Shown: in pieces, positions 1 through 24,000 of the stretch
Layout: each line of letters opens with the position of its first letter
Numbering within the stretch: position 1 is the stretch's first letter
Source of the DNA: an uncultured Alphaproteobacteria bacterium
Lineage (GTDB): Bacteria; Pseudomonadota; Alphaproteobacteria; ATCC43930; CGMCC-115725
Direction: 5' to 3'
Length of the DNA: 24,000 bases
Assembly: GCA_963702925.1 (NCBI GenBank)
Contig: OY969771.1
Coordinates: 2,080,715-2,104,714 of the forward strand
Translations under genes and position numbers: made by a program
Notes under the pieces: model-generated
The model's database searches: none
What the model saw: only the letters and a program-made list of their open reading frames with translations
Told to the model about the DNA's origin: nothing

Positions 1-16
1 GGCGCAGCTCGCCGCC

Positions 17-634
17 ATGGACTGGCCGACGTTGCACACTGCGCTGCGGGAGGTTGTCGCAGGAATGCGCACGGCCTCGACGGAGGCCCTGATTCGCATC
101 TGCCGCAAAGCCCACGAGGCCGGCGACCGCGCCAAGGTCAACCTAGCGTTCGAGGCCGCGAGCAAGACGGCTACGCCCTTGCTCCTTTCGCAGGCGTTCG
201 GTCAAGCCGAGGACGAGCGCAGGGAACAGGCGCAGGAAATCCTCTTGCAGCTCTTTACTGCGATCCGCGCCGGCAAGTCGCAGCTAGCAGAGAGATTCTT
301 CGCCGCCTTTGCGAAACGGCGCTCGATTGATCTTTTCCGCCGTCGCGAGGCGCGGCTCGAGGGCAAGTTGGATCGGATCGAACCGGCCGGAGAGGCCGAC
401 CCGATCGACGAGGTACCGGGCCGGGGTGCAAGTGTCGAAGCTCGCGCTCTGCTATCGGTCGCTGTCGAGAAGCTGCCACCAAAGCTCAGGATAGCCTTCA
501 TCCAGTATCATCGCTTCGGGATGACGCAGGAGGAGGTCGCCGAACAGAACAAAGTTGATGTCCGCACGGTCCATGAATGGCTCAAGGAAGCCCGCGCCGC
601 GCTCGGACTCAAAGGAGATGGAGATGACCGCTAA
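17..634 (+). CDS. Sigma-70 family (ECF-like) RNA polymerase sigma factor
   Basis: 205-aa ORF. It has a region-2-like segment (AEDERREQAQEILLQLF...FAKRRSIDLFRRREAR) and a region-4 HTH (LPPKLRIAFIQYHRFGMTQEEVAEQNKVDVRTVHEWLKEARAAL). Its stop at 632-634 overlaps the next ORF. The ATG at 17 is close to the window edge, so the true start could lie upstream. Confidence 0.7.
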   Translation: MDWPTLHTALREVVAGMRTASTEALIRICRKAHEAGDRAKVNLAFEAASKTATPLLLSQAFGQAEDERREQAQEILLQLFTAIRAGKSQLAERFFAAFAKRRSIDLFRRREARLEGKLDRIEPAGEADPIDEVPGRGASVEARALLSVAVEKLPPKLRIAFIQYHRFGMTQEEVAEQNKVDVRTVHEWLKEARAALGLKGDGDDR

Positions 635-1259
635 GCCGAACCGCACGCCCGATCTTGATGACGTCCTTGACGAGCTCGCCAAACTCCCTGCTCCGCCAGA
701 TGCGGGGACGCTGCGCGCCTGGACGAAAGAGTACCCTGGGTTCGCGCGCGAGATCGTTGCCTTCGCCACTGACTGGTTGGCGATGGATGCAGCACGCGTG
801 GAACGGTCCGCGACCGCCGAGGACATCGACCTCGTCGTCAACCGCACGATGAGCCGCGTGCAGACTATGCTTGACGCCGCGGAGCGCCCGGAGTCGATTA
901 TCGACCTCGCCGCCGACATCCGCGCGGCTGGACACGATTTCGATTCGTTCCAGCGCTTTCTCGGCATCGACAGGTCCATGCTGGACAGCCTGATTACGCG
1001 CCTGGCGAAGCCGGCGACCATACCGGCGTTGCTCGTCTGCTTGGCGGCCGAAGCGCTGAACCGGCCGCTCGATCGGCTGCGCGAATATTTCCGGCTCCCA
1101 GCGCAACTCGCCGGCGCCCACAAGTCTCGCGGGCGTCCGGTCCCGGCACAGGTTGACTTTACGGTGCTCGTTAGACATTCAAAACTGCCTGACCCCGACA
1201 AAGACCGGTGGCTGAAAGAACCGCCGGATCCGGACCTCCAGGGCAAACCGCATGGATAG
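624..1259 (+). CDS. Hypothetical protein, possible XRE-like HTH (candidate partner or substrate of the downstream ImmA-type peptidase domain, or an anti-sigma-like factor)
   Basis: The ORF track starts at 555, but AAGGAG (612-617) lies 6 nt before the ATG at 624, and ATG 618 is an alternative. The segment DIRAAGHDFDSFQRFLGIDRSMLDSLITRLAKPATIPALLVCLAAEALNRPLDRL resembles an XRE-type HTH pattern. The ORF overlaps both neighbours (sigma stop 632-634; helicase ATG 1252 versus its own stop 1257-1259). Confidence 0.55.
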   Translation: MTAKPNRTPDLDDVLDELAKLPAPPDAGTLRAWTKEYPGFAREIVAFATDWLAMDAARVERSATAEDIDLVVNRTMSRVQTMLDAAERPESIIDLAADIRAAGHDFDSFQRFLGIDRSMLDSLITRLAKPATIPALLVCLAAEALNRPLDRLREYFRLPAQLAGAHKSRGRPVPAQVDFTVLVRHSKLPDPDKDRWLKEPPDPDLQGKPHG

Positions 1260-4200
1260 CTTCGGCACCGTCCGTAGGCTCGCCCGCGAAAAGCATGAGG
1301 CGATGAAGGCTCGTGCGTCAGGCGACGGCACCGCAGCGGCACTCCTGGCTCAGGCGCGCACCACGACGAAAGCGGCGATCCACGGAGTGCCACCCGAACA
1401 TCCGCTGCTGGCCGGCGGCGACGGCGCGCTCCATAGGACCGGGCCGACGCCGTCGATCTACATCTCGGATGCGCTGGCTCCGGACCAGGCCGCCTACGTC
1501 GAGGCGCACGAATTCGGCCATCTCTGGATCGAGACACCGACCGAACCGGCGGTGGCGCCCTGCAACTCGGATCCATCGACGCCGGAAGAAAACACGCCAC
1601 TCGGACTACGTCGGGTAGAGGCCTACAGCCCGGAGGAACTGCGCGAGCGGTACGCCAACGTTTTCGGACGAGAGTTTCTTCTTCCGTGTTCGGAAGCAAA
1701 GCGACTATTCGGTTTGGGCAAATCGGCGAAGCAAATCGCAACCGACATCGGCGTCCCCATCGGCCTCGTCAACCAGCAGCTCGCGGCCGCGCTGCTGCTA
1801 CCCGAACCGTCCACCGAAGAGAAGGCTGTGGAGCGCGAGCGTCCAGGGCTCGACAAATCCCAGAAGATGGCCGCCGAACACGAAGGTTCGCCGCTGCTCG
1901 TCGAGGCGGGGCCTGGCACGGGCAAGACTCGCGCTCTAATCGCGCGGATCGAATATCTGCTTGCCAAGAACGTCCCGGCACCGAGCATTCTCGTCCTGAC
2001 TTTCTCGAACAAAGCTGCGAGGGAGATCAGAGAGCGCGTTGCGGGAAGCGTACCCGGAGCGGTGCCGGAAATCTGGGCGGGAACATTCCACGCCTTTGGC
2101 CTCGAACTCCTCCGCAAATACGGCCACCTCGACGGCATAGCCGAGCCCGTAAGGTTGCTCGATCAGGCCGACCAACTTGCACTGCTCGAACGCGAACTAC
2201 CGCGCCTCGGACTCGACCACTACTTGCGCCTTCACGAACCGCTTTTGGAACTCCGCAACATTATCGGCGCTATTTCGCGCGCGAAGGACGAAGTGTTCTC
2301 GCCGTCGGCATATGCGGACGCCGCCCGGCGCATGCTCTCGAAAGCTGGTTCCGATGAGGAACTCGTTCTGCGAGCCGAGAAAGCCGCGGAGGTCGGGCGG
2401 GTATATGCCCACTACGACGCTTGCCTTCGCGCCGAAGGCATCGTCGATTTTGCCGACCTCATCAACCAGCCCATCGAGATCCTGCGGAAGCATCCTGACA
2501 TCCGCGACGAATTGTGCGGCCAGTACACGCACATCCTGGTCGACGAATACCAGGACGTAAACCGCGCGAGCGCGCTGCTGCTCAAGGAGCTTGCCGGCGA
2601 GGGCGAGCACCTGTGGGTCGTCGGTGACGCACGGCAATCCATTTACCGGTTCAGAGGAGCCGCGCCTTCAAACACGACCGAGTTCGAGAAGGATTATCCA
2701 AAGGGCAAGCGTCTGCCGCTAGCCGTCAACTATCGGTCGAGAAAACAGATTGTCGATATGTTCGGAACCTACGCCGCCGGCATGAGCGTCGGCGGCGGCC
2801 GGAACCACTCACTTCGGGCGCACCACGGCGCAGGCACCAATCCGATCGACTTCAGCGTCGCGTCCGACCGTAACGCGGAGATCGCGGGAATCGCGGCCGT
2901 GATCCAGCGGCGGCGCTTGGCAGGCTGCGCCTACCGCGAACAGGCCGTACTTTGCCGCTCGCACTCCAATCTCCAGAAGATAGCGACAGGGCTCGAAGCT
3001 GTCGGCATACCCGTGCTGTACCTGGGCGACCTCTTCGAGCGGCCAGAAGTTCGAGACCTCCTTTCGCTCCTGTCGTTCGCATCCGAACGCCATCGCGGCG
3101 GCCTCATGAGGGTGGCAACGCTCCCGCGATGGCGCACACCGCTCGCCGACGTTCGGACGTTTCTTGCGCACGCCGCCGAGACTGAGAAGACGCCGCTCGC
3201 CGCCCTCGCGGCCGTGGAGAACCTCGACGACCTTTCGCTGACGGGGAGGAGTGCGCTCGCGCAGCTGCGCTCCGACCTCGATGGTGTCGGCTTCAAGACC
3301 GGGCCCGGGCAGTTCCTGTGCGACGTGCTGTTCGAGCGTGGTCTTGTCCGTGACTATCTCTCCGGCAACACAGCCGCTGACTGCCAGCGGCGGCTCGCCA
3401 TTCATCAGTTCCTTCAATTCGCTATTGAATACGACCGCGCGGGCGAAGGCGACCCAAAGCGCCGGCTGCTTGGCTGGGTCCGGCGGCTGGAGGTGTTCGG
3501 CGATGAGCGCGCACTGCGCGAACCACCGGCAGCTGTCGAAGGTATCGACGCGGTGCGGCTCATGACCGTTCACGCTAGTAAAGGTCTGGAGTTCGAGACC
3601 GTGCATCTGCCGACGCTTGGGAAAGGCATCTTCCCTCTGAAGCGGCACGGCGTGACCTGTCCTCCACCGGACGGAATGCTTCTTACGACGGCAGAGGATG
3701 ATCATAACGAGGAGGAAGAATGCCTCTTCTTCGTCGCGCTGTCGCGTGCTCGTGGCCACCTGTCGCTCTCGCGAGCGCAGCGCTATTCCGACAGCCAGCG
3801 CTCGAATCCTTCTCCCGCGCTTGAGGCGATCGCTGCACATCTCCCCCGGGCGCCGGACTCAGACCCTACATGGACGGCGCGGCTTCCCACGCCGACCGCA
3901 GGCGGGAGCCGCCTCGACCTCAAGCGCGCAGCGCGTGAGCACGACGGGCGGGACATTGAACTCTACATCGGTTGCCCACGCCGCTATCTCTATCAGGCGA
4001 TGCTAGGGCTGAGCGGCTCGCGCGAGGATAACGGCTACGTCCGGTTCCATGGCGTTCTCTACCGCGTGTTGGGTTGGATGGCCGAACAGACCGGCACCGT
4101 GACGACCGACGCGCTCAAAGCGGAAACGGACGCGCGCTGGGCCGAGACCGGTCCGACGGACCATCCGCTGCAGCCGCTATACCGCGCCTCCGCGCAGAAG

Positions 4201-4620
4201 ATCCTCGATCAGGCTAACGCGCGGCCGCGCAAGGGGATCCGGTTTGGAGAGACGCTGACCGCCACCATCGCCGGCCACACCATCAGCCTTTCGCTCGATG
4301 AGATCCAGAAGGACGGCCGTGGCTTCGTGATCCGTCGGCTCCGGACCGGGAAGGTGCCGAAGAAGCAGGACCACCGCGTCCTGCATGCGCTCATGGCGGA
4401 GGCCGGGAGGCAGGCGTTCGGAACAGGCGGCAAATTCGAAATCCGCTATCTCTCTTCCGACGACGCGGTGCCGATCTCCTTCGCCCGCGTCATGGCCGAC
4501 CGCCTCGAAGAGACCAAGGCCGTCATCGCAGGGCTCGCGGCCGGTGAATACCCGCCGATTCCGTCCGATAACTGCCCGCGCTGCCCGCACTACTTCATCT
4601 GCCAGGCCATTCCCGAGTGA
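1252..4620 (+). CDS. Three-domain fusion: N-terminal ImmA/IrrE (M78) metallopeptidase-like domain, UvrD/Rep-type SF1 helicase, and C-terminal Cas4/AddB-like PD-(D/E)xK nuclease with a Cys4 (Fe-S) cluster
   Basis: 1122 aa. Peptidase motifs: HEFGH (nt 1507-1521) followed by ERYANVFGREFLLP. Helicase motifs: GPGTGKT (1909-1929), TFHAFG, ILVDEYQDVN, VVGDARQSIYRFRGA, VNYRSRKQIV, TVHASKGLEFETVHLP, FFVALSRARGHL. Nuclease signatures: IGCPRRYLY (Cys codon 3973-3975), SLDEIQKD...IRRLRTGK, and CPRCPHYFIC (4573-4602). Confidence 0.9.
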   Translation: MDSFGTVRRLAREKHEAMKARASGDGTAAALLAQARTTTKAAIHGVPPEHPLLAGGDGALHRTGPTPSIYISDALAPDQAAYVEAHEFGHLWIETPTEPAVAPCNSDPSTPEENTPLGLRRVEAYSPEELRERYANVFGREFLLPCSEAKRLFGLGKSAKQIATDIGVPIGLVNQQLAAALLLPEPSTEEKAVERERPGLDKSQKMAAEHEGSPLLVEAGPGTGKTRALIARIEYLLAKNVPAPSILVLTFSNKAAREIRERVAGSVPGAVPEIWAGTFHAFGLELLRKYGHLDGIAEPVRLLDQADQLALLERELPRLGLDHYLRLHEPLLELRNIIGAISRAKDEVFSPSAYADAARRMLSKAGSDEELVLRAEKAAEVGRVYAHYDACLRAEGIVDFADLINQPIEILRKHPDIRDELCGQYTHILVDEYQDVNRASALLLKELAGEGEHLWVVGDARQSIYRFRGAAPSNTTEFEKDYPKGKRLPLAVNYRSRKQIVDMFGTYAAGMSVGGGRNHSLRAHHGAGTNPIDFSVASDRNAEIAGIAAVIQRRRLAGCAYREQAVLCRSHSNLQKIATGLEAVGIPVLYLGDLFERPEVRDLLSLLSFASERHRGGLMRVATLPRWRTPLADVRTFLAHAAETEKTPLAALAAVENLDDLSLTGRSALAQLRSDLDGVGFKTGPGQFLCDVLFERGLVRDYLSGNTAADCQRRLAIHQFLQFAIEYDRAGEGDPKRRLLGWVRRLEVFGDERALREPPAAVEGIDAVRLMTVHASKGLEFETVHLPTLGKGIFPLKRHGVTCPPPDGMLLTTAEDDHNEEEECLFFVALSRARGHLSLSRAQRYSDSQRSNPSPALEAIAAHLPRAPDSDPTWTARLPTPTAGGSRLDLKRAAREHDGRDIELYIGCPRRYLYQAMLGLSGSREDNGYVRFHGVLYRVLGWMAEQTGTVTTDALKAETDARWAETGPTDHPLQPLYRASAQKILDQANARPRKGIRFGETLTATIAGHTISLSLDEIQKDGRGFVIRRLRTGKVPKKQDHRVLHALMAEAGRQAFGTGGKFEIRYLSSDDAVPISFARVMADRLEETKAVIAGLAAGEYPPIPSDNCPRCPHYFICQAIPE

Positions 4621-4715
4621 CGCAGAAGCGACTTCCGCTTTTCCGGAGACGCCGCGACTAACCCTTCAGAGCAGCTGACCGATCGCCGGCCGGCACCCAA
4701 GAGAAGGGTTCTCAA

Positions 4716-5231
4716 ATGCGACCAATCGATGTCTTCGTCCAAGGCGGGGAAATCGCCGAAATTCTGGTCGGGCGCGCAGCCCCGATCCACTCGCTGGCCG
4801 AGGTGCTGGCCAATCTCGAACGTCCCGTTCCCCAGGGAGAAGGGATGCTGATCTTCGTCGAAGACATGCACGCGCCCGTCGATCCGGAGACGACCGTCGA
4901 GGAACTGCTGCCGCTGTGCGTCGACGAAGAGGCGATCATCGTGCCGCTGCGGCTCCACGTTTCGCGCTGCCGGCACGTCGAAGTGTCCGTCCGCTTCAAC
5001 GGCGAGCACGTAAAGCGTCGCTTCCCGCCTGGTGCCACCATCGGCCGTGTCCACCACTGGGCGGCGCGCCGCGCCTTCGGCCTGTCGCCCCGCGACGCGG
5101 CCGAGCACGTCCTGCAGATCCAGGGCACCCAGAAGCGCCCCGACCGTGACGTGCACATCGGGACGCTCACTTCCGGCACGACCTGTTCCATCGCGTTCGA
5201 CCTGGTGCCGCGCAAGCGGGTGGAGGGCTGA
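4716..5231 (+). CDS. Tandem beta-grasp ubiquitin-like protein (multiubiquitin / BilA-like) with a free C-terminal glycine
   Basis: 171 aa, with two halves of about 80 aa each, sized for beta-grasp domains. The protein ends ...LVPRKRVEG-stop (Gly codon 5226-5228). It is followed 2 nt later by the E2-like gene. Its position and size match the first gene of Ubl-E2-JAB-E1 operons. Confidence 0.7.
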
Positions 5232-5233
5232 AG

Positions 5234-5707
5234 ATGTCCACCGGCATCGGTCCAGACGAGGCGGTGTTCCGCAGCCATCTCGGCGGGGGCAGCTTCCTGC
5301 TCGGCACCACCGCCGGACGCTGGCGGCTGGTCTCGGTCGCCTGGCCGCACGCCGTGTTCGGCGTGCGTGCCGCGGACGGGATCGAGTACGGCCTCCGGTT
5401 TGAGTGCCGCGACTATCCGCACACGCCGGCCACGGCGCGGCCATGGGACATCGAACGCGACGCTCCCCTCGCGCCCGAACGCTGGCCGACCGGCAGGAGC
5501 CGCCTGCCGCTGGCGTTCAACCCGAGCTGGAAGAACGGTTCGTGCCTCTACCTGCCTTGCGACAGGCAGTCGATCGAGGGCCACGCGAACTGGCATCACG
5601 AACATCCGAGCCTGATCTGGGATCCCGCCCTCGGCATCGTCCATTACCTGCGGATCGTCCACGATCTCCTCAACTCAGGCGACTACGGGGGACGCCGTGC
5701 AGCATGA
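5234..5707 (+). CDS. Prokaryotic E2/UBC-like ubiquitin-conjugating enzyme homologue (BilB-like)
   Basis: 157 aa, tightly packed between the Ubl and JAB genes. Candidate catalytic cysteines lie in [18 protein letters not shown]. The assignment rests mainly on size and operon position plus this Cys-loop, so it is less certain than the JAB and E1 calls. Confidence 0.6.
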
Positions 5708-6179
5708 TCCGTTACTGCGCATCGCCCGGCCGCTGTGGCGCGAGATGACTACCGAGCTCCACCGCCGCACTGAAGGCCGCCACGAGTCCGGCGCGTTCCT
5801 GCTTGGGCACAAGGCGGCCGACGGGCGCACCGCGCGCGCGCTCGTCTATTACGACGATCTCGACCCGCTCGCCTACGACACGGGCATCTGCGTGTTGCAC
5901 GCGGACGCCTTCTCACGGTTGTGGGACATCTGCGGGGAACGCGATTTGTCTGTGGTCGCCGATGCCCACGTCCACGGCGGCCGCGCCGGCCAGAGCCCAT
6001 CGGACCGCGAAAATCCGATGATCGCGTGCCCCGGCCATCTCGCGCTCATCCTTCCTCTGATGGCTCGGCCTCCCGTGCGCCGGTGGGCAGTCGGCATCTA
6101 CGAATATCTCGGCGAGCACCGGTGGCGGCCGCACGGCGGCTGCTGTGGATCGCGCATTCTCAAGATAGAGGACGAATGA
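5697..6179 (+). CDS. JAB/JAMM (MPN+) metalloprotease, deconjugating enzyme (BilC-like)
   Basis: 160 aa. It has the upstream Glu in HESGAFLLG and a JAMM-like metal site, [13 protein letters not shown] (H-x-H-x6-S-x2-D). The GTG start at 5697 overlaps the E2 stop by 11 nt. The stop at 6177-6179 overlaps the E1 ATG at 6176. Confidence 0.85.
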
Positions 6180-7534
6180 TGAACGACTTGGAAGCGGTGT
6201 CGGATGCGCTCAACCGTCTCGTCAAGATCGCGCTCGACACGGGCGAGGCGTCGAGCGTCGAGGAGGCGGAGCAGATCTTCAGAAACTACCGGATGCAGAT
6301 CGTCGTCGGCGCCGACGTCATGCACAACGCCGTGCTGCAGGCGACGTTGCTGACGGCGGTCAACTGCGCTGCACGCAGCTTCCTGGGCGGCGTGACCGTC
6401 GTCGGAGCGTTGGGTGTTCTGCGCGTGATGCTGCCTCCGTTCCTCGACCTCGAAACCGCCGTCGCTGGCCTCGGTGCGCGGAGGACGGAGGTGCCGGATC
6501 CGGACCTGCCGATGCTGGTGATCGGCGATGTCGATGTCGCTCTATTGAAGCCGCTCGCAATCCGGGCGACGTTTTCTCAGTGGTGCGGCGGCATCGTTCC
6601 GGCCGCGAGCAACGTACGTCTAGCCGAGATTGGCGCGTTCACTCCAGCAGGCGTGCTCGCTGGCGCGCTGGGCGTTTGCGAGATATTCCAGCGCGTGCGC
6701 GGAGGTGCGCCGATGGCGTGCCGGAGGGCCGCCGGTCTGGACCTCTGGGATCCGCGGCGGGACTGGCTGCGCGGCGAAAGCGCGCCGCCTCCAGAGCGCC
6801 TTCCCGCCGCTGCGTGGCTCGTCGGGATGGGCAATCTCGGTCAGGCCTACCTCTGGACGCTCGCGCTTCTTCCCTACGGCGAAGAAGCCGCCAACCTTGT
6901 CTTGCAGGACACCGATATTCTCGCGCCATCCAACCTCAGCACGTCGTTGCTGACCACGCGTGAAAGGATGAAACGGCGCAAGACGCGGGAGATGGCTGCG
7001 TGGGCCGAAACGCGCGGCTTCAGGACGTCCATAGTGGAGCGGATTTTCGCAGCCGACTTCAGGGTCGGTGAACGCGAGCCTGCAGTGGCGCTCATTGGCG
7101 TCGACAACGCGCTCGCCCGGCAGTCGATTGAAGACGTAGGATTCGCGCGCATCATTGAGGCCGGTCTCGGCCGTGGACCGCAGGATTTTCTCGGCATCGA
7201 CCTGCACACGTTCCCCGCGTCGAAGACGGCGCGGGAAACTTGGCCGGAGACAGGCGCGTCGGACGCCGACATCGCGCAACCGGCCTACCGCGCGATACTC
7301 GAACGGACTGGGGATCGTTGCGGGACCGTGCGCCTTGCCGGCCGTTCCGTCGGCGCACCGTTCGTCGGCGCGGCAGCTGCGGCCCTCGCCATCGCTGAGT
7401 TGATGAGGCTCTGTCTCGGAGGAACGCGCTACGAAATGGTTTCGTGCCACCTGCGCGATCTGCAAGGACGCATCATCGTCCCCAATGGACAGGAGGCACC
7501 TTTCAACCCGGGCAGCATCCAAGTCGCCGCGTAG
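6176..7534 (+). CDS. E1-like ThiF/MoeB-family adenylyltransferase (BilD-like) with a long N-terminal, possibly degenerate Rossmann-like domain
   Basis: The ORF track gives 5921-7534, but the first 85 codons are R/P-rich and overlap the JAB gene, so the ATGATG at 6176 (coupled to the JAB stop) is the likely start. That gives 452 aa. Motifs: nucleotide-binding loop LVGMGNLGQ, LVLQDTD, IGVDNALARQ, and a candidate catalytic Cys in GDRCGT. Confidence 0.85.
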   Translation: MMNDLEAVSDALNRLVKIALDTGEASSVEEAEQIFRNYRMQIVVGADVMHNAVLQATLLTAVNCAARSFLGGVTVVGALGVLRVMLPPFLDLETAVAGLGARRTEVPDPDLPMLVIGDVDVALLKPLAIRATFSQWCGGIVPAASNVRLAEIGAFTPAGVLAGALGVCEIFQRVRGGAPMACRRAAGLDLWDPRRDWLRGESAPPPERLPAAAWLVGMGNLGQAYLWTLALLPYGEEAANLVLQDTDILAPSNLSTSLLTTRERMKRRKTREMAAWAETRGFRTSIVERIFAADFRVGEREPAVALIGVDNALARQSIEDVGFARIIEAGLGRGPQDFLGIDLHTFPASKTARETWPETGASDADIAQPAYRAILERTGDRCGTVRLAGRSVGAPFVGAAAAALAIAELMRLCLGGTRYEMVSCHLRDLQGRIIVPNGQEAPFNPGSIQVAA

Positions 7535-7543
7535 CGGCGACTT
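7521..7543. terminator. Perfect 10-bp inverted repeat (AAGTCGCCGC-GTA-GCGGCGACTT) spanning the E1 stop codon; possible bidirectional terminator between convergent genes, or a protein-binding palindrome
   Basis: Read directly from the sequence. The stop TAG (7532-7534) sits in the loop/stem junction. No U-tract follows on either strand, so intrinsic terminator function is uncertain. A tandem GATTAAG repeat follows at 7549-7555 and 7557-7563. Confidence 0.35.
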
Positions 7544-7600
7544 GGTGAGATTAAGCGATTAAGTCGGCACGGCCCATATCGCGCTTGTGTGGTCGGGATT

Positions 7601-8914
7601 TCAGTCAGCTCGCATGCCCCCCCTAGGAAGCCATGCTTTGTGTCCGATTATTCGGCGTGGCGGCGGACTCCCCAGCAGCGCGAGGCCGTCCCGATAAAGA
7701 GCGTACGTGTATTCGGATGCCAGCAAAGTTAGCCCAGCGTCCTCACCGCCAATTGCGAAGCCGACAGGATCGGTCCGCGGAAGCTCGAGTGAATCTGGGA
7801 CGTTGTCTCTCCCGTTCCGGACGATCGCACTCAAAGCGTTGAGAAACCGCTCGGCGGCCTTCTCCTCCATCACGAACCATCCGGCGAATTCGTTTCCGTC
7901 CCGCCGCAGCCTGTGTGTTCCCCAGAGGCGAGGCCACCATCTCGGGTGCCAGAATTCGTCCAACCAGTCTGGCGAGTCGCTGAAGGGCCATCCCGATTCC
8001 ATGCAGGCCAGGAATATTCGGCCAGCATAGGGAATCTGTATGAAGCTCACCGGTGCCGTATCGTTTGGACGCTCTCCTCCGTCGCGAACCCAATCGATCC
8101 ATCGCGCGACGCTAGGCGCGTTCATCAAAGAAAAGTTAGACCGATGCGCGGAAAGCGCGAGCGATGTTGGCGTTGCCTCAGGACCTGGCATCGGATCCGC
8201 CTGTGTCGGAGGCCGGCGCTTGCCACGCGGTTTGGGAATCCGCGTCTCAGCGACGTGCAGGAAGGCACCCGCTGCTCCCGGTCTGGAGCCAAACGCTATC
8301 GAGTATCCGTGAACGACCTTGCCGTGAGGAGAGATCGCGGCGAGATGAGGCTTCACCTGCCGCAGATATTTGTGCTTCGCTTGGCGGCTGATGCCGGCGG
8401 ACGTGACATTTGCTGCAAATGACCCACGCGCTTCGGCCAGCACCACGCCGTGTCCCGATACGGCACCATCACCGTAAATGAAATCGGCGTGCGGCGCGAG
8501 CGAGCGTGATAGGCAGGACGCGTTGTCCCTCCAAGTGTAGCCCAGCGCGTTCACGGGCAAGTCAGTGACGCCGGTGCCAATGCGTCCAGCAAAGGACGTC
8601 CGCTCGGCATCGACGAGAGAATGGACATACCGTGTTAGCGCGAAGGTAGTGCCGTCGTCGACCAACCATTCCACTTCCGTCAGCGCGCTGTCGCCCCACC
8701 GCGTCAGCATTTCCGACGGCGCGTCTCGGAGCGTTGCCGTCCTTGCGATCGAGGCAGCGAGCGCGCCCGGTCCGAATATCAGTGTCGTACCTGCATTGGG
8801 TGGCTTGAAGCCCGCGGAGATGGGGCTTGGACTGTGTCGATGCTGCGTATGGCCGGTGACAGAGACCATCTTGTCACTGCGCCAGATCGCGGGAGCAGAC
8901 AGGACGGTGCTCAC
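7601..8914 (-). CDS. Hypothetical protein, 437 aa (possible PD-(D/E)xK-like core in the N-terminal half; Trp-rich C-terminal domain)
   Basis: GTG start at 8914 is preceded by AAGGAG with a 6-nt spacer. The amino-acid composition looks like a real protein. The segment FAGRIGTGVTDLPVNALGYTW...APHADFIYGDG...VVLAEARGSF...KHKYLRQVKP is reminiscent of restriction-endonuclease-fold cores (D...E-x-K with K replaced by R). The C-terminus contains DWLDEFWHPRWWPRLWG. I recognise no confident family. Confidence 0.7.
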   Translation of the reverse strand: MSTVLSAPAIWRSDKMVSVTGHTQHRHSPSPISAGFKPPNAGTTLIFGPGALAASIARTATLRDAPSEMLTRWGDSALTEVEWLVDDGTTFALTRYVHSLVDAERTSFAGRIGTGVTDLPVNALGYTWRDNASCLSRSLAPHADFIYGDGAVSGHGVVLAEARGSFAANVTSAGISRQAKHKYLRQVKPHLAAISPHGKVVHGYSIAFGSRPGAAGAFLHVAETRIPKPRGKRRPPTQADPMPGPEATPTSLALSAHRSNFSLMNAPSVARWIDWVRDGGERPNDTAPVSFIQIPYAGRIFLACMESGWPFSDSPDWLDEFWHPRWWPRLWGTHRLRRDGNEFAGWFVMEEKAAERFLNALSAIVRNGRDNVPDSLELPRTDPVGFAIGGEDAGLTLLASEYTYALYRDGLALLGSPPPRRIIGHKAWLPRGGMRAD

Positions 8915-8950
8915 GACACGCTCCTTATCGACCGGCTCCGGCTGTCCACT

Positions 8951-9487
8951 TTATGAGGCATCGCAAGACGGGAGGATCGACGCGAGATCGGGCTCGACGT
9001 CGAGACCATATTGATATGCCAGAGCCGCGATGTGCGTGCCAAACGTCGCCCGCAATTCGCCCAGGGCCACGAAGAAGGACGGGCTGCCCTCTTCGTCGTC
9101 TGAATGCCGCGGGCCGTGCCATCGCATGAGGTTGCGGAAATCTGGCGCCGGCTCTTCGAGGAATCTTCGACACGCGGCACGCATGGCGCGAACGGAACCC
9201 GCGGCCCGCGACGTTTCGGGCAAAGCCTGCAAGGCCTTTGTCAGCACCTCACGAATCTGGAGCACCGAGGAAGTGACCTGGGAGACGACCTCAAGGTGAT
9301 GGGGAACGAATAGAACGCGCCGATCTTCCAAGACCGTTAGAAGGCCTCTGACGATTTCGCGCTCGTCGGCGGGCGGTGTCCACTGAACGCCGAAGAACGG
9401 CAGCGAGAATCCGGTCAATCGGTTCACCGGCGATTTCGCCGCGATCTGTCCCTTCTTGGTGATATTTCGCGATCTGGCCACCTTCAC
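8951..9487 (-). CDS. Hypothetical protein, about 176-178 aa
   Basis: The ORF lies 36 nt upstream of the 437-aa gene on the same strand. GGGGAGG abuts the GTG at 9487 and lies 6 nt before the in-frame GTG at 9481, so 9481 is the more likely start. No recognisable motif. Confidence 0.65.
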   Translation of the reverse strand: MKVARSRNITKKGQIAAKSPVNRLTGFSLPFFGVQWTPPADEREIVRGLLTVLEDRRVLFVPHHLEVVSQVTSSVLQIREVLTKALQALPETSRAAGSVRAMRAACRRFLEEPAPDFRNLMRWHGPRHSDDEEGSPSFFVALGELRATFGTHIAALAYQYGLDVEPDLASILPSCDAS

Positions 9488-9546
9488 CCTCCCCGACCTT
9501 TGTTATACGCCGCATCCGACTGGAATTGATGCTCCCCAATCGGCAC

Positions 9547-10461
9547 TCACCGGAGTAGCCGCATGAGCGCGTCTGATTGCTCGGCGAACTTTAGGGCGTT
9601 GGTCTTCCGAAGCCGTTCCAGGTTTTGCAGCTTCCAGCGCAGGCCGGGGAGCTGCTCCAGATGCGGCACGCCCAGCAGCGGCCATTCGGGCTTTGCGGCG
9701 ACTAGCGACAGCAGAAACCGGCGTTCGTCAGCGCCCAGACCTTGCTGGAGCTCGCGCATCATCCGGTCGCGCGCCGCCAGGAGCGCATCGAGCTCGACGG
9801 GCTCGGCGGTCATGCCTGTGAAATTGTGCTCGAACTCCTGGCGGATGTCGCGCAGTGATGGAAACAGGACCTCGTGGACCGGCCGGTTATGACTCGCGAG
9901 GTAGACGACGAACGCGCGGCGAATGCCGATGGTGATTCCCTCATGCGCGAAGAGCTGCAGGACATCGAACAGATCGCGGGGATGTTGGCGGTCCATCGCT
10001 GCCACCAGCTTGCCGCCATACACGTCCTCGAGCGACACGACTGGGATCTCGATATCCGCCTGCAGCGTCTCGCGCGCAGTCTGTGTCAGCGACGCCCTGC
10101 GCACCGGAAGGACGGTGCCGCGCATGACGAAGTTGACCTCGATCTTGACCTCGATGTTGCCCCGCCGCACCAGCAGCTTGGTCTCGCCGGCCGCCGCGGC
10201 GGCCGGCGCATGGGTCTGGAAGCCTTGCTTCTGCAGGCGTGCCGCGGACTGGCGAATGGCCTCGTTGATGCGCTGGAGCGCCTGCTCGCGCGGCAGCGTG
10301 TGGTCGGGAAACACCAGGTCGAGGTCGACCGAGAGCCGCGGCATGTCGCGCACGAAGAGATTGATCGCCGTGCCGCCCTTGAGCGCGAACGTGTCGTCGA
10401 CGAGCACGAGCGGCGCGACGCGCGTCAGCAGCCGTGCGCTGTCTAGATAGACCTGGTTCAT
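9547..10461 (-). CDS. abiEii: AbiEii/AbiGii-family nucleotidyltransferase toxin (type IV toxin-antitoxin / abortive infection)
   Basis: 304 aa. It carries the nucleotidyltransferase-fold signature ALKGGTAINLF...LSVDLDLVF and the overall DUF1814-like pattern (VSLEDVYGGKLVAAMDRQHPRDLFDV). An ATGA start/stop overlap with the upstream antitoxin gene lies at 10458-10461. Confidence 0.9.
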   Translation of the reverse strand: MNQVYLDSARLLTRVAPLVLVDDTFALKGGTAINLFVRDMPRLSVDLDLVFPDHTLPREQALQRINEAIRQSAARLQKQGFQTHAPAAAAAGETKLLVRRGNIEVKIEVNFVMRGTVLPVRRASLTQTARETLQADIEIPVVSLEDVYGGKLVAAMDRQHPRDLFDVLQLFAHEGITIGIRRAFVVYLASHNRPVHEVLFPSLRDIRQEFEHNFTGMTAEPVELDALLAARDRMMRELQQGLGADERRFLLSLVAAKPEWPLLGVPHLEQLPGLRWKLQNLERLRKTNALKFAEQSDALMRLLR

Positions 10462-11195
10462 GGCTTCAGCACCAGGAGCCCGTCACCGGAACGGGACACC
10501 CACGGCCGGTCGCTGCCTTTAGGCAACTGAGACGGATCGAGCTTGCCAGCCCAGGGCTGGGAGAGTTCGCGGCCGAGCTGCAGGCATAGGCGCACGGTCT
10601 TGATGCTGGTGCAGCGCTTGAGCAGGTCGCGCAGCACGTCGGCGCGCAGACTATAGGTGCTCTCGACCAGCTCGCGCGCTTCCTGCAGCGGCTGCCGGAC
10701 GCCGACTTCGCTCAACACCTCCAGCAATGCGCGTTCCGGCGCCGAGACGAGCGGACCGCCCTTGCGGTTCTCGAAGGGCCGGACGTGAAGCAGCGCGTCC
10801 GGCTCCTCCTTGAAGAGCCGCTTGCGATGGTACTCGGCCGGGAAGCGCTGGGTGAACCACTCCGGAAGGTGCCCGGCCTTCCAGCCGTAAAGATCTAGGA
10901 CAGCCCGTTGCGACAGGTACTGGCGTATGCCATGCCAGTCGAGCGCGGACTTGCCGCCAACGTGCAATCCGTCGAAGCTCCGCTGCAGCAGAGCGAGGCT
11001 CGGGTGCATGGCGGGCGGATCGTTCGGCCGGCAATAGACGCCGCGCGACAGCCGTTGCAGCCAGCCGGCACGGACATAGTGGACGGCGAGGTCGGCCGAT
11101 ATCCCCAGGGCGGCGAGGTCCTCGGAGGTCAGCGGCGTCCCCGGCGCCAGGCGGGTATAAAGCCGATTTAGCTTGTTTCTGTGAGTCGTAGGCAT
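10458..11195 (-). CDS. abiEi: AbiEi-family antitoxin / transcriptional autoregulator (N-terminal wHTH)
   Basis: The ORF track begins at 11252, but I prefer Met-20 (ATG at 11195). The N-terminus MPTTHRNKLNRLYTRLAPGTPLTSEDLAALGISADLAVHYVRAGWLQRLSRGVYCRP matches the AbiEi wHTH pattern. The stretch 11196-11252 is AT-richer and promoter-like. Confidence 0.85.
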   Translation of the reverse strand: MPTTHRNKLNRLYTRLAPGTPLTSEDLAALGISADLAVHYVRAGWLQRLSRGVYCRPNDPPAMHPSLALLQRSFDGLHVGGKSALDWHGIRQYLSQRAVLDLYGWKAGHLPEWFTQRFPAEYHRKRLFKEEPDALLHVRPFENRKGGPLVSAPERALLEVLSEVGVRQPLQEARELVESTYSLRADVLRDLLKRCTSIKTVRLCLQLGRELSQPWAGKLDPSQLPKGSDRPWVSRSGDGLLVLKP

Positions 11196-11204
11196 ACTAC
11201 GACT
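11184..11204. promoter_or_regulatory. Inverted repeat IR1, AGTCGTAG-gcata-CTACGACT, centred on the abiEi start codon; candidate AbiEi operator
   Basis: Perfect 8-bp arms read directly from the sequence. It shares the TCGTAG/CTACGA half-site with IR2. Confidence 0.5.
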
Positions 11205-11231
11205 ATAACAACAATTCGAAGGCGTGGCCAA
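11202..11231 (-). promoter_or_regulatory. Putative sigma-70-type promoter for abiEi-abiEii (-35 TTGGCC, 18-nt spacer, -10 TATAGT) predicting a leaderless or near-leaderless mRNA
   Basis: The minus strand reads TTGGCC-N18-TATAGT-CGTAGT-ATG. There is no Shine-Dalgarno before the ATG at 11195. This is pattern-based only. Confidence 0.3.
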
Positions 11232-11250
11232 GTTTGGGTTCGGCACCACC

Positions 11251-11269
11251 ATCGTAGCTCAGCTACGAT
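11251..11269. promoter_or_regulatory. Inverted repeat IR2, ATCGTAGC-tca-GCTACGAT; second candidate AbiEi operator
   Basis: Perfect 8-bp arms, with the same TCGTAG core as IR1, whose nearest arm lies 46 bp away. AbiEi proteins are known to autorepress through paired inverted repeats in their promoter. Confidence 0.45.
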
Positions 11270-11499
11270 AATTCGCGTCATTCTAAATCAGAATTGAGGG
11301 GAAAGCTGTCCCTTGCCGCCGAGTTTTGGGGTCTCGGCCGAACCCTTCCGCGGGGAGACCCCACAACGCCCCAGAGCGAGAGTGCAGACGGAGTTTTCCG
11401 TCACGGCTCTAGCCAGTCAAGGCGAAGCCATACAACTGCACTGAACCGAATGGGAGTGACACCAATGCTTAAGGAGGAGCCGAGAAACCCCCGTGCCGC

Positions 11500-12765
11500 T
11501 CACGCACCATTGCCGCCGCGGCGCCTCTGCGAACGTGCGAGCTGTATCGCGAGATGACCAACCGCTAGCTTCACGTAGCGCTGGACCATCTTTGGACTTT
11601 TCCATCCCCCGAGCACCATGAGCGAAGGGGCATCGACACCGTCCATGACCGCCCAGCTCGCCCAATGATGGCGCCAATCGTGAATTCTAAACCAGTTGAT
11701 TTTCGCAACGAGTTCCGGGCGGCAGGTCTTATGGCAGCTTGCGCAGGAGAGCGCGTAGTCGCTCAGCTCCTCCCGTTCGCCGGCGGGACGAACAACCGCG
11801 AGCTCGACGCACGCGTTCGCCGGGCCTCCTGGTGCCGCGCTGAGCTTGGCGCCGCAATGCAGACAGGTTTTTTGGTCCTTCAGAAGCTTCTTGATCGTGA
11901 ACCGCCGTAGCGCCGTGGCGTGCGCCTTCCGAATACCCGAACCGTCGCGCCCCTCACCATGCGAGGCGCTGCGGCGATCGACATAAGGCGTTCCATCTGG
12001 CTTGACGAACACCGGCCCGCTGGTTTGAAGATTATGCATCTTCTCCAACGTCGCGCGGACTTCCGGGTGCATCGGCGCGACCCGCATGTCGCCGTTCTTC
12101 GTCTTGCGGAAGGTCACTGTGTCGCGACTTAAGCTGACGTCCGGCCATTGCAGACGAAGCGCTTCGGATTCGCGGCACCCTTGAAGGCAAAGCGTCAGCG
12201 CAATGGGCTTCGCGTGGTCGGCATATTCCGCCAGAAGCCCGTCTCGGTCCTCGGACTCCAGGAAGATCTCCCGAACGGCTCCGTCGGACGGCAACACGAA
12301 CTTCGGCAAGGTGAGCTTGAACTTCTCCGCCGTGCGCACGAGCGGCGGCGAAAACATCGCGTACCAGCGCCGCACCGTGGCCGGCGCCGGATCGTCGAGC
12401 TTCTCGGCGACGAACTTATCCCAGTCTTCGGGCTCGAAGGAGTCGACCGGCTTCTCTTCGAAGAACTTTCCGAGACGCAGCAGCTTCTGGCGGTCCTGGT
12501 TCCCGAGTGGCGTACTTCCTTTTGCCTTTGCGTCCACGTAGTCGGCGGCGGCCGTCGCGAAGCCGGGGATGGCCTTTGATTTGGCGGGCTTTTCGCCGCG
12601 GAGCAGCTGCTCGCTGATCTCGGCGCAGCGGCGGGTATAAATTACCTGCGCGCTTGTCTTGTCGCGGCAGCCCGTAGTCTCTCTAATCCGGACGCTCGTT
12701 TTCCCAACGCGGATCGTGCCAACGATCCAGAAGACGGCACCCCGTTTGGTGAGCTTGGAGGACAT
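11500..12765 (-). CDS. Tyrosine recombinase / phage-type integrase with a CxxC...CxxC insertion in the catalytic domain
   Basis: 421 aa. It has an arm-binding-like N-terminus (KRGAVFWIVGTIRVGKTSVRIRETTG). Catalytic elements: LQGCRESEALRLQWPDV (Arg), HDWRHHWAS (HxxR), GGWKSPKMVQRYVKL (Tyr). An extra segment, CLHCGAKLS...CASCHKTC, lies between the K-hairpin and HxxR. Confidence 0.9.
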   Translation of the reverse strand: MSSKLTKRGAVFWIVGTIRVGKTSVRIRETTGCRDKTSAQVIYTRRCAEISEQLLRGEKPAKSKAIPGFATAAADYVDAKAKGSTPLGNQDRQKLLRLGKFFEEKPVDSFEPEDWDKFVAEKLDDPAPATVRRWYAMFSPPLVRTAEKFKLTLPKFVLPSDGAVREIFLESEDRDGLLAEYADHAKPIALTLCLQGCRESEALRLQWPDVSLSRDTVTFRKTKNGDMRVAPMHPEVRATLEKMHNLQTSGPVFVKPDGTPYVDRRSASHGEGRDGSGIRKAHATALRRFTIKKLLKDQKTCLHCGAKLSAAPGGPANACVELAVVRPAGEREELSDYALSCASCHKTCRPELVAKINWFRIHDWRHHWASWAVMDGVDAPSLMVLGGWKSPKMVQRYVKLAVGHLAIQLARSQRRRGGNGA

Positions 12766-12968
12766 GATTCGGTCGCCTCGAGTAGAAGATGCAGCTGATG
12801 AGTTGTGAGACAGGTGTCTCGGCCAAGCCGCTGCACGGGAATCCCGTGCTTCTTGAGCAGACCTTTCAGCTTCCGCTCGACATCGCGGTCCTTGAGTTGC
12901 AGCACGGCACCGACCTCGCTCAGCGTCATCAAGCGTTCGGGGGTCTGGCTATCGGCGATGCGGTTCAT
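12642..12968 (-). CDS. Putative small HTH DNA-binding protein (AlpA/excisionase-like)
   Basis: 108-aa ORF immediately upstream of the integrase. The segment MTLSEVGAVLQLKDRDVERKLKGLLKKHGIPVQRLGRDTCLTTHQLHLLLEA resembles excisionase-type HTH proteins. There is no clear SD. The last 124 nt or so overlap the integrase and encode a low-complexity tail. Confidence 0.4.
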   Translation of the reverse strand: MNRIADSQTPERLMTLSEVGAVLQLKDRDVERKLKGLLKKHGIPVQRLGRDTCLTTHQLHLLLEATESCPPSSPNGVPSSGSLARSALGKRASGLERLRAAATRQARR

Positions 12969-13115
12969 GATCCGGTGTTCGCGAAATCTGTCTCCGACAA
13001 CCCGGACGTGGGGCCGTCCATGGACCGGTCAACAGCGCGGCGCCGACCGAAATCGGCGATCGCCTAAAATGCAAGGCATCTCCCGCACCTTCGCCGACAG
13101 CCGCCCTAGTATTAA

Positions 13116-13480
13116 GGCGCGCCCCCATGGCGGCCTGGCGTCCGGCCTCTCATTTGGAGCCTTGAGCGAGCGTCCATCTGTCCGGTCCGGGCGCTTCGCA
13201 ACTGGATCACGGCGGCGCCGATCCGCGACGGTGCGATTTTTCGCCATGTCGATCGGCACGGGCGCGTGCTGGCGCGGCTCTCGGGTCATGCCGTCACCGT
13301 CATCGTTCAACGCCGCGCACGGCCTGCGCTCGCGCTTCGCCGCGGCCGCCTCGGCCGCCGGCACCGACATTGTCGAGATTATGAATCAAACCGCCACAAA
13401 TCCGTCTCGACCGCGAAGCTCTATATTCGGCGGGCAAGGGAGAACCAGTTCCGCAATCGCGCGGCCCGTCTGGCAGGAAT
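13116..13480 (+). pseudogene. 3-prime remnant of a tyrosine integrase gene, 5-prime truncated and carrying at least two frameshifts
   Basis: Frame B reads ...CPVRALRNWITAAPIRDGAIFRHVDRHGRVLARLSGHAVTVIVQRRA. The reading then continues in frame A as HGLRSRFAAAASAAGTDIVEIMNQT (HxLR box). It returns to frame B as RHKSVSTAKLYIRRARENQFRNRAARLAG (catalytic Tyr box). An in-frame stop at 13113-13115 lies just upstream, and no N-terminal half is present. Confidence 0.75.
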
Positions 13481-13562
13481 GGAAGGCGTGCCTCGCATGA
13501 GCCATTGGTCCATCGAGGAACTACTCTCCAAATTCACGATCGCGGAAATGCGCGTGCCGACC

Positions 13563-14096
13563 TCACCGTCGCGTCGCGTGGCTGAAGGAGCGGAATCCGC
13601 TTGCGATCGTGGGTGCAAAATCGTTGAACCATTTCAGCAGCGCTGCCTTCTCGTGGCCCGTCCGCTCTTCCAAGATGAGCGCTTCGAGGGCCGCTTGCGC
13701 CTCCATGACCGTTTCCGAGACGCCGCAAAGGATGTGGCAGCATCGAGAATTCGCCAATCCGAAGTCGTTGACGACATAGAAGCCGAAAGTGAAGAGCGTG
13801 GAATTGCCTTTGGCGCAGCCGCTGATGTAGGCGGTCATCAGGTCTCGCCCTTCCGGATAGCAAAGAAGCAGGTAGCGACGTTGGCTTGCGCCTTGGAATT
13901 TCGTCCAGAACCGCCGCAACGGCGTCGCTTCCGCAGAAGGCTCGGCCGCGGATGCCGGGTCAGGCGCGACAGTCCGAGGTGAAATGGATGCCGCGGCCGC
14001 TTCGAGGTCCGGCACACGCTCACAGGCGTCGCGCCGGGTTGACATGCGCTCACTCGGATCAAGCTCGACTGGGTACTGGGGAATGCCGGCGGTCAT
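13563..14096 (-). CDS. Hypothetical protein, about 177 aa
   Basis: The ORF extends to 14213, but that upstream part is R/P-rich. The ATG at 14096 has GGAG about 8 nt upstream. The C-terminal two-thirds look protein-like (RRYLLLCYPEGRDLMTAYISGCAKGNSTLFTFGFYVVNDFGLANSRCCHILCG...). No family recognised. Confidence 0.55.
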   Translation of the reverse strand: MTAGIPQYPVELDPSERMSTRRDACERVPDLEAAAASISPRTVAPDPASAAEPSAEATPLRRFWTKFQGASQRRYLLLCYPEGRDLMTAYISGCAKGNSTLFTFGFYVVNDFGLANSRCCHILCGVSETVMEAQAALEALILEERTGHEKAALLKWFNDFAPTIASGFRSFSHATRR

Positions 14097-14170
14097 GGTG
14101 CTGTCTCCAAAAAGCCTTGGGTCGGGGTCCAGCCGGATTTGGGTTCGACGCCGCCCGAGCGGCTCTTGAA

Positions 14171-14747
14171 GTGGCACCTCGTGCGGCACCCCAAATTGTC
14201 GCGGGGGGCCCATCCTTCCTCGATCGGCGACCCAGAGGCACCCGGCTGTGCGGTGCCTCTTGGCACCTGGATCCTCACGGGGGCGGAGGGAGCGGCCCTC
14301 GGGCGCCTTGCCGGCGATGGGCGCCAGTTCCCCCCCCCCCTGGGCGGCGCCTCGAGCCCTCCGGGCAGGAGACCGCGCTCTGCCGCCTGCCGGCGACGGG
14401 AAGACTCGAGGTGCCTGGCACCCGCGACCGCCCGCAGCCTGATCGCCATCGGTCGCGTTTGTCCGCTAATCTTCGGATCGGGGCGCTTTCTCTGTGTCTG
14501 CGCAGAGTTCCAAGCGCCGCCGCTTCGCGACGTGCGTGGGCAACTCCGCAGCGCCGCGCGGGGTGCCGTCCGGCGCTTTTGCCGCAGGCGGGAGGCCTCG
14601 GAACCGCGTGGATCGCGGGGGGTCGGTCTGAGGCCCGATAAGTGGCGATTATCGGCCCCGAGACAGGGCGGCACCTCGTTGGCGCCTCGTTGGCGTCGCG
14701 CCAGGTGCCGCTTGCGGCGACCCAGGGGCGCCGCGACAGGGTGCCGC
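14171..14747. repeat. Cluster of REP-like palindromes built on a GGCACC/GGTGCC core in a long non-coding spacer
   Basis: There are 11 GGCACC/GGTGCC hexamers, starting at 14173, 14185, 14237, 14252, 14262, 14410, 14417, 14562, 14670, 14704 and 14740. Hairpin AGAGGCACC-N9-GGTGCCTCT lies at 14234-14260. Palindrome GGTGCC-T-GGCACC lies at 14410-14422. Hairpin GCGGCACCT...AGGTGCCGC at 14668-14711 encloses a perfect tandem CCTCGTTGGCG x2 (14674-14695). Confidence 0.55.
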
Positions 14748-14761
14748 ATTCGGGGGCCGCT

Positions 14762-16309
14762 TTAGCTCGGAGGCGCACGGCCTCCCTGGCCGGCCGCCGG
14801 AGCCTGCGAAGGCGGCCGCGCTTTCCCGCTTGTAGGGCGCTGCCGAGACGCTTGGTCGGCCGCGCGCGGCAGGCGCTGCAAGTTGAGGGCGAGCCCCAAA
14901 GGCTCGATCGCCTCGTCGATAAGGCTGACGAGGCGCTCCACCGCTTTCTCTTGGCGGGTGCGCTCCGCCGCGCTTGCGCCGAGATGAAGCCATCGCACGA
15001 TATCCGCGAGGGCATGGAGCGCGGCATGGGCGGCGCGCGGCGCGTTGACGGTGATGCGATCAAGCCCGAGGGCCGCCTGGCGATCGCGATGCGCCGCGGC
15101 GCGCTCCGCCGCGGTCATCGCGCGCGCCGCATGCTTGCGCGGGCGTCCGATTTTCCGGCCGTGCACCGACAGGCGGACCGCCGGCTCCGACCCGTTCGCA
15201 ACCAGGATCGGCTCGATCAGCCGTCGCGCGAGAAACCGCACGACAGGGACCGCGACCGCATCCGCCGCAAGGGCGTATGCATGCGAATAGGCGGGCGGCA
15301 GACGATAATCGTCCGGAACGCCCATGAGCCGCGCCGCCTCGCGTGCCGAGAGGAGCCGCGAGCGCAGGTCTTTGCCCTCGATGCGGAGTATTTTCTGTCG
15401 GCTCGCGCCGCCCGTCGGCATCCGTAAGCAGCCGGCGAGATCGTCGGTGCGAAGCTCCACCACGGACGCTCCTGCGTCTCGAGGTCCACGCGTGCGTTCA
15501 TAGAGACAACCGATCGCGAGTTTGTTGCGCCGCTGCGCGCGGCGGAGCTTTTCTCGATCGCGCGCCGACAGCCTCTCGATCAGCTCCCGCGTTCTTTCCG
15601 GCGTATCCCATGCCGCGTCTGCAACGCCGGTTTCGATCAGATCGACCAACTCGACGGTGCGTCGCGCCGGCCGCGGCAGCCGCCACCAGATCCAGCGGCG
15701 CGCCGTCTCGGGATCGAGCAAATCGTGGAACTCGCAGACCTGCCGCGGATGCCAGAGCGGCGACGGCTTGTCGCCGATCAGCCACGGCGGCAGCGACAGG
15801 TCTTCGCGCGCGGCGACGAGGAAGGCCCGCGGACGCGACTGCGGCACGAACCAGGCGGCATCGGCGATCACGACCCCGTAAACATAGCCAGCGCCGCTCA
15901 AGGCGCGCAAAATCTCCGCGAGATCCTCGCCGCCATTCGAGGTCACGAGGGCGGACACGTTCTCGATCGCGATGATCGCCGGATGACGGATGCCGCGCCG
16001 CAGCTCCTGAAGCAGTCGGCAAAACTCCCATACCACCGCGCCGCGCATGCCGGAAATGCCCGCCCGTCTGCCGGCCGGAGAAAAGTCCTGGCATGGAAGG
16101 GACGCCCAGCCGAGATCGGCGCGTTCTGGGAGATGATGCGCGTCGAGGGTCGCGATATCGCTTTCGCAAAAAGCCGCGCGCCCAAAATTGGCGCGGTAGG
16201 CATCGGCCTTCACGCAGTCGAAATCGTTTGCGAACAAGCAACGCCACTCCTCGCCGAGCCCTAGGCGCACAGCACCCATGCCGGCGAAAAATTCATAAAA
16301 GGTTTTCAT
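14762..16309 (-). CDS. dcm: DNA (cytosine-5)-methyltransferase with a C-terminal extension of about 150 aa
   Basis: The start is taken at MKTFYEFFAGMG (ATG at 16309, GGAG about 9 nt upstream). Motifs: I FAGMGA, IV SLPCQDFS, VI IENV, VIII QSRPRAFL, X AADAVAVPVV. The C-terminal tail contains GRPRKHAARAMTAAERAAAHRDR (AT-hook-like GRPRK). Confidence 0.9.
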   Translation of the reverse strand: MKTFYEFFAGMGAVRLGLGEEWRCLFANDFDCVKADAYRANFGRAAFCESDIATLDAHHLPERADLGWASLPCQDFSPAGRRAGISGMRGAVVWEFCRLLQELRRGIRHPAIIAIENVSALVTSNGGEDLAEILRALSGAGYVYGVVIADAAWFVPQSRPRAFLVAAREDLSLPPWLIGDKPSPLWHPRQVCEFHDLLDPETARRWIWWRLPRPARRTVELVDLIETGVADAAWDTPERTRELIERLSARDREKLRRAQRRNKLAIGCLYERTRGPRDAGASVVELRTDDLAGCLRMPTGGASRQKILRIEGKDLRSRLLSAREAARLMGVPDDYRLPPAYSHAYALAADAVAVPVVRFLARRLIEPILVANGSEPAVRLSVHGRKIGRPRKHAARAMTAAERAAAHRDRQAALGLDRITVNAPRAAHAALHALADIVRWLHLGASAAERTRQEKAVERLVSLIDEAIEPLGLALNLQRLPRAADQASRQRPTSGKARPPSQAPAAGQGGRAPPS

Positions 16310-16540
16310 CGTATCGCTCCGCCTCAAACCGCCGCCTGCGCGCGGCACGCGGCACGCGGCAGTCTGCGGCAATCACGAGAAGCCGAACAGAGATTTCGCT
16401 TCGCACACGAAAGCGGGCGTCTTTACCGGATTTCGAGCGGTTTTCGTCCTTGATGCGAAACGCTGGAGTTCGGCCAAAGCAGGGCGCGATTCATGGCCTC
16501 GAGGCTTCGTCGCGCGGCACCGCACGACTATGATCATGGC

Positions 16541-17005
16541 ATGACCGACGTGTTCAGCCGCGCGAAGCGCAGCAGCATCATGCGCCAGGTGAAGGGCGCG
16601 AACACGGCGCCTGAGTTGCGGGTGCGCAGTCTTGCGCATCGCCTCGGCTATCGCTTCAGGCTGCATCGCAAGTCCCTGCCCGGCCGCCCCGATCTGGTTT
16701 TCCCAAGTCGGCGGATCGCGCTCTTCGTTCACGGCTGTTTCTGGCACCGGCATCCCGACTGCTCGGCAGCATCGATGCCAGCGAGCAATGTCGAGTACTG
16801 GCGGCAGAAATTTGCGCGGAACAAGGCGCGCGATGCTGCGGCGGCCCGAGATCTCGCGCGTATCGGTTGGAAGGTCGCGATCATTTGGGAATGTGAGACG
16901 CGTGACCTCGACGAACTCGCTGCGCGGCTGCACCGCATTTTGAACCGCGGTCACCGCCAAAAGCCCTCGCCACGGACCGGATCGAAGGCCGTTGCCGATC
17001 GCTGA
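16541..17005 (+). CDS. vsr: Very-short-patch repair endonuclease (Vsr)
   Basis: MTDVFSRAKRSSIMRQVKGANTAPELRVRSLAHRLGYRFRLHRKSLPGRPDLVFPSRRIALFVHGCFWHRH...WKVAIIWECE is colinear with E. coli Vsr as I recall it. The start is taken at ATG 16541 rather than the ORF-track 16493. Confidence 0.9.
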   Translation: MTDVFSRAKRSSIMRQVKGANTAPELRVRSLAHRLGYRFRLHRKSLPGRPDLVFPSRRIALFVHGCFWHRHPDCSAASMPASNVEYWRQKFARNKARDAAAARDLARIGWKVAIIWECETRDLDELAARLHRILNRGHRQKPSPRTGSKAVADR

Positions 17006-17332
17006 AGAAGGTTGATCGAGCCAGGTCGGCATTCCGCGCAAAGATCGTCATCCGCCGCGGAAATCGTCGCCACGGCCGACGAGCCGCAGGCGTTAAAATG
17101 GGTGACGCGAATGAAGGTCGATGCGCGAGCATGATCTATCTCTCTTCGAAGAAGGATCGATGACGAGGAATGCTGCGTAATTTCAAACGATCGCGCGCGG
17201 ATTCCGGGCGCTTCAGTCGCGTGACCACGACGTCATCGCGTGATCGCGTCGGAAGAATTTCGGCAGAAATCCGCCGCTACGGTCGGCGGCAGCGGCGGTC
17301 CGGCGGCAAGAGCGCGCGCGGGCCGCGGCCCC

Positions 17333-17429
17333 CCCCGTACATTCGTAGCGATGCCCCCGGAAATATGTAGGGATAGCCCCGGAAAGATGGAGGGATTGGA
17401 CCGCCCAAACCCCGTAAACTTGTAGGGAT
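17333..17429 (+). repeat. Helically phased direct-repeat (iteron or arm-site-like) array with GTAGGGAT core
   Basis: Cores are GTAGCGAT (17345), GTAGGGAT (17367), GGAGGGAT (17389) and GTAGGGAT (17422), with spacing of 22, 22 and 33 bp. The 22-bp units at 17345-17366 and 17367-17388 share 18/22 positions. The longer units CCCCGTACATTCGTAGCGAT (17333) and CCCCGTAAACTTGTAGGGAT (17410) share 16/20 positions and lie 77 bp apart. Confidence 0.55.
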
Positions 17430-17907
17430 CGGGTGCGGAAGCTCTTGAAGCGGCGAAGCAATTCGGCCGCCGAATCTTAAGAGAACTAAGAAGAACAAGA
17501 GAACTGTTCCGCCCTTCGGGCGGCAGCGCCTCTTCACGCGACGAGGTTTGGGTGCGGCGGTCGCGAGAGCTTCGTGCACCAATAGGCCACACGACGCCAG
17601 CTATCGGCCGTGCCAGGCGCGTGGAGGCCGATCGCAGAGGAGCTTGGGGGCTACCGCGAACCAGCTCTAGGAGCCTTCTCCCGCGTCATCGCCAGCTGGC
17701 CGAGTTAGGCCGCATGGCGGGCCGATGCGTCAGCAGAACTTCCGCCGTCCGGTCGCGCGTGCCGGCGCGCCGAGCGCCATCCTCTTCGTGCGAAGCGACG
17801 CGGGATCTTCCGCGTTCAAATCACCCGCTTCACCCGGTCGCCTCTAGCGGACCGTTCACCGCGCCACCAACTCCCTCGACACACCGACTAGTCCATTGGA
17901 GAGCCAA

Positions 17908-18289
17908 GATGAGCGAGCGCGCGCAAAGAGCCAAGGCGGGTCTCGTCCGCTACGGCATGCTCAACCGCGAAAAATTCCCGGACCTGGAGCTGACCGTCGC
18001 GGAAGTCGCGGTGCTTCTCGCGGTTGGCGATGAGCAAGTGCGGGTATGGGCGCGGAAGGGAATGTTGCCGGGCTGCATCTACGGGAAGGAATGGCGCTTC
18101 ACGTGGACGACGCTCGATGAACTGAAACGGCGCCTGCGAAACGAAGCCGAGGAGCGTCGGCTGCTGCGGCAAAAACGCGGGAGCGAAGCCAAAGCAGAGG
18201 CCCCGCATTATGCGCGCGTTGACGATGTAGCGCCGACGCCGAAGAGGGCGTCGCGGCCACGTCGCGAGGCTGCAGACGCGGCATTCTAG
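17908..18289 (+). CDS. Excisionase-family helix-turn-helix DNA-binding protein
   Basis: The ATG at 17908 has GGAGAG 5-10 nt upstream. LTVAEVAVLLAVGDEQVRVWARKGMLPGCIYGKEWRFTWTTLDELKRRL matches the excisionase/MerR-like HTH pattern. The ORF-track extension back to 17552 is R/S/P-rich and was rejected. Confidence 0.75.
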
Positions 18290-18496
18290 CACGCTCTTGC
18301 GCAGTATTGTTCTCAAGCAATTACTTCGACTGACTCAGTAACAGGGGACAACATCAGTTCCCTCGAAATAAATGTGATCCCAAGTTACTGAACAAGTGCA
18401 CAATTGGATACCATATTACATACGGGTACAGGCTGGCGCACACAGGGTTCCAGCGCCGGTGGTTGATCGGATCACGCCCTCTTTGGAGAAGACGAA

Positions 18497-20704
18497 ATGC
18501 GCAGCTTAGCCGATGCTCTCGCCGTCCAGACGCTACGGACGGATCCCCGCAACCCGAGCGCGCGCGCCCGCCGCGGCGCCGCAAGTCGAGGCATTGAGGC
18601 CGCGGCGCGGGCCTTGGGAAAGCCCGCTTCGGAGCTCCCAGCCGATGCGACGGCCATCGCGGCAATGCAGTCCGCCAAGGTGGACCGACAGGCGGTCTGG
18701 GCGGCGAGACGGGCGATCGAGGTGGTCGAAGCTGTTCCCGAACCCAACCTGCGGACGGCAGTCGCCGTCGCGCGGAAAGCCGATCCGACGCTCGCGGATG
18801 TCATGGACGCCGTCGGGGTCACGGACTGGGACGACAAAGGACGCGTCATCCGGTCTTTGCAGTGCGTCGCCGCGTTCCTGCGGCTGGCGCCGGCGGAAAT
18901 CCCGGCGCGCTTCGCCGAACTCGACGAGCCTGCGCTGAAAAAAATGACGGCGGGTCATTTCCGCGTCGATTCCCCGGCTACGGCTAAAGTCATGCGATCG
19001 CGCGCCCGCGCGGCGATCCGCCTGTTGGATTGCTTCAACGGAAGGCGCCCGATCGGTCAACTCAATGGCGGATGGGAGACCCTGCGTTTCCATCTCGATG
19101 CTGCGATCAGAGGAAAAATTGTGAATGGCAGCTCGCGCGGCGAGCTTCTCCCTTTCTTCGCGTTTTGTAGTGCCAAGGGGTTCGGGCCTGGGCAGGCCGA
19201 CAAAGCGGTAGCCGCCTGGGCCGCTCAGCTCGAGCATGAAAAGAAGCGGGGTTGGAAGAAAAAGGTACGGCGGCTCGTCCATCGTTGGAACGCGCTCGGG
19301 GAATCGCATCTGATCGCAAGCCTTCCGAGCGTCCGGCTCGCCGCGCCGACGTTCCCCACGCATCGTGTTGCGCGTTCTTTCAAAGATCTCAATCCGCTTT
19401 TGCAACTGTCTTGGAAGGACTGGGAAAAACGTCACACGCCGCCGCGCTCCGCCACCTCGCTGCTGGAGAGGATTTTCCCGAAGTCCGCCGCGGGCCGCCC
19501 TCCGGCGGCTCCGTCGTCGACGCCGCAGCTGGAACAGCTTTTCGCCCGGCGACCGGGACCGGACGCTCGTGGGCGGCGCGATTATCTGTCGGCGACCTAT
19601 CTAAAGGGTCTCGAATGGCATCTTTGCTTCGTCTATACGCGCCTCGTCGAGGAGGGCGTTCCGGAGGCCAAGCTCGCTTCCGTCGAAGCCGTGCTCACCT
19701 ACGAGAGATTTTCCATGGCTTTGGAGGCCATGATCCGTCGGAAATACGCCAAGAGCGACCGCGAGGGACAACCCCCTCATCTCGATGCCTCGATCGAGCG
19801 GTTCGCCTCGCAGCTGATCACGATCGCGAAAGGAGCTGGCGTCGACCAGGCTGATCTCGAGGAGATGGACCGCGTCGCCAACGCGCTGCGGCGGGAGACC
19901 GCCTCGGGCGGCCCACGCAACGGCTGCCAAATGAGTCCGCGGCGCCGGGCGATGCTGCAGCAGTTCAACGCCCCGGAGCGAATTCTGGCCTGGTATTACC
20001 GGCCGGCGCGCATCTACGAGCAAGTCATGAAAGCGCTCGGCGCCGTCGCGAATGGTCGCGTTCAGTTCGCGCTCATCGACCCCGAGAATATCACGAAGGA
20101 GCGCTGCGCTGCGATGGAATCGGCTGTGGTCATGCTCATTGAGCAGAACATGCCGCTTCGTTGCAGAAACGTCGGCACGACGCGCTGGAAGGGTGATCGG
20201 CCGAACCTGAGCCTGCCCACGAGGCAAGGCGAAGACGGCTTTCTTCGCTACGACGGCGCGGAAACCAAGACCAAGGTGAACCTTTCCACGCCGCTCGATC
20301 CCGACGCCGTTCAGCTCATCCGCGTCTGGATCGAAGTTTTTCTGCCATGGAAGATCGCCAAGCAAGGCGTCGATCCCGCGAACGTCTATCTATTCCCGGC
20401 GCGCGGCCTCGAGCATAAGGGCCTCTCCAACCTCACTACCAACGTGAGGCGGCAGTACGCGGCGGTCGGGCTCGATCTCGACCTCCATATTCACCGTGCG
20501 CTCGCGGGCAAGATCATTCTCACTGTTCACCCCTTCAGCATCGAGCTCGTCGCGCGGCTGCTCGGGCATCGCGATGCCGAGGTCACGCGCAAGTTCTACG
20601 CCGAGGAGGTGGACCCCTTCATCGTCCACGCCACATGGCAGCGCATCCTCAAGTCGGAAATCGAGCGGCTCAGTCAGAAGAAGCTTCTGACCCCGGTTCC
20701 GTGA
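18497..20704 (+). CDS. Large (735 aa) tyrosine recombinase with extended N-terminal region
   Basis: GGAGAA lies 6 nt before the ATG. The C-terminal catalytic domain has NMPLRCRNVG (Arg), VWIEVFLPW, LHIHRALAGKI (HxxR) and LLGHRDAEVTRKFYAE (His/Tyr). The N-terminal region of about 480 aa has no counterpart in ordinary integrases. Confidence 0.8.
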   Translation: MRSLADALAVQTLRTDPRNPSARARRGAASRGIEAAARALGKPASELPADATAIAAMQSAKVDRQAVWAARRAIEVVEAVPEPNLRTAVAVARKADPTLADVMDAVGVTDWDDKGRVIRSLQCVAAFLRLAPAEIPARFAELDEPALKKMTAGHFRVDSPATAKVMRSRARAAIRLLDCFNGRRPIGQLNGGWETLRFHLDAAIRGKIVNGSSRGELLPFFAFCSAKGFGPGQADKAVAAWAAQLEHEKKRGWKKKVRRLVHRWNALGESHLIASLPSVRLAAPTFPTHRVARSFKDLNPLLQLSWKDWEKRHTPPRSATSLLERIFPKSAAGRPPAAPSSTPQLEQLFARRPGPDARGRRDYLSATYLKGLEWHLCFVYTRLVEEGVPEAKLASVEAVLTYERFSMALEAMIRRKYAKSDREGQPPHLDASIERFASQLITIAKGAGVDQADLEEMDRVANALRRETASGGPRNGCQMSPRRRAMLQQFNAPERILAWYYRPARIYEQVMKALGAVANGRVQFALIDPENITKERCAAMESAVVMLIEQNMPLRCRNVGTTRWKGDRPNLSLPTRQGEDGFLRYDGAETKTKVNLSTPLDPDAVQLIRVWIEVFLPWKIAKQGVDPANVYLFPARGLEHKGLSNLTTNVRRQYAAVGLDLDLHIHRALAGKIILTVHPFSIELVARLLGHRDAEVTRKFYAEEVDPFIVHATWQRILKSEIERLSQKKLLTPVP

Positions 20705-22854
20705 TGATTAGCGGGATAGCAGCAGTTCCGTTTCTCCAGTGGCCTGCCGGCCTCAGCGAAGCCTGGAGCATGCTGCCGCAGAGCGTTCGGCAGCGCCGAT
20801 CGGAGCTCGAGCGGTTCCTGGGGTATCGCGCGAAGATCGAAGGCGCCGCGGCTCTCGCCGAGGTGCCGCCTCAGGGATCGATCGACGGATACATCGCCGC
20901 AATGGACGCGCTTCCTCGCAAGAAAGCCGAGCAGGCGCGCCGACGCCTCCGCAACGCGCTCGACGCGCTTTATCCCGGGCGCTTCCGCTGGCGGCTTCGA
21001 CAACGCCCGCGCGTTCCCTGGCCGGCACCATTCCAACAAGCCTTCGATGAGAAAGTGCAAAAGAGCCGAACGATCGGCCAGTCGGTTTCGAAGTTCGTGG
21101 AGTTCCTGAGTGAGAAAGGCGAGGTCGAGAGCCTCGCCGCCTGTCCCGGTCGAGAGCTCGTTCGGGCTTTCGTCGCGCGGCTGGAAGACACCATGACCTC
21201 CGGTTCGGCGACGACCTACCGCCTGGCGTTGCGCGAGGCCCTGGCCGCGATCTTTCCACAGGCCGATTGGGAGTGGCTTCGCAATAAGAAGCAATGGGCC
21301 CTTCCCTTCGATGCGTGGCCCGCCAGCCTGCGCGAGAAATGGGTCGCGAGCGGCATTGCCTCCAAGAGCGCGCAAAGCGCGCTCGGCCGGCTCCTCGCAC
21401 ACTGGAGCGAGTTCAGCGCCGGGCTCGACGAGCCGCCAACGAGGTCGATCATCGACGGATTCGTCGAGCGGATCCGATCAATCGCGTCCGGGAAAAATGT
21501 GGATCACATCATCAGTGATCTCTTCTACGCACTAGCCGCGGTCTATCCGACCAAAGCACGTTGGCGCTGGCTGCGCCGAAGATACGGTGCCGTTCCGGCT
21601 CGCCGGCACCATGCTGGCCGTCCGATGGTCCTTTCGCTGCCGAAGGAGGCGTGGCCCGAAGGACACCTCGATCGCCTCATGGCACCCAGCGCTCTCACGA
21701 CCGCCGAAGCGTTGATAGCGCTTCTGCGGCCGAAGCGAGCTGACATGACTGGAGATCGGTCGAACGCGACCAACGCGGAAACGGGCGCGGGGCGATGCTG
21801 GCGGCCGTCGACGCGCGACAATGTTTGCTGCGCTTACGGGCTCTATCTCGGGACCGCCGTTCGAGCGGGGCTGCCCTCAAGCATCACGCCGGAGGGGCTC
21901 TACGCGTTCGTCGCGGAATGCGAAGCGCGCGGATCCCTGCTCTCAACGATTCTGAGCCGCTGTATGGGTCTCTACATGGTGGCGCTCGCGATCGCGCCGG
22001 AAAGCGACTGGAGCTGGCTCAGCGCGATCTGTCGGCGCTACGCCGATCTTCTGAGAGCCTGGACGCAAGATCCCGCGTTGGTTCACCGAACGCCAGCGCG
22101 CAAATACGGGATCGTGGTCAGCGCCGCAGAGATCTCGCTGCTCGGCGCCACGCACATCGCGGACGCCGGAAATTGCGAGAGCGATCTTGCCGCGGCGATT
22201 CTCTTTCGGGACGGGCTCATCCTGCGCCTGCTCGCTTCGGCACCGATGAGAGTTGGCACGCTGGCGACGACGGACATCGGCGGTCACCTCCGCGTTGATG
22301 GCGAAGAGGTTGTCGTCACCTTCTCGTGGGAAGAGACGAAAGAAAAGCGGGCGGAGATCTGGCCTCTCGAGCCGGAGCTCGCTGCCCTCATCCGCATGTG
22401 GATCGAGGTTTACCGGCCTCGGCTGACCGCGGAGGGCGAAAAGGCACTTTGGGTGGGACTGGCCGGCACGCGGCTCTCCGCTAAGACGATTTCGAGATCG
22501 ATCGCTGCGCTGACTGAAAAAAAGCTGCACATGAGAATTCCGGCGCACCGGATCCGCGATTGCGTCGCCAGCACGATCGCCGAGCGAGCGCCCGACAAGA
22601 CGAATATCTCTCGCTACATTCTGAAACATGGCAGCGATGGCGTGACGCGCATCTATGATAGCCATGCGGAGCTCGTTCAAGCCTCGCGGCGGTTCCGCGC
22701 CGCAACAAGGGCTTTCATCGAGGATGTTCGTCGGCAACTGGTCGCCTCGGGGCGGTGCCAACCCCGAGTGCGAACGATCGGAGATCTGCACGAGCCGGTG
22801 AAGCGGCCGCGCCGCCGTCGCGGCGAGATGCCGCCTGCGGCACCCGAGCGGTAA
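20704..22854 (+). CDS. Large (about 716 aa) tyrosine recombinase, paralogue of the upstream gene, with four tandem SAM-like N-terminal modules
   Basis: The ATG at 20704 overlaps the upstream stop (TGATG); GTG 20701 is an alternative start. The catalytic domain has APMRVGTLA (Arg), MWIEVYRPRL, IPAHRIRDCVAS (HxxR) and ILKHGSDGVTRIYDS (His/Tyr). The N-terminus shows repeated ...A(L)xA(I/V/L)(Y/F/A)P...WxW(L/R)... modules. Confidence 0.8.
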   Translation: MISGIAAVPFLQWPAGLSEAWSMLPQSVRQRRSELERFLGYRAKIEGAAALAEVPPQGSIDGYIAAMDALPRKKAEQARRRLRNALDALYPGRFRWRLRQRPRVPWPAPFQQAFDEKVQKSRTIGQSVSKFVEFLSEKGEVESLAACPGRELVRAFVARLEDTMTSGSATTYRLALREALAAIFPQADWEWLRNKKQWALPFDAWPASLREKWVASGIASKSAQSALGRLLAHWSEFSAGLDEPPTRSIIDGFVERIRSIASGKNVDHIISDLFYALAAVYPTKARWRWLRRRYGAVPARRHHAGRPMVLSLPKEAWPEGHLDRLMAPSALTTAEALIALLRPKRADMTGDRSNATNAETGAGRCWRPSTRDNVCCAYGLYLGTAVRAGLPSSITPEGLYAFVAECEARGSLLSTILSRCMGLYMVALAIAPESDWSWLSAICRRYADLLRAWTQDPALVHRTPARKYGIVVSAAEISLLGATHIADAGNCESDLAAAILFRDGLILRLLASAPMRVGTLATTDIGGHLRVDGEEVVVTFSWEETKEKRAEIWPLEPELAALIRMWIEVYRPRLTAEGEKALWVGLAGTRLSAKTISRSIAALTEKKLHMRIPAHRIRDCVASTIAERAPDKTNISRYILKHGSDGVTRIYDSHAELVQASRRFRAATRAFIEDVRRQLVASGRCQPRVRTIGDLHEPVKRPRRRRGEMPPAAPER

Positions 22855-23156
22855 GTTGTGACCGGTTTGCGCGGGCAAGAGAACCTGAAATCGAGAACGC
22901 CGCGCCGCGCTTGCGGAATTGCCGCCCTTTCAATCTTTTGTCCGCAATGGCTCGAAAATGGGCGGCTGCGGAATAAAAGCCAAATCCTCAATAGCTTGCG
23001 GCCCTTTTGGCCGCACGCCAGAATTCCGAGATCCGTTCGGCCATCACCCCATGCGGCTGGCGCGAGAGCGTTTTCCCGAAACGCTGTAAGCCATTGACGT
23101 GACATGACCTGCGCCGACAAGGCCGGTGCCGGGCGAGAACGGCGCCGCCAAGCGGC

Positions 23157-23795
23157 TCAGAGCGCGGCGCGGTCTTTTGCCGCGTCGCTTAATTCGCGGC
23201 GCAGACGCGCCCGGCAATGCCCGGTGAGAAACTTCGACTGCACGCAATCCGCCGCGGCGCGGATCGCCTGCTCGAGCGACGCGACCGTCGCTTCATGCGA
23301 GGTCGTCCCGTCGTCGGCATACCAGAAGAATGTGCCGCCATAGGACAGGACCGCGGCGAGAGAGACCGGCGCGCCGCCGGGCGCCAGCGGCAGCGCCAAT
23401 TCCAGCGCGAGGTAAAAGGGCCGATCGCGGTTCACCCGCCACCACCGCGGCAAAGAATCATCTTGATCCCGGAAGAGCGGGATCATCTCGAGGGTCACGT
23501 CGGGCTCAGCCGGCAGCGGCGGCCACGCCCCGGCGACCGGCCCATGGCGCCGGACCGCCATGGCGTCCTCGGCCGCGCGCAAAGCCGCATCGCGCGTTGC
23601 GGCATAGCCGCCGTCGCGCCTTTCAATCCGACGACCGTCGCTCGCAAAGGCGCTGGCGAGAGTCCAACCGACGCCGAGACGAGCCCGTTCGAGCGCGACG
23701 CTGAATTGATAAAGCGCCCGGGTCTCCGGAACGCGGACGGACCCCGCTTGCACGACCTCTTCGCTGAAAAGCGGCTCTGGCCGATCCTTGCTCAT
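23157..23795 (-). CDS. Hypothetical protein, about 212 aa
   Basis: The ORF extends to 23930, but the ATG at 23795 has GGGAGA about 8 nt upstream, and the region further upstream is R-rich. The body looks protein-like (PLFRDQDDSLPRWWRVNRDRPFYLALELA...FFWYADDGTTSHEATVASLEQAIRAAADCV). No family recognised. Confidence 0.5.
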   Translation of the reverse strand: MSKDRPEPLFSEEVVQAGSVRVPETRALYQFSVALERARLGVGWTLASAFASDGRRIERRDGGYAATRDAALRAAEDAMAVRRHGPVAGAWPPLPAEPDVTLEMIPLFRDQDDSLPRWWRVNRDRPFYLALELALPLAPGGAPVSLAAVLSYGGTFFWYADDGTTSHEATVASLEQAIRAAADCVQSKFLTGHCRARLRRELSDAAKDRAAL

Positions 23796-24000
23796 GACAC
23801 GATCTCCCATGCAGTAAGCCTGCGAGGATATGGTGGCGCGCTTGTACGCTGGCGCGGATGGCAGGGCGAAGCCGCGCAGGCGTTTCGCTCGGCGTCGGCT
23901 CCGAGTGGGAGCGGCGCCCAGCCACGGCAAGCCGAGGCCGGTCTCCGCAACGCATCGATTTTCATTTTGGCTTTCGGCGAAACGGCATCATATCGTCCAG

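What the first reader, a model, noticed from the sequence alone, without database searches (positions are those of the whole stretch)
17..4620. Translationally coupled sigma factor / XRE-like protein / ImmA-UvrD-nuclease fusion: candidate self-contained sensor-effector module
**Coupling (seen).** Three ORFs overlap one another. The sigma stop is at 632-634 and the next start is at 624. The second ORF stops at 1257-1259 and the third starts at 1252.

**Fusion architecture (seen).** The third protein (1122 aa) joins three activities that are normally separate:
- An M78 ImmA/IrrE-type peptidase, with HEFGH at 1507-1521 plus ERYANVFGREFLLP.
- A full SF1 UvrD motif set (Walker A at 1909-1929, DEYQD, GDARQSIYRFRGA, VNYRS, TVHASKGLEF, VALSRAR).
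- A Cas4/AddB-type nuclease with a C...CxxC...C cluster (3973; 4573-4602).

**Established background.** ImmA/IrrE peptidases are usually small proteins that cleave a neighbouring XRE-type repressor. Helicase-nuclease fusions are recurrent anti-phage effectors.

**Inference.** Here the protease is built into the effector, its putative XRE-like partner is encoded just upstream, and a dedicated sigma factor leads the unit. That suggests a proteolytically triggered helicase-nuclease with its own transcriptional output. I do not recall a described defence system with this composition, but this is from memory, not a search.
Basis: partly seen in the sequence, partly recalled or inferred. Interest (0 to 1): 0.78.

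Follow-up and report, generated by a model that had tools for sequence, protein, structure and literature searches.

The report
Sigma/anti-sigma/protease-helicase switch for Bil defence
The three overlapping genes are most likely not a stand-alone weapon. They look like a conserved, undescribed sensor-and-switch cassette: a dedicated sigma factor, its probable anti-sigma partner, and a CapP-like protease fused to a DNA helicase. The cassette would turn on the ubiquitin-like anti-phage operon (BilABCD) lying directly downstream.

Summary
Three overlapping + strand ORFs are at the stated coordinates, and the 1122-aa protein carries an M78 peptidase, a complete UvrD-type helicase and a Cas4/AddB/AdnA-like Fe-S domain.

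Three corrections change the reading.
1. The window starts inside the sigma gene, so about 55 codons are missing.
2. The nuclease domain has lost its catalytic (D/E)xK motif. It reads RxR where AdnA has D934/K936.
3. A complete BilABCD operon starts 96 bp downstream.

In 31 of 31 diverse genomes with upstream DNA, the sigma, ORF2 and fusion genes occur together. Across 59 loci with readable downstream DNA, 56 are followed by a ubiquitin-like conjugation operon: Bil in 38, Bub-like in 17, another E1/JAB operon in 1. One locus is followed by BREX-like genes.

A conserved bipartite promoter-like motif sits 2-21 nt after the fusion stop codon. It recurs upstream of the sigma gene in about a third of loci.

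ORF2 has an XRE-like central domain. Relatives join its two halves to canonical anti-sigma modules (zf-HC2, FecR).

Best model: the helicase/Fe-S module senses DNA, the CapP-like protease then cleaves the anti-sigma factor, and the freed sigma factor transcribes bilABCD. I found no description of this in the literature I searched. I class it as a new variant of a known kind, with interest about 0.7.

The parts
1..634 (+). ECF-type sigma factor gene. The 5' end lies off the window and about 55 codons are missing.
   Evidence: - Sigma70_r4_2 hit at 1.7e-9.
- TIGR02937 scores 47.9 bits against a cut-off of 42.9.
- Bases 2-16 continue the reading frame and match the interior of the 262-aa sigma of L081.
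- The family profile hits ECF SigE in the PDB at 2.8e-5, across both sigma-2 and sigma-4 regions.
624..1259 (+). ORF2 (211 aa), the candidate anti-sigma factor and protease substrate.
   Evidence: - No Pfam, NCBIfam or PADLOC hit.
- An ORF2-family gene lies directly upstream of the fusion in 31 of 31 loci.
- The family has 1336 cluster representatives at E<=1e-3.
- The AF2 model has mean pLDDT 78.
624..893 (+). ORF2 N-terminal helical domain (residues 1-90), the putative sigma-binding domain.
   Evidence: - It is the most conserved part of ORF2 across the diverse family.
- Helices 11-58 are predicted with confidence.
- The same domain occupies the N-terminal cytoplasmic slot of a FecR-type protein, P0370, encoded just after a sigma gene.
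- In L020 it is replaced by a zf-HC2 anti-sigma domain.
906..1094 (+). ORF2 XRE-like five-helix domain (residues 95-157).
   Evidence: - pLDDT is about 90.
- The top of the Foldseek list is XRE/Cro-type HTH proteins: 434 Cro, SinR, C.AhdI, the CapH N-terminal domain (7t5u, target-normalised TM 0.71, rmsd 2.5) and DdrO. None is significant on E-value.
- The homologue L029_u1 passes the Pfam HTH_31 cut-off (32.8 against 27) at the equivalent position.
1110..1166 (+). Conserved linear motif in a predicted disordered stretch of ORF2 (residues 163-181, AHKSRGRPVPAQVDF). It is a candidate protease recognition or cleavage site.
   Evidence: - pLDDT is below 50 for residues 164-172.
- A165, P172, Q176 and F179 are nevertheless invariant.
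- The pattern (Y/F/H)K(A/S)xxKP...SF is conserved across the diverse family.
- The cleavage role is inferred from CapP cutting CapH near its C-terminus.
1252..4620 (+). Fusion protein (1122 aa): M78 peptidase, HTH-like linker, SF1 UvrD-type helicase and a degenerate Fe-S nuclease-like domain.
   Evidence: - Domain hits.
- More than 120 full-length homologues with the same architecture.
- AF2 model with pLDDT 83.7 and pTM 0.82.
- Foldseek matches UvrD/PcrA, AddA, AdnA/B and RecB.
1252..1797 (+). CapP/IrrE-type Zn-metallopeptidase domain (residues 1-145, HEFGH at 1507-1521) plus an HTH-like linker (residues 146-182).
   Evidence: - Peptidase_M78 scores 29.8 bits against a cut-off of 22.
- H86, E87, H90, E132 and E141 are invariant or nearly so.
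- HExxH is present in all 27 complete N-termini.
- The domain profile hits CapP (7t5t) at 6.7e-6, aligned through HELGH and E..QA..FA..LLxP. It hits IrrE at 5e-3.
1849..3831 (+). SF1 UvrD/PcrA-type helicase core (Walker A at 1909-1929).
   Evidence: - UvrD-helicase 7e-68 and UvrD_C 5e-30.
- All helicase motifs are invariant in 25 sequences.
- Foldseek matches UvrD at 6e-36 with 28-31% identity.
3934..4617 (+). AdnA/AddB/Cas4-like nuclease-fold domain. It keeps the four-Cys (Fe-S) cluster (3973-3975; 4573-4602) but reads RxR (R1029-L-R1031, 4336-4344) in place of the catalytic (D/E)xK.
   Evidence: - PDDEXK_1 hit at 1.6e-8.
- The domain profile hits M. smegmatis AdnA at 1.5e-4. The alignment places family 'vvvRrvRtGr' on AdnA 'VVVDLKTGK' (D934/K936). 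PDB entry 6ppj carries the D934A nuclease-dead mutant at that position.
- The four Cys are invariant in 24 diverse sequences, and none has an acidic residue at the motif-III position.
4632..4661 (+). Bipartite promoter-like motif (CTTCCGC, 15 nt, GCGACTAA). It is the presumed target of the cassette's sigma factor and would drive bilABCD.
   Evidence: - The exact pattern hit is at 4633-4659.
- The region is conserved between the window and L081.
- L081 has the same motif upstream of its sigma gene.
- The major family variant, CTT(T/A)CCGG-N15-(C/G)CGATT(A/G), lies 2-21 nt after the fusion stop in 22 of 28 loci. Its PWM scores are 15.7-24.1, against a background 99th percentile of 12.2.
4660..4710 (+). 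Leader hairpin whose outer stem pairs AACCCUUC with the likely Shine-Dalgarno sequence GAAGGGUU of bilA.
   Evidence: - MFE is -18.5 kcal/mol with z = -1.6, which is weak on its own.
- Analogous hairpins occur in L019, L017, L014 and L003, with z from -2.3 to -5.7.
- Any functional role is speculative.
4716..5231 (+). bilA (ubiquitin-like protein).
   Evidence: PADLOC BilA 9.7e-54.
5234..5707 (+). bilB (E2-like).
   Evidence: PADLOC BilB 2.3e-60 and Pfam DUF7665 3.8e-62.
5697..6179 (+). bilC (JAB/MPN deubiquitinase-like).
   Evidence: PADLOC BilC 5.1e-61.
6185..7534 (+). bilD (E1-like).
   Evidence: PADLOC BilD 3.8e-163 and a weak ThiF hit.

Best explanation
Genes 1-3 form a sensor and regulator cassette for the BilABCD ubiquitin-like anti-phage operon that begins 96 bp downstream.

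**Components**
- Gene 1 is a divergent ECF-type sigma factor.
- Gene 2 (ORF2) is its anti-sigma factor. It has an N-terminal sigma-binding domain, an XRE-like domain and a conserved linear motif.
- Gene 3 is a CapP/IrrE-type Zn-metallopeptidase. The usual C-terminal GAF sensor domain is replaced by a UvrD-type helicase plus an AdnA/AddB-like Fe-S domain that has lost its nuclease catalytic residues.

**Proposed sequence of events**
1. The helicase/Fe-S module engages single-stranded DNA or free DNA ends made during phage infection or DNA damage.
2. This activates the fused protease.
3. The protease cleaves ORF2.
4. The sigma factor is released and directs RNA polymerase to a dedicated bipartite promoter just after the fusion stop codon (4632-4661). 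bilABCD is then transcribed.
5. In relatives, the sigma factor also acts on an identical promoter in front of its own gene, giving positive feedback.

**What is shown computationally:** the domain identities, the loss of the catalytic motif, the invariant three-gene set, its linkage to ubiquitin-like operons, and the duplicated promoter motif.

**What is inferred:** sigma-ORF2 binding, cleavage of ORF2, the nature of the signal, and the transcription start.
For: **Context**
- A complete BilABCD operon lies directly downstream on the same strand.

**Conservation of the three genes**
- An ORF2-family gene precedes the fusion in 31 of 31 loci with upstream DNA.
- A sigma-like gene precedes ORF2 in 29 loci by family HMM, and in L020 and L029 by Pfam.

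**What follows the cassette**
- In 31 genome loci: Bil 11, Bub type-I-like 8, Bub type-II-like 9, another E1/JAB operon 1, BREX-like 1, unknown 1.
- In 28 metagenome loci: Bil 27.
- In 47 control loci around ordinary UvrD helicases: none of these genes.

**Promoter motif**
- A bipartite motif lies 2-21 nt after the fusion stop, with PWM scores of 15.7-24.1 in 22 of 28 loci. Background windows have mean 2.0 and a 99th percentile of 12.2.
- The same motif lies upstream of the sigma gene in L001, L003, L004, L006, L021 and L028. The variant clade L002, L011, L023, L027 and L081 has it too.
- On a Cupriavidus plasmid that has sigma, ORF2 and Bil but no fusion gene, both promoters still carry the motif.

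**Protease**
- The N-terminal profile hits CapP at 6.7e-6 and IrrE at 5e-3, with HExxH and the glutamate motif conserved.
- CapP is a peptidase + HTH-like + GAF protein. It is activated by ssDNA and cleaves the XRE repressor CapH near its C-terminus.

**Nuclease domain**
- R1029 and R1031 align with AdnA D934 and K936, while the four Cys are invariant.

**ORF2**
- It has an XRE-like domain.
- Its C-terminal half is joined to a zf-HC2 anti-sigma domain in L020.
- Its N-terminal domain is joined to a transmembrane segment plus FecR in P0370, encoded just after a sigma gene.

**Effector independence**
- BilABCD alone protects E. coli when expressed from an arabinose promoter. The effector therefore does not need the cassette.
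Against: - There is no experimental evidence. Sigma-ORF2 binding, ORF2 cleavage and the activating signal are all inferred.
- ORF2 has a real XRE-type fold and could bind DNA as a repressor instead of, or as well as, binding sigma.
- The window's ORF2 has no recognised anti-sigma signature.
- The P0370 fusion comes from a single 4.3-kb metagenome contig next to a transposase, so it could be a rearrangement.
- The window clade has a different -10-like element (GCGACTAA against CGATTA/G). The evidence for it is the match to the L081 P(sigma) site plus four sister loci.
- L015 shows no motif.
- The transcription start is unknown.
- PD-(D/E)XK enzymes sometimes relocate catalytic residues, so residual nuclease activity is not excluded.
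- The near-exclusive linkage to ubiquitin-like operons could mean the fusion also takes part in their mechanism.
Confidence: 0.62

Rival explanations
1. ORF2 is a CapH-like DNA-binding repressor rather than an anti-sigma factor. It sits on an operator at the promoters. The protease removes it. The sigma factor is simply a constitutive, portable specificity factor.
For: - ORF2 has an XRE-like domain, and a homologue passes the HTH_31 cut-off.
- CapH, DdrO and ImmR are XRE repressors cleaved by M78 proteases.
- The window's ORF2 has no anti-sigma signature.
- The promoter contains CCGG-centred partial palindromes.
Against: - The HTH-like domain is central or C-terminal, not N-terminal as in CapH and DdrO.
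- The best-conserved part of ORF2 is the N-terminal non-HTH domain.
- The two halves of ORF2 are found joined to canonical anti-sigma modules, zf-HC2 and FecR.
- The sigma-then-ORF2 order with overlapping stop and start codons is the classic sigma/anti-sigma arrangement.
Confidence: 0.2
2. The helicase-protease fusion is a working component of the ubiquitin-like pathway itself. It might recruit targets, act on phage DNA, or process Ubl or conjugates. Regulation would be secondary.
For: - The cassette is almost exclusively linked to Ubl-conjugation operons of three different architectures.
- The helicase motifs are intact.
- No protective phenotype has been reported for Bub operons in E. coli, so something may be missing from the tested constructs.
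Against: - BilABCD alone gives defence.
- A sigma-type promoter separates the cassette from the operon.
- One locus couples the cassette to BREX-like genes.
- One plasmid keeps sigma, ORF2, the promoters and Bil without the fusion.
- The protease is of the CapP/IrrE type, not a DUB type.
Confidence: 0.1
3. One reading: an autonomous defence system in which a proteolytically triggered helicase-nuclease is the effector and the sigma factor provides its own output.
For: - The domain architecture resembles helicase-nuclease effectors.
- PADLOC GajB and RTasHel models hit the helicase core.
- The locus lies among defence and mobile-element genes.
Against: - The catalytic (D/E)xK motif is absent in all family members examined.
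- The PADLOC hits are generic UvrD matches covering only the helicase.
- The cassette was never seen alone. It is followed by another defence operon in 57 of 59 loci.
Confidence: 0.05
4. A housekeeping AddAB/AdnAB-like DNA-repair helicase under ECF sigma control.
For: Structural similarity to UvrD, AddA, AdnA and RecB.
Against: - The distribution is sporadic across phyla and sits on mobile elements and plasmids.
- The nuclease motif is degenerate.
- A protease domain is present.
- The linkage to Bil and Bub is constant.
Confidence: 0.02

Closest known systems
CapH/CapP (Lau et al. 2022; bioRxiv 10.1101/2022.04.27.489752)
   Same: - An M78 (IrrE-like) Zn-metallopeptidase with an HTH-like linker domain, paired with an XRE-fold partner.
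- Placed upstream of defence operons, including Bil (15%) and Bub (31%).
- Protease activity depends on DNA (ssDNA).
- The N-terminal profile of the fusion hits the CapP structure 7t5t at 6.7e-6.
   Different: - CapP has a GAF domain where this protein has about 940 residues of SF1 helicase plus an Fe-S nuclease-like domain.
- CapH is a small repressor with an N-terminal HTH. ORF2 has an extra conserved N-terminal domain and a central HTH-like domain.
- CapH/CapP has no sigma factor and is usually transcribed divergently. Here three co-directional genes include a sigma factor and a sigma-type promoter.
IrrE(PprI)/DdrO of Deinococcus and ImmA/ImmR of ICEBs1
   Same: - An M78 protease cleaves an XRE-type regulator in response to DNA damage. 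PprI senses ssDNA (PMC10904395 abstract).
- The fusion profile hits IrrE (3dte) at 5e-3.
   Different: - Those systems derepress by removing a DNA-bound repressor.
- They have no sigma factor and no helicase.
- They control repair genes or element excision, not a ubiquitin-like defence operon.
CalpL/CalpT/CalpS (type III CRISPR Lon protease, anti-sigma, ECF sigma)
   Same: The same logic. An infection signal activates a protease that cleaves an anti-sigma factor and frees an ECF sigma factor for a transcriptional response. This rests on my knowledge of Rouillon et al. 2023; the system is summarised in the PMC12751052 abstract.
   Different: - The protease is a SAVED-Lon enzyme activated by cA4, not an M78 enzyme fused to a helicase.
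- The proteins are unrelated in sequence.
- The CalpS regulon is unknown, whereas here the target operon is adjacent.
DdvS/DdvA ECF sigma/anti-sigma control of a CBASS-CRISPR island in Myxococcus (PMC11506125)
   Same: A dedicated ECF sigma/anti-sigma pair controls expression of defence operons.
   Different: - DdvA is a transmembrane anti-sigma factor.
- No M78 protease-helicase is involved.
- The defence cargo differs.
AdnAB/AddAB/RecBCD helicase-nucleases
   Same: A UvrD-like SF1 motor followed by a RecB-family nuclease fold with a four-Cys Fe-S cluster. AdnA is the best PDB sequence match for the C-terminal domain.
   Different: - This is a single polypeptide with an added N-terminal protease.
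- The catalytic D and K of motif III are replaced by Arg.
- The context is regulatory and defence-related, not repair.
CapW/BrxR and CapK/CapS regulators of defence operons (EMBO J 2026, PMC13373217)
   Same: Modular, DNA-damage-responsive regulators encoded upstream of Bil, Bub, CBASS and BREX operons.
   Different: The proteins and mechanisms are unrelated: a WYL repressor, and a kinase that phosphorylates a STAS-wHTH repressor. That paper counts three such regulator families, and this cassette is not among them.

Membership tests
Peptidase M78 (ImmA/IrrE/CapP) | HExxH zinc motif plus a downstream Glu ligand, and a Pfam score at or above the gathering threshold | tested here: met
   - PF06114 scores 29.8 bits against 22.
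- H86, E87, H90 and E132 are invariant.
- HExxH is present in 27 of 27 complete N-termini.
- The profile hits CapP (7t5t) at 6.7e-6 and IrrE at 5e-3.
Peptidase M78 (ImmA/IrrE/CapP) | CapP/IrrE three-domain architecture: peptidase, HTH-like linker and C-terminal GAF | tested here: not met
   The peptidase and HTH-like linker are present. The GAF domain is replaced by a UvrD helicase plus a nuclease-like domain.
Peptidase M78 (ImmA/IrrE/CapP) | Signal-dependent cleavage of the neighbouring XRE-type partner | not testable with these tools
   This needs biochemistry or in-cell cleavage assays.
SF1 UvrD/PcrA helicase | The complete helicase motif set (Walker A, DExx, III, IV, V, VI) and the 1A/1B/2A/2B fold | tested here: met
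   - PF00580 at 7e-68 and PF13361 at 5e-30.
- The motifs are invariant.
- Foldseek matches UvrD at 6e-36.
PD-(D/E)XK RecB/Cas4/AddB/AdnA nuclease | The nuclease fold with a four-Cys Fe-S cluster | tested here: met
   - PF12705 at 1.6e-8.
- The profile hits the AdnA nuclease domain at 1.5e-4.
- C908, C1108, C1111 and C1117 are invariant in 24 diverse sequences.
PD-(D/E)XK RecB/Cas4/AddB/AdnA nuclease | The catalytic motif III (D/E)xK | tested here: not met
   R1029-L-R1031 aligns with AdnA D934-L-K936. No acidic residue occupies this position in any of 24 family members.
ECF-type sigma-70 family factor | A sigma-4 domain, and overall sigma-70/ECF family models at or above their cut-offs | tested here: met
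   - Sigma70_r4_2 scores 37.6 bits against 25.7.
- TIGR02937 scores 47.9 against 42.9.
- The family profile hits SigE, SigL, RpoE and SigH structures.
ECF-type sigma-70 family factor | A recognisable sigma-2 domain | tested here: inconclusive
   There is no Pfam Sigma70_r2 hit. However, TIGR02937 covers residues 60-196, and the PDB SigE alignment spans the sigma-2 region.
ECF-type sigma-70 family factor | A cognate bipartite promoter, typically also in front of its own operon | tested here: met
   A conserved two-block motif with a fixed spacer lies in front of the Ubl operon. In about 11 loci it also lies in front of the sigma gene. Actual use by this sigma factor is not tested.
Anti-sigma factor (ORF2) | Encoded immediately after its sigma gene and co-transcribed with it | tested here: met
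   An 11-nt overlap in the window. The same order occurs in 31 of 31 loci.
Anti-sigma factor (ORF2) | A known anti-sigma domain signature (for example zf-HC2/ZAS, RskA or FecR-N) | tested here: not met
   No hit in the window protein or in 29 close homologues. There is indirect support only. L020 joins zf-HC2 to the ORF2 C-terminal half, and P0370 joins the ORF2 N-domain to FecR.
Anti-sigma factor (ORF2) | Physical binding and inhibition of the sigma factor | not testable with these tools
   No complex prediction or experiment was available.
XRE/Cro-type HTH (CapH-like partner) | An HMM match to the HTH_3 or HTH_31 families | tested here: inconclusive
   - The window ORF2 has none.
- The family member L029_u1 passes HTH_31 (32.8 against 27) at the aligned position.
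- P0307 has a weak HTH_26 hit.
- The Foldseek top hits are XRE domains, but with E >= 0.66.
CapH/CapP regulator system | A two-gene module: a small XRE repressor plus a stand-alone peptidase-GAF protein, with no sigma factor | tested here: not met
   This is a three-gene module with a sigma factor and a helicase-fused protease.
Bil (bacterial ISG15-like) defence system | bilA-bilB-bilC-bilD in that order | tested here: met
   PADLOC BilA 9.7e-54, BilB 2.3e-60, BilC 5.1e-61 and BilD 3.8e-163, at 4716-7534.

The most novel reading that the evidence does not exclude
The cassette is a motor-coupled molecular switch. An ATP-driven SF1 translocase, with an Fe-S 'ex-nuclease' DNA-end clamp, actively scans for or loads onto free DNA ends or ssDNA from invading phage. 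Through the fused CapP-like protease it converts that mechanical engagement into irreversible destruction of an anti-sigma factor. A private sigma factor and promoter then make the whole Bil or Bub defence unit transcriptionally portable across bacterial phyla. This would be the first helicase-gated protease/sigma pathway in immunity. It would also explain how ubiquitin-like defence operons are kept silent until infection.
Probability: 0.35. Interest if true: 0.85.

Novelty: new variant of a known kind. Interest (0 to 1): 0.7.

Why it matters
Bil and Bub are the bacterial ubiquitin-like conjugation systems. How they are switched on is largely unknown, and for Bub no protective phenotype has yet been obtained in E. 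coli.

**A testable on-switch.** The cassette is widespread. The ORF2 family has 1336 clusters at 50% identity, spread over Proteobacteria, Acidobacteria, Chloroflexi, Verrucomicrobia and others. It offers a concrete on-switch with named residues to mutate: E87 for the protease, K225 for the ATPase, the four Cys for the Fe-S cluster, and the promoter motif.

**A fourth regulator family.** It would join CapW, CapH/CapP and CapK/CapS as DNA-responsive defence regulators. It would also be the first to combine an M78 protease with sigma/anti-sigma logic and with a helicase as the sensor.

**A portable expression unit.** A private sigma factor plus its promoter is a ready-made orthogonal expression module. 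It may explain how these operons work after horizontal transfer.

**A caution for annotators.** Seeing 'helicase + nuclease' is not enough to call a protein an effector. The catalytic residues have to be checked.

Tried and rejected
- **Exact look-ups.** P0121 and the fusion protein were not on record in the contig index. The source genome and the region upstream of the window were therefore not recovered, and the 84%-identical relative L081 was used instead.
- **Single-sequence PDB searches.** phmmer with the N- and C-terminal parts of the fusion found nothing. Profiles were needed.
- **PADLOC.** The GajB and RTasHel hits to the fusion are generic UvrD matches and were not taken as membership.
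- **Simple scans.** The sigma-70 promoter and terminator scan found nothing informative near 4620-4716.
- **Loose regular expression for the promoter.** It was too degenerate genome-wide, with 136 hits against about 52 expected. Its value lies only in its positional concentration, so a PWM was built instead. That PWM mis-registers the window's variant clade, which was read by pairwise comparison with L081.
- **Internal promoter in the window.** A third internal copy of the motif was looked for in the window's sigma gene and is absent there.
- **RNA searches.** Rfam and tRNA searches of the window gave no hits.
- **Viral contigs.** No close relatives of ORF2 were found.
- **Literature.** Eight searches were run and six papers plus one supplementary table were read (the Bil, Bub, CapH/CapP and CapK/CapS papers and Iyer 2006). 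None describes a sigma/helicase-protease cassette. One search was too loose to be useful. The Bub Table S1 lists CapP and CapH gene IDs only, so I could not tell whether some entries are in fact this fusion.
- **Complex prediction.** Sigma+ORF2 and ORF2+fusion complexes could not be predicted with the tools available.

Full report
**1. The observation**

Three + strand ORFs lie at 17-634, 624-1259 and 1252-4620.
- The sigma stop TAA (632-634) overlaps the ORF2 ATG (624) by 11 nt.
- The ORF2 stop TAG (1257-1259) overlaps the ATG of the third gene (1252) by 8 nt.

- Peptidase_M78: 29.8 bits against a cut-off of 22.
- UvrD-helicase: 7e-68.
- UvrD_C: 5e-30.
- PDDEXK_1: 1.6e-8.

The first protein hits Sigma70_r4_2. 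It also passes the NCBIfam sigma70-ECF model (47.9 against 42.9).

One correction applies. The window begins inside the sigma gene. Bases 2-16 continue the frame (AQLAA) and align with the interior of the 262-aa sigma of the closest relative found, L081, whose fusion is 84% identical. About 55 N-terminal codons and the cassette's own promoter therefore lie off the window.

**2.

PADLOC models identify a complete BilABCD system immediately downstream on the same strand:
- bilA, 4716-5231, 9.7e-54.
- bilB, 5234-5707, 2.3e-60.
- bilC, 5697-6179, 5.1e-61.
- bilD, 6185-7534, 3.8e-163.

This is the bacterial ISG15-like ubiquitin-conjugation defence operon.

The rest of the window is a mobile-element and defence setting:
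- an AbiEii/AbiEi pair;
- a tyrosine integrase;
- a Dcm methylase with Vsr;
- an excisionase-like HTH;
- two large recombinase-like genes.

In L081 the same seven genes sit between conjugation genes, a RelB/ParE pair and a resolvase.

**3. The three-gene set is conserved and tied to ubiquitin-like operons**

The fusion protein has more than 120 full-length homologues with the same architecture.

*Genome scan.* A scan of one genome per species returned 33 loci with full-length homologues at only 35-48% identity. They span Alpha-, Beta- and Gammaproteobacteria, Acidobacteria, Chloroflexi, Verrucomicrobia and Latescibacterota. A further 47 loci contained ordinary UvrD/PcrA helicases.

HMMs built from the neighbours gave these results:
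- An ORF2-family gene lies directly upstream of the fusion in 31 of 31 loci that have upstream DNA.
- A sigma-like gene lies upstream of that in all 31. The family HMM finds it in 29, and Pfam Sigma70_r4_2 finds it in L020 and L029.

Downstream cargo in the genome loci:

| Cargo | Loci |
|---|---|
| BilABCD | 11 |
| Multi_ubiq/Prok-E2_E + JAB-ThiF + DUF6527 (type I Bub-like) | 8 |
| Multi_ubiq + DUF6791-ThiF + DUF6527 (type II Bub-like) | 9 |
| Another E1/JAB operon (L031) | 1 |
| BREX-like genes, BrxL 4e-112 (L020) | 1 |
| Unknown (L029) | 1 |

*Metagenome scan.* An independent scan seeded with the N-terminal peptidase profile gave 28 loci with informative downstream DNA. Of these, 27 carry BilABCD. 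That sample is biased towards the window's clade.

*Negative control.* The 47 ordinary-UvrD loci (768 kb) contain no sigma-family, ORF2-family, Bil or Bub hits.

*Family size.* The ORF2 family has 1336 cluster representatives at E<=1e-3 among 1.84 billion.

**4. A dedicated promoter**

The 95-bp spacer between the fusion and bilA is nearly invariant between the window and L081. It contains CTTCCG(C/G)-N-GCGACTAA, at window 4632-4661.

L081 has the same bipartite sequence 60-90 nt upstream of its sigma gene.

In the diverse loci the major form is CTT(T/A)CCGG-N15-(C/G)CGATT(A/G). A PWM scores it at 15.7-24.1 in 22 of 28 loci, always 2-21 nt after the fusion stop codon. Random 83-nt windows give a mean of 2.0, an sd of 3.7 and a 99th percentile of 12.2.

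Strong copies also lie upstream of the sigma gene in L001, L003, L004, L006, L021 and L028. In the variant clade they occur in L002, L011, L023, L027 and L081.

On a Cupriavidus plasmid that carries sigma, ORF2 and Bil but no fusion gene, both P(sigma) and P(bilA) keep the motif. The motif therefore belongs to the sigma/Bil connection, not to the 3' end of the fusion gene.

Two blocks at a fixed spacing, duplicated in front of the sigma gene, is the expected signature of an autoregulated ECF-type sigma factor. That expectation rests on established knowledge of ECF sigma factors. Actual use of this motif by this sigma factor is inferred.

**5. The large protein is a sensor, not a nuclease effector**

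*Protease domain.* A profile of the N-terminal domain hits the CapP crystal structure (7t5t, 6.7e-6) through HELGH and the E..QA..FA..LLxP segment. It also hits IrrE. HExxH is present in all 27 complete N-termini. CapP is a peptidase + HTH-like linker + GAF protein. It is activated by ssDNA and cuts the XRE repressor CapH near its C-terminus. Here the peptidase and HTH-like linker are kept, and the GAF domain is replaced by a complete UvrD-type helicase plus a C-terminal domain.

*C-terminal domain.* Its profile aligns with the nuclease domain of M. smegmatis AdnA (1.5e-4). In that alignment, family 'vvvRrvRtGr' lies on AdnA 'VVVDLKTGK'. Window R1029 and R1031 therefore take the places of D934 and K936. 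D934 is the residue mutated to Ala in the nuclease-dead PDB entries. Across 24 diverse members no acidic residue occurs there, while the four cysteines are invariant.

From memory, and not tested here: the Fe-S cluster of AddB-type nucleases is needed for binding broken DNA ends. That would fit a DNA-end or ssDNA-binding role for this domain.

**6. ORF2**

No HMM library recognises ORF2.

The AF2 model (pLDDT 78) shows four parts:
- an N-terminal helical domain;
- a five-helix domain at residues 95-157, with pLDDT about 90;
- a disordered stretch;
- a short C-terminal element.

Foldseek gives no significant hit. Its list is nevertheless dominated by XRE/Cro domains, including the CapH N-terminal domain and DdrO. 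The Roseiflexus homologue passes Pfam HTH_31 at the aligned position.

The disordered stretch carries an unusually conserved linear motif, AHKSRGRPVPAQVDF. I propose it as the protease site, by analogy with CapH.

Two domain-architecture observations point to anti-sigma function:
- In L020 the gene between sigma and fusion has a zf-HC2 (HxxxCxxC) anti-sigma domain joined to the ORF2 C-terminal half.
- P0370 joins the ORF2 N-terminal domain to a transmembrane segment and FecR domains, and is encoded 11 nt-overlapping after a 259-aa sigma gene. This case is a single short contig next to a transposase.

**7. Model and alternatives**

The best-supported reading has four steps: DNA sensing by the helicase/Fe-S module; activation of the CapP-like protease; cleavage of the anti-sigma factor ORF2; and sigma-dependent transcription of bilABCD, with positive feedback.

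BilABCD from Collimonas protects E. coli when expressed from an arabinose promoter. This is consistent with the cassette being regulatory.

- The main rival is that ORF2 acts as a CapH-like DNA-bound repressor.
- A second is that the fusion also takes part in the ubiquitin-like mechanism.

**8. Novelty**

The papers I could search recognise CapW, CapH/CapP and CapK/CapS as regulators of these operons. These were the Bil and Bub papers, CapH/CapP, CapK/CapS (EMBO J 2026) and the 2006 comparative-genomics paper. None mentions a sigma factor or a helicase-fused protease.

The logic resembles both CapH/CapP and the CalpL/T/S protease/anti-sigma/sigma pathway. I therefore class the cassette as a new variant of a known kind, not as categorically new.

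The literature check is limited to the held library.

Noticed in passing
L009, L010, L012, L014-L016, L019, L022, L024, L032, L033 (TTACCGG form) and L005, L007, L030 (TTTCCG form); about 215 bp before the sigma stop codon, e.g. L019:8980-9020: A third copy of the promoter-like motif lies inside the sigma coding region. In the TTACCGG-form loci it reads TTACCGG-N16-CGATTGA and encodes YRLRLDAAIDALP at the start of region 4. Its -35 variant (TTACCGG or TTTCCGG) matches the one used at that locus's downstream promoter. It could be an internal promoter for ORF2 and the fusion, or it could be coding conservation. It is absent from the window's clade.
   Followed up: partly
window 4660-4710; also L019:13205-13245 and L017:13430-13475: A leader hairpin lies between the promoter motif and bilA. 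Its outer stem pairs an anti-SD (AACCCUUC) with the likely Shine-Dalgarno sequence (GAAGGGUU). The 5' arm starts right at the -10-like element. Sigma-initiated transcripts might therefore lack it, while read-through transcripts from the cassette would keep it and stay untranslated. This is speculative. The z-score is only -1.6 in the window and stronger in relatives.
   Followed up: partly
L087 (Cupriavidus sp. EM10 plasmid NZ_CP076062.1), locus 8225-13940: A cassette variant with a sigma-like gene (256 aa) and an ORF2-like gene (211 aa), both motif-bearing promoters and BilABCD, but no helicase-protease. In its place is a 295-aa gene on the opposite strand with no Pfam hit. What relieves ORF2 in this variant is unknown.
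   Followed up: partly
L083 (metagenome contig SRR16630534_9903), 1090-3067: P0370 is a 402-aa protein joining the ORF2 N-terminal domain to a transmembrane segment and FecR/FecR_C domains. It is encoded just after a 259-aa sigma gene and is followed by a DDE transposase. It is either a natural FecR-type anti-sigma factor using this N-domain or a rearrangement product.
   Followed up: partly
L020 (uncultured bacterium MFD01476), 7696-18621: Here the cassette (sigma, a zf-HC2-ORF2 hybrid, and a 1276-aa fusion) is followed by a DNA-methylase-like gene and BrxL (BREX-like) instead of a ubiquitin-like operon.
   Followed up: partly
window 9547-11252 (- strand): A type IV toxin-antitoxin pair: AbiEii nucleotidyltransferase toxin (4e-44) and AbiEi antitoxin (5e-39).
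   Followed up: no
window 14762-17005: A C-5 cytosine DNA methylase (- strand, 5.7e-46) lies next to a Vsr very-short-patch repair endonuclease (+ strand, 2.9e-29). This stretch has the highest GC content in the window (0.69-0.71).
   Followed up: no
window 11500-12765 (-), 17552-18289 (+), 18497-22854 (+): A tyrosine integrase, an HTH_17 excisionase-like gene and two overlapping genes of about 735 aa with C-terminal Phage_integrase domains. This suggests an integrative mobile element. No tRNA gene was found in the window.
   Followed up: no
window 7601-9487 (- strand): Directly after bilD, on the opposite strand, lie a 437-aa protein with no hit in any library and a DUF6650 protein (1.7e-10). 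Their function and any relation to Bil are unknown.
   Followed up: no
L017:15846-17354: In one Sphingomonas Bub-like operon, a 502-aa protein with TCAD9 and aminoglycoside-phosphotransferase-like kinase hits is inserted between the JAB-E1 gene and the DUF6527 gene.
   Followed up: no
L153, L161, L163 (metagenome): M78-helicase relatives whose match to the fusion ends near residue 950-980. No ORF2 or sigma HMM hit lies upstream. They may be a related family without the Fe-S domain and the cassette partners.
   Followed up: no

Follow-up and report, generated by a model that had tools for sequence, protein, structure and literature searches.

In the Type I BilABCD anti-phage system (Millman 2022; Hör et al. 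2023/2024), the genes are arranged in the order bilA-bilB-bilC-bilD, BilA ends in Gly, and BilC carries a JAMM motif. The Collimonas system was described as a four-gene operon, Bil alone has been reported to protect E. coli, and the target known for Type I Bil is a phage tail fibre protein. Adjacent immune operons are regulated by CapH and CapP (Lau et al. 2022), which are found with 15% of the CEHH/6C Bil-type operons (Type II Bil in later nomenclature) and 31% of the Bub operons; among CBASS, 24 systems carry capH and capP together with a sigma-70-family factor. In this pair, as in IrrE/DdrO and ImmA/ImmR, an HExxH M78 metallopeptidase stands beside an XRE-type helix-turn-helix (HTH) protein, and in CapP and IrrE the M78 domain is followed by a GAF sensor domain. 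CapH/CapP-type regulators lie upstream of the operon under their control and diverge from it, and cleavage of the HTH protein, stimulated by ssDNA, induces that operon. Other controllers found 5' of Bil or Bub operons, CapK/CapS and CapW/BrxR, are believed to link the expression of immune operons to DNA damage.

The window, i.e., the whole 24,000-nt stretch analyzed here, carries a unit of seven plus-strand ORFs in the order sigma factor, p2, peptidase-helicase fusion, bilA, bilB, bilC and bilD. We consider it rather likely that this unit consists of a Type I BilABCD anti-phage system and a dedicated three-gene sensor/regulator located 5' of bilABCD. Genes 1–3 (sigma factor, p2, and fusion) are hereafter called the triad. 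The features of the unit are as follows.

1..634, plus strand (ORF 17-634): ECF-type sigma-70-family factor (Sigma70_r4_2, TIGR02937), 5' end beyond the left edge of the window
624..1259, plus strand: p2, 211 aa, overlapping both neighbor genes, with a putative central XRE/CapH-like HTH (model and profile matches)
1252..4620, plus strand: 1122-aa fusion of M78 peptidase (residues ~54-177), UvrD-type SF1 helicase (200-860) and Cas4/AdnAB-like PD-(D/E)XK domain (900-1122), from the Pfam map
4633..4661, plus strand: P_bil, bipartite promoter-like motif; -35-like TTCCGCTTTT at 4633-4642, -10-like GCGACTAA at 4654-4661
4660-4667 / 4703-4710, plus strand: inverted repeat AACCCTTC / GAAGGGTT, its arms flanking the bilA leader and taking in the Shine-Dalgarno sequence
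4716..5231, plus strand: BilA, ubiquitin-like (Ubl), 171 aa, ending in Gly (PADLOC BilA E 9.7e-54, full length)
5234..5707, plus strand: BilB, E2-like enzyme (PADLOC BilB E 2.3e-60; Pfam DUF7665/BilB-like E 3.8e-62)
5697..6179, plus strand: BilC, JAB/JAMM deubiquitinase-type peptidase (PADLOC BilC E 5.1e-61)
6176..7534, plus strand: BilD, E1-like adenylating enzyme (PADLOC BilD E 1.8e-163, full length; weak ThiF match)
7516-7547, plus strand: hairpin overlapping the bilD stop codon (dG -24.3 kcal/mol, z -4.3)

The first-pass annotation of this DNA had placed all seven genes on one strand with 4621-4715 (95 nt) as the only gap, and both statements were confirmed by the ORF map and coordinates, in which every other junction is an overlap or a 2-nt spacing. 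Its start of gene 1 at position 17 had to be given up: the reading frame is open from base 2 of the window, and the homologues, 230-294 aa in length and some of them 256-260 aa, possess about 50 extra N-terminal residues, and therefore gene 1 and its promoter cross the left edge of the window. The sequence 5' of gene 1 was not recovered, as the exact p2 was absent from the records and the sole contig returned begins within the helicase gene. Downstream of the unit, the window contains AbiE, integrases and a C5 methylase, constituting a defence and mobile-element island.

Judged from their sequences, genes 4–7 are a canonical Type I BilABCD system. Full-length PADLOC matches to BilA–D follow the Type I order of Ubl, E2, JAB peptidase and E1. 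The BilA C-terminus reads ...RVEG, and Pfam BilA_UBL_2 matched the bilA copy on a related contig (L012) and homologues in four other loci (L013-L016), in line with the two beta-grasp domains and C-terminal glycine of a Type I Ubl. The BilC translation displays HVH-x7-S-x2-D, the JAMM motif. What distinguishes the locus from the four-gene Collimonas operon is the three-gene module standing before bilABCD.

Gene 1 matched Pfam Sigma70_r4_2 (E 1.7e-9) and, over residues 60-196, TIGR02937 sigma70-ECF (47.9 bits, cutoff 42.9), while region 2 gave a weak Pfam match in a homologue; it thus shows the ECF architecture of sigma-70 regions 2 and 4 only. Its putative partner p2 gave no Pfam, NCBIfam or PADLOC match, and a first PDB profile search was also empty; the p2 family has 1361 representatives (E<=1e-3). 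The AF2 model of p2 (pLDDT 90) contains a five-helix core (residues 95-157) resembling the CapH N-terminal domain, DdrO, SinR and Cro, and its Foldseek matches were mostly XRE HTH proteins, including DdrO and the CapH N-terminal domain (7t5u), on which the core superposes with TM 0.70, all at E>0.6. A deeper profile matched SinR and CapH at residues 99-157 at E 0.06-0.2. These individually non-significant matches weakly suggest an HTH protein. Compared with CapH, p2 differs in the mid-protein position of its putative HTH and in having no Pfam HTH match. We predict that p2 is a protease substrate acting as a repressor or an anti-sigma factor.

The 1122-aa product of gene 3 begins with an M78 domain (Pfam Peptidase_M78, E 5.6e-7) in which HEFGH (residues 86-90) is invariant among the homologues, and its profile matched CapP (7t5t, E 1.5e-5) and IrrE (E 2e-3). 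The SF1 helicase motifs, including GPGTGKT and DEYQD, are all intact, and Walker A, DEYQD and HExxH are kept across the 113 fusion homologues. The layout of an SF1 UvrD-like motor with a PD-(D/E)XK domain and four-cysteine cluster (C...CxxCx5C) behind it is shared with the AdnAB/AddAB/RecBCD-type helicase-nucleases and Cas4; the cluster is conserved in the family as C908...C1108-x2-C1111-x5-C1117, and the fusion profile aligns to the AdnA nuclease domain. At residues 1028-1033, however, where the catalytic (D/E)xK is expected, the fusion reads RRLRTG against AdnA VVDLKTG, so that Arg occupies both the catalytic Asp and Lys positions; in the AdnA entry 6ppj, the Asp of the DLK motif (residue 934) is Ala. 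Every sequence of the family alignment has RxR here, and the plasmid relatives showed no canonical (D/E)xK. Because the invariant RxR replaces (D/E)xK, the Cas4/AdnAB-like domain is predicted to be nuclease-dead, and the first-pass proposal of a nuclease-helicase effector wired to Bil found no support. In further contrast to AdnAB, AddAB and RecBCD, the fusion is one polypeptide with an N-terminal peptidase, and no partner subunit is encoded. Its nearest PADLOC matches were defence helicases (GajB and a DRT-associated helicase). Gabija was considered and rejected: the GajB models match the helicase core only, and the unit contains no GajA-like gene.

The helicase motifs begin about 20 residues past the M78 domain, leaving no room for a GAF domain between the two, and none was detected on the fusion. 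The helicase thus occupies the place of the GAF sensor in CapP and IrrE, and by this analogy the fusion looks like a sensor. It differs from CapP in lacking GAF, in carrying a UvrD helicase and a Cas4-like domain predicted to be dead, and in size (1122 versus ~290 aa).

Although the gap at 4621-4715 had been described as containing no obvious promoter, and indeed holds no sigma-70 consensus, a conserved bipartite motif, TTCCGCTTTT-N11-GCGACT (general form TTCCGGTTTT-N11-GCGAYT), was found at 4633-4659, with 0 chance matches expected in the window. An exact-pattern search located it in the corresponding gap of 10 of the 11 related loci and in four copies 5' of sigma genes, and nowhere else; the alignment revealed a one-base variant in the gap of the 11th. 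Related loci carry two copies each, one 5' of the Ubl gene and one 5' of the sigma gene, with none elsewhere in ~230 kb. The window's own copy 5' of the sigma gene falls outside the window, and the pairing is that of the related loci. When 10 gap sequences were aligned with 6 from upstream of sigma genes, the invariant columns were CCG-TT-T ... CGA-T, and both copies vary together in divergent loci (e.g., L017, L023, L026 and L027). In the Bub-linked loci, the second copy is situated within the 3'-terminal part of the sigma gene (~210 nt upstream of p2) instead of 5' of it, and no motif was recognizable in the divergent Robbsia intergenic region. An unbiased 28-mer comparison between gap and upstream-of-sigma sequences was noisy, given the unconserved motif spacer, and beat all controls in only 21 of 53 loci, yet the motif itself was the top shared word in most Bil-linked loci. 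The motif could be an operator instead of a promoter, against which its asymmetry and -35/-10-like spacing argue.

The 7-bp stem with one G-U pair noted earlier at 4624-4642 does exist, but it is no better than those of shuffled sequences (dG -9.3 kcal/mol, z -1.4), and its 3' arm is the -35-like box of P_bil. Being neither significant nor conserved, it was rejected as a terminator. The arms of the 4660-4667 / 4703-4710 repeat are conserved in alphaproteobacterial loci. The bilA leader (4660..4710) of the window folds to -19.1 kcal/mol (z -1.5); a conserved RNA structure was rejected given an RNAalifold consensus of just -0.9 kcal/mol with 5 pairs, and Rfam found no known RNA element in the gap. 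Promoter and terminator scans gave no relevant sigma-70 promoter or intrinsic terminator within the unit. The earlier suggestion of a single operon therefore stands in part: the gap contains an internal promoter-like site, which speaks against it, while read-through into bilABCD may still occur because no terminator is predicted there.

Taken together, the triad is best read as a sigma-plus-helicase variant of CapH/CapP control, a sensor/regulator instead of a nuclease effector, and most likely switches Bil on when the helicase-based sensor detects abnormal DNA. At rest, p2 would hold the sigma factor inactive or block its promoters. The fusion would bind or move on aberrant DNA (ssDNA, DNA ends, phage or damaged DNA) by means of its ATP-driven UvrD motor and the nuclease-dead, four-cysteine Cas4-like domain, DNA as the trigger being suggested by CapH/CapP, IrrE/DdrO and ImmA/ImmR. 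This engagement would activate the N-terminal CapP/IrrE-type metallopeptidase, which would cut p2. The released sigma factor would then guide RNA polymerase to two matching promoters, one 5' of the sigma gene, providing positive feedback, and the other in the 95-nt gap, driving bilABCD; sigma dependence of these promoter-like motifs is postulated. A sigma/XRE/ImmA switch governing the Ubl cassette, one of the mechanisms raised in the first-pass annotation, is thus the favored one in view of the paired motifs before the sigma gene and bilA.

The proposed circuit resembles ECF sigma/anti-sigma pairs under regulated proteolysis in that the small sigma gene overlaps the gene of its putative partner, the sigma gene is itself preceded by a matching promoter motif (the usual autoregulation pattern), and a protease is encoded in the operon. 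It differs in the partner's putative XRE-like fold, which takes the place of a known anti-sigma domain, in the predicted cytoplasmic location of that partner, and in a protease of the ImmA/IrrE type that forms one polypeptide with a helicase. Bil and Bub operons with CapH/CapP next to them have been described before, and some CBASS add a sigma factor to the pair, whereas the triad always has a dedicated ECF-type sigma factor, and its control would be sigma release as much as de-repression. Unlike the divergent CapH/CapP genes, the triad is co-directional with the operon that it would regulate in the window and nearly all relatives, being divergent only in Robbsia (L109). The CapK/CapS and CapW/BrxR controllers share the position of the triad but belong to unrelated families that rely on phosphorylation or ssDNA binding where the triad would use proteolysis and a sigma factor.

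The slot itself is interchangeable. Among 49 metagenomic BilD loci with upstream sequence, the helicase fusion stands directly upstream in 38, i.e., the triad accompanies most close relatives of the window's Bil, and the exceptions include CapK/CapS-like pairs (L053, L071), a divergent HTH plus M78 pair, i.e., CapH/CapP (L061), and XRE genes (L082, L103). That known regulators fill the position in Bil loci devoid of the triad further supports the switch. Co-occurrence across genomes, which had been proposed as a check, was assessed in 31 loci collected through the helicase or gene 2: the triad adjoins Bil in 23 and Type II Bub in 7, and thus a Ubl system in 30 of 31. Among the 15 plasmid loci, it is followed by Bil in 8, by Type II Bub (multiubiquitin, E2-E1 fusion and DUF6527) in 6, one of these being in divergent orientation and another interrupted by an IS element, and by unknown genes in 1. 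Many Type II Bub operons have the triad as well, among them those of 45 Acinetobacter plasmids, a Klebsiella plasmid and an E. coli chromosome, where it adjoins Bub. By hhalign, the p2 proteins encoded next to Bil and those encoded next to Bub are homologues (probability 99.2%).

A 1122-aa ATP-driven helicase would be costly if it served only as a switch, and since other Cap regulators are promiscuous, the near-exclusive pairing of the triad suggests a link beyond transcription. It is conceivable, albeit unlikely, that the triad represents an unrecognized class of immune controller, in which a translocating helicase with a catalytically dead, end-binding Cas4-like domain serves as an ATP-dependent DNA sensor and fires an in-cis CapP-like protease to free a private sigma factor, and whose pairing with Bil and Bub may mean direct cross-talk; Ubl modification and de-modification of triad proteins may provide feedback, or the helicase may mark a DNA or protein complex for the Ubl machinery to target.

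Alternatively, the triad might be a second defence arm forming a composite with Bil under shared sigma-dependent expression, the fusion itself working on phage DNA or on replication intermediates through unwinding, stalling or protein displacement. The intact SF1 motifs, the defence helicases as nearest PADLOC matches, and a Ubl pairing tighter than expected of a generic regulator are all compatible with such a role. We nevertheless regard it as unlikely: no member retains the nuclease catalytic motif, pure regulators take the triad's position in other Bil loci, one locus (L058) keeps the sigma factor and p2 without the helicase fusion, and Bil is reported to be protective on its own in E. coli. 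Very unlikely, in our estimation, is the modification of the triad by the Ubl machinery, with BilA conjugated to the fusion, p2 or sigma factor and removed by BilC; the resulting tuning of activity would parallel type II CBASS, in which the CD-NTase is regulated by Cap2 and Cap3. Besides this precedent, the almost exclusive pairing with two Ubl-conjugation systems, Bil and Bub, would fit; the target named for Type I Bil, however, is the phage protein mentioned above, Bil operons work without the triad, and conjugation is not needed to explain the paired motifs and the slot interchange.

The seven genes form a unit that is both conserved and mobile. Their order is kept in all 15 loci found via gene 2 or gene 3, namely 11 of 11 species genomes of Alpha- and Gammaproteobacteria retrieved with p2 and 4 of 4 contigs retrieved with helicase homologues (~50% identity), as well as in more distant plasmid copies, which strongly supports the functional coupling of triad and Bil first proposed from the window. 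In every close relative the gap measures ~85-110 nt, and the flanking genes are unrelated between loci. The Mantel r between triad and Bil distance matrices was 0.88-0.95, equal to the within-module values. Two independent systems lying side by side, as the defence/mobile-element setting and the four-gene Bil operons elsewhere might have suggested, are refuted almost beyond doubt by this constant order and gap amid differing flanks, the concordant divergence, the promoter motif common to both modules, and an association that holds across Bil and Bub.

The searchable literature, supplementary tables aside, yielded no description of the triad and no account of a sigma factor or helicase next to Bil or Bub. 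The module bears on how bacterial ubiquitin-like defences sense infection and avoid needless expression: it would extend the CapH/CapP principle to sigma-factor control, and the fusion would exemplify a helicase-nuclease scaffold turned sensor. The putative circuit, from DNA sensor helicase through protease and XRE-like protein to a private sigma factor and a defined promoter, is testable, and the natural E. coli locus makes reporter assays in that species feasible.

The strong palindrome reported at the end of the unit was substantiated as the 7516-7547 hairpin. As it has no T-tract, it is not a canonical intrinsic terminator and was not called by the terminator scan; it probably serves as the 3' end or a stabilizer of the unit.

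Seven ORFs, all on the plus strand, were found to fill 17-7534 of the window, and the sole real gap in the unit was 4621-4715, between the fusion gene and bilA. The other junctions were as follows.

sigma factor gene/p2: overlap
p2/helicase fusion gene: 8-nt overlap
bilA/bilB: 2-nt gap
bilB/bilC: 11-nt overlap
bilC/bilD: 4-nt overlap

The PADLOC models for BilA, BilB, BilC, and BilD matched genes 4-7 over their full length (E 1e-54 to 1e-163), the C-terminal residue of BilA was Gly, and HVH-x7-S-x2-D was present in BilC; judged from sequence, these genes are a canonical Type I Bil system by the literature definition of the family. Gene 1, which scored above the TIGR02937 cutoff and matched Sigma70_r4_2, is likewise assigned as an ECF-type sigma factor. 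Its frame was open to base 2 and its homologues were approximately 50 residues longer, indicating that the gene and its promoter are truncated by the window edge. Gene 3 encodes a protein of 1122 aa carrying Peptidase_M78, UvrD helicase, and PDDEXK_1 domains.

When one genome per species was searched with a profile built from p2 homologues, 11 loci emerged, in Afipia, Methylocystis (two), Bradyrhizobium, Reyranella, Pseudolabrys, two alphaproteobacterial MAGs, the gammaproteobacterium Candidatus Foliamicus, and Lysobacter (two). The full set of seven genes, in unchanged order, was present in all 11, and the gap before bilA measured approximately 85-110 nt. The same gene order was found in four contigs retrieved via helicase homologues (approximately 50% identity), in which the flanks were wholly different (Type I R-M and integrases; a relaxase with T4SS genes and AbiE; and others). 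Furthermore, distance matrices of the triad and Bil genes correlated as tightly as those within one module (r 0.88-0.95), a correlation that marks the seven genes as a mobile unit inherited together and not as chance neighbours. The coupling of triad and Bil cassette proposed in the first-pass annotation was thus strongly supported. Natural disruptions of the unit were also seen: an IS with a DDE transposase interrupts the helicase gene at 12442-14005 of locus L006, and the helicase gene of locus L007 is frameshifted.

More distant copies came from a tblastn search of plasmids with the fusion protein as query (77 records with at least 80% protein coverage and 31-41% identity). [quoted passage not shown] In one Pseudomonas locus Bub was displaced by an IS66 insertion; a natural disruption in which IS66 separates the helicase fusion from bubA is seen at 10300-16849 of L022. 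In a Robbsia plasmid locus (L109) Bub was divergent from the triad, and the shared intergenic region (4536-4686) carries a nested palindrome, CTTGCCACGG...TTTAGAGTAAACACTCTAAA...CGGTGGCAAG, in place of the usual motif. The remaining locus, on an Aquincola plasmid (L110), was the only one with a triad not adjoining Bil or Bub; the two small ORFs that follow it (109 and 116 aa; 9218-10055) matched no family and may be either a remnant or cargo of another kind. Between p2 proteins from Bil-linked loci and those from Bub-linked loci, homology extended end to end (hhalign probability 99.2%). A triad with Type II Bub was also found in the chromosome of E. coli CP61_Sichuan (L112, 1333151-1346536), and such a unit is rare in the species (1-3 of 5426 complete genomes); this natural copy offers a convenient experimental model. 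It sits between fimH and cueO, with IS elements at its flanks.

The best real PDB matches of the M78 profile were CapP (7t5t, E 1.5e-5) and IrrE (2e-3), and HExxH was invariant. Whereas CapP and IrrE have a GAF sensor domain after M78, the fusion protein has helicase motifs there, some 20 residues on, and Walker A, DEYQD, and the later SF1 motifs were kept in 113 homologues. In the C-terminal domain the four Cas4/AddB-type cysteines were invariant, whereas the catalytic (D/E)xK position read RRxRTG in every member of the family alignment, where the family profile aligned VVDLKTG of AdnA. In the PDB entry 6ppj (AdnA) the residue at the Asp position, 934, is Ala; D934A is the nuclease-dead mutant of AdnA. 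Plasmid relatives had RRVRTG, QRLRTG, TRMRSG, or RRVKTG, never the canonical motif. The Cas4-like domain is hence predicted to bind DNA without cutting it, which speaks against the nuclease-helicase effector envisaged in the first-pass annotation.

The second protein of the triad, p2 (211 aa), matched nothing in any family library searched. Its own family comprised 1361 representatives at E<=1e-3 and 622 at 1e-10 in a 50%-clustered library, all of approximately 200-220 aa and with no Pfam model. In a model built from a 115-sequence alignment (pLDDT 90), residues 95-157 formed a five-helix bundle, the nearest structures to which were XRE-type HTH domains including DdrO, SinR, Cro, and the CapH N-terminal domain (TM 0.70, rmsd 2.6 A for the last), all with Foldseek E >0.6. 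A deeper sequence profile matched SinR and CapH over the same residues (E 0.06-0.2), and faint Pfam HTH matches appeared in this region of two p2 homologues. These lines, each weak alone, converge on a putative XRE-type HTH core.

The strongest argument for a regulatory role of the triad came from the slot upstream of Bil. A BilD profile scan of metagenomes, of which the best 80 loci were kept, gave 49 loci in which 600 nt or more of sequence preceded bilA. The helicase fusion lay immediately upstream of Bil in 38 of these 49, a proportion (78%) that describes the clade of the window BilD and not all Bil, the 80 loci being those most similar to it. Two loci (L053 and L071) had a STAS-HATPase protein and a STAS-like-HTH protein upstream, the CapK/CapS architecture; one (L061) had a divergent HTH_3 gene and Peptidase_M78, the CapH/CapP architecture; and two (L082 and L103) had divergent XRE genes. 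Since described controllers of adjacent immune operons thus take the position of the triad elsewhere, the triad is itself indicated to be regulatory. One locus (L058), a natural disruption of the unit, kept sigma factor and p2 and was missing the helicase fusion.

By analogy with CapH/CapP, IrrE/DdrO, and ImmA/ImmR, the triad most likely forms a circuit running from sensor through peptidase and p2 to sigma factor. The helicase and dead-nuclease part would sense ssDNA, DNA ends, or phage DNA and so switch on the fused peptidase; p2, which may act as anti-sigma factor, as DNA-bound repressor, or in both capacities, would be cut by the activated peptidase; and the sigma factor would then drive its own promoter and P_bil, the promoter-like motif in the gap.

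A direct antiviral role for the helicase appears unlikely, given that the Cas4-like domain is predicted to be non-cutting, albeit the near-exclusive pairing with Ubl systems is tighter than expected of a generic regulator. Modification of the triad proteins by the Ubl machinery is considered very improbable. Independent adjacency of two systems is refuted, as a Ubl-conjugation system adjoined 30 of the 31 loci that were retrieved independently of Bil.

Scanning of the gap predicted no sigma-70 promoter and no terminator. The 7-bp hairpin noted earlier at 4624-4642 does exist, yet its stability does not stand out from that of shuffled sequence (z -1.4). A second hairpin, at the stop codon of bilD, was strong (dG -24.3, z -4.3) but lacked a T-tract. 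Despite the lack of a predicted sigma-70 promoter, alignment of the gaps revealed a conserved motif, TTCCGGTTTT-N11-GCGAYT(AA), at 4633-4661 of the window, overturning the initial reading that the gap held no obvious promoter. Zero chance matches to the exact motif were expected in the window, and across the 11 loci it was confined to two places, the gap in 10 loci and the region before the sigma gene in 4; by alignment, the gap of the eleventh has a one-base variant. When a weight matrix made from the gap sites was scanned across all 11 loci, the top non-gap site lay just upstream of the sigma gene in eight, including both Lysobacter, and this site ranked third in L003, L007, and L009. In an alignment of 10 gap and six upstream-of-sigma sequences, the invariant columns were exactly CCG-TT-T and CGA-T, with fixed spacing. 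The paired copies co-varied in divergent loci, as follows.

L017: TTTCCGAT...TTGTA
L023: CCCATTTTT...CGCTxTCTT
L026 and L027: TTCCGATTC...GCGACT

The motif is asymmetric, with two boxes at -35/-10-like spacing approximately 55 nt before the start codon; together with the copy upstream of the sigma gene, these features fit an autoregulated ECF-type promoter, and we infer that it depends on the sigma factor of the triad. In the model, transcription would start approximately 5-10 nt past GCGACTAA at both the gap and the upstream-of-sigma sites. The single operon suggested at first holds up in part: a promoter-like motif lies within it, before bilA, and read-through from the upstream promoter into bilA may also occur, so that the most apt description is an operon containing a second, presumably sigma-dependent promoter.

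The Bub-linked loci have a related motif, TTACCG-N-ATCGATTAA, ahead of bubA, and a second copy (L019, L024, and L025) within the 3' end of the sigma gene, approximately 210 nt upstream of p2. This arrangement implies that Bub-linked units would be wired differently, with p2 and the helicase fusion induced and the sigma factor not.

Further elements were observed around the motif copies. In L002, L006, L008, and L009 (approximately 9195-9215, before the sigma gene), the -10-like box of the sigma-gene copy is closely followed by a short palindrome, TAGGCGCCTA, which the bilA copy lacks and which is a candidate operator for the HTH protein. An inverted repeat, AACCCTTC / GAAGGGTT (window 4660-4710), brackets the bilA leader, covers the Shine-Dalgarno sequence, and is kept in alphaproteobacterial relatives, while Lysobacter has a different complementary pair, CTTGTTGTG / CACAAGAG, instead. 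This repeat could, on weak statistics, mask translation on read-through transcripts.

Published precedents include CapH/CapP beside Bil and Bub operons, and 24 CBASS systems accompanied by capH, capP, and a sigma factor. A helicase or sigma factor beside Bil or Bub was not mentioned in the searchable full texts, supplementary tables aside, and triad loci may have been silently counted as 'CapH+CapP' in published Bil/Bub supplementary tables. The triad would represent a widespread, testable regulator.

The surroundings of the unit in the window comprised the following, the first four lying downstream of Bil.

7601-8914, minus strand, 437-aa protein of no family
8951-9487, minus strand, DUF6650
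9547-11252, minus strand, AbiEii/AbiEi toxin-antitoxin pair
11500-12765, minus strand, tyrosine recombinase
14762-16372, minus strand, C-5 cytosine methylase gene
18497-22854, plus strand, two adjacent, unusually large integrase-domain ORFs (735 and 739 aa)

DUF6650 likewise follows bilD in L012, a contig of the same locus as the window. A GC-rich stretch (approximately 0.71) at 14000-16400 overlaps the 3' half of the methylase gene and extends past it; this stretch and the large integrase ORFs suggest an integrative mobile element.

Follow-up and report, generated by a model that had tools for sequence, protein, structure and literature searches.

The window analysed here, a 24,000-nucleotide stretch from the genome of an uncultured alphaproteobacterium, carries four tightly packed genes on its forward strand between positions 4716 and 7534, in the order bilA-bilB-bilC-bilD. 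The first (bilA, 4716 to 5231) encodes a 171-amino-acid ubiquitin-like protein (Ubl) with two tandem beta-grasp domains, the second (bilB, 5234 to 5707) a 157-amino-acid E2-like conjugating enzyme, the third (bilC, 5697 to 6179, with a GTG start) a 160-amino-acid JAB/JAMM metallopeptidase of the deubiquitinase-like kind, and the fourth (bilD, 6176 to 7534) a 452-amino-acid E1-like activating enzyme. A gap of 2 nucleotides separates bilA from bilB, while bilB and bilC overlap by 11 nucleotides and bilC and bilD by 4 nucleotides at an ATGATG sequence. These open reading frames and junctions agree with the layout given in an earlier note on this DNA. The second ATG of bilD, at 6179, matches the start of most homologues; its use would give a protein of 451 amino acids and an overlap of 1 nucleotide. 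Purine-rich stretches resembling Shine-Dalgarno sequences lie 5′ of all four starts, and related loci agree with this one in gene order, gene sizes and overlaps.

A hairpin on the forward strand (7516 to 7547) spans the bilD stop codon. It has a stem of 10–12 base pairs and a loop of 3 nucleotides, lacks a U-tract, and has a computed RNA folding energy of −24.3 kcal/mol (z = −5.2) that none of 200 shuffled sequences matched. This structure may mark the transcript end or act as a stabiliser. Scanning positions 1 to 9600 of the window for sigma-70 promoter and intrinsic-terminator consensus sequences gave none above shuffled expectation, and the window holds no tRNA genes. AbiEi/AbiEii, a Dcm-type methylase and integrases share the window with the bil genes and form a defence island.

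All four proteins match PADLOC Bil models over their full length (BilA, E = 9.7e-54; BilB, 2.3e-60; BilC, 5.2e-61; BilD, 1.8e-163). As sequence matches these are far beyond chance, and they uphold the call in the earlier note of a Bil-like Ubl-E2-JAB-E1 cassette of known type. The PADLOC models are presumably derived from the Bil set of Millman et al. The Pfam families that had been suggested for the cassette fared less well, as none scored above threshold. Multi_ubiq, Prok-E2 and Prok-JAB gave no match to the Bil proteins at E ≤ 0.1, and the match of BilD to ThiF (19.6 bits, E = 5.5e-4) falls under the 28.1-bit gathering cut-off. A fit was obtained with BilA_UBL_2, BilB-like/DUF7665 and BilD_N, in addition to the PADLOC Bil models, with BilA_UBL_2 and BilD_N (PF27312) being assignments made on homologues.

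Because sequence searches of the PDB with BilA, BilB and BilD gave either nothing meaningful or weak matches, fold-level evidence was used. BilA has no meaningful phmmer match among PDB sequences. Its AF2 model (pLDDT 90.1, pTM 0.85) comprises two tandem beta-grasp domains, and Foldseek aligns both of these, over about 170 columns, with linear di-ubiquitin, ISG15 and FAT10 at E values of about 1e-6. Model and structural matches thus agree with the two beta-grasp halves that had been read in the 171-amino-acid protein. Likewise, the translation confirms the claim that a C-terminal glycine is encoded directly, since the last codons of bilA read R-V-E-G-stop and Gly171 is terminal. The RVEG ending is present in 115 of 120 close BilA homologues. 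Glycine is the last residue in 116 of these 120 and in 101 of 120 diverse representatives; homologues that do not end in glycine carry tails of 2–7 amino acids instead.

BilB matches a single Pfam family, PF24702 (DUF7665/BilB-like; E = 3.8e-62), and neither phmmer nor profile searches of the PDB with this protein returned anything meaningful. Its AF2 model (pLDDT 92.8) adopts a UBC-like E2 fold, as the earlier note had supposed for the 157-amino-acid protein. The best Foldseek matches are 8tz0_C and 8tyz_C (TM 0.53–0.61), followed by the human E2 Ube2W. The first two are the E2, a bacterial BilB, in crystal structures of a bacterial E1-E2-Ubl complex (10.1101/2023.09.26.559546). Cys109, in the sequence LYLPCDR, is kept in 38 of 39 sequences and Cys104 in 34 of 39, while His117 and His124 are near-invariant. 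Cys109 rather than Cys104 is the candidate catalytic cysteine, a choice made by conservation only.

The JAMM signature of BilC, reported earlier as E...HxH...SxxD, is present as Glu30, His91-Val-His93 and Ser100-Pro-Ser-Asp103, all invariant in 16 of 16 loci. A phmmer comparison of BilC with the solved BilC deubiquitinase (DUB) 8tyx_B gives E = 4.3e-5.

BilD contains both of the E1 motifs noted before, GMGNLGQ at residues 216–222 and VDNALARQ at 309–316. It comprises an N-terminal domain (about 1–200) and an adenylation domain that begins at about residue 205. Residues G217/G219/G222, D245, D247, K269, R271, D310 and C382 are invariant in 30 of 30 sequences, and Cys382 is a candidate for the catalytic cysteine. 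The N-terminal region without a GxGxxG motif, previously put at some 270 amino acids, is about 200 amino acids long because the nucleotide-binding loop lies at 217–222. The profile region 211–318 aligns weakly with the adenylation domains of UBA3, UBA1 and ThiF. Comparing residues 1–200 with 201–452 by hhalign gave a single 21-residue local match (156–176 to 395–415, E = 0.049), which does not make an internal duplication convincing. An inactive N-terminal adenylation domain is known from crystallography of Type II BilD (Chambers et al., 10.1101/2023.09.26.559546), and the idea of a pseudo-dimeric E1 is therefore already published for Bil E1s and is not new. BilD has no meaningful phmmer match in the PDB. 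Moreover, BilD and BilB find no match by phmmer or hmmsearch to the Type II E1 and E2 chains there, so structural inference for BilD is drawn from family homology only.

We conclude that the genes at 4716 to 7534 very probably constitute an intact Type I BilABCD (bacterial ISG15-like) anti-phage operon. The analysis shows the gene structure and family membership, the modelled folds of BilA and BilB, and that every catalytic residue is conserved. Enzymatic activity, target and defence phenotype we infer, the mechanism being drawn by homology with the characterised Collimonas system. BilD would adenylate the carboxylate of Gly171 of BilA, which should need no processing because this glycine is encoded as the final residue. 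BilA would then be held as a thioester on Cys382 of BilD, handed to Cys109 of BilB and conjugated to target lysines, and BilC would strip or edit the conjugates. The Collimonas system targets the central tail fibre of the phage, and the outcome is tail-less or obstructed virions that are poorly infectious (10.1101/2023.09.04.556158). BilC is indispensable for defence there, and mutation of BilA G163, E1 G219 or C385, E2 C113 or DUB D115 abolishes defence (10.1101/2022.05.11.491447; 10.1101/2023.09.04.556158). In BilD, G219 has the number of the Collimonas mutation G219A and C382 falls 3 residues short of C385A (10.1101/2022.05.11.491447), an equivalence by numbering; the Collimonas equivalences rest on position and within-family alignment, not on pairwise alignment to the mutated proteins. 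As such, the cassette is one more intact copy of a system whose genetics and biochemistry, and for Type II also structure, have been worked out before, and alone it changes nothing.

The earlier note had remarked that the context of the cassette is its unusual part, and this proved apt. A triad of genes on the same strand lies upstream, and a promoter-like motif is shared between the two groups. The first gene of the triad (1 to 634 in the window) has its true start 121 nucleotides before the window and encodes 251 amino acids, as judged from the full open reading frame (L031). Its product is sigma-like and matches Sigma70 region 4 only (Sigma70_r4_2, E = 2e-9, Pfam). The second (555 to 1259) overlaps the first, has an uncertain start and encodes about 206–234 amino acids with no Pfam or PADLOC match. 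The third (1252 to 4620) encodes a protein of 1122 amino acids that, by Pfam, combines a Peptidase_M78 domain (HEFGH), a UvrD-type helicase and a PD-(D/E)XK nuclease. The HExxH motif is visible in its translation, and the gene ends 95 nucleotides 5′ of bilA.

Of 18 other loci whose upstream sequence could be read, 14 have the triad immediately before bilA. In these 14 the M78-UvrD-nuclease fusion lies directly 5′ of bilA (an IS element interrupts one copy, and another is cut short where its contig ends). A sigma-like equivalent holds the same place in 13 of them and is truncated by an IS256 element in the fourteenth (L025), and a gene of 194–221 amino acids occupies the second position in related loci. 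The triad-bearing Bil loci come from Alpha-, Beta- and Gammaproteobacteria, share 38–74% BilD identity and have unrelated downstream neighbours.

The bipartite motif TTCCGnTTTT-N11-GCGAyT occurs on the forward strand at 4633 to 4659, 57 nucleotides 5′ of the bilA ATG. The 4.72-Mb genome contains exactly two copies, the second being 5′ of the sigma-like gene, and a reversed control motif has none. The motif is conserved 5′ of bilA in 9 aligned loci and 5′ of the sigma-like gene in 7 loci, and four other distinct loci (L002, L016/L017, L020 and L024) carry it at both promoters. Relaxing it to CTTCCG-N15-18-GCGACT gave 5 occurrences genome-wide versus 16 in the control, which is no enrichment; specificity is confined to the tighter form, which includes the T-run. 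Sequence 4633–4659 is thus a putative promoter from which bilABCD may be transcribed independently, and because the motif is common to bilA and the upstream triad, the operon is probably inducible rather than constitutive.

These findings make it slightly more probable than its opposite, in our view, that bilABCD is the non-autonomous output module of a seven-gene unit, a reading that extends the assignment to Type I Bil rather than excluding it. The M78-UvrD-nuclease protein would sense phage or damaged DNA, its M78 peptidase would cut the protein of about 210 amino acids, which would act as an anti-sigma-like inhibitor, and the freed sigma-like factor would transcribe its own operon and bilABCD through the shared motif. 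In favour of such a unit are the recurrence of the triad directly 5′ of bilA among unrelated downstream neighbours and the restriction of the motif, genome-wide, to the two expected promoters, a pattern repeated in the four other loci. Known regulators of Bil are CapW, CapH+CapP and CapK+CapS (PMC13373217). Two other Bil loci (L011 and L022) carry, in place of the triad, divergent XRE-HTH and M78 genes of CapH/CapP type, either paired or fused. The literature that we searched holds no paper linking Bil to a helicase or a sigma factor, and none on this switch.

Several observations count against a seven-gene unit. The first gene shows only region 4 of a sigma factor, and is LuxR-type in some records; the anti-sigma role is a guess, given that the second gene has no family match. 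Another possibility is that the helicase-nuclease is a defence gene in its own right that simply travels with Bil. In addition, bilABCD alone under an arabinose promoter protects E. coli (Millman 2022, 10.1101/2022.05.11.491447), so the effector step does not require the triad. The tested Bil operons were cloned without their native promoters (10.1101/2022.05.11.491447), and published Bil work has in this way sidestepped native regulation by means of the arabinose promoter.

For the Bil family at large, we judge the odds to be even that most Type I Bil operons, including this one, are regulated as the output of a three-gene sensor and switch, as yet undescribed, acting through TTCCGnTTTT-N(9-13)-GCGAyT, in which DNA sensing by the helicase would lead to sigma release and bil induction. 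The triad-linked operons could not be grouped as one clade: the BilD tree requires at least 3 changes, and clustering of the triad label is no greater than that of shuffled labels, so a single triad clade is not claimed. The two loci linked to XRE and M78 genes, in contrast, fall in a BilD clade of their own (support 100/100). If correct, a switch built from a sigma-like factor and an M78-helicase would join CapW, CapH+CapP and CapK+CapS as a fourth kind of transcriptional control for bacterial immune operons, and would be the first with a dedicated sigma-like activator. The value of the present locus is that of a clean reference for native Bil regulation, with a single-contig genome, intact parts and two copies of the candidate promoter.

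Among explanations other than an anti-phage Type I Bil operon, an unlikely one is that BilA is conjugated to host or mobile-element proteins and serves a non-antiviral role, such as stress response or competition between plasmids or integrative and conjugative elements (ICEs). BilD homologues are present in 40 plasmid records, of which 23 are conjugative plasmids, the bil copy described here sits among integrases, and no phage phenotype has been demonstrated for the related Bub operons (PMC13373217). However, protection of E. coli against several phages has been shown for five Type I Bil operons taken from different genera (10.1101/2022.05.11.491447). AbiE and the methylase, which neighbour the cassette, are known defence genes, and the PADLOC Bil models place this copy in their core by score.

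It is less probable still, and indeed very improbable, that the cassette represents a different kind of bacterial Ubl operon (Type II Bil/CEHH-6C, Bub/6E or CBASS Cap2/Cap3-like). Although BilC weakly matches the Type II DUB 8tyx_B and the nearest structural neighbour of BilB is a Type II E2, the two beta-grasp domains of BilA and its lack of a C-terminal tail are hallmarks of Type I (Chambers et al., 10.1101/2023.09.26.559546). Moreover, phmmer and hmmsearch do not match the Type II E1 and E2 chains, the locus has neither an E1-E2 or JAB-E1 fusion nor a RING E3 gene, and the PADLOC Bil models match end to end. Homologue annotations such as ‘ThiF family adenylyltransferase’ and ‘thiamine biosynthesis protein ThiF’ and the weak, sub-threshold Pfam ThiF match might suggest a sulfur-carrier pathway of the ThiS/MoaD-ThiF/MoeB type, or the genes might be a decayed, inactive relic, but both are exceedingly improbable: the encoded E2, JAMM peptidase and tandem-beta-grasp Ubl effectively refute the former by domain content, no thiamine or molybdopterin genes adjoin, all open reading frames are intact with every catalytic residue conserved, and the locus lies within a defence island.

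The closest known system is Type I BilABCD, described from Collimonas sp. OK412 and four others (10.1101/2022.05.11.491447; 10.1101/2023.09.04.556158), which has four genes in the same order. Shared features are a tandem beta-grasp Ubl with a terminal glycine, an E2 with a conserved cysteine, a JAMM DUB, an E1 that has the G219 loop as well as a cysteine near 382–385, and an occurrence mainly in Alphaproteobacteria. BilA, in contrast, is 171 amino acids long here and 163 in Collimonas.

Type II systems (CEHH/6C; Ensifer aridi TW10; 8tz0, 8tyz and 8tyx) follow a like enzymatic logic with Ubl, E1, E2 and JAMM DUB, and their E1 has an inactive and an active adenylation domain and a CYS insertion (10.1101/2023.09.26.559546). 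The H-x-H-x6-S-x-x-D spacing of BilC is the same. However, the Ubl of Ensifer aridi has one beta-grasp domain (other Type II Ubls have up to three) whereas BilA has two, and Type II Ubls carry up to nine DUB-removed residues past the glycine that is terminal here. The E2 enzymes also differ, with 8 residues from Cys109 to His117 in BilB and 13 from Cys138 to His151 in the CEHH E2.

Conjugation of ISG15 and FAT10 in eukaryotes employs UBA7 or UBA6, UbcH8 and HERC5. Both modifiers have two domains, each structurally matched by BilA, and antiviral use and activation of a C-terminal glycine by E1 and E2 are held in common with Bil. Unlike the eukaryotic pathways, this locus has no E3 gene, BilA shows an identity of about 11–14% and a tail of RVEG in place of LRGG, and BilD is without the ubiquitin-fold domain of eukaryotic E1 enzymes.

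On the regulatory side, the nearest counterpart is CapH+CapP, in which an XRE repressor and an M78 peptidase switch the transcription of immune operons (Lau et al., 10.1101/2022.04.27.489752). Here too an M78 domain with an HExxH motif is encoded beside an immune operon. In contrast to CapP, this domain shares one polypeptide with a UvrD helicase and a PD-(D/E)XK nuclease, and its partners are a sigma-like protein and an unclassified protein of about 210 amino acids; a Pfam search found no XRE HTH in either small triad gene. The predicted control would accordingly differ in kind, operating by promoter activation and not by de-repression.

The stretch at window 4716-7534 is a Type I BilABCD operon that is intact and ordinary, and the earlier note was correct in calling it a Bil cassette of known type. 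A six-frame ORF list and the translations confirm four genes there on the + strand. A 2-nt gap separates bilA (4716-5231, 171 aa) from bilB (5234-5707, 157 aa), which overlaps by 11 nt with bilC (5697-6179, GTG start, 160 aa), and a 4-nt overlap joins bilC to bilD (6176-7534, 452 aa), the last gene of the four. These junctions, read straight from the nucleotide sequence, bear out the tight packing, sizes and gene order described previously, and purine-rich tracts resembling Shine-Dalgarno sites lie before all four starts. At the bilC/bilD junction the sequence is ATGATG; since most BilD homologues are 451 aa long and their alignment begins at the second Met, the true bilD start may be 6179 rather than 6176. 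The region across the bilD stop codon (7516-7547) is predicted to fold into a highly stable hairpin (-24.3 kcal/mol, z = -5.2), with the stop codon within its loop and 3′ arm and no U-run after it.

Each product gives a full-length match to the corresponding PADLOC model: BilA (E = 9.7e-54), BilB (E = 2.3e-60), BilC (E = 5.2e-61) and BilD (E = 1.8e-163). The sole strong Pfam match among the four proteins is that of BilB to PF24702 (DUF7665, renamed BilB-like; E = 3.8e-62). The ThiF match of BilD falls below threshold, and the newer families BilA_UBL_2 (PF27055) and BilD_N (PF27312) are precomputed for homologues. The Multi_ubiq, Prok-E2 and Prok-JAB families proposed by the earlier note gave no match in the Pfam search, and an NCBIfam search with all four proteins likewise returned none.

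Structure prediction agrees with these assignments. The AF2 model of BilA, built with a 42-sequence alignment (pLDDT 90.1), consists of one beta-grasp unit at approximately residues 3-83, a second at approximately 88-165 and a flexible tail after them, and its Foldseek matches in the PDB include linear di-ubiquitin, ISG15, FAT10 and the tandem Ubl of OASL, over ∼170 aligned columns. For BilB (pLDDT 92.8), the three top PDB matches are E2 chains of 8tz0 and 8tyz (TM 0.53-0.61), crystal structures of a bacterial E1-E2-Ubl complex, and the next is the human E2 Ube2W. The call had been tied to a beta-grasp fold for the 171-aa protein and a UBC fold for the 157-aa protein, the two points open to computation, and with these models both hold.

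A C-terminal Gly is present in 116 of 120 close BilA homologues, 115 of which end in RVEG. Among 120 diverse full-length representatives, 101 terminate in Gly and the remainder carry 2-7 extra residues, in agreement with the 2-9 aa overhangs recorded for 12 homologues by Hor et al. (10.1101/2023.09.04.556158). Two representatives, P0370 (325 aa) and P0500 (327 aa), are about twice the usual length, with the BilA match at residues 1-163; they may be BilA-BilB fusions, which would require JAB processing.

The catalytic residues of the three enzymes are well conserved. In BilB, C109 (LYLPCDR), H117 and H124 are kept in 38 of 39 sequences and C104 in 34. One distant BilB, from an XRE/M78-linked locus (G016; L011 11436-11918), has Trp in the C109 column and a Cys four residues further on (…ERRC-AGH), so that either its active-site Cys may have moved or that part of the alignment may be wrong. 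BilC residues E30, H91, H93, S100 and D103 are invariant across all 16 loci, and the H-x-H-x6-S-x-x-D spacing is identical to that of the solved BilC DUB. A minor, local oddity beside the metal ligands is that BilC of the window reads HVHGG (residues 94-95, 5976-5981), while 11 of 15 other loci place Pro directly after the second His.

Ten BilD residues (G217, G219, G222, D245, D247, K269, R271, D310, R315 and C382) are invariant among 30 sequences, and residues 211-318 give a weak alignment with the adenylation domains, the active ones, of UBA3, UBA1 and ThiF. Profile-profile comparison of the two BilD halves yields only a 21-residue local similarity (E = 0.049). That the N-terminal part may be an inactive adenylation domain, as the earlier note proposed, is not a new idea, since crystal structures have established such a domain for a Type II BilD (Chambers et al., 10.1101/2023.09.26.559546). 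The N-terminal stretch of ∼270 aa lacking GxGxxG, as the earlier note had it, was drawn too long: the loop lies at residue 217, which makes this putative domain ∼200 aa. In Bradyrhizobium quebecense plasmid pBq12S5 (L034 7400-8870), BilD is annotated as 299 aa though a 486-codon frame is open, and the public annotation calls an antisense ORF over the 5′ part of bilD; the shortened protein is probably a mis-annotation.

By homology, Gly171 of BilA would be adenylated by BilD and then held as a thioester on C382, handed to C109 of BilB and joined to lysines of a target, and the conjugates would be trimmed by BilC. Mutations that abolish defence in the Collimonas system are BilA G163, E1 G219A and C385A, E2 C113A and DUB D115A (10.1101/2022.05.11.491447; 10.1101/2023.09.04.556158). 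Compared by residue numbering rather than by alignment to the Collimonas proteins, these fall at the same position as the window residues or a few residues off, with the DUB site 12 off. In that system the phage central tail fibre is tagged, yielding defective virions (10.1101/2023.09.04.556158).

The earlier note had held that the context is the unusual part, and the main interest indeed lies outside the cassette. The window forms an island of defence genes and mobile elements. Downstream of the cassette come AbiEi/AbiEii, a DUF6650 gene, a Dcm-type methylase and three tyrosine recombinases, of which one is ordinary and two are double-sized. Upstream and co-directional with bil stands a triad of genes: a sigma-like gene (251 aa, Sigma70 region 4 only) starting 121 nt before the window, a gene of ∼210-234 aa with no family, and, directly before bilA, a gene for a 1122-aa fusion of Peptidase_M78 (HEFGH), UvrD helicase and PD-(D/E)XK nuclease.

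This triad precedes bilA in 14 of the 18 further loci whose upstream sequence could be read: Reyranella, three Bradyrhizobium-type loci, Rhizobium leguminosarum, R. phaseoli, Aminobacter, Roseovarius, Pseudohalocynthiibacter, Sphingorhabdus, Variovorax, Xanthomonas and two further loci, L018 and G129. In these loci BilD is 38-70% identical to that of the window, and the genes lying downstream are unrelated. The triad is incomplete in three of the 14: an IS256 element truncates the sigma-like gene in Sphingorhabdus, the contig of G129 ends inside the helicase gene, and in L018 (512-5439) an IS element with a DDE transposase splits the M78-UvrD-nuclease gene ahead of a bilABCD that is itself intact, so that Bil persists there despite a broken front end. 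Cupriavidus EM10 has two upstream genes that match in size and position, with no family match and no helicase, and the Burkholderia cepacia locus has none of the three genes upstream. G016 and Rhizobium N621 instead carry divergent XRE-HTH and M78 components of CapH/CapP type, either paired or fused, and form a separate BilD clade (support 100/100) on a 20-row tree. Triad-linked loci do not form one clade on that tree.

Just upstream of the sigma-like gene and divergent from it, 0.3-3 kb before the window (L031 958-3713, in the same genome), lie a DUF2130 gene (603 aa) and a ParB_N-like gene. A relative has a DUF2130 gene immediately 3′ of bilD (L014 8570-9853), and this gene may be a recurrent Bil neighbour. 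Genes downstream of Bil in relatives are often involved in DNA-end processing, being an SbcCD-like Metallophos and AAA_27/YhaN pair or RmuC, and differ by locus (L016/L017 8450-13425, L025 9598-14323, L002 9466-11274).

Alignment of the helicase-bilA spacers from nine loci revealed a conserved bipartite element, TTCCGnTTTT and GCGAyT separated by ∼11 nt, and in seven loci this element also precedes the sigma-like gene. The pattern TTCCGNTTTTN{9,13}GCGAYT has exactly two occurrences on both strands of the 4.72-Mb genome, and a reversed control has none. One copy lies 36 nt before the start of the sigma-like gene (L031 3818-3844, 183-157 nt before the window start) and the other 57 nt upstream of bilA (window 4633-4659). 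Both placements are kept in relatives from three proteobacterial classes. An alternative sigma factor that regulates itself and has a single further target would be expected to show this layout, which suggests that an inducible promoter of its own drives bilABCD.

Published work on Bil describes a four-gene operon cloned under an arabinose promoter in place of native promoters (10.1101/2022.05.11.491447), and the regulators reported are CapW, CapH with CapP, and CapK with CapS (PMC13373217). Full-text literature searches pairing Bil with UvrD, helicase or sigma factor returned no account of the triad. The sigma-like/M78-helicase front end, which shares a promoter-like motif with bilABCD, is apparently undescribed.

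Of 401 genomes sampled from the same class, 5 gave a match to the BilD model. Protein clusters matching BilD number at least 1584 (E ≤ 1e-10), and those matching BilA, counted at the 50% identity level, number 504 (E ≤ 0.001). Homologues occur on 40 plasmid records, including 23 conjugative plasmids, and the closest relatives are in Roseiarcus, Reyranella and Bradyrhizobium.

The cassette itself is of modest interest as another intact example of a known system, of which Chambers et al. distinguish two types (10.1101/2023.09.26.559546). PDB sequence and profile searches with the window proteins gave no sequence match to a solved Type II E1 or E2. In Type II the Ubl has a tail beyond the conserved Gly that the DUB cuts off, the reference Ubl from Ensifer aridi has one domain and some others up to three, and the E2 bears a CEHH motif, whereas in Type I the Ubl has two domains and its Gly is terminal (10.1101/2023.09.26.559546). 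The window locus shows these Type I features, a two-domain Ubl and a terminal Gly.

Follow-up and report, generated by a model that had tools for sequence, protein, structure and literature searches.

The window analysed here, 24,000 nucleotides from the genome of an uncultured alphaproteobacterium, contains a compact module of three co-oriented genes: an excisionase-type helix-turn-helix (HTH) gene, followed by two tyrosine recombinase genes that we call ORF1 and ORF2. The module and the features on its left side, in order along the window, are these:

14762-16372, minus strand: C5 cytosine methyltransferase gene (Pfam DNA_methylase, E 5.7e-46)
16493-17005, plus strand: gene for a Vsr mismatch endonuclease, located between the methylase gene and the HTH gene (Pfam Vsr, E 2.9e-29)
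17333-17523, no strand: array of phased 22-bp direct repeats whose units end in GTAGGGAT-like cores (from the sequence)
17909-18289, plus strand: excisionase-family winged-HTH gene, 126 aa, first in the module (Pfam HTH_17, TIGR01764)
18290-18496, no strand: low-GC spacer (49% G+C) from the HTH gene to the first recombinase (composition, alignment with locus L023)
18335-18342 and 18384-18391: 8-bp inverted repeat in this spacer (from the sequence)
about 18420-18460: strongly conserved block in this spacer (alignment with the L023 spacer)
18497-20704, plus strand: ORF1, first tyrosine recombinase, 735 aa, with a catalytic domain behind ~480 aa of helical N-terminal sequence
18497-19066, plus strand: N-terminal tandem pair of ~95-aa repeats in ORF1, residues 1-95 and 96-190 (profile-profile comparison)
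20704-22854, plus strand: ORF2, second tyrosine recombinase, 716 aa, TGATG-coupled to the first
20704-21663, plus strand: three extra four-helix modules of about 100 aa in ORF2, residues ~1-105, 106-205 and 206-320 (repeat alignments)

The initial annotation had described the recombinase genes as adjacent and overlapping at a TGATG junction, and the open reading frame list and translations bear this out, giving 18497-20704 and 20704-22854: the TGA stop codon of ORF1 and the ATG at 20704 have the A in common. An SD-like GGAGAA lies upstream of the ORF1 ATG. The ORF2 frame is open from 20635, and the ATG at 20704 yields the 716-aa product. Third-position G+C is high in both frames, consistent with real coding sequence.

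Both proteins carry the C-terminal constellation R-K-H-R-H/W-Y that defines the tyrosine recombinase superfamily. The Pfam Phage_integrase model (PF00589) matches ORF2 with 40.1 bits, above its cut-off, and ORF1 with 21 bits, below the cut-off of 27.1. By alignment the full R-K-H-R-H-Y set is nevertheless present in each, as had been proposed from the sequence of the window for the R, HxxR and H/Y boxes. In ORF1, R555, K591, R667, H691 and Y701 are invariant across a family alignment of 19 sequences, and H664 of the HxxR box is invariant in a separate alignment of five; in ORF2, R516, K546, H615, R618, H642 and Y651 are conserved in two aligned homologues. Inactivating substitutions in one copy, a possibility raised at the outset, did not emerge on alignment: both enzymes keep all catalytic residues, and, judged by these residues, both look catalytically competent. 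Neither recombinase was matched by PADLOC.

ORF1 and ORF2 are paralogues, with 30% identity over 117 residues (E 1e-7), a match that takes in both the first Arg box and the (V/M)WIEV(F/Y) motif that the initial annotation had noticed in the two proteins. In a tree of catalytic domains, 16 long recombinases form one group and 13 second recombinases another (support 92/83 and 100/99), and the two groups together stand apart (support 92/89) from nine further tyrosine recombinases encoded in the source genome. The sister-clade relationship of the two catalytic domains is in keeping with an old pair that has co-evolved, and since the paralogues have stayed together, heteromeric action is a natural reading. 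Among solved structures, XerD is the best fold match of the ORF1 model and the best PDB sequence match of the ORF1 family profile, while the best fold matches of the ORF2 model are Cre recombinase structures (probability 0.98-1.00). These models were built on shallow alignments (mean pLDDT 60.5 and 59.2), and the fold search confirmed the recombinase part only.

What sets the two proteins apart is the region in front of the catalytic domain, which does extend to the unusual length first reported: roughly 480 residues precede the catalytic domain of ORF1 and roughly 460 that of ORF2. At the ORF1 N-terminus, profile-profile comparison of two alignment blocks reveals the tandem repeats with a probability of 95.4% (E 1.7e-8), and the repeat region is helical in the predicted model (pLDDT ~70-84). 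ORF2 owes its doubled size to an N-terminal four-helix module that is present four times in tandem; ordinary-sized relatives have a single copy, directly before the catalytic domain. Pairwise local alignments of the ORF2 modules give z = 9-14 against shuffles, and the comparison of module 2 with the native one (residues 320-460) gives z = 6.1. The L023 homologue of ORF2 lacks module 1, and a 348-aa paralogue has the last module only. In the predicted model the extra modules (residues ~1-295) are helical bundles with pLDDT ~75-85. Pfam SAM-like models do not match the extra modules, and the separate N-terminal segments match neither these nor any other Pfam domain at E<=10; we therefore infer their core-binding type from position and repeat homology.

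The HTH gene ahead of the pair had been called excisionase-like, with a start that was off by one base. Its product scores above the cut-offs of both relevant models (Pfam HTH_17, 29.1 bits against 27; TIGR01764 'excise', 30 bits against 28.8), and it is 65% identical to the product of the syntenic gene in L023. The spacer behind it contains a block that is near-identical in the L023 spacer, 'CGGGTACAGGCTGG', and an inverted repeat that shows a compensatory change in the same alignment (CAGTAAC/GTTACTG versus CGGTAAC/GTTACCG). Two further loci, L013 and L040, have similar inverted arms of 8-9 bp, 39-55 bp apart, in the same spacer. The spacer is a candidate operator or recombinase-binding site. 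About 400 bp upstream of the HTH gene, the cluster of 22-bp repeats is followed by an A-rich stretch and a hairpin. Three TGTAGGGAT-type cores fall inside 64 bp of this cluster, although across the whole window their number is not by itself significant (16 of 100 shuffles), and the array is not conserved at L023. We regard it as a candidate for an accessory binding array or an iteron-like site, and any link between it and the recombinases is speculative. A promoter and terminator scan of the locus was uninformative.

The arrangement HTH - long recombinase - second recombinase is a rare alphaproteobacterial module, and one that we did not find described in the literature searched. We examined the window, a diverged second copy in the same genome (L013), the metagenome contig L023, L024, L038-L042 and the plasmid loci L025-L029 and L046-L049. 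Besides the source genome and the metagenome contig, the hosts are four other alphaproteobacterial genomes and plasmids of Azospirillum, Roseomonas, Pukyongiella and Sulfitobacter. A survey of whether the triplet is conserved had been suggested with the first description. An ORF2-like recombinase gene is next downstream of the ORF1-like gene at every locus examined, the two abutting or overlapping by 1-4 nt in most (for example L013, L038, L039 and L042) and separated by ~270 bp in L027 and ~1.1 kb in L040; an HMM built from seven HTH genes finds the HTH gene upstream of the long recombinase at 11 of the 12 loci whose upstream sequence reaches far enough. The window and L023 recombinases are 56-57% identical and both loci are intact, while the two copies in the source genome are only 22-25% identical.

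The family is thinly spread. Matches were found in 4 of 400 sampled genomes of the class; 60 relatives gave only 2 matches, and 17 congeneric genomes gave none at E <= 1e-10. Word-indexed protein searches returned one relative per protein, to which a 19-sequence profile added none. Of 1.84 billion searched, 96 cluster representatives match ORF1 at E<=1e-10, and about a third of the best 150 matches are 690-800 aa long. When species genomes and metagenomes were scanned for patterns taken from close-relative alignments, no match appeared; the sister-clade alignment, used in the same way, yielded two useful loci, one of them a pseudogene. Decayed copies also occur: the Skermanella copy is frameshifted, the second recombinase of Azospirillum TSH58 is split, and a 55%-identical fragment at G000:C1:92255-92452 has an in-frame stop.

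These comparisons qualify the initial proposal of a heteromeric pair of giant recombinases in an unclassified element. The pair is conserved, has an excisionase-type partner and is apparently unclassified, but two giants are not the design of the family. The first enzyme is always long (560-770 aa), whereas the second is usually 290-390 aa; in the 13 loci with an intact and complete gene it spans 289-716 aa and is mostly ~350 aa. It is strongly enlarged only in the window (716 aa) and in its closest relative (630 aa), and this enlargement comes from tandem duplication of one module.

The module lies 27 kb from a tRNA-Gly(GCC) gene, inside a 116.4-kb insertion bounded on one side by this gene and on the other by an exact 50-bp copy of its 3' end. 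Both copies in the source genome sit in strain-specific DNA, and the location of the module is accessory, on an island or a plasmid. Together with its absence from the congeners, these settings are indirect signs of mobility. The best PADLOC model for the neighbouring methyltransferase is DruM (438 bits). A 41%-identical methyltransferase gene occupies the same place in L023, and the methyltransferase may belong to the same element as the module; the Vsr gene has no match in L023. Altogether the window and the L023 contig share a block of methylase, HTH, two recombinases, AAA ATPase and metallophosphoesterase genes with 41-67% protein identity, and the flanks of this block are unrelated between the two. 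The 519-aa and 278-aa genes downstream of the pair were considered as istA/istB of an IS21 element, an assignment that was rejected in favour of the AAA ATPase and the metallophosphoesterase. No ends, target duplication or att repeats were identified around the module. A repeat search over 18 kb, and an 11-mer search between the non-coding stretches to its left and right, returned only the short matches expected in 64% G+C DNA, and repeat searches revealed no repeats bracketing the methylase-to-metallophosphoesterase block. No syntenic empty site appeared when the DNA on either flank, and that of the second copy, was compared across the genus.

We consider the three genes to be the site-specific recombination machinery of an element acquired horizontally: an excisionase-type HTH protein and two paralogous enzymes that would act heteromerically. 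We give this reading a probability of about one half. In the mechanism that we infer, the two enzymes would act on one asymmetric site, with two subunits of each kind per synapse, and strand exchange would be divided between the two kinds, one pair of strands each, as in XerC/XerD and as has likewise been proposed for TnpA/TnpB of Tn554. The HTH protein would set the direction of the reaction or regulate expression. The long helical N-termini may provide extra contacts with DNA or protein and organise the synapse, the ~480-aa region of ORF1 and the four ORF2 modules standing in for the arm-binding domain of a classical integrase. The reaction itself would be integration or excision of the surrounding DNA. 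This last step must be set against the loci of a sister clade (L025, L039, L040 and L041), where a large serine recombinase gene directly follows the pair. In L039 and L041 that gene overlaps a tRNA-fMet gene, and the serine enzyme is therefore the more obvious integrase there; such coupling weakens the assumption that the tyrosine pair is the integrase. Partial repeats of tRNA-fMet in two genomes (G204 and G078) did not define an element.

The pair could instead maintain its replicon, resolving the multimers or cointegrates that a plasmid, or an island resembling one, forms, as XerCD does at cer/dif or Cre at loxP. The site of resolution would lie within the operon or close to it, perhaps at the conserved inverted repeat of the spacer. 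We regard this reading as unlikely. Several observations speak for it, among them that a serine integrase could carry out integration in the sister clade. The module is often near parA on plasmids, with rep genes in two records: plasmid p4 of Pukyongiella has the order HTH-Int-Int-ParA-stability-Rep, and further examples of partition or replication genes beside the module are the A. ramasamyi plasmid and Roseomonas plasmids with ParA nearby. On the Roseomonas plasmids, part of the surroundings of the module is also conserved, and the module therefore looks like plasmid backbone there rather than an insert, which counts against the preferred reading. Xer proteins and Cre are the nearest relatives of the enzymes among solved structures, in sequence as well as in fold, the inverted repeat has been kept through a compensatory change, and the repeats upstream of the HTH gene are iteron-like. 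Against this, resolution systems usually have neither an excisionase-type partner nor 700-aa enzymes; the chromosomal copies (window, L013, L023 and L038) are without rep or par genes in their annotated stretches; and spacer arms 39-55 bp apart are unlike a classical core site with its 6-8-bp overlap. It is quite improbable that the three genes are a whole, small autonomous transposon like Tn554, inserting site-specifically into other mobile DNA. The architecture does match the long, ordinary and small genes of actinobacterial elements (PMC3414803), most loci share the triplet only and have widely varying neighbours, and DNA similarity between Roseomonas plasmids ends ~17 bp past the stop codon of the second recombinase. 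However, the conserved Roseomonas block takes in two upstream genes, the methylase and AAA/phosphoesterase genes are syntenic with the pair in L023, the gene order differs, a plasmid search with the long protein returned no staphylococcal or actinobacterial Tn554-type genes, and the source genome has two strongly diverged copies rather than multiple near-identical ones.

Two further readings have very little probability. The pair could be a switch working by inversion or phase variation: it would flip a short stretch of DNA, for instance the promoter region in the spacer ahead of ORF1, and so control neighbouring methylase or defence genes; the setting in a defence-rich island beside a DruM-like methylase would suit this, as would the short inverted repeats around 39-55 bp in the spacers of four loci. 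These arms are only 8-9 bp long, however, no longer inverted repeats bracketing any gene of the region were found in repeat searches, most related loci lack methylase or defence neighbours, and known invertases are small single enzymes. Least probable is that the genes are an inactive relic of a dead element. The decayed copies elsewhere and the failure to find ends at the window module would be in line with decay, but the window has 735 and 716 intact codons with coding-type third-position G+C, every catalytic residue is kept, and it has remained intact, as has L023, despite divergence to 56-57% identity.

Building on the preferred reading of a heteromeric recombination module, we can entertain a bolder idea, possible though doubtful: that this family replaces the arm-binding domain with duplicated arrays of core-binding type (up to four per protein) and the ~480-aa region of the partner, reads several sites at once, and so forms a new kind of regulated, directional, heteromeric synapse; the operon of such a module can also take in a serine integrase. 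The one to four module copies among homologues are a natural series in which to study what extra DNA-binding modules do to site recognition. To our knowledge, no multi-tyrosine-recombinase element (Tn554, RIT, GInt or SE) is established in Alphaproteobacteria except RITs, and the mechanism of all four is poorly understood. The module adds a distinct, conserved family to these systems, and its signature could mark islands and plasmids in Rhodospirillales, Acetobacteraceae and Rhodobacterales. As anti-phage genes adjoin it here, whether the module moves them bears on the assembly of defence islands.

How the module compares with known systems can be put as follows. The Tn554 set comprises tnpA (~360 aa), tnpB (~630 aa) and tnpC (~125 aa), whereas the order here is HTH, long, second. 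Transposition of Tn554 requires both recombinases, and Tn554-related actinobacterial pairs (Van Houdt et al. 2012) combine a normal recombinase with a long one of 611-828 aa, whose N-terminal extension of >400 aa has no recognisable domain (PMC3414803). Both systems have adjacent, co-oriented tyrosine recombinases with catalytic motifs, one of them long, plus a small gene. The view that known multi-recombinase elements are unlike this pair therefore holds only in part: since the long-plus-ordinary pairing has been published, the general idea is not new, but there is no similarity at the BLAST level. A tblastn search of 72,556 plasmid records with the long paralogue (E<=0.05) matched 23, of which 22 are alphaproteobacterial and one is a weak match in Deinococcus, and none is staphylococcal, enterococcal or actinobacterial; relatedness to Tn554 was judged by this plasmid search. 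Moreover, our module places the small HTH gene first and the long enzyme before the short, resides in alphaproteobacterial hosts, in the window has a second enzyme that is also enlarged, by module duplication, and has no known multiple identical copies or att554-like target. XerC and XerD, which form a heterotetramer on one asymmetric site, are likewise paralogous tyrosine recombinases; they are, however, core proteins of ~300 aa encoded by non-adjacent genes without an HTH partner, in contrast to the accessory pair described here, and the NCBIfam XerC model (TIGR02224) gives 38.4 bits against a cut-off of 335. Lambda-type systems share the combination of a tyrosine recombinase with an excisionase-family HTH protein, and the tRNA-associated island, but have one enzyme instead of two, while the module proteins lack a match to the arm-binding domain and have much longer, differently built N-termini.

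Similar in organisation are GInts (GinABCD) and the strand-biased circularizing elements, or SEs (IntA-Tfp-IntB-Srap), operons that couple recombinase-fold genes with a small accessory gene and that, like the module, are placed at one end of an island. They include a third, catalytically dead recombinase-fold protein (GinC/Tfp), have the small gene (GinD/Srap) last, and are reported only in Gamma- and Betaproteobacteria, explicitly not in Alphaproteobacteria (PMC10214605). In the module both recombinases are catalytic, there is no third fold protein and the small HTH gene comes first. RITs, found in alpha- and betaproteobacteria, share the overlapping, translationally coupled tyrosine recombinase genes, and we compared the module with them by gene set: RITs have three recombinases of ordinary size (ritA, ritB, ritC) and no HTH gene, whereas here there are only two recombinase genes, the next downstream ORF of coding-type composition being on the opposite strand and without a Pfam match. 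RitA has two sequential core-binding domains (PMC8138268), a doubling that is a smaller version of the module multiplication in ORF2.

The source genome, a single contig of 4.72 Mb, carries the three genes of the module on the plus strand of the window (G000:C1:2080715-2104714):

17909-18289, plus strand: HTH gene (126 aa), matched by HTH_17 and by the excisionase model TIGR01764, each barely above its cut-off
18497-20704, plus strand: ORF1, the first tyrosine recombinase (735 aa)
20704-22854, plus strand: ORF2, the second tyrosine recombinase (716 aa)

The start codon of ORF2 and the stop codon of ORF1 share one base (TGATG). Apart from an HTH start that was one base off, the sizes and coordinates in the initial annotation were correct, and the tyrosine-recombinase domain that it placed at the C-terminal end of both large proteins is borne out by catalytic residues and fold searches. 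The Pfam Phage_integrase model scores 40 bits on ORF2, above its cut-off, and 21 bits on ORF1, under it. In ORF1, R555, K591, R667, H691 and Y701 are invariant across a 19-member family alignment, as is H664 of the HxxR box in a five-sequence alignment; ORF2 carries R516, K546, H615, R618, H642 and Y651, which are retained in its homologues. Structural models of ORF1 retrieve XerD, lambda Int and a staphylococcal integrase, and that of ORF2 retrieves Cre; the ORF1 family profile also matches XerD in the PDB (E 1.3e-7). The two proteins are 30% identical across 117 residues (E 1e-7), an alignment that contains the WIEV(F/Y) motif noted earlier as common to both.

Both proteins are indeed double-sized, as had been claimed, but for different reasons. 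ORF1-type proteins are long family-wide (560-770 aa). The N-terminal ~480 residues of ORF1 are helical and conserved within the 700-aa clade, where T98, L189, W193, W264, P277 and others are invariant; they open with two homologous ~95-aa repeats (hhalign probability 95%), and the region found no match in Pfam and no structural match in the fold search. ORF2-type proteins, on the other hand, are of ordinary size in most loci (289-387 aa), and the double size of ORF2 is a recent, lineage-specific module expansion. Residues 1-320 consist of a ~100-aa module repeated three times in tandem (pairwise z = 9-14); the copies are predicted helical bundles (pLDDT ~75-85), and the module has a further relative (z = 6) in the segment directly N-terminal of the catalytic domain. 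By position, that segment is the core-binding domain, and its counterpart is the sole N-terminal domain of a 348-aa paralogue. The 630-aa second recombinase of L023, a metagenome contig, has one module copy fewer than ORF2, and alignments with homologues of 461-488 aa begin at the third module. This unusual domain build of ORF2 is the most original point of the analysis. Of the element interpretation proposed initially, a conserved, competent-looking paralogous pair stands; a giant pair is not the family design, given the usual size of the second protein.

The HTH-recombinase-recombinase triplet, whose conservation had been raised as a question, is conserved in a second copy, in L023, on plasmids and in four of 400 sampled genomes. 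The diverged second copy, in the same genome at ~63.6-67.2 kb, consists of an HTH gene and 719-aa and 348-aa recombinases that overlap by 4 nt and are 22-25% identical to the window pair. The closest relatives are in L023 (27.8 kb), which has the order methylase, HTH, 729-aa recombinase, 630-aa recombinase, at 56-57% identity to the window. By plasmid tblastn the pair is found in Azospirillum, Roseomonas, Pukyongiella and Sulfitobacter, invariably adjacent and co-oriented, with an annotated HTH gene preceding it on each of these plasmids. The 400-genome sample of the class Alphaproteobacteria added four more hosts, each with an ORF2-like gene downstream of the ORF1-like gene, and, of 12 loci with sufficient sequence, 11 have the upstream gene according to an HMM of the HTH proteins. 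An exhaustive search of ORF1 against 1.84 billion cluster representatives returned 710 matches at E<=0.001 (96 at E<=1e-10); of the top 150, about one in three measures 690-800 aa, many of them aligning end to end, and the source names are only "hypothetical protein" or "integrase".

In a maximum-likelihood tree of catalytic domains, 16 "long" proteins form one group (92/83) and 13 "second" proteins another (100/99), the two jointly standing apart (92/89) from nine further tyrosine recombinases that the source genome encodes. They are sister paralogues, relative only to this small outgroup of nine. A short fragment at G000:C1:92255-92452 in the source genome (minus strand; 55% identical to ORF2 residues 428-495, with an in-frame TGA) is what is left of a decayed third copy. 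In Skermanella stibiiresistens SB22 contig90 (L043), a long-recombinase homologue at 1062-3201 is frameshifted into two overlapping ORFs.

The HTH-ORF1 spacer has the lowest G+C among the stretches examined. It contains an 8-bp inverted repeat, retained in L023 via a compensatory change, and a conserved block with a 14-bp run identical between window and L023; comparable inverted arms, 39-55 bp apart, lie in the spacers of two more loci. Upstream of the HTH gene, window 17333-17523 holds phased 22-bp direct repeats with GTAGGGAT-like cores at the unit ends, beyond which lie an A-rich stretch and a GC hairpin. In layout the array resembles iterons or arm sites, and it is not conserved in L023.

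The window is pieced together from accessory genes, among them a sigma/helicase-nuclease cassette and AbiE. The relevant features of the window and its surroundings are:

genome 2071446-2071520: tRNA-Gly(GCC), left bound of the insertion
window 11500-12765, minus strand: ordinary tyrosine integrase (421 aa), 6 kb upstream of the module, near AbiE and defence genes
window 14762-17005: DruM-like C5 methyltransferase (best model Druantia DruM, 438 bits) and Vsr
G000:C1:2104849-2108419 (window-equivalent 24135-27705): small gene, AAA ATPase and metallophosphoesterase, beyond the window and downstream of the pair
genome 2187927-2187976: perfect 50-bp direct repeat of the tRNA-Gly(GCC) 3' end, right bound
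G000:C1:68623-71387: the same AAA ATPase/metallophosphoesterase cassette, after the second module copy
L023:14451-17728: the same cassette, after the L023 pair

The window is thus enclosed in a 116.4-kb insertion (G000:C1:2071446-2187976), which a degenerate 30-nt copy of the tRNA-Gly repeat at 2145484-2145513 may split into two tandem islands. Across 17 congeneric genomes, left-flank similarity ends at tRNA-Gly and the recombinase pair has no match at E <= 1e-10. A Pfam scan found no integrase adjoining either end of the insertion, and the 421-aa enzyme probably serves as integrase to a separate island, either nested or tandem. Druantia genes other than this methyltransferase were not observed; L023 has a 41%-identical methylase in the same position, without Vsr. 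The cassette that follows the pair in three loci (44-69% identity) gives weak PADLOC matches only (TRIP13, PDC-S10) and may have an uncharacterised function in defence or replication. Window and L023 have in common a ~13-kb block, from methylase through phosphoesterase, with unrelated flanks; repeats bracketing this block were looked for and not found.

With gene structure, catalytic residues, strict pairing and paralogy established, we favor, at a probability of about 0.5, the reading that an acquired element carries here a heteromeric module for site-specific recombination, probably serving integration/excision or the movement of the 13-kb block. If XerC/XerD, Tn554 and lambda Int/Xis are taken as models, the two recombinases would divide the strand exchanges between them in a defined stoichiometry, the HTH protein would set directionality, and the extra modules may be DNA-reading parts. 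A small autonomous Tn554-like transposon is improbable in our estimation. An inversion switch appears very unlikely, and an inactive relic, against which the retained catalytic residues can be set, slightly more so.

A role in resolution or maintenance is the least remote of the alternatives, though still a doubtful one, and plasmid settings bear on it. Plasmid-borne modules often have parA nearby, and rep genes in two records. On Roseomonas plasmids a conserved DNA block of ~5.2 kb, comprising two upstream genes and the triplet, stops ~17 bp past the second recombinase; because a DUF4214 gene often adjoins it, the block may be plasmid backbone. In a sister clade, the gene next after the tyrosine pair encodes a large serine recombinase with Resolvase, Recombinase and Zn_ribbon_recom domains:

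L039:11342-13054: serine recombinase gene
L041:about 11890-13575: serine recombinase gene
L040:7133-5532, minus strand: serine recombinase gene
L025:12486-13929: serine recombinase gene, frameshifted (Azospirillum TSH58 copy)

This gene looks translationally coupled to the pair. Both L039 and L041 have a tRNA-fMet gene that overlaps its 3' end, and in L041 this site lies at the end of an apparent rRNA operon. Integration in these elements is most readily assigned to the serine enzyme, and the tyrosine pair beside it may act on a second target, in resolution or in the control of excision.

Closest among published systems are the Tn554-related recombinase pairs described in Actinobacteria (Van Houdt et al. 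2012, PMC3414803), in which one recombinase of 611-828 aa has an N-terminal extension of >400 aa without recognisable domain and the partner is ~350 aa. The architecture is clearly alike. Membership of the Tn554 family is nevertheless unsupported: gene order differs from that of Tn554, the small gene of the module is an excisionase-type HTH, and tblastn of the long protein against 72,556 plasmids (E<=0.05) returned only alphaproteobacterial records and one weak Deinococcus match. The full-text literature searched yielded no description of an HTH-long-second recombinase module, although one may exist elsewhere. RIT elements have three recombinases rather than two; GInt and SE elements, none of which were found in Alphaproteobacteria (PMC10214605), include a third protein that is catalytically dead; and Xer models score well under their cut-offs on the module proteins. 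We conclude that the module belongs among the multi-tyrosine-recombinase modules.
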